Source: Eledone cirrhosa
Lineage: Eukaryota
Assembly: GCA_964016885.1 (NCBI GenBank)
Contig: OZ024750.1
Coordinates: 37,076,001 to 37,140,000, forward strand
Direction: 5' to 3'
Length of the DNA stretch: 64,000 nucleotides
Shown here: positions 1-64,000 of the stretch, piece after piece
Position numbering within the stretch: the stretch's first letter is position 1
Layout of the letters: every line of letters begins with the position of its first letter
Notes under the pieces: model-generated
Told to the model about the DNA's origin: nothing
What the model saw: only the letters and a program-made list of their open reading frames with translations
Databases searched by the model: none
Translations under genes and position numbers: made by a program

Positions 1-878
1 ATTACATATCACTGCAAAATTTGATCCTGTGGATTGGGGTTAACTTTGCCTTTCATCCTTACAGGGTTGATAAAATAAAGTACCAGTAATACACTGGGAT
101 AATTGCTGGCCTTGTGCCAAATCTAGAAACAATTATTAATAGAGTTCCGAAGAAACCAAGACAAGAGGCGTTGGGGTGGAAAGTAAACTATTACTACTGA
201 ACAGAAGACAGACATTTAATATTGGGAAGTGAGGAATATGGAATGACGAAGGAAATACTTAATATTTATTGTCATTGTTTTATATTTTGCTGATGTCATC
301 TTGGCCTTTCTGACTTTTAATTTAGTATTGATAACATAAGTAGCAAGTATATCGCAATGTCAAATCATGCAACTAATATAACTCACACCCCTCCTCTTCT
401 GCAGCCATCCCCTCAGCACCCCATTCTCACCACCCATACCCTTCTCTAGCCATTACCATACCTCACCCACCGTTCCAGCTATTCCCTTGCTGTCACCACC
501 CCTCTTTGCCACCCCATCCTTATTGAGCCATCACCTCCCCCTCCTCGCCCCCCATCCCTTGCCACTCCTTGGCACCACCACCACCACCCCTTTGAGACAT
601 TGTACTTATGTGATTTATTTGAGACATTGTACTTATGTGATTTATCAATTAAGGTCCATCATCTACTGATTTAAATTTAATAAATGTCAACCCTTGCAGG
701 AGATAAATGTAATGTTGGTAGTTGAACAGTTGAACATGATTTCAATGGAGGTGGGAGAGACCAACCTCTTCTTGTGTAACTAATGAGATTAAAATTATTT
801 CTTAAGATCATATATATATGGAGGGGTGTCCAAACCCATGCAAGCGTGGAATATGGACGTTAAACGATGATGATGATG

Positions 879-1351
879 TGTAGCGACGTGGTTAGTCAGT
901 CTGGTCACTACTTCTGATCAGATCCGAGAATAGCCCTTAGAAGGACTGTTATCGCATACGGTCTGATCAGATCTGAAGATAGCCCTTAAAAGAACTGTTG
1001 TCACTGGTGAGGATGGACAGACGAAAGCACAAGTTGAAAAGGACGAAGCAAGGCGAGATGTAAATTCGATCAGCTATTTATGTTCACATAAAGCGACGAT
1101 ACAAAGTGTGTGACAAAGCGTGGCAGAGTAAAGGAACAACGATACGCTAGCTGACTCTGCCAAAAGTCGACTGGCGGAAGTGTTTGGGATCACTCTATTA
1201 ATACAGAAATAATCGTTTGATGTTTAGGCGCTGTGTAGGCGTTTATTTTGGTGGTTTCTAAGGGCTGTTTGTTTTGTTTCACGTTGAGGTAGCTAGCTAA
1301 CAGATAGATGGCACTGTATATTTCACAGATGTTATTTCCGGTGGCTGTACA
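879..1351. mobile_element. Possible solo LTR
   Basis: 473-bp island of higher complexity bounded by TGTA...TACA between microsatellites, with a short internal duplication (about 914/962). No clear TSD. Confidence 0.35.
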
Positions 1352-1661
1352 TATGTATATATATATATATATATAATAAGTAAATATCTTTAAGTCGTTT
1401 GGAAGCCTCAACAATGCAAATGGGTAAATCTCCGGGTAACAAGATCCGGTGGTGGAGAGAGAGATGTAAGTGGGTGTACGTTGAGATGCGTGGTGTGTAT
1501 AAGACGTGTAGAAGAATGAAGGAAAGAGTATAAAGGATAAAATATAAATAACAACACGAGAGAGAGTTACCTTGGGAGAGATTTAATTGTCCCTATATAT
1601 TTCTGATTCACATCCATCAACTGGAGGTTTTTTCCGGGGTGGGGGAAAGGTTGTCTGTCGG

Positions 1662-1742
1662 AAAGGTGCGAAACGCGTCCTCCGCTGTTTGTTGTTTTGA
1701 TATTCAAAACAACAAACAGCGGCGGACACGTTTCGCACCTTT
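1662..1742. repeat. 39-bp-arm inverted repeat (3-nt loop)
   Basis: 1662-1700 is the reverse complement of 1704-1742 with 2 mismatches. Confidence 0.85.
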
Positions 1743-2193
1743 TTGGTAAATATGATCTTGGTTAAGAGAGTGGGACTGGCTTTGTGCAGAGCCTTTGCTC
1801 ACTATAAAAGCTTCACGGCACAGGTATTGCTTTATATCTGGAGATCTCTCTGCACTTGTCGTCACATGGTACCATGGGCCCAGCACTATGTGTCAATAGT
1901 TGTCACAAGTGTAGTGTTTGTACCAGAGTTTCAAGTCGCTGGCTGGACTAAAAAGTCACAATCGGTAGGGGTTCTCCTACATGGATATAAAGTAGTGGCC
2001 GTACTCGAAAATGAGTTGGCAGCCACCATATATATATATATGTATATATGTATGGAGAGATGTGTATATATATATTTATACGTTATTACTGAGTACCTGT
2101 GTGAATGTGTGCTTGATATGACTATCCAGGGATAACTTGAACTGTTAAGGTATATTCTCCTTGGTTATGTCAAAATTTATAAAACACACTTCG

Positions 2194-2254
2194 TATTTTA
2201 TCTGATGATAGCGTACCAAAATTTTGATACCCTTGAAATATATATAATAGAATA
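2194..2254 (+). ncRNA. Type-I hammerhead ribozyme motif in a PLE pseudo-LTR-like fragment
   Basis: TATTTTAT-CTGATGA-imperfect stem II-GAAA-TATATA-TA-ATAGAATA. Flanks are homologous to 52680-52850 and to 32130-32285 (minus). Confidence 0.65.
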
Positions 2255-2298
2255 AATATGATTTTATAAATATAGTTTCCATTTATTTAATATCATTG

Positions 2299-2336
<38 letters not shown>

Positions 2337-2437
2337 TATACACATATGTGTGCATATATACATACATATACACATATATATGTATATATAGCTTAGTATG
2401 GAGGCACATAGCTTAGTATGGAGGCACATGGCTTAGA

Positions 2438-2820
2438 TGGAGGCACATGGCTTAGTGGTTAGAGCATTGGCCTTGCAATCGAAAGGTTGTGAGTTCAATT
2501 CTCAGACCGGGTGATGTGTTGTTTCCTTGAGCAAGACACTTTATTTCACATTGCTCCAGTTTACACAGCTGTAGAAATGAGATGATAGGGAGTGGGGTCC
2601 CTATCATTCCACTGCAAAGTGGTCGTGGAGGTGCCACAGAAAAAAGCACCTAGCCCACACTGTAAAGTGGACGTGTAGGCGCCACAGAAAAAAAAGCACC
2701 CAGCACTCACTGTAAATGAGGTTGGTGTTAGGAAGGGCATCCAGCTGTAGAAATCAAGCCAGAATCAGTTCCTGTCCCACCCTTGCAAGCAGGCAAAGCG
2801 GACGTAAAATGAAATGATGA
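2438..2820 (+). mobile_element. tRNA-derived SINE family 2 (tRNA-like head, CORE/V-like centre, RTE-type 3' tail ending (GAT)n)
   Basis: A-box TGGCTTAGTGG, B-box-like GAGTTCAATTC. Tail shared with RTE 3' UTRs in this window. Near-identical copies at 8573-8910(-), 11038-11376(+), 16560-16903(-), 32432-32770(+). Confidence 0.85.
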
Positions 2821-3054
2821 TACACATATGTGTGTATATATATATATATACATACATATACACATACATATATCTACTCAAGCACATACAAGCATGTGTA
2901 AACATACATACACACTTCTGCCCATGTACGCACGTATACATAAACGTACAAAAGTTCAGTGACAGAAACGACTGCAGGTTATGCCTGGCCGAGGCGGCTT
3001 AGATCATTAAATTGAAGATCTGACATTATTATAAACTGCAGACTATAAACTATA

Positions 3055-3240
3055 TGGTGGATTGGCAGTATCGGTAGAGGGTCGGACGCCATGCTTTCCA
3101 GCATAGTTACGTCCCTTTACGATCTGAGTTCAAATCCTGCCGAGGTTGACTTTGCCTTTCATCGTTACGGGGTCAATAAAATAAAGTACCAGTAATGCAC
3201 TGGGTAATTGCTGGCCTTGTGCCTAAAGTAGAAACAATTA
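3055..3240 (+). mobile_element. tRNA-derived SINE family 1 (about 185 bp, Meta-domain-like centre)
   Basis: B-box GAGTTCAAATCC followed by CTTTGCCTTTCATCCTTACGGGGTCGATAAAATAAAGTACCAG. More than 12 copies, e.g. 1-135, 4095-4432(-, two), 8917-9262 (two), 9922-10110(-), 15505-15610, 27793-27980, 28590-28935 (two), 29176-29368, 31688-31872. Confidence 0.85.
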
Positions 3241-4513
3241 TTATAAACTGCAGACACACCAGGATGACCACCTTCTCTGCACAAACATTCGGCTGAGAGC
3301 CACCCACTAACCCTGACTCAACATAGGGATAACCACCTTTGCCTTGCCACACCGTCCCTCATCTCAGTACATTTGTCTTCTATAACATGTAACCTATTGT
3401 AAGATCAGATTTTGTAAATATCATGTCTCACCCATCACCACCACCAACAAACACTTTGCCATACATCCCTCATCTCAGTACCATTGTGTTTTATCTGTCC
3501 TCTCTGTCAAGTTTTAACTTGTAACCCATCGTAACATCCGTAAATATAATGTCGAACAAATCACCCCCACCACCGCCAAACACATCGCCATACGTCCACC
3601 ATCCCTCATTCACTACCTTGTTTTCCCCGTGTTCTCGATGTCACTTTTTAACCTGTAATCGTAAAATTCGATCCTGTAGATATATCATATTTCACCCACC
3701 ACCACCACTACCAGACACATTGCCATACCTACACAACCATCAACATCGCCATACCTACACAACCATCAACATCACATATCCCTCCATAAACAACGCATGT
3801 GTGTGTGTCTCCTTATGGAAATGACACGACGAACACAATCATCACACCACCATAAACACCGCAGCCTTTCATCTTTATCACAAACAACACCACATCCACA
3901 CCACACGCAAAAATCAGCCACATCTACATGCCAAACTGTCTACCGACAGCCAGCACCCCACACCACCACCCACTTAAACCTGCGATCAACACCACAAAAT
4001 TTTCACCACACCCACCCACCCCACATACACTACAGGCAAAAACATCCCTATGAATTAATCCACCAATCAAAACAAACTTTAATGACCAACAATCATCTCA
4101 GTGTATTACTGGTACTTTATTTTATCGACCCAGTAAGGTTAACCTCGGCGGGATTTGAACTCAGACCATAAAGGGCCATAACTCTTTGCTGCAAACCATG
4201 GCGTCAGACCCTCTACTGATACTGCCAATCCACCGCCCTTAATAATTGTTTCTACTTTTAACACAAGGCCTGCAATTATCTCAATGTATTACTGGTACTT
4301 TATTTTATCGACACCGTAAGGATGAATGGCAAAGTTAACCTCGGCGGGATTTGAACTCAGACCATAAAGGGCCGTAACTCTATGCTGCAAAGCATGTTGT
4401 TCGACGCGCTGCCGATACTGCCAATCCACCACATTTTTGTGTAAATAATATCTTGTATCTATATCTATATTTTGACATTTTGTTCTTTTTTTTTCTTTTA
4501 TATATTTTTAGAT

Positions 4514-4642
4514 ATGGGCTGTTGCTCTCCCGCTGCTCACTGCAATAAATGGTGGTATTTTGTTGTAGTCAGTTTTATCATAGGTTCCGTTGGTATCATA
4601 ACAGTCAGTATTATTTGGCAAGAAGAAAAATCACATATTGAA
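4514..4642 (+). CDS. ENTPD1: NTPDase coding exon 1 (MGCC..., N-terminal TM helix)
   Basis: Acceptor ttttag at 4506-4511, ATG at 4514, MGCCSPAAHCNKWWYFVVVSFIIGSVGIITVSIIWQEEKSHIE, donor GTAAGT at 4643. The acceptor implies an unlocated upstream non-coding exon. Confidence 0.82.
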
Positions 4643-7600
4643 GTAAGTATTACTTGATTCTGCCAGGACATGTGTCCATTAGATCAGTGGTCGCCAACCA
4701 GTGGCCCGAGAGAACATTTTTTGGACATTATTTGCAATTTTTATGTTTTATTAATAATAAAACAAAAATAATATTCGGTTAAAATATATTTTATAACTCT
4801 CCTGAAAAATGTTTCTCCTCAGTAAAGAACTAACTTCCATGAAAGAATGTTACACATATTTATTATCTATTGACAATATGACACAATGCTTCAGTATAGT
4901 TTAATAAAATAGAAGTTCTCTGATCATTATTCTACAAATGTATTTATCATTTTTTTAACATTCATATTAGTGGTCTGCATGATTTAAAATTATGAATTTA
5001 GGGGTCTGTGAGGTCCAAAAGGTTGGCGACCACTGCATTAGATAGTATCAACAATGGGAATTTGATTATTTTATGTTCAGTCCTTGATAGGAATTTTTTT
5101 TTGTTTTAATGTATATGTAGATGTTCACACACACACACACTGTGTCAAGGTGGGAAACAACTTAACTAAGATAAAAACTTTGTCAAAAAACACCACCAAA
5201 CATATTTTTGCCATTGATAACCTAGTATCAGCATTGGAAAGACCGATGGAAACATTGTTTCCTTGGTCTGATTTGATGAGTTCCACCCTCACTTGGTAAG
5301 CAAATAAGGTCTGGGATCTTGTGAATCATTTCTATTACTTGATTACAATTAATTGTGGAAAAAGTGCAGGGCGATCAGAATTAATGGAAGTTACGGAGTA
5401 GGCAGACCCAGAAAAACCTGGGATGATTTGATAAATTCCGACCTTGCACACTTACACCTCTCTAAGACGATATCACTGGACCGAGATCTTTGGCGCTATG
5501 CAGTAATTAATACAGAAGACCCGCCTTGCCTAAGTACAAAGCGAAACCTACAGTCAGTAGGCACCTCTTAATCAAATATACACCCCCATCCCACCAACAC
5601 CACCCCTTTCTCTGTAATGTTATGTTGGTACCACAACATCCAGTCCTAAATAAATGACGTTGTGTAGGTGTCACAACAAAAAAACACAGTCCACGCTGTA
5701 ATGTGGCCTTGTAGGTAAAAAGGCTCCCAGTCCACTCTGTAAACGTGGTTGGTCTTAGGAAGGGCATCCAGCCGTAGAAAACCCGCCAGACAGTCCTAAA
5801 CGAGTGAGACAACCAATCTTGCCTCAAGTGGGACAATTCTCGTCTAAACCCATGCAAGCGTGGAAGATAGACATTAAATGTTGATGATGATGATGATGAT
5901 GATGAAGAGAAGATGATGATGATGATGATGAGAAGACTGACCAATATAAAGGATATGACTTATCCCACCCATGACCCTCCCCACTATCGCTCCTTTCTAG
6001 CTAATCTCACCATCACTTAACACCACTCTTAGCCCCATTCAATCCATGATAACAGCCACACTCTTAAATCCTAACACGCCATTCATAACTCCTTAGTAGC
6101 TGTTATTGTCATTACAATACCAACCCCACACTTTTGGAGATCACCCACTCCCTTTGTGTATGTCAATAACAGTTTTGGACAACATTAGAATAATACTTAT
6201 TCTATTGGTGGTGTGTCTTTATATCACTTAGTCAGGTCTTTTTCCTGGCTAAGCAGTGCCCATGACACTTTTCAGGGCCTTCAAGATTGATGAGGAATGG
6301 GGTGCGTATGAGGAAAGTATTCATAAACCAGAGACATGATATAGACCAGAGATTCTAAAACTGTTTGTGCACCCCCCCCCATAGCCACATAATACACTTA
6401 GCACCCCCACCCCTATATCCAGAGAGACCTGGTCTCCTACCAGTTGGTTTTTGCCCTTAAAATCTGTCCAGCCATTCTTTCCACATGCCTTAAGTCTTTG
6501 TTAGAAATTTTCTTTTATATCAACTGCAGACCTTATTTGCTTAAAGAGTTGGATGGAGCTCCTCGAATTGGACTGGGGAAACAATGTTTCCATTGGTCTT
6601 TCCGATTGCTAATACTATCTACTGGTCACAAATCCAAGCAGAAGGAGCAACGTGAAATAAAGTGTCTTGCTCAAGGACATAGCGCACTGCCCTGTCTGGG
6701 AATCAAAATCACAACCTCATGATTGCGAATCCAATTTTCTAACCACTCAGCCACACGCCTTCACAAACATATATTCTCTAAAATACAAACATATATTCTC
6801 TAAAATACAAAGATATATATTCTCTAAAATACAAACATATATTCTCTAAAATACAAACATATATTCTCTAAAATACAAACATATATTCTCTAAAATACAA
6901 ACATATATTCTCTAAAATACAAACATATATTCTCTAAAATACAAACATATATTCTCCAAAATACAAACATATATTCTCTAAAATACAAACATATATTCTC
7001 TAAAATACAAACATATATTCTCTAAAATACAAACATATATTCTCTAAAATACAAACATATATTCTCTAAAATACAAACATATATTCTCTAAAATACAAAC
7101 ATATATTCTCTAAAATACAAACATATATTCTCTAAAATACAAACATATATTCTCCAAAATACAAACATATTCTCCAAAATACAAACATATATTCTCTAAA
7201 ATACAAACATATATTCTCTAAAATACAAACATATATTCTCTAAAATACAAACATATATTCTCTAAAATACAAACATATATATTCTCTAAAATACAAACAT
7301 ATATTCTCTAAAATACAAACATATATTCTAAATGCTGCATAATTTACTGGAATATATATATTTAATTTACTTCCAAATTCCAGTACAGTCTTGTTTTTGA
7401 TGCTGGTTCCAGCCATACTGCATTATATATCTATACTTGGGAAGGTTCCAAAGTAAATGGCACAGCAGTTGTTCAACAAAAGGCTTCCTTTAAAACAAAA
7501 GGTATATATTTTGCAATTTTTTCATTTAAATAGATTAATGATATCCAGTATATCCAGTTTGTATACTGCCTGTGTGTGTGTTGTAAGAGAAGATTAACCC

Positions 7601-10349
7601 TTTAGCATTTAAACCAGCCTTATCCAGCCAGAATTCTTTCACCTTTTTCTGTTCAAACCGGCCATAACTGGCTACTCATACTGATGTTAAGGTATTGTTC
7701 TCAAAATAAATAACATCAAAATCTCATAGATTCGATATTATTTGAGATAATTACGTGAGGTAAAACCATTACTACAAAAATACAATAGTAAATAAAGAGT
7801 AATGTAAATGGTAAAGGGTTAAAAGAGTTGGTACTAGAAAGTGCATAAAACATTGTATCGAAAAGGACCTCATGGTGAGTGCACAAACACATGGGCAGGG
7901 TACAGTGGTGATGAGTTGGAGGTAGTTGTGGGGGTGGAGGTGGTGGTAGTTGTGGTTCTGGTAGTGGTGGTTGTGGTTCTGGTGGTGATGGCTGTGGTTC
8001 TGGGTGGTAGTTGTGGTTCTGGTGGTGGTGGTGGTTGTGGTTCTGGTGGTGGTAGTTGTGGTTCTGATGGTGGTAGTTGTGGTTCTTGTGGTGGTAGTTG
8101 TGGTTCTGGTGGTGGTAGTTGTGGGGGCCGGGGGGTAGTTGGGGGGGGGGGGGGGGGGGGGGTAGTGGTAGTTGTGGTTCTGGTAGTGGTGGTTGTGGTA
8201 GTGATGGTTGTGGTAGTGGTGGTTGTGGTAGTGGTGGTTGTGGTAATGGTGGTAGTGGGAGTGAGTTGGTGTTGTTGATGTCAGATATTTTAAAACTTTT
8301 ATACATGTAGTATTATTCTTGTCTTGCCTCTTCAGCCAATGGTATACACCATTTCAGCACCAATCCTGATCTTGCAGGAAAATCCATGATTCCTTATTTA
8401 GACTTTGCCCATAAAACTGTTCCTGAAGGTTATGTTGCCAAAACAGGGATATATTTAGGAGCAACTGCTGGCATGAGGTTACTAAGGTTAGTTTGCTTAC
8501 ATTCCATATTGTTGCACTATCTTTGCTTTATTTAAAAAAGGAACGTGGCTTAACCCTTTATTCATCATTTCATCATCATTTCATTTTACGTCCACTTTTC
8601 CCTGCTTGCAAGGGTGGGAGGGACGGGAACTGATTCTGGCTTGATTTCTACAGCTGGATGCCCTTCCTAAGACCAACCTCATTTACAGTGAGTGCTGGGT
8701 GCTTTTTTTGCCGTGGCACCTCCACGACCACTTTACAGTTGAATGATAGGGACCCAAGTCCTATCATCTCATTTCTACAGCTGAGTAAACTGGAGCAATG
8801 TGAAATAAAGTGTCTTGCTCAAGGAAACAACACATCACCCGATCTGAGAATTGAACTCACAACCTTTCGATTGCAAGGCCAATGCTCTAACCACTAAGAC
8901 ATGTGCCTCCATTATTTAATTCAAATCCCGCCGAGGTTAACTTTGCCTTTCATCCTTACGGGGTCGATAAAATAAAGTACCAGTCACGCACTGGGGTCGA
9001 TTTAATCGACTTTCCCCTCCCCGCAAAAATTGCTGGCCTTGTGCCTATATAAGAAACCATTATTTAAACCGGCGGTAGATTGGCAGTATCGGTAGAGGGT
9101 CGGACGCCATGCTTTGACGCATAGTGTTACGGCCCTTGCCATTCTGAGCTCAAATCCAGCCGAGGTTAACTTTGCCTTTCATCCTTACGGGGTCGATAAA
9201 ATAAAGTACCAGTAATGTACTGGGTAATTGCTGGCCTTGTGCCTAAAGTAGAAACAATTATTTAAACCGGCCATATCCAGCTAGAATTCTCTCACCTCTT
9301 CCTGTTCAAACCGGCTGTAACTGGCCACTCATACTGACGTTAAAGTATTGTTCTCAAAGTAAATAATATCAAAATCTCATAGATTCGATATTATGTAAGA
9401 TGTTATGAGATAAAGCCTTTACCATGAAAATACACTAATATATATAGAGTAATGTAAATGCTAAAGGGTTAATAGTTAGAGAATTGGATTCAAAATCATA
9501 AGGTTGTGAGTTTGATTCCCAGACCGGTTGATGTGTTATGACTTTGAACAAGATACTTTATTTCACATTGCTGCTTATGGCAGGAGTTATGACTGGTAAA
9601 TAGTATCAGCAATGGAAAGACTAATGGAAATATTGTTTCCTTGGTCCAATTTGACAAGTTCCACCGTGTCTGTCGAATCTCCTTCTAAAAAAAAAAAACG
9701 CATCTTTTGGAGGGTAAGGGTTATATTGTGTTAGTTTAATATACTTCTTTGGTGGGGTAGGAGAAAGTACAACAAAGAAGTAGGTAGCAAATCCTATGAT
9801 GATGATAATGCATGCGATGGTGTTGGTGATGATGATGTAGTAGCTGCAGCAGTAATGGAATCAGTATATTAATAGCAATTCTTCTTGCATGTTGCCATTG
9901 AGAAATTGCCGTCTTTGATAAGAATTGTTTCTACACTTTTGGCACAAGGCCAGCAATTATCCCAGTGTATTACTGGTGCTTTATTTTATCGACCCCGTAA
10001 GGTTGAAAGACAAAGTTACCCTCAGCAGGGTTTGAACTCGTAACGTAAAGGGTCATAACTCTATGCTGCAAAGCATGGTGTCTGATGCTCTACGGATACT
10101 ACCAATCCATCTTTGATAATAATGTCTTTCTTTGCAGGGAAACCAACCAAACTGCCTCGGATGCCATTTTGACTTCAGTTAGAGATGTTTTCAAGACTTC
10201 TGGGTTTCTACTTAAAAAACCAAAACGTCAAGTTCGAATTCTTAATGGTTCCGAAGAAGGAACATTTTCTTGGATTACAGCAAACTACTTGAAAGGAAAC
10301 CTTGGTCTTGTAAGTTTAGCAAAGACTTTATAAATTACATTAATTTGTG

Positions 10350-10380
<31 letters not shown>

Positions 10381-12553
10381 AGTGACAGTGTTGCTGATGA
10401 TGATGATGGTGAGGGTGGTTGTGATGATGATGAAAGTGAGATTGCGATGCTGAGGAGGAGGATGAGGATCAGTAAACTTGTCTTATTCATTCCATAAAAA
10501 TAAAATACCCATCATCATCATCATCATCATCATCTTCATCTCCATTTAACATTGATTTTCCATGCTTGCATGGGTTAGATGGTTTCATATTAAGTAGGAA
10601 TCGATTGACAAGGTCCCAAACTTCATTAATTTACCGAGTGGGGTGGAACTTGTCAAATCTGACCAAGGAAACAATGTTTCCATCGACCTTTCCATTGCTA
10701 ATAATATCTACCAGTTGCAACTCCTGGCAGAAAGAGCAATGTTAAATAAAGTGTCTTGCTCAAGGACACAATACATTGTCTGGTCCAGTAAGCGAAGTTG
10801 CAACCTCAAGATTGCGAATCTACTTCTCTAAACACTAAGCCATGTGTGTGCCTTCACATATAAATTAAAATAGGTTTATTTTTGCTATATATGTATATAT
10901 TTAAAAGACAACAGAAGGCTGGATTTTAGTCTGGCCTTCTGTTGTATGTAAATAACATCATAGTTTGCTAACTGGAAGGACCAGATCTACTCATTGGTAA
11001 ACCACACAACATAAATAATCTATCTATATATATATATGGAGGCATATGGCTTAGTGGTTAGAGCATTGGCCTTGCAATCGAAAGGTTGTGAGTTCAATTC
11101 TCAGACCGGGTGATGTGTTGTTTCCTTGAGCAAGACACTTTATTTCACATTGCTCCAGTTTACTCAGTTGTAGAAATGAGATGATAGGGACTGGGGTCCA
11201 TATCATTCCACTGCAAAGTGGTTGTGGAGGTGCCACGGCAAAAAAAGCACCCAGCACTCACTGTAAATGAGGTTGGTGTTAGGAAGGGCATCCAGCTGTA
11301 GAAATCAAGCCAGAATCAGTTCCCATCACACCCTTGCAAGCAGGGAAAAGCGGACGTAAAATGATGATGATGATGATATACGAGGTGTGTTAGAAAAGTT
11401 CCAGGACTGATGCCACAAAAGATTTATTTCAAACCCAAACTTCACACTAAGTGTTTTCTCCTTCAAAGTAATCCCCCTGGAGTATGTAACTAATCTTAGC
11501 TTTCTGCAGCGATCAAACTTTTTTCTTCATAATTTTATATACATGTCGTCTGTTTCAGGTCGTCAAGCAATAAGCACAGAGCAACGAACAAACTTGAAAA
11601 CTTCGTCAGAAGCACTGGGATTGCTGCAGCAAGTGTATGGAGATGAGACGGTGTGATGCTCACGTGTTTTTGAGTGGTGCAAGAGGTTTAAAGAAGGGCG
11701 CGAGGACGTGGAAGATGACCCCCAGGAGCGGAAGGTCCTCAACAACCAGGACTGAGGTCAACATTGAGCTCGTCAGGCAGATGGTGCGTAGCAATCGTCG
11801 GCTGACTGTTCGACTGATGGCAAATGAGCTGGGCATGAATTAGGACAGCGTCTGGAAGATTCTCACTGAAGATTTGGACTTGGACATGCGGCAAGTCTGC
11901 GCGAAGATGGTGCCAAAACTTCTGAACGATGACCAGAAGGGTCTACACATGCAAGTGTGCCAGGACATCCTCGAGTATCTTGAAACCGAACCAGACTTGC
12001 TAGGGACAGTCATCACCGGTGATGAGTCATGGATCTTTGAGTACGACCCAGAGGGGACCCGTTTTGAAGACGTAGATGACATCAAAAAGGCCGTGACGAC
12101 GGAACTGCAGAGGAACCCGGAAGAATCCTTCCAGGAGTGCAGGCAAGCGTGGCAGAAAAGGATGGAAAAGTGCATTAGACTCTAGGGGGATTACTTTGAA
12201 GGAGAAAACTCTTAGTGTGAAATTTGGGTTTGAAATAAATCTTTTGTGACATCAGTCCTGGAACTTTTCTGACCCACCTTGTATATATATATAGAGAGAG
12301 AGAGAGAAAGAGATATATATTGTATAAGAAATACAGTATATTGTATATATACCAAATACATATTCCATATAAGAATATGTACACAAGTGTACATATTCTT
12401 ATATGATATATGGCTCTTTCTCTCTCTCTCTATATATATATATCTTTCTCATTTGGTTTATTATGGCTCTATATAATGTCTATTGAGCCTGCTTATTGAG
12501 AAACATAAAATTCTAAATATATTTGATATGTTTTGATTCATTATTTGTATGTA

Positions 12554-12598
<45 letters not shown>

Positions 12599-15500
12599 AA
12601 GTATGACCCCGACGGCACAGCTCAAGTGTTTCGACGGCTATTTCAGAAATAGCCGTCGAAACGGCTTGAGCTCTGCCGTTGGGGTCATACTTTTTCCTAT
12701 TTCCCACTCTACTACCGTAAGTATTGAGTACTCTGGTGCGTTATGGTCCATCTGGTTCCTTACCAAAATTCCTTCGTTATATATATATATATATTTATAT
12801 ATAAACGAACTAGAGAAGAAATTCCAAACGTGGAAGCACGGCCTAGAATCAAAAGGCCTTAAAATTAACCTGGCTAAGACTAAAGTTCTAGTTTGTAGGA
12901 AAGAAAATAAGGTGGCGGTCCCATCGGGGAAATGGCCATGCTCAGTGTGTAGGAAAGGCGTAGGTAGAAACTCCATTTTATGTCCCAAATGCAAAGTATG
13001 GGTGCATAAAAGATGTAGTGGGATCACAGGTAAGCTAACTAAGAACATAGATTTTACATGTGGCCGGTGCTCTGGTGCAATAAGTAGCAGCAAGTGCCCA
13101 CAAATACTAGCTCCTTCAACTGCGCAGAGGGTTCTATAGAAATAGTGGACAGCTTCCGTTATCTGGGTGACAAAATCAGCAGTGGGGGAGGGTGCTCTGA
13201 AAGTACAGTAGCTAGAGTCAGAACTGGATGGAAAAAGTTCAGAGAGCTTATACCACTATTAGCCGCTAGAGGGTTCTCCCTAAAAATGAAAGGCAGGTTA
13301 TACGATGCCTGCATACGAACAGCAATGCTGCATGGCAGTGAGACCTGGGCATTGTGTGCAGAGGATATACGCAGACTAGAGAGGAACGAAGCTTGCATGC
13401 TCCGCTGGATGTGCAATAGTAATATACGTGAACGGCAAAGCATAAACGAATCTAAGGAAAAAATTAGAAATAAGAGGGATCAGATGTTGTTTACTCGAGA
13501 GAAGGCTACGTTGGTACGGTCACGTGATGCGCATGAAAGACGACAGCTGTATAACAAAGTGCAGGGCAATAAAGATAGACGGTAGCCACGGAGTAGGCAG
13601 ACCCAGAAAAACATGGGACGAGCTGATAAATTCCGACCTCACACGCTTACACCTCTCCAAGACAATGTCACTGGACCGAGACCTTTGGCGGTACTCAGTA
13701 ATAGAGAAGACCCGCCTTACCTAAATACAAAGTAAAAACCTACTACAGTCAGTAGGCATCTCTATCAAAACACACCCCCGTCCCACCACCTCCACCCCAC
13801 CCACACCGCCCCTTTCAATGTAAAGTTATGTTGGTCCCACAACATCCAGGCCGAAACAAATGAGATCGTGTAGGTGTCACGACAAAAAAACACACAGTCC
13901 ACGCTGTAAATGTGGCCGTGTAGGCAACACGGTAAAAACCTCCCAGCCCCACACTGTAAATGTGGTTGGTGTTAGGAAGGGCATCCAGCTGTAGAAAACC
14001 CGCCAGACAGTCCACGCTGTAATGTGGCCGTGTAGGCAACACGGTAAAAACCTCCCAGCCCCACACTGTAAATGTGGTTGGTGTTAGGAAGGGCATCCAA
14101 CTGTAGAAAACCCGCCAGACAGTCCTATGCGAGCAAGACAACCACTCTTGCCTCAAGTGGGAAAACCCCCGTCCAAACCCATGCAAGCGTGGAACACGGA
14201 CGCTAAACCTGATGATGATGATGATGATGATGATTGTTGACATAGAACTCTTTGTTTTCTTTTGTAGAAAATTGATTCATCTTTACCATATATGGTAGAG
14301 AAAACATCGACTTATGGGGCCCTTGATTTGGGAGGAGCTTCTACACAAATGACGTTTGTGCCAGCTGTTGATGTAAAGATGCCTGCTGATTTCTCTTTAA
14401 CATTTGAACTATACGGTCATCCCATGACAGTGTATACTCATAGTTACCTTTGCTATGGTATTATTGAAATTATTCGTAAATACAAAGCCAAATTAGTATT
14501 GGTGAGTAGCAACAGTTTCACACTTGTGACTATATTTTTAACATTTATATTTCAATCAATTGTGAAAATTATCATAGATTTAAAGGGATTTAGGAAAATA
14601 ACTTGATCAATTGATCAACAAGATTCCCATGAATTACTGGTATAATCCAGCCAATAAACTTCTGCACAGTTTCTATTTATCTGGTTTCATATGACTGGGG
14701 TTGACCCTAAATCTATGATAAAAGATGTATGTATGCATGGTCCCCTAACTCCTGAGGGAGCTGTAAGGGTGCCATATTGAGATACATTGTTTCTAGGACA
14801 TTTTAAAACCTGGTGGAGCCCATCTCCTCTCTACGTCTGAACACACAGCAGATTTCTTCCAGAGAAGGATAGTGAGAGTGAGAGTGAGGGTGAGAGTGAG
14901 AGAATGGAAGTGAGAAAGAGACTGGGAAGAACAATCAACTCCCAGTCCTTGACTGGGAGTTTTTTTATCAATCTTGAGTGGATGAAAGTTAAAATTGACC
15001 ACTGCAGGATTTGAACTCAGAGATCAGAGAACCAAACCTAATAACACAAAGCATTCTATTGACTCTGCCAATTCACTGCCTATGGTAAAAGATACGCCAA
15101 ATACCACATAGTGACACCCAATGCAGCATTGATTGTAAAATAAACTTTTTAATTATTTGGCTATATTAATGAATTATGTTAATTGTCTATTCCAGTTCAA
15201 GTTTCAGGTATCATATTTACCACACAACATCAATTTTTTTGTTTTTTAATTATATCTTTATTAACAGTATCATTCTGACATTAATTTTATTAAGTTTACC
15301 ATTTTACTGGTTTTCTCCACAGGACCAATCAAAAAATTCTTCTTTAGTACTAAAAACTATCTATAATCCTTGTATGTTGAATGGAAGTACTGCTGAAGAT
15401 AACAAAACCAATCTATTTCAACATCCTTGTGCTTATGTGCTTCCAGGTATAAAGGTATACATAGATTTCTTTCTAGATCTTTCTTCACTAAACATTACCA

Positions 15501-18500
15501 TATCCCGTTGAGGTTAACTTTGCCTTTCATCCTTATTGGGTCAATAAAATAAAATACCAGTAATGTACTGGGTAATTTGCTGGCCTTGTGCCAAAAGTAG
15601 AAACAATTATATTATAAATTTCCATGTGTCTAACACACGTGGACATGCCCACAAAGTAAGAAAACAGCACAGTTCCCATGACTTTTGGAAACATTTTTTC
15701 ACGCTCAGAGTTGCTGAAGCATGGAACAAACTACCTGCATCAGTTGTTAGCTGTCGAGACACTGCATCCTTTAAGGCCTCCATGCTTCCCGAGATCCGCC
15801 AACAGAACAGCTAACACATACACACATGTACTTCCCTGACATTTGTGTATTATTCTATGTACTATATTGACGAGTTGTAGTGCACCTGAGCACTTTACAC
15901 AATAATTTCATTATTATTATTATTATTATTATTATAATAGAGCTGTATATGTCTTCATATATATCTCTATTATGAATCAGACTATGTTAGTGTTACAAGG
16001 GTGGACTGAACAGTTCATAGGCTGACTATGAAGGGGTGATGCTAACACTGTGAAATTTTAGATGCATTAATTTCAACTCTTCTTATTAATAACTGTATTG
16101 TTTCTTTATAGGGACTATGTTGAAAAATAAACCTCATTTAGTCATTCCATGAGAGTATTTTGGTCAGCCTATGAACTTTTGGCTAAACAGTTCATAGGCT
16201 GACTATGACGGAGTGATGTTAGAGCTGTGAAATCTTGCATACATTAGTTTCAGCTCTTCTTATTAATAACTGCATTGTTTCTATGTTGAAAAATATACTT
16301 CATTTGGTCATTCCATGAGAGTATCTTGGTCAGAGTATGAACTTTTCAGCCGATGCTCATACTCTCTAATTACTGTTACATATATCATTTCAAAATGTCT
16401 CTTTGTATTCAATCATTGTTTTCCACTGTTCAAAGTTCAAATCCTCTAAGGTCCAACTCTGTTAAATTGATAAAATAAGTCCCTGTAAAACATGAGAACC
16501 AATTTACTTGACTAATTGTGTGTATATCTGTTGACATCTCATCACTATCATGACATTCATTTCATCATCATCATCATTTCATTTTACGTCCGCTTTTTCC
16601 CTGCTTGCAAGAGTGGGACGGGAACTGATTCTGGCTTGATTTCTACAGCTGGATGCCCTTCCTAACACCAACCTCATTTCCAGTGAGTGCTGGGTGCTTT
16701 TTTGCTGTGGCACCTCAACGACCACTTTGCAGTGGAATGATAGGGACCTCAGTCCCTATCATCTCATTTCTACAGCTGAGTAAACTGGAGCAATGTGAAA
16801 TAAAGTGTCTTGCTCAAGGAAACAACACATCACCCAGTCTGAGAATTGAACTCACAACCTTTTGATTGCAAGGCCAATGCTCTAACCACTAAGCCATGTG
16901 CCTGACATTATGTTTACTCAAGAAAGTGTTTAACTATAAGTTTGAAAGCAGAGGCAACAGAGAGGAGCTTCAGCTAGATCCTCACTACAAAATCTCCATA
17001 TGGTGTAAATACACAAGTCTCCGATATCCGAATGGTTAAATGGCAATAGAAGGGTACTCAGGAATCATGACCTGAATGCTGCCCGGCCTCCTTAGAGTGT
17101 AAGATGTTAAGGTTTGAAACACTTGCTTGAGGGGGGAGGGGTTCTTCTCTGACGACCTTCTGCTGTTCAACTCTCCTGAGAGTTTCTCACTTTAATAATT
17201 ATATTTCTTTATTTTATATATTTTAGCTTGCTGATTCGTATACCTTTATTGGTACTGGTGACTTTGAAATGTGTCAAAATACTACTGAAGGGTTGTTTAA
17301 CTTCACTGAGTGTCCTTATGGAAATAATTGCTCCTTTAACAAGGTTTATCAACCCTCAATCAAAGATAAAGATTTTTATGTAAGTTATTATGGTTTCTAT
17401 TTAAGCCTTTAGCATTTAAACCAGCCATATCCGGCCAGGATTCTCTCACCTCTTTCTGTTCAAACTGGCTGTAACTGGCCACTCTTACTGATGTTAAGGT
17501 ATTGTTCTTAAAATAAATAATATCAAGATCTTATAGGTTCAATATTATGTGAGATAAAGTGTTTACTGTGAAAATACAATAATATATATATAGAGTAATG
17601 TAAATGTTATGTGAGATATGTGAGGTAAAGACTTTACTGTGAAAATACAATAGTATATATAGAGTAATGTAAATGTTATGTGAGATATTATGTGAGGTAA
17701 AGCCTTTACTGTGAAAATACAATAATATATATAGAGTAATGTAAATGTTTTGAGAGATATTATGTGAGATAAAGCCTTTACTGTGAAAATACAATAGTAT
17801 ATATAGAGTAATGTAAATGTTATATAATAATAATAATGAAATTATTGTGTAAAGTGCTCAGGTGCACTACAACTCGTCAATATAGTACATAGAATAATAC
17901 ACAAATGTCAGGGAAGTACATGTTTGTATGTGTTAGCTGTAGTGTTGGCGGATCTCGGGTGAGATATTATGTGAGGTAAAGCCTTTACTGTGAAAATACA
18001 ATAGTATATATAGAGTAATGTAAATGGTAAAGGGTTAAATTTCATTTATGTTGTTGGCTTATGGAATAGATTTACTTGTATTTTATTGTAATATATATAG
18101 CTATACAGACTATAGAAAAGATGGTGGAATGGCTCAATTTGGGTTTAACTTATTAAAGAATCAAGGATATATATATATATATATTTTTATCATCATCATT
18201 ATCATCATTTTACGTCTACTTTTCCTGTCTTGCAAGGGTGGAATGGGTCCTATATTTAGCACAACACCTCTCCATTTGTCACAGTCCTTCATCATCTTTG
18301 TAAGCTTCAGCGATCTGAGGTCAGCTCTTACTACCTCTGCCCATGTTTTTCGTGGTCTTCCTTTACTGCGTCTTCCTTCTACCAGGATTTCTTGGCACTT
18401 CTTCAGCCAGTGGTCATCTTCCATGAGCATCACATGTCCATACCAATGCAGTCTTCTCTCTCGCACACTACAGTTTATCCCTCTTATACACAGTTTCACT

Positions 18501-19259
18501 CTCAACTTGTCCATGCTTGTTTGTTCATGCACATTGACATTGCACATCTATGGGAGCATGCTTCACATATCCTCCACAGTTGCTGCCCATGTCTCACTCC
18601 TATGCAGCATCGTGCATCCCACACAGGCATCATACACCTGACCTTTCGTTCGTAGAAAGAAACACTTTGTTGTCAACAGAGGAAGCAGCTCCCTAAACTT
18701 CTTCCATCCTGTCCTTATTCTAGATACTATGGCCTTTGAGAATCCTCCTCCATTGCTAATCTGATTACCTAGGTATCGGAAGCTATCAACCACCTCTATA
18801 GATACTACCTGCATTTGAAAAATGTACCTATCACTGACACTTCTACTATCAATTTTCCCTGAACATCTACTGCATATGTAGTTTTCCCTTCCTGTTAGTT
18901 TGCCTGCTATCCCACTACACCTCTTGTGTACCCAAGATCTGCATTGTGTACATTCTATAAAGTTCATGCCAACTCCCTTTCTACATATCGAGCATGGCCA
19001 TTTCCCTGTTAGAATCAGAGTTTTGTCCTCTTTCCTACTTTTTAGTCTTAGCTAGGTTCACTCTCAGTCCTCTTGATTCCAACTGCTGTTTCCACACCTG
19101 TAATTTAATCTCTAGCTCCTCCACTGATTCTGCTATAAGTACCAGATCGTCAGCATAGAGAAGTTCCCATGGGCAGCCAGTTTTAAAGTCCTCTGTTATG
19201 GCTTGCAGTACTATAATGAACAAGAGTGGGCTGAGGATCGAACCCTGATGAACTCCTAC

Positions 19260-19293
<34 letters not shown>

Positions 19294-21847
19294 TATTGTT
19301 ATATTTGGGGAGGGTCATATTTGCGTAATATTGCCAGGCGTCTAACAATGGCATACCACCCTTGTATGGGCTCCGCAAAGACCACAAGACAGTCGACGAC
19401 CCGACAACAGGACCACCAACAAGACCCGTATGCGGAGCTAATATAGCTAGCAACTACAGGATCTCCTACTTCCTCTCAATGGTTATACGCCCCATAATCA
19501 AGATGTCCCCAGATGTATGTGAAAGTACAGAGGACCTCCTCAGCAGAATCAGTGAGTGCAACAAAAACAGGAGCCTATCCAACTGCATAATAGGCAGCAT
19601 GGATGTGGTGTCACTGTACCCATCCATTAACATTGATTTTGCTGTGAAAAGATGTGTAGAGATGATCATTGAGAGTGAGGTGGAGTTCTGCGACGTCGAC
19701 ACAGACGAACTGGGCCTCCTACTTAGACTTACCTACGACACTGACTACCTAGACAGCCATGACCTTAGATGTTTCTGCCCTAGTAGACCTATAAGAGGTA
19801 GACCCCCCACCATAACCTCAATGGCTAAAAAGACTCCCATAGGAAGGTGGATTGGGTGGACCAAAGCTATACGGACCCCCCAAAACACTGATCAGGTAAG
19901 AAAAATGGTCGCACATGCAATAGGGGCTAGTATCAAAACTACCCTAAAGGGCCACATATTTAAGTTCAATGAGAAAATCTACACCCAAAATGAGGGAGCA
20001 GCCATCGGCGTCAGCATAGCTGGTGATGTTGCCAACCTTTTCATGGTATGGTGGGAAAGGAGACTTAAAGATCTCCTTAATGAAAGCTCCATAGACCTCA
20101 TCATGTACTCTCGTTATGTAGACGATATCAATATAGTTATAAGAACACCCCCACTAGAGAGCACTAACAAGTTTGATTTAGAACGTAGCACGATGGAAAG
20201 CATCCAGCAGATAGCTAATTCCATACACCAGAGTATAACTGTAACTATAGACTTCCCTTCCAAACACCCTAACAATAGACTACCTGTATTAGACACAGAA
20301 CTCTGGATTAACACTATAGACGAGAGAGCCCAAATTCTCCACTCACACTATGCTAAACCCATGGCCTCCAAATACCTGATACTCAAAAACTCAGCAATGT
20401 CCAGTAGTGCTAAGTTTAATATTCTGATCGCAGATTTGGTACGAGTGATGAAGAATGTGTCCAGCATGTGCGACCCAACAGAAATGGAAGGACACATCCA
20501 ACACTTCATCAACCGCATGCAGTTCTCTGGCTACAACCAAAGAGACAGAGTCAGAGTATACGAAGGAGCCATGGAAAAGTATAAGACCCTCATAGAACTG
20601 GACATGAAAGGAATTTGCCCACTATACAGGAGCAAATCATGGAATAGCTTAGATAGGGCTAGACATAAGATAGGGAAGGCCACATCATGGTACGACAACC
20701 AGAGATATCAGAGTGTCATGTTTGTGGACGCCACCCCTGGAGGGAAATTAGCTAACCAGTGTAGAAAGGCCCTGAGAAAGACCCACTTAAAAATAAAGGT
20801 GGTAGAAAAGCCAGGAACCACCATAAAATCCCTGATCAGCAAAACCTACCCTTTTAAGAAAACCCACTGTACCAATAGGAAATGTATCATATGTAAGGTG
20901 AACCCCCGGATAAACTGTAAAACTAGAAACGTAGTCTATAGCATAAGATGTACAGAGGGTACTTGCAGAAACATGACAACAACATACATAGGTGAGACAG
21001 CTCGTAGCATGGGTGAAAGGATAGACCAACACTGGGGGGAACTAAAAGGACGAAAAAACGGGTCAGTACTATACGAACATGCTAGACAACAACATGACGG
21101 TAACATAGACAACATAGAAATTAGAATAATATCTAAACATAGGAATGACCCAGCAGATAGGCAAATCAGAGAGGCCAGTGAAATAGAAATTAGAAGACCA
21201 AAGCTAAACAGAGAGAATGAGTGGAACAACAACAACACCCAAACAAACAACACTGACCTAAGAGAAGTATAAATAAGTAAATAAAATAAAATAAAATAAG
21301 ATAAATAAATACATACACAAGCGCATAAACACACACTAGTCACCCAGCAGACACAACACTATACACACTAGTCACACATCACACATAACACTATACGCAA
21401 ACGCATGCGCAAAGAAGACAAAATAAAATAAGATAAACAAACAAGCAAATAAATAAATAAATATATAGACAGACTGAACAAAAAAAAATGGCGTAGACAT
21501 ACAACACAGGAGGAACAATGAATATAACACCACTGACGATGTTGCAGATGTGCAACGAAAGATTTATGTAAATTATGTAAACTAAATTATATATATGTGT
21601 TCGTGTCTATATTGTATCTATTATTTTTGACCGCCGGTCAGTCAATGGCAACATTAAGGACCGAGTAAGTTAGATCGCAGATATATATATATAAAAGACA
21701 GCGAGAAGCGAAAACCAACCAAACAGTGAGTGTGTTCTGTTATTAATTCTGGCAATATTACGCAAATATGACCCTCCCCAAATATAACAATATCTGTTTC
21801 GACACACGATTTCATATAAAAAACCTCGCAAAACTAATTCATCGCCG

Positions 21848-21916
<69 letters not shown>

Positions 21917-24900
21917 TACATTAGCAAGAATTTTAAGAATACTTTACTAAGTTTCCTCCAGTGATTAACCATTTACCATTTAAACCAACCATATCCGGCC
22001 AGAATTCTCTCACTTCTTTCTGTTCAAGCTGGCTGTAACCAGCCTCTCATACTGATGTTAGGGTATTGTTCTCAAAATAGATATCAAAACCTCATAGATT
22101 TGATAGTTTGTAAGATAATTATGTGAGGGTAAAGCCTTTACTGTGAAAATATAATAATAATCTCCCGATAGATAGACGTTAAACGATGATGATGATGAAT
22201 TATAATAGTATCTATAATGTAAATGCTAAAGTGTTAAACATATTTCTCTACCTTACGATATCTTAGTCATTGAAACATTCTCACAATTCCTAACTCAGAA
22301 GAATGAAAGTAGTTAAAGGTAGGATTTAATACAAGAATGTTGAGGTGGATATGGAAGGTGTATATGTAATACATCCTCGCCACCACCATCACCACCACCA
22401 ACACACCACTACTATTACCACCAACACACCACTACTATTACCACCAACACACCACTACTATTACCACCATACCACCAAAACATCACCACTCTACTACCAA
22501 CACACTTTTACTACTGCTACTAACAACACACCACTACTACTACTACCACCAACACATCACCTTGACACACAACCGCCATCACCAACACACCACTACTACT
22601 ACTACCAGTATCACCACCACCACCACCACAATACCAACACTCCACCATTACCACTGCACACCACCACACAACCACCACCACCACAATACCAACACTCCAC
22701 CATTACCACTGCACACCACCACACAACCACCACCACCACAATACCAACACTCCACCATTACCACTGCACACCACCACACAACCACCACCACCACAATACC
22801 AACACTCCACCATTACCACTACACACCACCACACAACCACCACCACCACAATACCAACACTCCACCATTACCACTACACACCACCACACAACCACCACCA
22901 CCACAATACCAACACTCCACCATTACCACTACACACCACCACACAACCACCACCACCACAATACCAACACTCCACCATTACCACTACACACCACCACACA
23001 ACCACCACAATACCAACACTCCACCATTACGACTACACACCACCACACAACCACCACCACCACACCCAACACCACCACCACCACAATACCAACACTCCAC
23101 CATTACCACTACACACCACCACACAACCACCACCACCACCACCACCACAATACCAACACTCCACCATTACCACAACCACCACCACACCCAACATCCCTAC
23201 CACCCCACCACCAACATTACCCCCTCCCCCCTCACACACCACTACTACTACTACCACCACCACTCAATTATAAAGAGTCGGGAGCCCGACGGCTGAGCTG
23301 TTGCCATTTCAACAGCTAGTCTGGAACTAACTGTTGAAATGGCAAGAGCTCAGCCATTGGGGTCCTGACTCTTTATAATATAGCCATACTCTACTACCCC
23401 CAAGTATTGAGTACTCTGTTGAGTAATGTTCTAACTAGTTTTAAACTGGTTCTATCACTATATATATTGCAGGCATTTTCTACCTATTATTACATTGTAA
23501 ACTTCCTCAATTTGACGTTGAATGGTGATACATTTAGTCTGGAGGAGTACAGCAATGCAACGGAAAATTGGTGCCGGTTACCTTGGAGTGAAGTAAGTTT
23601 TTGTACATTCTATCCAGTTCTTTCATTGGTAACCACATTGCAGTTTCTAAACCAATTAATTAATTTTTTTATTTTTTTTAGATTTTGTTTGGAGTAACAT
23701 TACTTGATAAAGTGTGTAACATTACCTGATAAAGTGTGTAACATTACCTGATAAAGTGTGTAACATTACTTGATAAAGTGTGTAACATTACTTGATAAAG
23801 TGTGTAACATTACTTGATAAAGTGTGTAACATTACTTGATAAAGTGTGTCACATTACCTGATAAAGTGTGTAACATTACTTGATAAAGTGTGTAACATTA
23901 CTTGATAAAGTGTGTAACATTACTTGATAAAGTGTGTAACATTACCTGATAAAGTGTGTAACATTACTTGATAAAGTGTGTAACATTACTTGATAAAGTG
24001 TGTAACATTACTTGATAAGGTGTGTAACATTACTTGATAAAGTGTGTAACATTACTTGATAAAGTGTGTAACTCAGAGATTAAAGAGTCACTTCCAGGTA
24101 GAGCCGCTACTTCTCTCAATTGAGAGATCACAGCTCTGATACTATGGGCATATGGTTAGAATGTCTCAGGAAAGAATTGCCGGACAGATTATTACGGGCA
24201 AAACCAACCGGGAAAGAGGCCCGGGGGTAAACTGAGCAAGATGTTTGGATAGCCTTCATGAGCTTGACTGGTCATGCTTGGGGATCTAGCTGGATCAGGA
24301 TCAGTTGGAGAAAGTTGCTTCTGATAGGACCCACTCAGGAATAAGTGGGTGAAGAAGATTTTGTTTGAATAATATTTTATAGAATCAGTTTTTACAGCCT
24401 AAGCAGAGCCATATGTCTTGGAAATAATTAATTGAAAGCTTAGAATCAACCATAGATCTTACACATTATGTCCATATATGGCCATAGGGAAATATATATA
24501 TATAGACATATGTATATAGATGTGTTGTTTCACCACCACGTTTCCATGTTTGAGACTGCTTGGAACCAGTTATATCACAACTCATTTCTATGCTCTATGA
24601 ATCAAACTCGCAACCTCACAATTCCGGGCCCAATGCTCTAACCACTAAGCCATGCCCATATATATAGAAGAAGTTCAGGGAGCTACTGCCACTACTAGCT
24701 GCAAAAGGCTTTTCCCTCAAAATGAAAAGCAGACTGTATGATACGTGTATACGAACAGCAATGTTACATGGTAGTGAGACCTGGGTGCCGTCTGTGGAAG
24801 ACTTACGTAGATTAGAAAGAAACGAAGCCTTCATGCTCCAATGGATCTGTAATAGTAATATATGCGAACGGCAAAGCATAAATGAATTGAGAGAGAGACT

Positions 24901-27900
24901 GAGCATAAGAGGAATCAAATGCTGTGTAAGGAGAGGCAGTTGCGTTGGTATGGACACGTGATGCGTATGAAGGATGACAGCTGCATAAAAAGGTGCAGAG
25001 CAGTAGAAGTCGATGGAAACCGCGGAGTGGGGAGACCCAAGAAGACCTGGGATGAGGTGATAAAAGCCGACCTTACCCAATTACACCTCTCAAAGGCGAT
25101 GACACACGACTTTGACCTCTGGCATCACACAGTAATACAGAAGACCCGACAGCATATAGACAATATGCCCCCACCCCCTCCCACTGCAAAGTGGTCGTGG
25201 AGGTGCCACGGCAAAAAGCACCCAGCCCACACTGTAAAGTGGACGTGTAGGCGCCACGGAAAAAAAGCACCCAGCACTCACTGTAAATGAGGTTGGTGTT
25301 AGAAATATATATATATATATAAAGAAAAAAGATGAAATTTCATTTCATTTACATGTATTTAGTTACTTACTGTGTATTGCCCAGTTATGCACGTTTCGCA
25401 GAGTTTGGCTCAGAAGAAACACTATATTTTTTGTAGTATCGCCAGTCGGAAGAGTAGATCGGTAATGGAGTTGGGTCCATAACTTCTATGGGTGCACCTG
25501 GACCAATCCTCTGTGAAACACGCATAATAGGTTGATACACAATAAACAACTAAATACATGTAAACAAAACTTCATAATTTTTCTTAATATATACACTCAG
25601 TCTGTGCATCGAGTGCTCATTTTTGTACTACCACCAGCAATTCACTGATGCACATACACTATATACATATTTGTATAGGAAAATGAAGTTGAAAATGCAA
25701 TTGGCATCTTTAAAAAGATTTCATCATCCTCAACATCATTTTATATCCATTCTTCCACACTAGCATGTGTTACACAGGTGTCCTGTTGTGGGCAATGCCA
25801 GATCAAGTGACCATATCATGTTCATACAAAACCTATCCTTAAATTCATCTGGCAATCCAGATTGGGATGCATAAGCTGATATAATTGTAGCAATTGTTTT
25901 ATTCAGGACTAGTCTGAATTTAATGATTCTTGCGTTCACTCTGTTCACTGAGATTACCTTATCTACCCATTTGTCAGCTAATAGTATACCTACACCACCC
26001 AACCCGTTGTCATTTCCCACCCAGAAAAATTTGTAACACTGTTTTTTGCCTACAAGGACTCTAGCGGACTCTCCTCTCCATCTAGTCTCTTGCACACAGC
26101 ATACATCAATTTCCTTTTGCTCCAACATCTCTACAATTTCTCCTGCTTACAATGATGGTGCCAACTCGGAGTTTAGGGCATTTGCCATCACTGGTGGGAA
26201 AGGGTGAATTTTTGCGGTGAAGTGTATGTGCTCTGTCTCTGAATTAAAGCTTTGCATGGACGTTTGGTAACTCGTGGATTCATATTCATTTATTTATTTA
26301 TTCGGGGTTGGTCCATCATCCTCAGCTCATCCATAGATAACGATAAACAAGAATTTCTTTAGGGCAGGGATAGAAAAGACGGTAGTAGTAATGGCAGAAT
26401 TTGTTGGTGCAGGTAATGGGTGAGGATATGTTGCTGTGGTTTGATTGGAAAATGGGAGATAGGTAGCCATCATGGTGTATATGGTCGCGGAAGATTCGAG
26501 AGAAATAAGCAGATACAAGTAGGCATATTTGACAAGGTGAATGTGCAAGAATTTCAAAGACAGTCACCAACTAAATGATAGATTGATTGTGATGAGTTCC
26601 AATATGTAGAGTTGGAGAGAAAGTTGGGGAGAATATACAGCGTGGTTAATTTAGAAAATAGCCGAAATATACATTGGGAAAAATAAGCAAATAAGAATGT
26701 ATACAGAACATTTTCAGAATGTGGAAAAAATATAGCTGTAGAAACGAAATTAAGTTGGAATCTTTTACAAATCCATAGAGGAAAGTCAAAAGCCATTTAT
26801 ATTTGTATGTAACACCGAAATTTACAATAACTTTACTGGTTTCCCATTTGGATGATTTTCAAAAGTTAAGTGAGATGGAGAGATGTGTGGCTTGGTGACA
26901 CAACATAAAAGCACCCAGTCCACCTTGTAGTGTGGCTATGCTGGTGGAATGACTAAAAGTACCTAGTCCACAGTGTAAGATGGTACCATGGTGAAAACGC
27001 ATTGCATCCATTCCATTAGATAATTCTTTTGATGCCATTTTAAAAAGCACCCTGTCCACACTTATGTCGTTGGCATTAGGAAGGGCATCCAGCCATAGAT
27101 ACCCATTTGGAAACAGATCCATAGGACTTATTCACCTGACCTGCCCCGTCTTATAACTTGACAACATATCTATCACATACCAGCATTGAAAATGGATGTT
27201 AAATGTTGATGATAATGATGAATACATATTTATATTACAGAAGACTTATACAACTCTAACACAAAAAAAAAAAAACATTTGTTATAGTTTATTTGCTTTT
27301 TGTATTGTTTTGTAGAAGTAACTTAACCATTTAGCATTCACATTACTCTATATATACTATTATATTTTCTATGGTAAAGGCTTTATCTCACATAATATCG
27401 AATCTATGAGATTTTGAAAGTATTTATTTTGAGAACAATACCATAACATCAGTTTGAGCGACCAGTTACAGCCAGTTTCAACAGAAAGAGGTAGAGAATT
27501 CTGGCCAGTTTTGGTCGGTTTGAACACTAAAGGGTTAAACATGGTAGGAGAATTTTAAAGGCAAATTTGATTATTCTATTTCATTAAATATCCTTTGTTG
27601 GTTGAAGATTTATCACATGTTGTTCTAACAATAATATTGCAAGTATAACACCATTAAATGTAATCTTAACCCTTTAGCATTTACCCATCAATAATGATGA
27701 TGATGATGATGATGATTACTCTTTATTTACTATTGTATTTTTATAGTAATGGTTTTATCTTACATAATTATCTCACATTATATCAAATTATATTGGTGGA
27801 TTGGCAGTATCGGTAGAGGGTCGGACGCCATGCTTTCCAGCATAGTTACGTCCCTTTACGATCTGAGTTCAAATCCCGCCGAGGTTGACTTTGCCTTTCA

Positions 27901-30900
27901 TCCTTACGGGGTCGATAAAATAAAGTACCAGTAATGCACTGGGTAATTGCTGGCCTTGCGCCTAAAATAGAAACAATTATATCAAATCTATGAGATTTTG
28001 ATGTTATTTATTTATAACAATACCTTAACGTTAGTATGAGCAGCCAGTTACAGCCAGTTTGAACAGAAAGAGGTGAGAGAATTCTAGCCAGATATGGCCC
28101 TTTTAAATGCTGAAAGGTTAATCTCATTACAGAGCTGTTTGTTGATGTTAAATACATAAATAATAAGGACATTGCTAGGAGCAGCAACCTCTTATTTTTT
28201 TTTTACGTTGAGAGCAGAAGGGAGATAACTTATGTCATGCTTATAGTTTATTGCAAGGGTTAGAGCAGTGATCTCCAACCTTTTGTGCACCATGCCCCAC
28301 CTCAGCATCTCATGCCCCACTTTGGAGGTGAGACAGGAGTTCCTGGCAGTAATTTGTTCCAAAGGTGTAAAAGTAATAGGGTAAAATCTGGAGTTTGCTC
28401 TCATTAACATCATTTTCAAATTGCGCTCCACGTTAGGAATCACTGGGTTAGGGGTAATAAAGTATAAATCTGTAGGAGGAAGCGGGGCAGCCAATAGGGA
28501 AAGGTATCTAGTTACTATAATTTTTAGATTGTTTTAAATATAATCAAGAATTTGGAGACATTTAGTAATATAACTAATTTTATTCCATTGGTAGAGGGTT
28601 GGACGTCATGCTTTGATGCAAGAGTTACGGCCCTTGCCATCTGAGTTCAAATCCCGCCAAGGTTAACTTTGCCTTTCATCCTTACGGGGTCGATAAAATA
28701 AAATACCAGTAATGCACTGGGTAATTGCTGGCCTTGTGCCTAAAGTAACAACAATTATTTTAGCTGGTAGAGGGTCAGACGCCATGCTTTGAAGCATAGT
28801 TACGTCCCTTTATGATCTGAGTTCAAATCTCGCCGAGATTAACTTTGCCTTTCATCCTTGCGGGGTCGATAAAATAAAGTACCAGTAATGCACTGGATAA
28901 TTGCTGGCCTTGTGCCAAAAGAAGAAACAATTATTTTAGCTGGTGTTCAGAACATAACTTAACAAATGTTTTTACAGAAAATTATGTTTTAACTTGCAGG
29001 CTTCAACAGTTCCTGGACTTGATATTGAAATACTGAAACAATTTTGTTTTGAAGCTGTTTATATGAAAACTATTCTTACAAAAGGTTATCACTTTGACAG
29101 TTCTTCATGGAAATCACTTCATTTTAAAAAACAGGTCAGCACCTTTTTCTGAGCATTTTTCTCTTTTATTATCTTGGCGGTGGGTTGGCAGTATCGGTAG
29201 AGGGTCGGATGCCATGCTTAGCAGCATAGAGTTACGGCCCTTTAAGGTCTGAGTTGAAATCCCGGCGAGGTTAACTTTGCCTTTCATCCTTACGGGGTCG
29301 ATAAAATAAAGTACCAGTAATGCACTGATTATAATTGCTGGCTTTGTGCCGATTGTAGAAACAATTATCTTGATAATATTTAGAACTGTGGATTAGAAGA
29401 ATTATTAATGCATAAAACAAAATATTTTGCCATATCTGTTCCATCTCTTTACATTCTAAGTTCAAATCCTGCTGTGGTCAACTTTGTCCTTCATTGTTCC
29501 AGTCTCAATAAAATTAAGTAGCAGTCCAGTAGTACTGCCAATAAAAACAACTATACCCTTCCTCTATATTTGAAACCTTGTGCTTAAGCTCAAAATTATT
29601 TAAATGGTGGCAGATTGGAGTGGTGAACTTTATGGTATTTGTTCAGGCATTTTGTGTTTTAACCCTTCAGTCACAAATAATCATGGGATTTGAACCTAGG
29701 AAATTCCCCTCTGAGGTTCAAATCCAAGCAAGGTTGCCTGTGCAAGAGCAGCAGTTGTCCATGTATACCAGCCTCCTGCTCTCCATGCCACTGATGTGGG
29801 AAAGGCAAAGGCTGATACAGCTTGGCACCAGTGACATCACAACTCATTTCTACAGCTGAGTGAACTGGAGCAATGTGAAATAAAGTGTCTTGCTCAAGAA
29901 CATAACACAAAGCCCCGTCTGGGAATTGAACTCACAACCTCATAATTGTAAGCCCGACGCTCTAATCACTATGCCATGCGGTATTACTCTACATTTACTA
30001 TTATATTTTCATGGTAAAGGCTTTATCTCACATAATATCGAATCTATGAGATTTTGATATCATTCATTTTGAGAACAATACCTTAACATCAGTATAAGTG
30101 GCTGGTTACAGCTGGTTTGAACAGAACGAGGGGAGAGAATCCTGGCCGGATACAGCTGTTTTAAATGATAAAAGGTTAAATTGGAATCAACCAAGATCAA
30201 CTTTATTTTATCAATCCTGGAAGGATGAAAGGCAAAGTCATGTGTTAGGACCAAACTATTTAACTAACTCCTGCCCTCAAATTTCTAGCTTCGTACCTAT
30301 ATCATAAATGAATATTATGATAAGAAGGAATCAGAAGTGGTGATAGAGTTGAGTAATTAAGACATTGGGATCCCTAACCATGGATTACTACTATTAATTT
30401 GCTGCTGCCATTTTCACAGATACCATAGCATCTGAATTAAGATTAAGGTTCAATATTTAAGATGTTGATGTGAGAAATATCCTTAAAGCCAGGAACTTTT
30501 CAAAAGCCCGGTATTATTCATAATAATCAGTCATAGATATATTCACTATATAAGTACTATAAACTTAATAAATTTACAAGAAAAATTTACTATTTAATTT
30601 TCATATTAATAAGACAAAATTGCATACAACACACACACACACACACTAACTGCCTTTCATCCTTACGGGGTCAATAAAATAAAGTACCAGTAATGCACTG
30701 GGGTAATTGTTGGCCTTGTGCCAAAAGTAGAACCATATATATATGTATGTCAATACTCATCTTTTTCCATTTCTCCGAGGGTTCTTAACCCCACTCATCA
30801 TCATCATCATCACCGTTTTACGTCCGTTCTTCCACGCTAGCATGGGTTAGACGGGTTGTCCTGTTGTGGGCAGTGTCTGGTCGGCTGACCATGCCTTGCT

Positions 30901-31615
30901 CATACAGGAACTGATCTGGCTTGATTTCTACAGCTGGATGCCCTTCCTAACACCAACCTCATTTACAGTGAGTGCTGGGTGCTTTTTCGTGGCGCCTACA
31001 CGTCCACTTTACAGTGTGGGCTGGGTGCTTTTTTGCCGTGGCACCTCCACGACCACCTTGAGGTGGGGGGGGGGGGGGGCATATTGTTTATATGCTTCAG
31101 CATGTACCCATGGGAGGTCGGGTACCCTGTATTACTGCGTGACGCCAGAAGTCACGGTCGTGTGTCATTGACTTTGAGAGGTCGTGTGTCATTGACTATC
31201 AGGCTAAATAATTTCTTTAATTTCTTTAGTCAAAATACGGCGATAGCTTACATTTCTAATAATTTCAAACCAACTCGGTGTTTCGAAAATATCCTTACAT
31301 ATATATATGTATATATATATGTGTGTATGTGTGTGTGTGTATATATATTTGTTTATGAATCTGTTGTAAATTCTAATTTCGTTATTTCAGGTTGCTGGCA
31401 CTGATATAAGTTGGACTCTAGGATTTATGCTTTACACCAGCAATGATATTCCACCTGAGAATTCTAGTTTAGACAAAACTACATTTATCTTTCTAGTTAT
31501 ACTTTTTATAATATTTATTTTCCTCTCAGTAGGATTGGCAGTGGTTGCCAGAAAAGAACCTCCAGTACAAAATCATGACAAATTAACAGATTATGGGTCA
31601 ACAAATGTGGCTTAA
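4514..31615 (+). CDS. ENTPD1: Ectonucleoside triphosphate diphosphohydrolase (CD39/GDA1 family, cell-surface NTPDase1/2/3/8-like). 10 coding exons, 1569 nt, 522 aa: join(4514..4642,7384..7501,8336..8486,10138..10309,14268..14501,15323..15454,17227..17379,23473..23592,29000..29134,31391..31615)
   Basis: Hand-spliced at GT-AG sites with compatible phases (0,1,2,0,0,0,0,0,0) into one open frame. Contains ACR1 DAGSSHT, ACR2 ATAGMRLL, ACR3 GSEEGTFSWITANYL, ACR4 DLGGASTQ, ACR5 SWTLG and hydrophobic TM segments at both ends. The family call is firm. Exact orthology among ENTPD1/2/3/8 cannot be resolved, so the symbol is approximate. Confidence 0.93.
4685..5035. mobile_element. hAT-type MITE
   Basis: Perfect 15-bp TIR CAGTGGTCGCCAACC/GGTTGGCGACCACTG and perfect 8-bp TSD CATTAGAT (4677-4684, 5036-5043). 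Confidence 0.92.
5353..5928 (+). mobile_element. RTE-clade LINE 3' fragment
   Basis: GRPRKTW C-terminal motif, then 3' UTR and (GAT)n tail. Homologous to 13550-14233. Confidence 0.85.
6765..7330. repeat. 22-bp minisatellite (TCTCTAAAATACAAACATATAT) x about 25
   Basis: Contiguous near-perfect tandem units. Confidence 0.95.
7384..7501 (+). CDS. ENTPD1: NTPDase exon 2 (ACR1)
   Basis: cag|YSLVFDAGSSHTALYIYTW...KTK|gt. Not in the ORF track, read from the sequence. Confidence 0.93.
7598..7818. mobile_element. piggyBac-type MITE
   Basis: TTAA|CCCTTTAGCATTTA...TAAATGGTAAAGGG|TTAA. Related copies at about 9262-9472, 17401-18038, 21965-22238, 27324-27538, 27667-28121 (SINE nested), 29985-30180. Confidence 0.8.
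7905..8280. repeat. GGT-rich compound micro/minisatellite with poly-G
   Basis: (GGT/AGT/TGT/TCT)n low-complexity run. Confidence 0.9.
8336..8486 (+). CDS. ENTPD1: NTPDase exon 3 (ACR2)
   Basis: ttcag|(A)NGIHHFSTNPDLAG...IYLGATAGMRLL|gttagt. Not in the ORF track. Confidence 0.93.
10138..10309 (+). CDS. ENTPD1: NTPDase exon 4 (ACR3)
   Basis: ttgcag|...VRILNGSEEGTFSWITANYLKGNLGL|gtaagt. Confidence 0.93.
11381..12281 (+). mobile_element. Internally deleted mariner (Tc1/mariner) element with long inverted termini
   Basis: TA flanks, about 103-bp inverted ends. Transposase remnants: DDPRSGR HTH region, KMVPKLL, TGDESWIFEYDPE fused to GTRFEDVDDIK...KCIRL*GDYFEG. Frameshifts and stops present. Confidence 0.92.
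12595..12778 (+). repeat. Long-hairpin element, copy 1
   Basis: About 50-bp-arm hairpin at 12595-12696, followed by ACTCTACTACCGTAAGTATTGAGTACTCTG shared with 23388-23418. Confidence 0.75.
12803..14233 (+). mobile_element. 5'-truncated RTE-clade LINE (RT C-terminus with Cys-rich PHD-like insert, 3' UTR, (GAT)n tail)
   Basis: GLKINLAKTK, KWPCSVC...CPKC..WVHKRC...CGRC, FRYLG, HGSETW, GRPRKTW. Frameshifted. Confidence 0.92.
14268..14501 (+). CDS. ENTPD1: NTPDase exon 5 (ACR4)
   Basis: ttgtag|KIDSSLPYMVEKTSTYGALDLGGASTQMTF...VYTHSYLCYG...KLVL|gtgagt. Confidence 0.93.
15323..15454 (+). CDS. ENTPD1: NTPDase exon 6
   Basis: cacag|DQSKNSS...NPCMLNG...HPCAYVLPGIK|gtatac. A phase-0 donor is required by the next exon. 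Confidence 0.85.
15615..15935 (+). mobile_element. CR1/L2-type LINE 3' end
   Basis: TRGH.HK...FF..RV..WN.LP..VV...SFK C-terminal motif and (ATT)n tail. A short inverted copy lies at about 17824-17958. Confidence 0.8.
15996..16360. mobile_element. Degenerate mariner-type MITE with internal duplication
   Basis: TA-flanked imperfect TIRs CAAGGGTGGACTGAACAGTTCATAGGCTGAC / GTCAGAGTATGAACTTTTCAGCC. An internal block of about 175 bp is repeated twice. Confidence 0.55.
17227..17379 (+). CDS. ENTPD1: NTPDase exon 7
   Basis: ttttag|LADSYTFIGTGDFEMCQ...LFNFTECPYGNNCSFNKVYQP...FY|gtaagt. The GTG..C and CSFN.VYQP motifs are typical of the family. Confidence 0.92.
18190..19259 (-). mobile_element. 5'-truncated RTE-clade LINE
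   Basis: GVHQGSILSPLLF, ELLYADDLVL, WVHKRC, FRYLG, WYGHV, GRPRKTW in frameshifted ORFs. Confidence 0.92.
19362..21272 (+). CDS. PLE reverse transcriptase + GIY-YIG endonuclease (5'-truncated, uninterrupted)
   Basis: YGLRKDHK, RPV, SMDVVSLYPSI, Q.EG.AIG, RYVDD, LPVLD, Cys-rich linker, VVYSIRC...YIGETAR, H...H, E. Confidence 0.9.
   Translation: MYGLRKDHKTVDDPTTGPPTRPVCGANIASNYRISYFLSMVIRPIIKMSPDVCESTEDLLSRISECNKNRSLSNCIIGSMDVVSLYPSINIDFAVKRCVEMIIESEVEFCDVDTDELGLLLRLTYDTDYLDSHDLRCFCPSRPIRGRPPTITSMAKKTPIGRWIGWTKAIRTPQNTDQVRKMVAHAIGASIKTTLKGHIFKFNEKIYTQNEGAAIGVSIAGDVANLFMVWWERRLKDLLNESSIDLIMYSRYVDDINIVIRTPPLESTNKFDLERSTMESIQQIANSIHQSITVTIDFPSKHPNNRLPVLDTELWINTIDERAQILHSHYAKPMASKYLILKNSAMSSSAKFNILIADLVRVMKNVSSMCDPTEMEGHIQHFINRMQFSGYNQRDRVRVYEGAMEKYKTLIELDMKGICPLYRSKSWNSLDRARHKIGKATSWYDNQRYQSVMFVDATPGGKLANQCRKALRKTHLKIKVVEKPGTTIKSLISKTYPFKKTHCTNRKCIICKVNPRINCKTRNVVYSIRCTEGTCRNMTTTYIGETARSMGERIDQHWGELKGRKNGSVLYEHARQQHDGNIDNIEIRIISKHRNDPADRQIREASEIEIRRPKLNRENEWNNNNTQTNNTDLREV
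21525..21570 (+). ncRNA. Hammerhead-like core in PLE 3' region
   Basis: CTGACGA-T-GTTGCA-GATG-TGCAAC-GAAA (perfect 6-bp stem II). Stems I and III are ambiguous. Confidence 0.55.
22380..23262. repeat. CAC-rich tract with 54-bp minisatellite
   Basis: Unit CACCACCACAATACCAACACTCCACCATTACCACT(G/A)CACACCACCACACAACCAC repeated about 10 times. Confidence 0.92.
23267..23418 (+). repeat. Long-hairpin element, copy 2
   Basis: Imperfect hairpin at 23267-23379 plus the conserved tail shared with copy 1. Confidence 0.75.
23473..23592 (+). CDS. ENTPD1: NTPDase exon 8
   Basis: ttgcag|AFSTYYYIVNFLNL...WCRLPWSE|gtaagt. Confidence 0.92.
23693..24072. repeat. 22-bp minisatellite (TGTAACATTAC(T/C)TGATAAAGTG) x about 17
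   Basis: Contiguous tandem units. Confidence 0.95.
24667..25302 (+). mobile_element. RTE-clade LINE 3' fragment
   Basis: KFRELLPLL, HGSETW, LRWYGHV, GRPKKTW, then the 3' UTR shared with SINE family 2. Confidence 0.9.
25317..25592. mobile_element. Degenerate foldback/MITE-like element
   Basis: Imperfect inverted arms of about 85 bp (TTTACATGTATTTAGTT...CGTTTCGCAGAG / CTCTGTGAAAC...AACTAAATACATGTAAA), TA flanks. Confidence 0.6.
25825..26150 (-). mobile_element. RTE-clade LINE AP-endonuclease fragment
   Basis: IDVCCVQETRW, GGVGILL, IISAYA.Q.G motifs. Confidence 0.85.
28266..28445. mobile_element. hAT-type MITE (degenerate)
   Basis: CAGTGATCTCCAAC...GTTAGGAATCACTG with 8-bp near-TSD GGTTAGAG/GGTTAGGG. 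Confidence 0.7.
29000..29134 (+). CDS. ENTPD1: NTPDase exon 9
   Basis: ttgcag|ASTVPG...FCFEAVYMKTILTKGYHFDSSSWKSLHFKKQ|gtcagc. Confidence 0.92.
31391..31615 (+). CDS. ENTPD1: NTPDase exon 10 (ACR5, C-terminal TM helix, stop)
   Basis: tttcag|VAGTDISWTLGFML...FIFLVILFIIFIFLSVGLAVVA...DYGSTNVA*. Confidence 0.92.
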   Translation, partial: VAGTDISWTLGFMLYTSNDIPPENSSLDKTTFIFLVILFIIFIFLSVGLAVVARKEPPVQNHDKLTDYGSTNVA

Positions 31616-31617
31616 TC

Positions 31618-31639
31618 AATAAAAACAGATTTTAATAAA
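31618..31639 (+). promoter_or_regulatory. Candidate polyadenylation signals
   Basis: AATAAA at 31618 and 31634, just after the stop and followed by a T/GT-rich tract. The AT-rich context weakens this. Confidence 0.35.
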
Positions 31640-32155
31640 TAGTTTTTAACTGTCTTAGTTTTTTTGTGTAAATATTATCCATTATTTTGGATTGGCAGTA
31701 TCGGTAGAGGGTCGGACACCATGCTTTGCAGCAAAGAGTTACGGCCCTTTAAGGTCTGAGTTCAAATCCCGCCGAGGTTCACTTTGCCTTTCATCCTTAC
31801 GGGGTCGATAAAATAAAGTATCAGTAATACACTGGGATAAATTCTGGCCTTGTGCCAAAAGTAGAAACAATTATTTTATTTTAAAATGTTATGTTTTTGA
31901 AAATCATAAAATCATTTTAAAACTTTATTTTAAAACTTTCAGGTGCTTTCATTAAAAAAAGAACATTCACTATTCTGTCTAGCAATCTCTCTTTCTCTCT
32001 CTCTCTATATCATCATCATCATCATCATCATCACCGTTTTACGTGTTCTTCCATACTAGCATGGGTTAGATGGGTTGTCCTGTTGTGGGCAGTGTCTGGT
32101 CGGCTGACCATGCCTTGCTCATACATATATATCAATGATATTAATAAATGGAAAC

Positions 32156-32216
32156 TATTCTATTATATATATTGCTAGAGTACCAAAACTTTGGTACGCT
32201 CTCATCAGATAAAATA
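32156..32216 (-). ncRNA. Degenerate hammerhead (GAAA>GCAA) in pLTR-like fragment
   Basis: Homologous to 2194-2254. CTGATGA, stem I and stem II are retained. Confidence 0.5.
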
Positions 32217-34398
32217 CAAAGTTTGTTTTATAAATATTGACCTATCCAGGAAGGAGATCTTAACGGTTCAAGTTTTTCCTGGATATATATGTATCATCAT
32301 CATCATCATCATCATTTTATGTCCACTTTTCCCTGCTCGTCAAACCTGTGTCTGTGCATAGAGTGCTTGATTTGGTACCAACACCATACTATCTACACTA
32401 TATATATATGTATGTATATATATATATATATGGAGGCACATGGCTTAGTGGTTAGAGCATTGGCCTTGCAATCAAAAGGTTGTGAGTTCAATTCTCAGAC
32501 CGGGTGATGTGTTGTTTCCTTGAGCAAGACACTTTATTTCACATTGCCCCAGTTTACTCAGCTGTAGAAATGAGATGATAGGGACTGGGGTCCATATCAT
32601 TCCACTGCAAAGTGGTCGTGGAGGTGCCACGGCAAAAAAGCACCCAGCACTCACTGTAAATGAGGTTGGTGTTAGGAAGGGCATTAAGCTGTAGAAATCA
32701 AGCCAGAATCAGTTCCCGTCCCACCCTTGCAAGCAGGGAAAAAGCGGACGTAAAATGAAATGATGACGATGATATGGAGGTACGTGGCCTACTGGTAAGA
32801 GTGTTGGACTTATGATCATAATGTCGTGGGTTCGATTCCTGGGCTGCGTGTTGTGTTCTTGAGCAAAACACTTCATTTCACGTTGCTCCAGTATACTCAG
32901 CTGAAAATGAGTACCAGCAATAGCTGGAGGTTTAACCCTGCGATGGACTGGCGTCCTGTCCATGGGAGAGTCTTGTACTTTCAGTCGCTTCACACCATGA
33001 AACCGGGATAAGCACCGGCGAAATGAGCCTTCTGGCTTAAGACAGACTTTAGAATTTTTAGATATATATACATATAAACACACACATATACACCACCTAT
33101 ATATATTTGTAAACACACACACACATCTCTCTCTCTCTCTGTATATATTTAGATATATATATATATCAGAGTTTTGTAGCTTGCTTGAAGAGACAAATTC
33201 AAGTTGGAATAAAGATGCACTTTTTATTGATACCTTTTGCCTAGGATTTGAAATAGCAGCACCATGCGTTTTCCATGCAGTTTTTAGTTTGGTGAGGCTC
33301 TCCGGATATCTGCAAGTATATTGTTCCATATACTATTTGGAATAGTTTGAAATACAGGAGTGATATCATCATCATCATCATCATCATCATCACCGTTTTA
33401 CGTTCGTTCTTCCATGCTAGCATGGGTTAGACGGGTTGTCCTGTTGTGGGCAGTGTCTGGTCGGCTGACCATGTCTTGCTCATACAGGAACTGATTTTGG
33501 CTTGATTTCTACAGCTGGATGCCCTTCCTAACACCAACCTCATTTACAGTGAGTGCTGGGTGCTTTTTCCGTGGCGCCTATGATATATTGGTGCCAATGG
33601 TAGCACAGGGATCTGGTTAACCAATGTGCATCAATACTCATATTTTTCAATTTATCATATTTTTTAGGGGTTTCTAAACCCCATCAGGCTAACATTTCTT
33701 TAGTAAAAAAAAATATGCTGAGACCTATTTCAATTTATATATATATATATTATATAATATACAAGATATATATATCATCATCATCTAACTGAAATCATTG
33801 GAAACAATTAGTTGACATATATTCCTGATGGAACAATCTGGACTAAGAACTAAAGAGCTATACATACCAGGTTATCACTATATATCTATTCAGTACACAC
33901 AATATATATATATATATATATATGTGTGCGTTTCTTTCTCCATCTCTCTCTCTGTATACACACACATATATATATATATATATATGTAAATATATATATG
34001 TATATATAAGTAAATATATATATATATATATCTGTAAACATATATATATATATGTAAACATATATATATATATATATATATGTAAACATATATATATATA
34101 TATGTAAACATATATGTATATATGTATATATATGTAAACATGTATATGTATATATATGTAAACAGAAATATGTATATATATGTAAACATGTATATGTATA
34201 TATATATAAACATATATATATATATATATATATGTAAACATATATATGTATATATATATGTATATATATATGTAAATATATATATGTATACATATATATG
34301 TATATATATATATGTAAACATATATATGTATATATATATATGTAAACATATATATGTATATATATATATGTATATATATATATATGTATATATATATG

Positions 34399-34461
<63 letters not shown>

Positions 34462-34532
34462 GTATATATATATGTATATATATATATATATGTATATATA
34501 TATGTATATATATATATATGTATATATATATG

Positions 34533-34563
<31 letters not shown>

Positions 34564-34564
34564 G

Positions 34565-34595
<31 letters not shown>

Positions 34596-34708
34596 GTATA
34601 TATATATATGTATATATATATGTATATATATATATATATGTATATATAAAATATTTAAAAAATAATGAATAAAACAATGAAACAGTTCCTTATATTAAAT
34701 AAAAAAAG

Positions 34709-34861
34709 TTCATTATTTAACGATCGTTTCTAGGACATATATGTGTTAGAATTGGTATGCATATTCAACAGATCTATGTACAAAATTATACAAAATTATA
34801 CAAATTATCAAATATAATATACATACCAACACATACATATGCCGTCTTCAGAAATAATGAA
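34709..34861 (-). ncRNA. Type-I hammerhead with long stem II (inverted pLTR copy)
   Basis: Reverse complement of 41733-41885. Confidence 0.75.
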
Positions 34862-35385
34862 ATATATTTATTGATAATAACAACAATTCAAAATTACAGG
34901 TCTGTTTGGGAACAGAGTTCAAATTGACCAATGAAATACACAAAAATATATCAAGAAAATACAGTTAGGTGTGTGTATATATGTAAGTAACTTCGTTCAC
35001 AGATATGCATAAAAATATATGTTCACATGCATACGCATGTCGAAAAAATGTATGTAAATACAAAAATTCAGGGCTAATGTCTCTGTATGTTTATAATCTA
35101 CAGATAAAATACACATACGCATATAAACATATATAGATTCATATATACACACATATATATACACACATTCACACACACACGCGCATATACACATAAACAT
35201 ACACATACCCACCCTCTTGGTAGATTTATCTACATAATTTGCTCCTATTTTCACGGAAATATTCGTATTTGTGTACTGTATGTGTGTGTTAATTTTATAT
35301 TTATGTATATACATATATATGTATGATTTTATAACCCCATATACATTTAGTTGAGCTCTTTCTATTGTCCATCATCCATATCACA

Positions 35386-37805
35386 ATGGAAAAACAATAC
35401 TTGTGAACCTCTTTAAAGAATATACCAATACCTTCTAAGGATGACTTCTTACTCCTTATGATACAGAAAACTAACCAATTTATCAGAAGAGTTAGATGGA
35501 GGGCCTACCACTTCGATAAAAAATCTAAATATGCAGATAGGAAATATATGTATGATTTCAATACTTACAAGAATCCACCACACAACTCTCTACTTGAAGA
35601 CTTTGAGAAAGACCTTTTTAATTTAATTAAACACCTCAAATTTAAAAAGTATAAATCTGTCTTTCAAAAGGACCTTGATTCTACCCTTTTGGACCTAAAA
35701 AAGTCTAAAAAAATCCATGTCCACTCGGATAAAACAGGAAACTTGTATCACATGGATATTGAAGATTATAATGAGTTCATATATAAAGAACTCAGGAAAA
35801 ACTATAAAAAATCTAATAATGCGTCACTCACCAATATCAACAACAAAACACACAACATAGTAAAAAAAACTAAACATTGAAGATAGAACTGAACCTTTGG
35901 CATTGAAAAGACCACACTTTAACCTGAAGGATCATAAATCAAACTTTAACTCAAATCCTTCTATAAGACTTATATGTCCCTCCAAATCTGATATTGGAAT
36001 AATTAGCAAAAAAATTTTGGATAGAGTCATCCCACAAATAAGAAAACATGTTAATTTACCACTCTGGGAAAACACTTCCCAGGTAATTAACTGGTTTAAA
36101 AATATTAGATGTAAATCTTCTGCTTCATTTCTACAATTTGATATAGATAATTACTATTCTTCTATATCACCTATACTCCTGAGCAAAGCTTTGATATTTG
36201 CTAAAAATAGATCTAACTTAACTTTGGATGACATTAATATTATTACACATGCTAGACTAACACTTATTGAATTTCAGAATGAATACTGAACCAGAAACAC
36301 ATATAGTAATCTATTTGATATTACTATGGGTTCAAGCGAATCTGCCCAAATTACTGATCTTTTTAACATAAATGCTTCCTTTCCCCACCTTAAAGGTGGT
36401 TTATATCGTGATGACTGTCTTCTTCTTTCCAACAACCTTAGCCTCTCAAAAATAGAAAAAAACAAAAAGCTTATTAGAACTTTCCTTAAAGACTAGTATA
36501 GTCTTCATATTACTTTTGAAAACACAAGTAAAGTAGTTAATTTCCTAGATATAACTTTAGACTTAGCTACGGGTATCTACCAACCTTACCATAAACCCAA
36601 CCAAAACTTACACTACATACACTCACAATCTAATCACCCTAAATCTATCCTTAAAAACCTTGCATATAATATATCACTTAGAATTTCTAACCTTTCATCT
36701 AACCAAGATGTATTTGATAAAAATGCGACCTTCTATAACGAAGCTCTAGATAGAAGTGGCCACAAAAATAGATTAGAATATATACCTTCTACTAAAAATA
36801 CTATAAACATACAACCTAATATTACCAACAAACACCAAATGAAAAGTACACACCTAAATGCCACCCACACTATACCCCAAAATACCAACAACTCCTCTAA
36901 TATAAAGTATAGTAATTCTCAAAAAACTACTCATCATACAACTCTAATAAATGTTAACAATAAAACTCCTAATAAACATGATAAAACACCTAAATCAATA
37001 AATCTAACTAAAAATGTGCGTGGTGATGTCATTAACATTAATCCTCCTAGTAAACATCACGATACAACCTATAAAAATAATAAACAACATAGAAACCGTA
37101 ATAGACGAGTTACTTGGTATAATGCTCCATTTAATTTACAAATTAAGGATAATATTGCTAAAAAATTTTTTTATATCCTAGAGAAAAACTTCCCGCCAAA
37201 CCACAAATACCATCAAATCTTAAATAGGTCAACAGTTAAATTCTCATACTCAACAACCAAAAACATAAAACAAAATATAAGTGCCTATAATGCATATAAA
37301 TGTAAAAAAACCATAAGTATACCACCAATACATCAAACTAACCATAATATCTCCTCAAATACAGAATTAACGAAAGGTTGTAACTGTAGAAACAAAGCAA
37401 ACTGCCCATTAAAAGGAAATTGTCTTGTTAACAACATAGTTTATAAATGTAATGTTAAAACTAAAGATTCTATTTGCTCATATATAGGAGCTACTTCTAA
37501 CAATTTTAAGGTAAGGTTTAATACCCACAAACATAGTTTTAAAAATGCCGCACTGGCTAATACAACATCTCTAGCAGAAAAAAATTAATAGTTATAGAAA
37601 TAAGAATATAGAATATGGTATGACCTGGAGTGTGCTCAAAAGAGCCACCCCTTATCAAAATAATAGAAATGAATGTAGATTATGTTCCCAAGAACTATTT
37701 GAAATAATGAAATCTAAGGATATCCTATTAAATAAGCGACAGGAATTAATTATATCGTGTAATCATAAACTGAGAAAAACATTTAAATATTATAAACCTA
37801 AATAA
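35386..37805 (+). pseudogene. PLE RT/GIY-YIG ORF with stops and frameshifts
   Basis: SLKNIP, RRVRWRA, DKTGN, LKDHK, RLICP.KSDIG, FDIDNYYSSI, FDITMGS, GLYRDD, FLDI, CNC...CPL.GNC, IVYKC...YIG, C.LC..E. Confidence 0.9.
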
Positions 37806-38458
37806 TAATATATATTTTAGAAATTTAGAAATTAATATATAATTTAATTTAAATGTAGATAACCTATAAATTTAATTTAATTAAATTTCTAATACATATG
37901 AGATAAAAAATATTGTGTAATCATAAATAGTGAAAAACTTTAAAATATTATTAACATAATTAATATATACTTTGTAAATTAATTTATAGATTAATTTTAG
38001 TTTATTTAACCTTTTATTAAAATTCCTTTATAGATGAAATATAACAAAATATCGTGTAATCAATAACAGAGAAATATTTTTTAATATTATAAACCTAATT
38101 AATGTACAATTTAGAAACTTATTTATAAATTAATTTTAATTTAGTTAACCTATAATTTTAATTTAATTAGCTTAAAATTAAAATTCCAATACAGATGGAT
38201 TGCAGAATATCATGTAATCATAAACTGAGATAAATTTTTAAATATATACCTAATTAATATATTCTTTACAATTAAAAAAAAAAATATATATATATATTTT
38301 GGATTTAATGCTCTGAAATAGCGATATATATGTGAAGACAAACATAGAATATTCGAAAATATTCTGTATGTTTATAATAAACATTTTGAAGAACCAATCG
38401 CTATAGAATAGAATACGTCACGTATTACAATTTGAGATTCTCGATAAAAACAAGGGAA

Positions 38459-38501
38459 GTAATCTACGCGTTTCATTCTTATTAGAAATCATCAGGACTA
38501 C
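38459..38501 (-). ncRNA. Minimal type-I hammerhead ribozyme
   Basis: GTAGTC-CTGATGA-T-TTCT-AATA-AGAA-T-GAAA-CGCG-TA-GATTAC. Confidence 0.85.
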
Positions 38502-38770
38502 ATATCCAATGCTTTTATCGAGAACGACACAGCTAGAGACTTATAGAATACTTAGCTGTGTACAGGAACTGGTTTGAAAGAGCGGTAGCCGGTCCGGCAG
38601 AAATTAGAATTTGGATTTAATGCTCTGAAATAGCGATATATATGTGAAGACAAACATAGAATATTCGAAAATATTCTGTATGTTTATAATAAACATTTTG
38701 AAGACCCAATCGCTATAGAATAGAATACGTCACGTATTACAATTTGAGATTCTCGATAAAAGCAAGGGAA

Positions 38771-38813
38771 GTAATCTACGCGTTTCATTCTTATTAGAAA
38801 TCATCAGGACTAC
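38771..38813 (-). ncRNA. Minimal type-I hammerhead ribozyme
   Basis: Identical to the previous unit, 312 bp away. Confidence 0.85.
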
Positions 38814-39082
38814 ATATCCAATGCTTTTATCGAGAACGACACAGCTAGAGACTTATAGAATACTTAGCTGTGTACAGGAACTGGTTTGAAAGAGCGGTAG
38901 CCGGTCCGGCAGAAATTAGAATTTGGATTTAATGCTCTGAAATAGCGATATATATGTGAAGACAAACATAGAATATTCGAAAATATTCTGTATGTTTATA
39001 ATAAACATTTTGAAGACCCAATCGCTATAGAATAGAATACGTCACGTATTACAATTTGAGATTCTCGATAAAAGCAAGGGAA

Positions 39083-39125
39083 GTAATCTACGCGTTTCAT
39101 TCTTATTAGAAATCAGCAGGACTAC
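39083..39125 (-). ncRNA. Hammerhead with core mutation (CTGCTGA)
   Basis: The + strand reads tcagcag instead of tcatcag. Confidence 0.7.
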
Positions 39126-39593
39126 ATATCCAATGCTTTTATCGAGAACGACACAGCTAGAGACTTATAGAATACTTAGCTGTGTACAGGAACTGGTTTG
39201 AAAGAGCGGTAGCCGGTCCGGCAGAAATTAGAATTTGGATTTAATGCTCTGAAATAGCGATATATATGTGAAGACAAACATAGAATATTCGAAAATATTC
39301 TGTATGTTTATAATAAACATTTTGAAGACCCAATCGCTATATTTACATAAAATTGTAATACGTGACGTATTCTATTCTATAGCGATTGGGTCTTCAAAAT
39401 GTTTATTATAAACATACAGAATATTTTCGAATATTCTATGTTTGTCTTCACATATATATCGCTATTTCAGAGCATTAAATCCAAATTCTAATTTCTGCCG
39501 GACCGGCTACCGCTCTTCCAAACCAGTTCCTGTACACAGCTAAGTATTCTATAAGTCTCTAGCTGTGTCGTTCTCGATAAAAGCATTGGATAT

Positions 39594-39636
39594 GTAGTCC
39601 TGATGATTTCTAATAAGAATGAAACGCGTAGATTAC
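39594..39636 (+). ncRNA. Minimal type-I hammerhead ribozyme (inverted arm)
   Basis: gtagtcCTGATGAtttctaataagaatGAAAcgcgTAgattac. Confidence 0.85.
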
Positions 39637-39754
39637 TTCCCTTGCTTTTATCGAGAATCTCAAATTGTAATACGTGACGTATTCTATTCTATAGCGATTG
39701 GGTCTTCAAAATGTTTATTATAAACATACAGAATATTTTCGAATATTCTATGTT

Positions 39755-39789
<35 letters not shown>

Positions 39790-40436
39790 TTTAATTTTTG
39801 TTAACCTATAATTATATTCTACTATAGATAAAATACAAAATCTGCTTTAATTATTATAAACCTAATTAACATATACTATAGAAATTAATATATAATTCTT
39901 TAATTTAGTTAACCTATAATTTATATTCTACTACCGATGAAATACTTGATTTGGTTTTCCCTATTACTAAATTCATTTCCTAATATTGATACCATAATGT
40001 TAATATTTTAATTTAGTTATGATATAATTAATATTCTACTACTGTTTAACTTCAAAATTCCACTTCAAATATTATAAACCTAAGTAATATACACCTTAGA
40101 AATCAATATATTAACTAATTTTATTTTAGTTAACCTTTAATTAATAGTCTACTTATATTAAAATGCATAATTTTGCCTTCTTTCTTACATTTCCTAATAC
40201 TGAAACTACTATGTAAACATATATTATGATCTAAATGCAGATTAATATTCTATGTTCCTTGAAACCTATATTTACTTTTTCCCACTAATAATTTTAATCC
40301 CCTTCCCCCCCCCCCCTATAATTATTTATATTTGTAAGCGTGGATGAATGTATGTGTATGTAAGTAGGTATGTATGTTTGGGTGTTTATATGTGAGTATA
40401 AAAATACATATGTGCGCATGTAAATAAGTGTCTATG

Positions 40437-40477
<41 letters not shown>

Positions 40478-40500
40478 GTATGTATGTATGTATATATATG

Positions 40501-40533
<33 letters not shown>

Positions 40534-40714
40534 GTCTCTATATATAAGTATGTGTGTATGTATATATGTATGTGTGCGTGTGTATATGTGTATATATATT
40601 TGTAGAGATGTGTGTATGTGTATGTGTGTATATATATATATGTGTGCATAATTGTCTGACTGTGTGTATTTATTTATTTATTTATTTTTTTATATATATT
40701 TATGTGTATGTGTG

Positions 40715-40755
<41 letters not shown>

Positions 40756-41021
40756 GAGTGTATGTATATATGTGTGTGTATGTATATATATATGTATATA
40801 TGTGTGTATATATGTGTATATATATGTGTCTGTATGTATATATGTGTGTATATATATATGTGTGTGTATGTGTGTGTACATATATGTGTATATATGTATG
40901 TGAGTTGTGAATATATGTATATATATATGTGTGTTTGTATGTGTGTCTATGTATTTATATATGTATGTGTATGTGTATCTATGTATGTATGTGTGTATGT
41001 ATATGTGTATGTATGTATGTG

Positions 41022-41080
<59 letters not shown>

Positions 41081-41732
41081 GTGTATGTGTATATATATGT
41101 ATATGTATATCGGTATGTATTTTATGTATGAGTATATTTTACTTGTTTATATATATTTTTTTTAATATATTTCTTTTTTATTTCTAAATTTATAGATACA
41201 TTTTATAAATAGGCAGTTTCCCTGACACCCTTAGTAATTACTGAACCCCTTACCCACTTCTGCATTTGGATGTAAAAATATATGTGGCAGTGTTTATGTG
41301 TGTGCCTAAATATCCATATAGTTATAATATTAATATATACATATGTGTGTGTGTGTGTGTGGAGTGTGTGTGTGTATGTTCGTGGGTATGTGTATGTTTA
41401 TGTGTATATGCGCGTGTGTGTGTGAATGTGTGTATATATATGTGTGTATATATGAATCTATATATGTTTATATGCGTATGTGTATTTTATCTGTAGATTA
41501 TAAACATACAGAGACATTAGCCCTGAATTTTTGTATTTACATACATTTTTTCGACATGCGTATGCATGTGAACATATATTTTTATGCATATCTGTGAACG
41601 AAGTTACTTACATATATACACACACCTAACTGTATTTTCTTGATATATTTTTGTGTATTTCATTGGTCAATTTGAACTCTGTTCCCAAACAGACCTGTAA
41701 TTTTGAATTGTTGTTATTATCAATAAATATAT

Positions 41733-41885
41733 TTCATTATTTCTGAAGACGGCATATGTATGTGTTGGTATGTATATTATATTTGATAATTTGTATAATT
41801 TTGTATAATTTTGAACATAGATCTGTTGAATATGCATACCAATTCTAACACATATATGTCCTAGAAACGATCGTTAAATAATGAA
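41733..41885 (+). ncRNA. Type-I hammerhead with 114-nt stem II in PLE 3' pLTR
   Basis: TTCATTATTT-CTGAAGA-[GGCATAT..TGTGTT GGTATGTATATT...AATATGCATACC..AACACATATATGTC]-GAAA-CGATCG-TT-AAATAATGAA. Perfect 10-bp stem I, palindromic stem III. Confidence 0.78.
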
Positions 41886-42087
41886 CTTTTTTTATTTAAT
41901 ATAAGGAACTGTTTCATTGTTTTATTCATTATTTTTTTAATATTTTATCTTGACTCTGTATTCCGTTTATCTTTCACCGAAAGTGATTTTTGAATGCATC
42001 TCTTCTTTCCATGATATCCGGATTATATTGAGTTCTTCATACGGATTGGACACTACCGTAAACTCTTGGTAGATTTATCTACATATG

Positions 42088-42128
<41 letters not shown>

Positions 42129-42139
42129 GTATATATATA

Positions 42140-43805
42140 CATTAAAATATATGATAAACACGAAACGTGTTTACATTGCAACAGACAAAGTTAGCTATTA
42201 ATGAAATAAACTAATTAAAGTGAATACAATTTGTCTGTCTCGATATAAGTCAATAAAGACAAGCTTATATTGGCAACGGCCATGATTCCTGGACAGATTT
42301 AAATTTCTAAATCCAAACCTGTTCCGTAGACGAATTTGAACCTCGAAACCTAAATCCGTTTCGCAACGGTGGTATGTGAATTGAAAAATAAAGAGAATCG
42401 AAATGGAGTAGAAATAAAAAGTGAAATATCCAAATCTTCTGTGCTTATCAAAAGGAATCCAGTACAATTAGTACATCTCACATCAAAAATGTTGCAGGTC
42501 TGACTACACGTGTGTAGCCAGGCCAAACTAGCCGTCTCGCATTCACGGTGCTAGAAATAACAGCCGTTTATGCGGGATTAAAGATCATCTCTACAATAAA
42601 GGAGCAATATACTATATTATATTTTGAGAATAAACTCTCAGGCGTTTACAATAATTAAGCTCCAGGAAAAGGGGCTTTTCCGAGCAGTTAAATACATTAA
42701 AATATATGATAAACACGAAACGTGTTTACATTGCAACAGACAAAGTTAGCCATTAATGAAATAAACTAATTAAAGTGAATGCAATTTGTCTGTCTCGATA
42801 TAAGTCAATAAAGACAAGCTTATATTGGCAACGGCCATGATTCCTGGACAGATTTAAATTTCAAAATCCAAACCTGTTCCGTAGACGAATTTGAACCTCG
42901 AAACTTAAATCCGTTTCGCAACGGTGGTATGTGAATTGAAAAATAAAGAGAATCGAAATGGAGTAGAAATAAAAAGTGAAATATCCAAATCTTCTGTGCT
43001 TATCAACAGGAATCCAGTAAAATTAGTACATCTCACATCAAAAATTGTGCAGGTCTGACTACACGTGTGTAGCCAGGCCAAACTAGCCGTCTCGCATTCA
43101 CGGTGCTAGAAATAACAGCCGTTTATGCGGGATTAAAGATCAGCTCTACAATAAAGGAGCAATATACTATATTATATTTTGAGAATAAACTCTCAGTCGT
43201 TTACAATAATTAAGCTCCAGGAAAAGGGGCTTTTCCGAGCAGTTAAATACATTAAAATATATGATAAACACGAAACGTGTTTACATTGCAACAGACAAAG
43301 TTAGCTATTAATGAAATAAACTAATTAAAGTGAATACAATTTGTCTGTCTCGATATAAGTCAATAAATACAAGCTTATATTGGCAACGGCCATGATTCCT
43401 GGACAGATTTAAATTTCAAAATCCAAACCTGTTCCGTAGACGAATTTGAACCTCGAAACCTAAATCCGTTTCGCAACGGTGGTATGTGAATTGAAAAATA
43501 AAGAGAATCGAAATGGAGTAGAAATAAAAAGTGAAATATCCAAATCAAGTGAAATATCAGGAATCCAGTAAAATTAGTACATCTCACATCAATAAGCTTG
43601 TCTTTATTGACTTATATCGAGACAGACAAATTGTATTAACTTTAATTAGTTTATTTCATTGATAGCTAACTTTGTCTGTTGCAATGTAAACACGTTTCGT
43701 GTTTATCATATATTTTAATGTATTTAACTGCTCGGAAAAGCCCCTTTGCCTGGAGCTTAATTATTGTAAACGACTGAGAGTTTATTCTCAAAATATAATA
43801 TAGTA
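42140..43805. repeat. Non-coding 555-bp tandem repeat (about 2.6 units) + inverted arm of about 215 bp
   Basis: Units start at 42140, 42695 and 43250. 43592-43805 is an inverted copy spanning a unit boundary. TA at both ends. Confidence 0.92.
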
Positions 43806-43867
43806 TGTATATATATATATGTATATATATGTATATATATATATATGTATATATATGTATATATATG

Positions 43868-43944
<77 letters not shown>

Positions 43945-43966
43945 GTATATATATATATATGTATAT

Positions 43967-44016
<50 letters not shown>

Positions 44017-44254
44017 GCGTATATATATATATATGTATATATATATATGTATGTATATATATATGTATGTATATATACATGTATGTATATATACATGTAT
44101 ATATATATACATGTATATATATATATATGTATATATATATATCAAGTAAATATGTTTTGAAACAGTGAGCAGGTTTGAAATTAGAAAATAGAATAGCTTT
44201 CACCGTATTTTTGACTAAAGGAATTTTAGCCTGATAATGCGGTTCAGAACCCTC

Positions 44255-44437
<183 letters not shown>

Positions 44438-44497
44438 TATATGTATAAGAGACTTAAAATAAGAAAATTATAAAATTAACTTACTTACTAAAATATC

Positions 44498-44579
44498 ACT
44501 TCCAACTAATTAGTTTCTGGAATGGAGTAAATACATCTTCCGAAGAAGGTGTAGAGAATCATCCCGTCATCAGGAAAGT
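44498..44579 (-). ncRNA. Type-I hammerhead, stem II capped by cUUCGg
   Basis: ACTTTC-CTGATGA-cGGGATG..TACAcCTTC-TTCG-GAAGaTGTA..CATTCCa-GAAA-CTAATTAG-TT-GGAAGT. Confidence 0.8.
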
Positions 44580-45005
44580 CTATTCTCATATAAGTCTACA
44601 GGCAAAGCGAGGACTCTGGAAGCTTATTAAAAAAATAAATCTCAAAGCGTGGACTGAAATCCTAGCCATTGAGAAAATCACTGCCTCTGTGTCCGTGGCA
44701 AATTCAAAAAGAATCAAACAGGTGACATCGAGGTCAATCAGTGGAAAGTGGGTTGTTAATAAGACAGCGACCAGCCTACTACCGTAGCAGCAGTCATGGC
44801 CAGTATTGCTCGACAAATAATTTGGAGATAATAATAAAGAATTCATATCTAGTAACATATATATACATACAGATGCATATCGATGCTAGCAAATATATAG
44901 GTTATGTCTTAATAACATTGTGGTTCAATGCATGGGGTTGCAGAACAATAATATAAGAGACGTAAAATAAGAAAATTATAAAATTAACTTACTTACTAAA
45001 ATATC

Positions 45006-45087
45006 ACTTCCAACTAATTAGTTTCTGGAATGGAGTAAATACATCTTCCGAAGAAGGTGTTGAGAATCATCCCTTAATCAGGAAAGT
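45006..45087 (-). ncRNA. Hammerhead copy with core mutation (CTGATTA)
   Basis: Second direct repeat, G8 substituted. Confidence 0.6.
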
Positions 45088-45139
45088 CTATTCTCATATA
45101 AGTCTCCATATATGTATATATGTATATACATAAGTCTAC

Positions 45140-45239
<100 letters not shown>

Positions 45240-45279
45240 GTATATATATATATGTATATATATGTATATGTATATGTAT

Positions 45280-45366
<87 letters not shown>

Positions 45367-45380
45367 TATATATATATGTG

Positions 45381-45411
<31 letters not shown>

Positions 45412-45433
45412 GTGGATATATATATATATATGT

Positions 45434-45502
<69 letters not shown>

Positions 45503-45527
45503 GATATATAGATATATATATATATGT

Positions 45528-45579
<52 letters not shown>

Positions 45580-45603
45580 GTAGATATATATATATATATA
45601 TGT

Positions 45604-45813
<210 letters not shown>

Positions 45814-45872
45814 TCCGTCCAGACCCATGCAAGCGTGGAACACGGACGTTAATCGTTGATGATGATATATGT

Positions 45873-45932
<60 letters not shown>

Positions 45933-45943
45933 ATATATATATG

Positions 45944-45980
<37 letters not shown>

Positions 45981-45984
45981 GTAC

Positions 45985-46094
<110 letters not shown>

Positions 46095-46111
46095 GTATAT
46101 ATGTACATATA

Positions 46112-46169
<58 letters not shown>

Positions 46170-46182
46170 GTATATATATATA

Positions 46183-46232
46183 AGTATGTATGTATACGTA
46201 CATACATATATGTATACAGACGTACAGTAGCA

Positions 46233-46280
<48 letters not shown>

Positions 46281-46781
46281 TATACACATATGCATACAGG
46301 TACACATACATATATGCACGCATCAGTTTAGCCGGCGTTTATTATAACGCCGGCCGCTTTGTTCGTTTGTTTGTCAACAAAGCGAACAGCCTGAATTTAT
46401 GCCATACGGTGTTAAGGCAACCACGTCACCTTTTTTTCAACTTATCGTTTTCGGTATGCCTGACCGATTTAACTCACTCAATATGCAAATTAGGCTGCTC
46501 AGCCGTTAATTTTCATAAGGAAAGTATATACTTTCGAACGTTCAACTATCTGGCAGATGGGTAAACGGTGCTGATGATAGCTAACAAGCTTGAAACTAGT
46601 ACATCGTTCCTGTGTCAGTGTTGAACAAAAAGGTGACGTGGTTGCCTTAACACCGTATGGCATAAATTCAGGCTGTTCGCTTTGTTGACAAACAAACGAA
46701 CAAAGCGGCCGGCGTTATAATAAACGCCGGCTAAACTGATGCGTGCATATATGTATGTGTACCTGTATGCATATGTGTATA

Positions 46782-46829
<48 letters not shown>

Positions 46830-46940
46830 TGCTACTGTACGTCTGTATACATATATGTATGTACGTATACATACATACTTACATTTAAGTAAGTGCCATA
46901 CTAAGAGTGAGAAATGAAATTTCGTTTTCATTTTTTTCAA
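46183..46940 (+). mobile_element. Non-coding hammerhead element with inverted 5' arm of about 250 bp
   Basis: 46183-46434 is the reverse complement of about 46627-46880. Hammerhead in the spacer. Homologous to 59527-60019. Confidence 0.85.
46564..46608 (+). ncRNA. Minimal type-I hammerhead ribozyme
   Basis: AACGGTG-CTGATGA-T-AGCT-AACA-AGCT-T-GAAA-CTAG-TA-CATCGTT. Confidence 0.85.
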
Positions 46941-46942
46941 CT

Positions 46943-47087
<145 letters not shown>

Positions 47088-47178
47088 GTATATATATATG
47101 TATATATATATATGTATATATATATATGTATATATATATATGTATATATATATGTATATATATATGTATATATATATT

Positions 47179-47229
<51 letters not shown>

Positions 47230-47240
47230 ATATATATATG

Positions 47241-47275
<35 letters not shown>

Positions 47276-47294
47276 GTGTATATATATATAGATA

Positions 47295-47346
<52 letters not shown>

Positions 47347-47403
47347 TATATATGTGTATATATATATATGTATATATATATGTACATATATATATATATA
47401 TGT

Positions 47404-47519
<116 letters not shown>

Positions 47520-47584
47520 GTATATTCCGTCCAAACCCATGCAAGCGTGGAAGACGGACGTTAATCGTTGATGATGATATATGT

Positions 47585-47634
<50 letters not shown>

Positions 47635-47643
47635 ATATATATA

Positions 47644-47690
<47 letters not shown>

Positions 47691-47694
47691 GTAC

Positions 47695-47731
<37 letters not shown>

Positions 47732-47743
47732 TGTATATATATG

Positions 47744-47794
<51 letters not shown>

Positions 47795-47811
47795 GTATAT
47801 ATGTACATATA

Positions 47812-47907
<96 letters not shown>

Positions 47908-47936
47908 GTATATATATATATGTATATATATATATG

Positions 47937-47985
<49 letters not shown>

Positions 47986-47986
47986 G

Positions 47987-48097
<111 letters not shown>

Positions 48098-48126
48098 GTA
48101 TATATATATATGTATATATATATATG

Positions 48127-48203
<77 letters not shown>

Positions 48204-48209
48204 GTATAT

Positions 48210-48243
<34 letters not shown>

Positions 48244-48249
48244 ATATAC

Positions 48250-48316
<67 letters not shown>

Positions 48317-48330
48317 TATATATATATGTG

Positions 48331-48361
<31 letters not shown>

Positions 48362-48385
48362 GTAGATATATATATATATATGTAG

Positions 48386-48485
<100 letters not shown>

Positions 48486-48488
48486 AGA

Positions 48489-48598
<110 letters not shown>

Positions 48599-48637
48599 TA
48601 TATATATATATGTAGATATATATATATATATATATGT

Positions 48638-48712
<75 letters not shown>

Positions 48713-48787
48713 TATATATATATATATATATATATGTACATATATATATATAAATATATCTACTTATATATATATATATATATATGT

Positions 48788-48876
<89 letters not shown>

Positions 48877-48977
48877 CCGTCCAAACCCATGCAAGCGTGG
48901 AACACGGACGTTAATCGTTGATAATGATATATGTACACATATATATATAAATATATATATGTATGTATATATATATA

Positions 48978-49102
<125 letters not shown>

Positions 49103-49119
49103 GTATATATGTACATATA

Positions 49120-49181
<62 letters not shown>

Positions 49182-49242
49182 ATATATATATGTATATATA
49201 CAATATTAAATAAATGGAAAACTATATTTATAAAACCATATT

Positions 49243-49308
49243 TATTTCATTATATATATTTCGGGGATATCATATTAACAATATGTTATGCCTTCATCAG
49301 ACAAAATA
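49243..49308 (-). ncRNA. Type-I hammerhead in PLE 3' pLTR
   Basis: TATTTTGT-CTGATGA-stem II (CATATT/AATATG core)-GAAA-TATATA-TA-ATGAAATA. Confidence 0.75.
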
Positions 49309-49664
49309 CAATATAAACAGTTTTATAGATAAATATATTCGACATACCGTAATAAACATCGACTTCATTTGAAGAGGTTTACGCTAGCAGTGAAAATTTT
49401 ATACAGAGAGAAAGAAAAAGAAAAAGAAAGAAAGACAAAACGAAGAAAAGGAAGAAAAAGAAGAAAAAGAAAAAGAAGAAATGCAGAAATGCATGGAACA
49501 AAATAGAGAGATGGAAAATAGATAAAGCGAAGAGCTTCATGTAAAGAAACAGAAAGATATATATATATATAGAGAGAGAGAGGAAATAGAGATAGATACA
49601 TATATATATATATAGAAAATTAGGTAGTGGGAGGTCATTTTGAGTAAGTGTATCAATGATACAT

Positions 49665-49695
<31 letters not shown>

Positions 49696-50869
49696 GCTCA
49701 AGTATTAATGTAAGGGAGATATATAGAGAGAGAAAAAAAATTTAAAAATAGCCAGACATATTCGAGGCGTAGAAAACCCTATGTTTTAATGTATTAGTAT
49801 TTATAAAACTTACACTACATTGTAAATATCAGTATTCCTGAATGAAACAAGTATCCACAATGTGTGAAAATTCATTATCTTATGTTTAGTTTTATAAAAT
49901 TAATATGTTTATGTGACAGCTACAAACATCCATGTGAATCCAACTGATTCACTCTGCAAACTCTAAGTGACCGGAAAACATTCTCAATGTGGTATAAAAA
50001 TTTGAGTGTATTATTATTCCTGCGATTACTCTACAAGATCATCTATCAAGCAGAAATAGAGAGCAGATTTCAATATACTAATAAAAATATATATTATACT
50101 ATAAACAAAACTAAAAATAAAAAGATAACAATAATAATAATAATAATAAGTAAAAATATAGAATAGAAAACTAAAAAAAATAAAAAATATAAAAAAATAT
50201 TATTATTATTATTATTAAATATTAAAAAAATAATATAAAACTAAAAAAATATTACGAAAGAATATTACATAATAAAAATATTGCATACTAAAAATACTAC
50301 GTATTAAAAAATATTACGTATTAAAAATTTACATATTAAAGATATTAAAAATATTAAAAATGAAAATAAAAATAAAAATAAAAATAAAAAATGAAAATAA
50401 AAAATAAAAATATTATAGAATACTACAATACTAAAAAAAATATTATAGAATACTACAATACTAAAAAAATAAAAATAAAAATAAAATAAAAATAAAAATA
50501 AACCACAAAGAACAACCCTTCAAAGTTAATTGACAATATATTGCCAAGTTCATTACAAGACAAAGCCAAAAATTATCTATCAAATCACATCTAGCAAAGA
50601 ACATTTCAAAAAGATTATGATGTCCAATTATGTCTACATATGTTCTTATATTTAATATAGAAGTTTATCTAGTGTAAGGTTAATTCAAAAAATTTGGAGC
50701 ATCGGCTTTTAGGGTAGCTTAATTTTTCATGAGGAATGTTTAGATGAAAATAAAAATAAATAAAATAAAAATAAACAATAAAAAAAGAGTAAAAAGAGGG
50801 AATCAAAGATTTAGGAATCAAAAGATTTATCGGCTAGTTCTCATATAAATATAAATCAAACTAAATATA

Positions 50870-52516
50870 CTACATTTTAAATTTAAATTTATATTTAAAC
50901 GTTGAGTTTAATCTATGTTTGCAACAACTGAATAAATTTGTCCGTAGGTTAAGGGAATTTTTAGATTTTAGTATAAAGAATATCTCCTCTGCGCAGAGGT
51001 CACATGTCTCAGAGGATGAATTAAAAGGAATCCCTCTTGAGACTATATTCCAAGCCGTCGAATATCTAACGTTATCTAGCTTAAGTTGCCAGAGTACGCC
51101 TGATAGTGCCGTTGAAGATTTTTTACTTGGATCCGTGAAAGAATTCTTGTGGTTATTATAGCGAAGTTTAAATTCCGTCGATGTGGAACCGACGTAGTTA
51201 AAAGAATTAGAGTCAGTATTAACATTACAATTGTATACTATATTTTTAACTAAGCAGTTGTTATTTAACGGACATTTAGATCTATCTCTACAGTTACATT
51301 TGTTAACTTGTATATTATTTATGCTATTATCAGTAGGTTTTAAGTTCCTATTATTTATTCTATTAATATTTTGTGCTAAATTTTTGGTGGATGAGTAGGT
51401 TAATTTAATTGTATGCCTATTGAAGATTGAGTGATACCTATGTGTTCTAGGGAAGCGATTATCAAGAGCTTTGAAAAATAATTTAGCGATGTGGGTTTTA
51501 ATGTTTAGTGAGAAAGGGGGGGCAAACCAAATTATGTTCCTAGTTCTATTTCTTTTTTGTCCTTTGGAATTATTGTAATGCTTTCTATTATAGTTGTTAA
51601 AGTTGTTGCCGTAATTAAAAAAGTTGTTACTTTGTTTAGTTTGTCTATCATTATCTATGTACACAATCTTATCAGTATACCCTGCCCTAGCTAGTGCATC
51701 ATTATAGTACTGGGCCTTTTCGTCAAAAATCTTTCTATTCGACGAGATCCTAGAGATACGTTTTTGGACTGAGTTTACTATAGTGTTTTTGACAGATCTG
51801 GGGTGGTTAGAGTTAAAGTTGACATAGTTTAAGTTTTCATTCAACTTGTGAAAAGGATAGTGGAGACATGTGTTGAGATTTAATGTTATATCTAGGAAAT
51901 TGACTATTCTATGGTTGTTCTCAATTTCTATTTTAAGGTTAAAGTAATTAAAAAATTTTGTAATTTGTTTACATTTTCTATTTAGTTCAGGGTTATTATT
52001 ATTAATAAGTAAAAGCATGTCATCCCTATATAAACCTCCGGTAGTACCAGGTATTTTCCTATGTAGCGAATTGATTAAAAATAAGCCCACAAGGTCAGTT
52101 ACCTGAGCTGAGTCGGAAGATCCCATAGTTATGTCAAAATTGCTATCTCTATCTGCTCTGGTCCATAATTTGTCATTAAATTCTATCAAAGTTTTCCTAG
52201 CCGATAATATAATATGCATTTCTTTGCTAGTTAGGTCCGTATGTTTGAATGCGTAATTTAGTGCCTTATTTAGTAGACTAAGGGTAATAGAAGAATAATA
52301 GTTAGCTATATCAAGTTGAATAAACCTATTATTATTGTTATATTTAATTTGCCTAAACCACTCAACAACCTCTCCAGTTCCCTTCCACAAGCTCAGGTTA
52401 GATACACAATCCAAGTTCTTAATTTGCTGTATCACCCTGTCAAGAATGTTTTTGCTTAATTTGCCCAGGTCCGATTTTGAAGGTGCGATCAATCTAACTG
52501 GCAGGTCATTTTCAAA
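50870..52516 (-). CDS. PLE RT + GIY-YIG endonuclease (5'-truncated, uninterrupted)
   Basis: VRLIAPSKSDLG, LDIANYYSSI, FDITMGS, GLYRDD, NFLDI, WFAPPF, CNCR..CPLNNNC, IVYNC...YVG, CDLC..E. The first residues of the ORF-track entry (start 52543) are junction-derived. Confidence 0.9.
   Translation of the reverse strand, partial: FENDLPVRLIAPSKSDLGKLSKNILDRVIQQIKNLDCVSNLSLWKGTGEVVEWFRQIKYNNNNRFIQLDIANYYSSITLSLLNKALNYAFKHTDLTSKEMHIILSARKTLIEFNDKLWTRADRDSNFDITMGSSDSAQVTDLVGLFLINSLHRKIPGTTGGLYRDDMLLLINNNNPELNRKCKQITKFFNYFNLKIEIENNHRIVNFLDITLNLNTCLHYPFHKLNENLNYVNFNSNHPRSVKNTIVNSVQKRISRISSNRKIFDEKAQYYNDALARAGYTDKIVYIDNDRQTKQSNNFFNYGNNFNNYNRKHYNNSKGQKRNRTRNIIWFAPPFSLNIKTHIAKLFFKALDNRFPRTHRYHSIFNRHTIKLTYSSTKNLAQNINRINNRNLKPTDNSINNIQVNKCNCRDRSKCPLNNNCLVKNIVYNCNVNTDSNSFNYVGSTSTEFKLRYNNHKNSFTDPSKKSSTALSGVLWQLKLDNVRYSTAWNIVSRGIPFNSSSETCDLCAEEIFFILKSKNSLNLRTNLFSCCKHRLNSTFKYKFKFKM

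Positions 52517-64000: not shown

Follow-up and report, generated by a model that had tools for sequence, protein, structure and literature searches.

Non-LTR retrozymes of animals are described as tandem units that are non-coding and poor in GC (35%), each with a single type I hammerhead; they are dispersed as monomers to multimers and presumed to be mobilised by Penelope-like elements (Cervera and de la Pena, 2020, PMC7229834; Li et al, 2026, 10.64898/2026.07.22.740005). The unit described here is alike in all these respects, as far as the accessible parts of these two reports extend. Penelope-like insertions have a recognisable layout, with two fixed ends, a tail, an inverted arm and an AT-rich target (Craig et al, 2021, PMC8557442, in the sections available). 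According to the accessible text of Frangieh et al (PMC11167929), the tail is the stretch between two internal start sites of the reverse transcriptase (RT), and both strands of the target are cut and extended. With regard to the ribozyme, hammerhead cores with a U3-A8 pair are natural and active (PMC3088659, available part), and such a core has been reported in the Penelope-like Cercyon elements of Schistosoma, there in minimal hammerheads (PMC4209133). The available sections of the latter paper also describe elements of fungi and protists with a large helix III, and cleavage in the monomeric form for one of them; in most metazoan hammerhead motifs, helix III measures 1-2 bp (PMC4209133, PMC6765202, as far as their accessible text goes).

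The locus lies in a 64,000-nt stretch of the Eledone cirrhosa genome, hereafter the window, in which all positions are counted. The insertion (42140..43806, sense on the minus strand) comprises 2.6 tandem units and a 215-bp inverted arm inside (TA)n, which flanks it on both sides. Unit copy 1 (42140..42694, minus) begins at a 'short' fixed terminus, defined as unit position 1. Copy 2 (42695..43249, minus), with 98% identity to copy 1, is the sole copy in the window with an intact hammerhead, and partial copy 3 (43250..43595, minus, about 350 bp) has the 5' core strand of its hammerhead broken near 43546-43558. The inverted arm (43592..43806, plus) runs from unit position 129 to 1 and then from 555 to 470, thus across the unit boundary, and ends at a 'tail' terminus (unit position ~468-470), an 88-nt tail (43721-43808) lying within the arm end. 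These coordinates agree with the layout given in a preliminary description of this DNA, namely a 555-bp tandem array of about 2.6 units with an arm across a unit boundary and TA flanks. The (TA)n is situated at the 3' end of an older, frameshifted Hydra-like Penelope-like element (34648..42085, plus), which provides the context of the insertion. The 555-bp unit folds better than 100/100 of its shuffles on each strand (z -5.9 on the minus and -4.1 on the plus strand), its longest ATG-started frame is 22 aa when checked in the dimer, and no tRNA was found by a tRNA search of the unit; the structured non-coding RNA that had been suggested is corroborated by the folding and the short frame.

At the genome level, the 555-bp unit gave 1931 candidates in 3.0 Gb, the best 40 scored of which yielded 46 near-full copies of 95-100% identity. 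A profile detected a diverged relative in 200 kb of flanking DNA, a 567-bp unit for which 972 candidates were obtained, and two pattern searches of the genome returned 467 and 847 exact matches, with 0 in the reversed controls. The 170 full-length segments, in which overlapping loci are counted more than once (125 are distinct), form 18 clusters or subfamilies; the unit length varies from 505 to 567 bp across the family, and the subfamily representatives are 64-100% identical in pairs. More distant relatives may exist. Members of the 555-bp and 567-bp families are immediate neighbours in one locus (L169, G000:C4:41.05 Mb), the former being inserted in the TA run.

The insertion anatomy was established from 78 insertions, 48 of the 555-bp family after removal of repeat views and 30 of the 567-bp family, a few of them local duplicates; 54 are inverted and 24 one-directional. 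A short end at unit position 1 is combined with a tail end in 47 of the 54 inverted insertions, the others being tail with tail (1), short with short (0) or carrying one other end (6). The tail measures 88 nt in the 555-bp family and 76 nt in the 567-bp family, the ends lie in (TA)n and the inner junctions of the inverted arms are scattered. Rare variants are common to both arms in 24 of 199 cases, a figure that bears on the question of a single template. Copying by Penelope-like machinery, as had been advanced, is supported by the 47 short-plus-tail insertions in (TA)n, since they match the two internal RT starts described for a Penelope-like protein in the available part of PMC11167929. Tandem units and terminal inverted arms might equally recall an ordinary satellite, a Helitron or a MITE, but the insertions are dispersed over many chromosomes with 1-4.7 units each, their inversion junctions vary, their two fixed ends are of unequal length and the RNA covariation described below is strand-specific. 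The termini census refutes such an assignment, which for a satellite or a Helitron the preliminary description had named as an outcome contrary to its own reading, and we give it practically no credence.

The fixed ends also define the sense of the unit. If the tail is the gap between two RT starts, as the accessible text of PMC11167929 indicates, then the fixed ends are 3' ends and the sense is the minus strand, as had been predicted. The folding agrees: the minus strand surpasses the plus strand in 6 of 7 consensuses (15 shuffles each), and the alignment fold reaches -138.9 on the minus against -94.7 on the plus strand. RNA-editing scars were sought among singletons and gave no clear excess (A>G 42 versus T>C 40).

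The most salient aspect of the unit is a motif on its minus strand which is, in the predicted fold, a type I hammerhead with a U3-A8 core variant and long stems II and III, present once per unit. In copy 2 the hammerhead occupies 42835..43017 (minus), where stem I pairs 43017-43007 with 42846-42835, the core U3-A9 (UUGAUAA) lies at 43006-43000, stem II pairs 42999-42997 with 42920-42918, GAAA lies at 42917-42914, stem III extends over 42914-42848 and GUC lies at 42849-42847, with the predicted cut at 42847/42846. The hammerhead of copy 1 (42280..42462, minus) has its core at 42451-42445, GAAA at 42362-42359 and the predicted cut at 42292/42291; the first pair of its stem I is mismatched (U-C, 42452). 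An alignment of 19 rows, made of one real copy for each of the 18 clusters and copy 1 of the window, folds as a nested rod whose junction is composed of stem I, UUGAUAA, a 3-bp stem II with a long loop, GAAA, a long stem III and GUC, UUGAUAA being the U3-A8 swap of the C3-G8 pair. The hairpins listed in the preliminary description were found in their places, including a 13-bp stem (42848-42877) with three G-U pairs on the minus strand; here the 3' arm of stem III pairs with itself as a local alternative, the predicted fold of stem III being a stem of 27 bp.

The core is numbered here according to what we take to be the usual hammerhead convention. U3, U4, G5, A6, A9, G12, A13, A14, A15.1, U16.1 and C17 are identical in 19/19 rows; position 8 is A in 18 rows and G in one, and position 7, a free position, shows one variant. 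The GUC cut triplet is invariant in all 19 rows. Overall, 11 of 12 core columns are invariant versus 47% of the gapless columns, or versus a background of 50% when the four rows found by a core-covering pattern are left out (again 11 of 12), which corresponds to p about 0.002-0.003, valid if columns are independent. The alternative outcome considered beforehand, that of an ordinary hammerhead that had simply decayed, fails because the core is kept across subfamilies that are only 64-70% identical.

The examination of homologues for covariation, which had been suggested from the outset, points in the same direction. The 68 proposed pairs are paired in 94.4% of the cells, and 14 of them change on both sides, against 7.5+/-1.6 in shuffles (0/500 shuffles) and at most 6 in slid controls; as the rows share ancestry, the covarying cells represent few independent events, and the structure itself derives from this alignment. 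The first pairs of stems I and II both change from G-C to A-U in the 567-bp family. Stem I is paired in 97.6% of cells and carries an invariant bulged A. Stem II has 3 bp next to the core, the first of which is G-C in 14 rows, A-U in 3 and an A-C mismatch in 2; with its loop it spans 41-92 nt across the consensuses, and both ends of loop II have conserved nucleotides. A further stem II pair, proposed between columns 294 and 379, was dropped, as it is paired in 0/19 rows. Stem III, a hairpin of ~27 bp spanning 66-67 nt in 17/18 consensuses, is paired in 96.9% of cells, and in 13 of its 23 pairs just one side varies, mostly with an exchange of Watson-Crick and G-U pairing, so that the pairing is kept on the minus strand alone.

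It can be asked why this motif escapes standard searches. An exact CUGANGA is absent from both strands of the 18 subfamily consensuses, so the initial statement that no CTGANGA fold is present was right for the exact core, but it overlooked the U3-A8 hammerhead on the minus strand. Rfam gave no ribozyme at gathering level anywhere in the window and none at E<=10 in the window unit or in a short-loop copy, HDV-like, twister, pistol and hatchet included for the unit; a neighbouring hammerhead, used as a control, matched HH9 (E 9.7e-09). An Rfam match of the unit to snR66 is taken as chance (28.5 bits against a cut-off of 65). The long stem III and the long stem II and loop account for the failure of both the CUGANGA searches and Rfam, whose models do not allow such insertions, and the Rfam result therefore reflects a detection limit rather than a structural criterion. 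One hammerhead scan with loops of at most 45 nt missed the motif, as did a second, which permitted long loops only with at most one mismatch and found 3 of 4 positive controls. A new descriptor, in which any 3-8 pair and long loops were permitted, gave a single match in the window region, namely copy 2, with a chance of 5/5000 shuffles. As first set, it matched 11/18 consensuses; in a relaxed form, set after the data had been seen, it matched 16/18 subfamily consensuses in sense and 0/18 in antisense, and 90 of the 125 distinct full copies.

These results bear on the idea that the unit is a hammerhead-less, non-autonomous element of the Naiad or Chlamys type, in which the hammerhead-like arrangement would be due to chance in a structured RNA. 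Naiads have pLTRs, inverted arms, tails and (TA)n targets, with no canonical hammerheads according to the accessible part of PMC8557442, and Rfam sees no ribozyme in the unit. Yet all the core strands occur here in the right order and spacing (the 5/5000 above), GUC is invariant and the junction pairs covary, which renders this explanation very improbable. The hammerhead reading is consequently retained, and with it the headline of the preliminary description, an unrecognised self-processing RNA, gives way to a hammerhead with a known U3-A8 swap and long stems II and III. Its alternatives of a divergent ribozyme, a different one or none resolve in the same sense: a divergent ribozyme is supported, while the conserved hammerhead strands speak against a new class or none.

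The canonical hammerheads already indicated in the neighbourhood are present at 38495, 38807, 39119, 39600, 44573, 46571 and 59689. The first four, canonical type I motifs in which a U-U pair forms the base of stem II, belong to a 312-bp retrozyme (38298-39758) of 3.3 units with an inverted arm and a tail of about 39 nt, nested in the 3' region of the older Hydra-like element mentioned above. A 508-bp unit (44447-45105) carries the minus-strand hammerhead at 44573, with a canonical core and a stem II/loop II of 49 nt. Similar short CCUGAU-stem-loop motifs next to TA runs (33650-33700, minus; 44225-44257, plus) resemble degenerate hammerhead cores. Across about 1.1 Mb of loci, at least 20 distinct canonical type I hammerhead contexts were observed, several with a stem II/loop II of 26-49 nt. 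Elsewhere in the window (10250-15500), short exon-like frames among repeats, with the motif GALDLGGAST at 14268-14606, resemble what we take to be an ectonucleoside triphosphate diphosphohydrolase.

The predicted energetics are less uniform. Of the 18 consensuses, only 3 have the hammerhead fold as their minimum-energy structure; in 14 others its energy exceeds the minimum by 0.9-6.5 kcal/mol, and in one by 11.6 kcal/mol. In copy 2 of the window the difference is 4.4 kcal/mol, the core strand being predicted to pair with the loop II insertion. Arm breakpoints show no enrichment at the cut site (1/80 and 1/52 arms, versus 1.3 and 0.8 expected), and the arms crossing it, 66/80 and 41/52, do so partly by selection for full copies; that most arms cross the site fits a circular template and an uncut multimer equally. 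An element of the same kind and of hammerhead ancestry could thus be envisaged in which the ribozyme is slow, misfolded or dependent on a protein, with the RT copying uncut multimers and no RNA circle being formed. This would be consistent with the hammerhead fold lying above the minimum in 15/18 consensuses, with the cut site devoid of breakpoint enrichment, and with PMC11167929, in the available part of which the hammerhead cut only with protein and mutants were without effect on insertion in vitro. Against it, the conservation of the core nucleotides at 64-70% identity implies selection on catalysis, and with a long stem III dimerisation, which is usually required, becomes unnecessary, as described for a fungal case in the accessible text of PMC4209133. 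We regard such a sluggish ribozyme as rather unlikely, and prefer one that would cut tandem transcripts.

A second conserved module is found at 43081..43136 (minus), with a stem that covaries at 2 of 8 pairs around a nearly invariant block of ~20 nt (43103-43120) and a possible 5-bp pseudoknot. The block has the highest sequence conservation in the unit, partly by selection of the copies through the pattern search; the two main families independently share it at 22/22. The pseudoknot pairing is kept in 98.9% of cells, but 4 of its 5 pairs never vary and so lend it no support. A near-identical 15-mer recurs in at least four unrelated sequence contexts. The 15-nt motif was seen in the flanks of several loci (L125, L152, L190, L019, L235, L101, L130, L206), in several unrelated repeats, one carrier being a tandem repeat of ~91 bp; in L206 a GCUC/GAGC-type hairpin comes after it, which may indicate another retrozyme family. 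The recurrence in unrelated contexts leads us to prefer, for the ~20-nt block, a putative host DNA-binding site acting as a promoter; an RT-binding fold would be the alternative. Could this module be a separate, new self-cleaving motif? Its conservation, its covarying outer stem and the nearly complete pseudoknot pairing could suggest so. However, the pseudoknot pairs are for the most part invariant, the 15-mer would fit a DNA-binding site, a hammerhead is already present in the unit and Rfam returns no ribozyme match at E<=10; we accordingly attach very little weight to a second ribozyme. By-eye comparisons with consensus features gave no fit of the module to HDV-like, twister or pistol ribozymes. 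The promoter reading remains the one that we prefer.

A donor of RT and endonuclease was sought among the Penelope-like elements. Two young autonomous families occur in the window, with proteins of 1217 aa and 737-745 aa. The latter has RWR, DKT and CxCX5C motifs and a full ORF of 737 aa in one locus (L064), and would belong to the Hydra clade by the motifs described in the accessible part of PMC8557442. Its window representative (49209..52935, minus) is a 5'-truncated copy with an 88-nt tail and is our candidate donor; the family, in the window at 49209-55353 and in loci L061-L090, has copies of 98-99% identity and 92,836 first-look candidates, other families included. The 1217-aa family (window 19329-21848, loci L031-L060) is very young, with a frame of ~1217 aa, copies of 99-100% identity, 45,203 first-look candidates, a tail of ~59 nt and an atypical hammerhead-like motif in its 3' UTR near 21530; we take it to be Neptune/Nematis-like. 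Several further Hydra-like families, of 30-55% protein identity, were observed in the 200 kb flank. Hydra-like families with GUUGAGC shortly before the start codon (L092, L094, L096, L142 and window 35213-35390) display there the same motif as the candidate RT start hairpin.

The link between the unit and the Hydra-clade element resides in their ends. In the element, two sites separated by 87 nt account for 31 of 32 TA-flanked ends, each site lying just 5' of an RCUCC-N-GAGY hairpin, and the unit family has GCUC-N-GAGC hairpins in the same two places. In the window these lie directly 3' of the tail terminus (43143..43160, minus) and of the short terminus (43214..43240, minus), and both are candidate RT start signals. 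The pattern is absent from five control stretches, namely the end of the 1217-aa family and four neighbouring retrozyme stretches; a similar hairpin motif occurs 9 times in the 200 kb flank, both strands counted. Local alignment of the unit to the element is weak, with p<=0.05 in 3 of 18 consensuses. An ORF-bearing element with the hammerhead of the unit, or with profile-level similarity to it, was absent from 30 loci each of the 1217-aa and Hydra-clade families, the 200 kb flank, 71 loci from three pattern searches, 20 stretches and 10 further stretches. Two 2.5-kb spacings considered as an autonomous partner proved to be local duplications, and a match of 14 nt to the 1217-aa element, located within the ORF of the latter, is attributed to chance. 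L261 and L262 are local 2.5-kb tandem duplications in which a copy of the family is included. On balance we lean, with restrained confidence, towards the Hydra-clade element as the donor of RT and endonuclease.

Taken as a whole, we consider it probable that the unit is a non-autonomous Penelope-type retrozyme, bearing an enlarged U3-A8 type I hammerhead on its minus strand with a predicted GUC cut of tandem transcripts. We propose that tandem copies would be transcribed on the minus strand and that the hammerhead would cut once per unit, probably as a monomer, since stem III is long and stable. Cleavage would give monomers of 505-567 nt, possibly made circular by an RtcB-type ligase of the host. 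An RT/GIY-YIG protein of Penelope-like type, with the Hydra clade as its most likely source, would nick both (TA)n strands, and reverse transcription would start internally, just 5' of one of the two GCUC-N-GAGC hairpins; the template, either a circle or an uncut multimer, would be copied through the cut site. The joining of two such cDNAs would produce back-to-back arms with one short and one tail end. It can be further hypothesised, as a bolder proposition which we hold to be possible though doubtful, that this lineage remodelled its hammerhead to a large size, active as a monomer and perhaps able to act as a switch, that it recruits the Hydra-clade RT through a small transferable hairpin setting both start sites, and that some Penelope-like clades regarded as hammerhead-less may hide hammerheads which escape notice in the same way, through a U3-A8 core and long insertions.

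Several points of general interest follow. Animal type I hammerheads are described with a helix III of 1-2 bp and often with dimeric cleavage, and a 27-bp helix III with a stem II/loop II of 41-92 nt kept under selection constitutes a natural test of the tolerance of insertions and of their use as switches. A hammerhead that is missed by both Rfam and CUGANGA descriptors is also a concrete blind spot; the statement that Naiads lack hammerheads rests, in the available part of PMC8557442, on a core-only search for cuganga with a 7-17-nt spacer. The hairpin of ~20 nt situated just 3' of both fixed ends, in the unit family and in an intact young Hydra-clade element, offers a defined protein-RNA pair with which to ask how Penelope-like RTs choose internal starts and whether they copy retrozyme circles, a process proposed but not shown in the accessible literature. 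No account of an animal retrozyme that combines a U3-A8 core, a long loop II and a long stem III was found in the accessible parts of the literature searched.

The comparison with known systems places the unit as follows, within the accessible text of the reports cited. Like Naiads and non-autonomous Chlamys elements (e.g. MRC1), it forms tandem, inverted and tailed insertions in microsatellites in which standard descriptors detect no canonical hammerhead, but a non-canonical hammerhead is present and its tail is of 76-88 nt instead of 30-40 (PMC8557442). With Hydra-clade elements it shares the (TA)n target, the tail at one end and the inverted arm (Craig et al, 2021, PMC8557442), and with the young Hydra-clade family of this genome the tail of 87-88 nt and similar hairpins beside both ends; it differs from that family in having no ORF, a U3-A8 core in place of a canonical C3-G8 hammerhead, and alignable sequence limited to about 40 nt at the tail end. 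The U3-A8 core and the large helix III are both known among Penelope-like hammerhead variants, but apart, the core in minimal hammerheads and the large helix III in elements of non-animals, whereas the unit unites the two, together with a long loop II, in an animal non-autonomous element (Cervera and de la Pena, 2014, PMC4209133). Relative to the described animal non-LTR retrozymes, the unit is larger (505-567 versus 150-450 bp) and its helix III is of ~27 bp instead of 1-2 bp with a palindromic loop (PMC7229834; 10.64898/2026.07.22.740005); its stem II and loop of 41-92 nt, its U3-A8 core and its invisibility to Rfam set it further apart. On the features tested, the unit is nonetheless an animal non-LTR retrozyme: a known system in variant form, and no new class of ribozyme.

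Follow-up and report, generated by a model that had tools for sequence, protein, structure and literature searches.

Two hammerhead insertions of a putative non-LTR retrozyme family in Eledone cirrhosa, likely copied by a Penelope-like enzyme

Introduction

What kind of element are the two diverged hammerhead sequences near 46.2–46.9 kb and 59.5–60.0 kb of a 64,000-nucleotide stretch of Eledone cirrhosa DNA (contig OZ024750.1; the whole stretch is called the window hereafter), how were they placed there, and does the octamer motif ahead of each of them serve transcription? Both the transcription of animal retrozymes and the enzyme that inserts them are, in the literature consulted, matters of proposal. 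An initial annotation of the window had taken the two loci, here named A and B, for diverged relatives under selection on RNA structure, and had suggested that the octamer might be an internal promoter element. By their sequence, each of the two loci holds one unit of a non-coding hammerhead repeat of high copy number, a non-LTR retrozyme, with A and B belonging to different subfamilies.

Architecture of the Two Insertions

All motifs named in the initial annotation (the hammerhead cores, stems I and II, the loop AACA, ACTAGT and ATGCAAAT) were found at both loci, and the homology of A and B indeed extends beyond the core, with the whole unit alignable at 62–63% identity (~62% between the monomers). 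The start assigned to locus A, position 46183, does lie in repeat sequence, but it falls inside a 261-nt, 99% identical inverted copy of 46627–46887 that had gone unmentioned. Insertion A thus consists of two arms. The 5'-truncated inverted arm (46175..46441, minus strand) covers unit positions 175–442 without a ribozyme, and its outer end, the fixed end E2, adjoins (TA)n; the forward arm (46431..46945, plus strand) comprises one 500-nt unit (46446–46945) preceded by 15 nt of the foregoing unit, and its outer end, the fixed end E1, likewise adjoins (TA)n. Insertion B (59527..60019, plus strand) has a single arm, with one 466-nt unit (59554–60019), 27 nt of the preceding unit and an E1 end before (TA)n. 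The unit lengths are marked by direct repeats, 15 nt at a spacing of 500 in A and 27 nt at a spacing of 466 in B. Between the two fixed 3' ends lies a stretch termed the tail, of 58 nt in A (46888..46945, with E2 at 46887 and E1 at 46945) and of 67 nt in B (59953..60019, with E2 at 59947–59952 and E1 at 60019). The 5' junction of B joins one copy of a 38-nt fragment that is present inside TA tracts of the window in at least six copies (45831–45868, 47543–47580, 48893–48930, 55808–55845, 59491–59528 and 61168–61205).

Both units are laid out in the same order on the plus strand. The octamer ATGCAAAT starts at 46483 in A and at 59589 in B, 88 and 100 nt ahead of the core, within the block ATGCAAATTAG (46483..46493 and 59589..59599), which matches an upstream element of host U6, U6atac and MRP genes and forms the 5' arm of a predicted hairpin (46482–46517 in A, 59586–59624 in B). 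A TATA-like box follows, in A at 46525..46530 inside a further predicted hairpin (46520–46535), in B in a weak form at 59630..59636. The type I hammerhead of A occupies 46560..46610, with its core at 46571–46601 and the predicted cut after 46601; it has a palindromic stem III and a U-U pair of bases at the foot of stem II. That of B lies at 59678..59728 (core 59689–59719, predicted cut after 59719). Downstream, a predicted long-range helix P2 pairs 46655–46663 with 46893–46901 in A (46655..46901), compensated relative to its counterpart in B, where 59777–59784 pairs with 59959–59966 (59777..59966).

A High-Copy Repeat Family

The pattern shared by the two cores, which by construction excludes G at the cut-site base, has 19,187 exact matches in the 3.0-Gb genome of the species, as compared to 0 for the reversed control, so that the hammerhead cores of A and B cannot be ascribed to chance; 19,055 matches were obtained for the octamer located 70–100 nt upstream of the core. 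Among the matches are lone units as well as short tandems, and some arrays comprise about 30 units; the unit lengths are 466–500 nt. A set of 132 cores in 61 sequences sorts into the subfamilies A1, A2, B1, B2 and B3, A2 being told by its 3' arm TAATATGCAT. As the window copies are in addition 99% identical to copies elsewhere in the genome, A and B represent two successful subfamilies. The sequence features of non-LTR retrozymes are all present, namely a non-coding tandem repeat of a few hundred nucleotides, a type I hammerhead in each unit and many dispersed copies, the window copies themselves being monomers.

An Rfam scan of the window at the gathering thresholds reported neither hammerhead. 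Twenty single, unrelated hammerhead-like hits were obtained in the genome, and in the 13 loci examined none had a stem I of at least three pairs at the hit. A search with altered stem I gave 42 genomic hits, of which 38 non-A/B loci were read; a perfect octamer lay upstream in one (locus L162), and kinship with A/B was not demonstrable for the other 37. About 37 single-copy, mutually diverged CTGATGA...GAAACTAGT motifs in a recurring context (loci L153–L190) are probably relics of an old hammerhead family. A metagenome scan returned 19 hits, none resembling A or B and none with a perfect octamer, and the viral contigs returned no hit.

Hammerhead Stems and Fold of the Monomer

At both loci the core CUGANGA...GAAA...UH is surrounded by three helices with helix I open, as in type I hammerheads. 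The stems are present as annotated, stem I as AACGGTG/CATCGTT in A and AATATTG/CAATATT in B, stem II as AGCT/AGCT and GTTGT/ACAAC, with pairing kept in each case; the details need amendment in that stem II of A has 4 bp on a U-U mismatch, and that the conserved part of stem I has 6 bp followed by a GGUA/UCC internal loop. Similarly, the sequence ACTAGT annotated as stem III exists, but its helix is only 1–2 bp long with a palindromic loop, a minimal form that is reported to cut as a dimer (PMC4209133, PMC7229834).

In an alignment of 15 copies, 6 of 11 stem pairs are changed on both sides (three of six in stem I, three of five in stem II), and 93.6% of the stem I and II cells are paired, versus 35–45% in slid controls. 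Five of the six double changes fall on the single branch between A and B, and the sixth distinguishes young B subfamilies (GTTGT/ACAAC in B1, GATGT/ACATC in B2/B3), so that few independent events are involved; the number of doubly changed pairs did not exceed a shuffle control (56/500). Compensatory changes alone are ordinary for a hammerhead family. The claim of selection on RNA structure is nevertheless supported, and it reaches beyond the ribozyme: besides the doubly changed stem pairs, long-range helices are kept in A, in B and in an old third lineage, termed D.

Circular folds were much more stable than shuffled sequences in four of four monomers (z −9.4 to −14.6, 30 shuffles each), with 66–71% of the residues predicted to be paired. 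Folded separately, the A and B monomers give one predicted topology despite ~38% sequence change; the common order is an extended stem I, a hairpin, the long-range helix, GTGAG/CTCAC across the unit junction, the octamer hairpin and a hairpin containing the TATA-like box. The long-range helix reads GTATGGC/GCCATAC in A and GTATGAC/GTCATAC in B. RNAalifold applied to a MAFFT alignment misaligned the tail region, and the long-range helices were compared from the separate folds instead.

The Octamer Block and the Small-RNA Promoters of the Host

The expectation that the octamer run is more conserved than its flanks did not hold at a significant level for A and B alone (P was 0.58 when one run of 11 was considered, 0.19 with two runs and 0.17 with the best window), and the small-RNA promoters of the host were therefore examined. 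Nine U1/U2 promoters were compared. A distal TTACCTCCCTT-like element occurs in eight of them, and the proximal part has TATA near −30, TCAGT at −56 to −58 and AATTA at −89 to −91; none of the nine has an octamer at a shared position, which rules out a vertebrate-style octamer within the distal element. By contrast to this U1/U2 layout, the position −76 to −78 is taken by ATGCAAAT, or by a version differing in one letter, with (T/G)AG after it in three U6 clusters, in the MRP gene and in the best U6atac gene, all of which have their TATA at −30. No promoter was present at that place in the remaining U6 (14) and U6atac (5) hits, which had been fetched by rank and look like retrocopies.

A U6-type matrix built from these five promoters (three U6 clusters, U6atac, MRP) ranked each left-out site first among 598 positions. 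It scored A at 15.3 bits and B at 19.3 bits, within the range of the true sites in the leave-one-out procedure (14.4–20.2); of 667,998 background positions, 3 reached the score of A and 2 that of B, and among 23 perfect octamers of the background the same scores were reached by 3 and 2. In B, positions 59586–59599 are identical over 14 nt to the −77 element of one host U6 gene. It should be borne in mind that A and B share the motif by descent, so that the match to the host element counts as one observation.

Other parts of a host promoter do not fit. The RNase P gene, which served as a held-out test of the matrix, lacks the element and has the U1/U2 layout. In all five host genes the TATA box follows 46–48 nt past the element; the best TATA match lies at 42 nt in A and at 41 nt in B (41–42 nt past the octamer start for the weak box of B), i.e. 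5–6 nt closer, and according to PMC1761439 the PSE–TATA spacing of insects varies by just 1–2 bp between species. The best scores for a distal element near −265 are 5.9 and 6.5, which is at chance level, and so are the composite scores of A and B for the U1/U2-type layout (AATTA at −90, TCAGT at −57, TATA at −30 and distal element). Runs of T4–T7 occur inside both units, so that Pol III would be expected to stop before the next ribozyme. If the TATA-like box sets the start, transcription would begin near 46555 in A and near 59662 in B, 47 and 58 nt before the predicted cut sites. The idea of an internal promoter thus stands in part: its motif matches an element of the host U6, U6atac and MRP genes and is kept in lineage D, whereas the TATA spacing, the distal element, the T runs and the RNase P gene do not conform to it, and the motif doubles as a hairpin arm. 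On balance, the element of A and B might well work as a promoter, with the scales tipped very slightly the other way.

The main alternative is that the octamer block is merely an RNA hairpin, either structural or a protein-binding site on the RNA, that the repeat is transcribed by read-through from outside, and that the likeness to U6 is a relic or a coincidence. The octamer block forms one arm of a hairpin and TAATTTTCATA the other, with predicted pair probabilities of 0.92–0.98 in A and B (z −2.6 to −4.3), and A>G changes within this hairpin (see below) suggest a double strand at the RNA level. In three of the loci read, a position that is invariant in the host genes shows an A>G variant by which the hairpin is retained through G-U pairing; the deviation of the TATA box by half a helical turn, the missing distal element, the T runs and the non-significant conservation between A and B point in the same direction. 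Against a purely structural role, none of the 12 pairs of the octamer helix is doubly changed, while other helices do change, and it is the 5' arm that is fixed and the 3' arm that varies. In the A-like contigs of run X1, no variant above 5% was found in 46481–46510 or 46514–46535, whereas positions 46511 and 46513 of the partner arm vary at ~54%. The octamer arm seems to be under a double constraint, its sequence being fixed and its partner arm free to change.

Lineage D, which consists of two decayed copies in L162 that are 45–58% identical to A and B upstream, bears on the same point. CTCAC recurs there at the same −10 offset, one of the two copies has both arms of the long-range helix, and TATGCAAAT is the longest invariant run (P 0.0007, a value that is too favourable as the lineage was found because of its octamer), with a different partner arm. 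Copy D1 does not fold the hairpin and D2 folds it weakly in a shifted register, and yet the distance from the octamer to ATATA stays at 40–43 nt in A, B and D2. In the array L192, finally, a template with a destroyed octamer was still inserted, which suggests that the octamer sequence is dispensable for the copying enzyme. Taken together, we regard a hairpin without promoter function as a serious possibility, though we would not expect it to prevail.

Two further observations concern the host promoters and the other repeats of the window. The grammar of the host snRNA promoters (L141–L143, L213, L219, L239, L071–L091), with a shared distal element near −260 and an octamer-like −77 element in U6, U6atac and MRP genes, can be used for the design of U6 expression cassettes in Eledone cirrhosa; in L063:260-420, a palindrome is centred on two inverted ATGCAAATGAGGC sites, close to the MRP promoter element, and no hammerhead follows downstream. 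A third hammerhead repeat of the window (38298–39760) has a 312-nt unit, an ACGCGT palindrome and head-to-head arms, and no octamer. The 3' strand of its ribozyme matches the distal element of the host snRNA genes (16.6 bits; 6 of 668,398 background positions), a match that is partly forced by the ribozyme loop, and AATT, CCAGT and TATA follow at the U1/U2 spacing of the host; the composite score of 23.6 was reached by 0 of 640,098 background positions, the proximal motifs alone not being significant.

A>G Variants and the RNA Template

The variants of individual insertions carry information on the template from which they were copied. In B insertions, A>G accounts for 10 of 19 variants present in all copies of an insertion, versus 7 of 97 variants present in some copies only (Fisher 1e-5), and all 10 shared A>G sites fall in predicted stems, as compared to 91 of 149 A residues (P 0.007). 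Strand asymmetry alone was not significant (12 A>G versus 4 T>C, P 0.077) when insertions of A were included, with L134 (an older subfamily) and L138 (a duplicate) left out of the A>G count. In the array L192, three A>G changes turn ATGCAAAT into GTGCGGAT; they are identical in 18 of 18 listed copies, of which one arm holds 7 and the other 11. The simplest reading of this pattern suggests a single A-to-I-edited circular RNA that was copied repeatedly in both directions; the shared variants could instead stem from a donor array that already carried the changes. Among the contigs of four runs, whose kind is not stated, a 496-nt contig closes on itself with a period of 466, which fits a tandem array as well as a circle; these contigs had no useful ends or joints.

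Copying by a Penelope-type enzyme could also start from a long, linear, uncut multimeric transcript, the hammerhead being mostly silent. The minimal stem III and the U-U at the base of stem II in A speak for this reading, unprocessed RNA was the main substrate of an anole Penelope-like element whose ribozyme mutants were inserted normally (PMC11167929), and eight of nine Xenopus dimers remained uncleaved in vitro according to a recent preprint (10.64898/2026.07.22.740005). Identical clusters of A>G in all 18 listed copies of L192, on both arms, would on the other hand be hard to obtain by independent editing of each unit, and selection on the hammerhead stems has continued. A linear template is hence unlikely in our estimate, though it keeps some weight, and a circular RNA is the template that we prefer.

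Insertion Ends and the Penelope-Type Footprint

The boundaries of the arms were mapped in 55 loci. Besides the two window loci, these were the matches that came first in the list for one chromosome, and all had been chosen for an intact core; this is not a random sample, and two of the loci (L137 and L138) are duplicates. Among 99 mapped arms, 3 are cut by the edge of the locus, and of the 96 uncut ones 90 have their end at either of two positions in the unit (464–466 or 394–400 in B coordinates, 493–500 or 431–442 in A coordinates). Of these fixed ends, 85 of 90 run into (TA)n. Adjacent opposite arms are arranged head to head in 38 of 38 pairs, and where both ends could be classified, E1 is combined with E2 in 29 of 30 pairs (P 6e-8; 28 of 29 without the duplicate L138). 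The 5' ends are evenly spread in the B arms (KS P 0.57, with 6 mapping artefacts left out) and do not pile up at the predicted start or at the cut site (1 of 65 near the cut, with 1.5 expected), and 40 of the 66 B arms extend over more than one unit. Insertion A conforms exactly, its left arm stopping at the equivalent of 46887 and its right arm at 46945, with a tail of 58 nt.

Two fixed 3' ends, a tail on one side, variable 5' truncation and a head-to-head inverted copy are, as far as the mapped ends tell, the tail and inverted-copy pattern of Penelope-like elements (PLEs). For these elements, a tail and an inverted, 5'-truncated copy have been described (PMC8557442), and in vitro work has found two internal start sites of reverse transcription and extension on both target strands (PMC11167929). 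The arms of the A/B family pass from unit to unit without an ORF, so that the RT and GIY-YIG reading frame of an autonomous PLE is missing. The family was likely inserted by a Penelope-like enzyme, and it would behave as a non-autonomous Penelope passenger without being a PLE itself.

Several PLE-like sequences were noted in this context. A 5'-truncated PLE at 19329–21848 of the window (plus strand) encodes a 647-aa RT, for which RVT_1 was a weak match (E 1e-4) and a GIY-YIG-like end was recognised by eye, and has a minimal hammerhead near 21535, an inverted end at ~19295–19335, a 57-nt tail and (TA)n on both sides, which makes it a candidate for the type of mobiliser; PDB and Atlas gave no name for its protein. 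A second PLE-like ORF (49200–52693, minus strand, and 53650–55270) of 607 aa has no Pfam hit, its motifs being read by eye, and possesses a long 3' region with a hammerhead-like motif near 49300 that is apparently repeated ~4.45 kb further on. In L170:2140-6820, a head-to-head pair of PLE ORFs shares 54–73% identity with the window PLE, and a minimal hammerhead lies near 7070. The window further contains an 805-aa LINE ORF with endonuclease and RT domains (56290–58707, minus strand) and a weak tRNA match of 30.3 bits (16835–16898, minus strand), probably the head of a tRNA-derived SINE.

It could be argued that A and B are nothing but the 5'-truncated ends (pseudo-LTRs) of autonomous PLEs, as the pattern of tail and target is that of the window PLE at 19329–21848, and Xenopus retrozymes derive from pseudo-LTRs (preprint 10.64898/2026.07.22.740005). 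This is very improbable: the arms go from unit to unit without an ORF, A and B have no similarity at E<0.05 to the 3' regions of the three PLE copies compared, and these PLEs carry different, minimal hammerheads. Barely credible is an ordinary satellite in which the hammerhead is a passenger, amplified at the DNA level through unequal exchange, extrachromosomal circles or fold-back within TA tracts. Expansion at the DNA level was proposed in the same preprint, and arrays of ~30 units and (TA)n tracts that favour fold-back would agree with it. This reading is largely refuted by the mapped arms, whose 3' ends are fixed at two sites and whose 5' ends are random, whose polarity is strictly head to head and whose pairs combine E1 with E2; it is also opposed by the strand specificity of the conserved fold and the A>G excess among shared variants.

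Proposed Model

With good confidence, we thus take A and B for members of a non-LTR retrozyme family whose copying into (TA)n was likely the work of a Penelope-like enzyme, with a probably circular RNA as its template, ATGCAAATTAG being possibly an internal copy of the U6-type upstream element of the host. A tandem copy would be transcribed past one unit, and two hammerheads, predicted to act as a dimer via the ACUAGU palindrome, would cut out a monomer, which by analogy to PMC7229834 is likely ligated into a circle. The monomer is predicted to fold into one conserved, multi-branched structure, in line with the compensatory changes observed. Following the enzymology of PMC11167929, the enzyme may nick both strands of the (TA)n target and use two internal sites 58–72 nt apart, with one cDNA starting from each. 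The cDNAs would run upstream through the ribozyme for any number of units, and the two truncated 5' ends would then be joined head to head, as the observed pattern of ends suggests. A would be a two-armed and B a one-armed product; with one ribozyme each, both are probably dead ends.

A bolder version, which we consider speculative and rather improbable as a whole, would see a self-promoting retro-circle, in which a U6-type element with shortened TATA spacing uses the same 11 nt as DNA promoter and as RNA helix, and a ligated, ADAR-edited circle is read by two Penelope RTs simultaneously from two fixed sites into mirror-image arrays; the second family of the window would instead have taken the U1/U2 layout, with the distal element inside a ribozyme stem. 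For experiments, the family offers exact coordinates for two putative RT start sites, for the (TA)n target and for a conserved fold whose helices are compensated, and the candidate promoter element can be separated from its hairpin role by paired mutations.

Comparison with Known Systems

The promoter of newt satellite 2 has an octamer-plus-PSE layout. This repeat (Coats, Zhang and Epstein 1994), cited as having an internal snRNA-type Pol II promoter (PMC2220036), is the nearest promoter precedent, the common features being a hammerhead tandem repeat and an internal motif, like those of snRNA genes, shortly upstream of the cut site. Unlike the newt case, the motif of A and B resembles the U6, U6atac and MRP element of the host and not its U1/U2 promoter, its TATA-like spacing departs from that of the host genes, and it doubles as a predicted hairpin arm. 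If the element works, a hammerhead repeat far from amphibians would draw on small-RNA promoter parts of its host, as newt satellite 2 is cited to do, although here the parts would be those of the U6 type.

The closest relatives in kind are the metazoan non-LTR retrozymes of coral, mussel and axolotl (Cervera and de la Pena 2020, PMC7229834), which likewise have a type I hammerhead in each low-GC, non-coding tandem unit, thousands of copies and a highly self-paired predicted monomer. The one-pair helix III with a palindromic tetraloop of axolotl HHR_Amex1 recurs in B, and the U-U at the base of helix II of HHR_Amex2 recurs in A. With 466–500 nt or more, the A/B units lie at or above the 150–450 bp range given there. 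Circles were shown in that work and PLEs merely proposed as the mobiliser, whereas the circle of the A/B family is a predicted one; fixed ends, two-armed insertions or a promoter, as treated in the present analysis, are not given in the accessible text of PMC7229834.

With the PLEs (PMC8557442, PMC11167929), the A/B family shares two fixed 3' ends, a tail on one end, a head-to-head inverted copy, partial tandems, microsatellite targets and a type I hammerhead. It differs from them in having no ORF, a tail of 58–72 nt instead of 30–40 nt, a hammerhead with the canonical loop 1/loop 2 layout instead of the minimal form, and no homologous autonomous partner among the three PLE copies compared. 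In their 2026 preprint, Li, Clavereau and Pollet propose that PLEs gave rise to animal retrozymes as non-autonomous derivatives, with monomers as inactive offspring (10.64898/2026.07.22.740005), which agrees with our reading of A and B. Their proposal is based on co-occurrence and pseudo-LTR homology in vertebrates; the present link is one of insertion-end geometry, no pseudo-LTR homology having been found.

In the literature searched, from which subscription papers were mostly absent, no description was found of a cephalopod retrozyme, of two-ended tail geometry in retrozymes or of a U6-type element in one, and the supplements of PMC7229834 and of the preprint may list such families. By every sequence feature tested, the A/B family is a known kind of element, a non-LTR retrozyme, to which a testable mechanism is now added.
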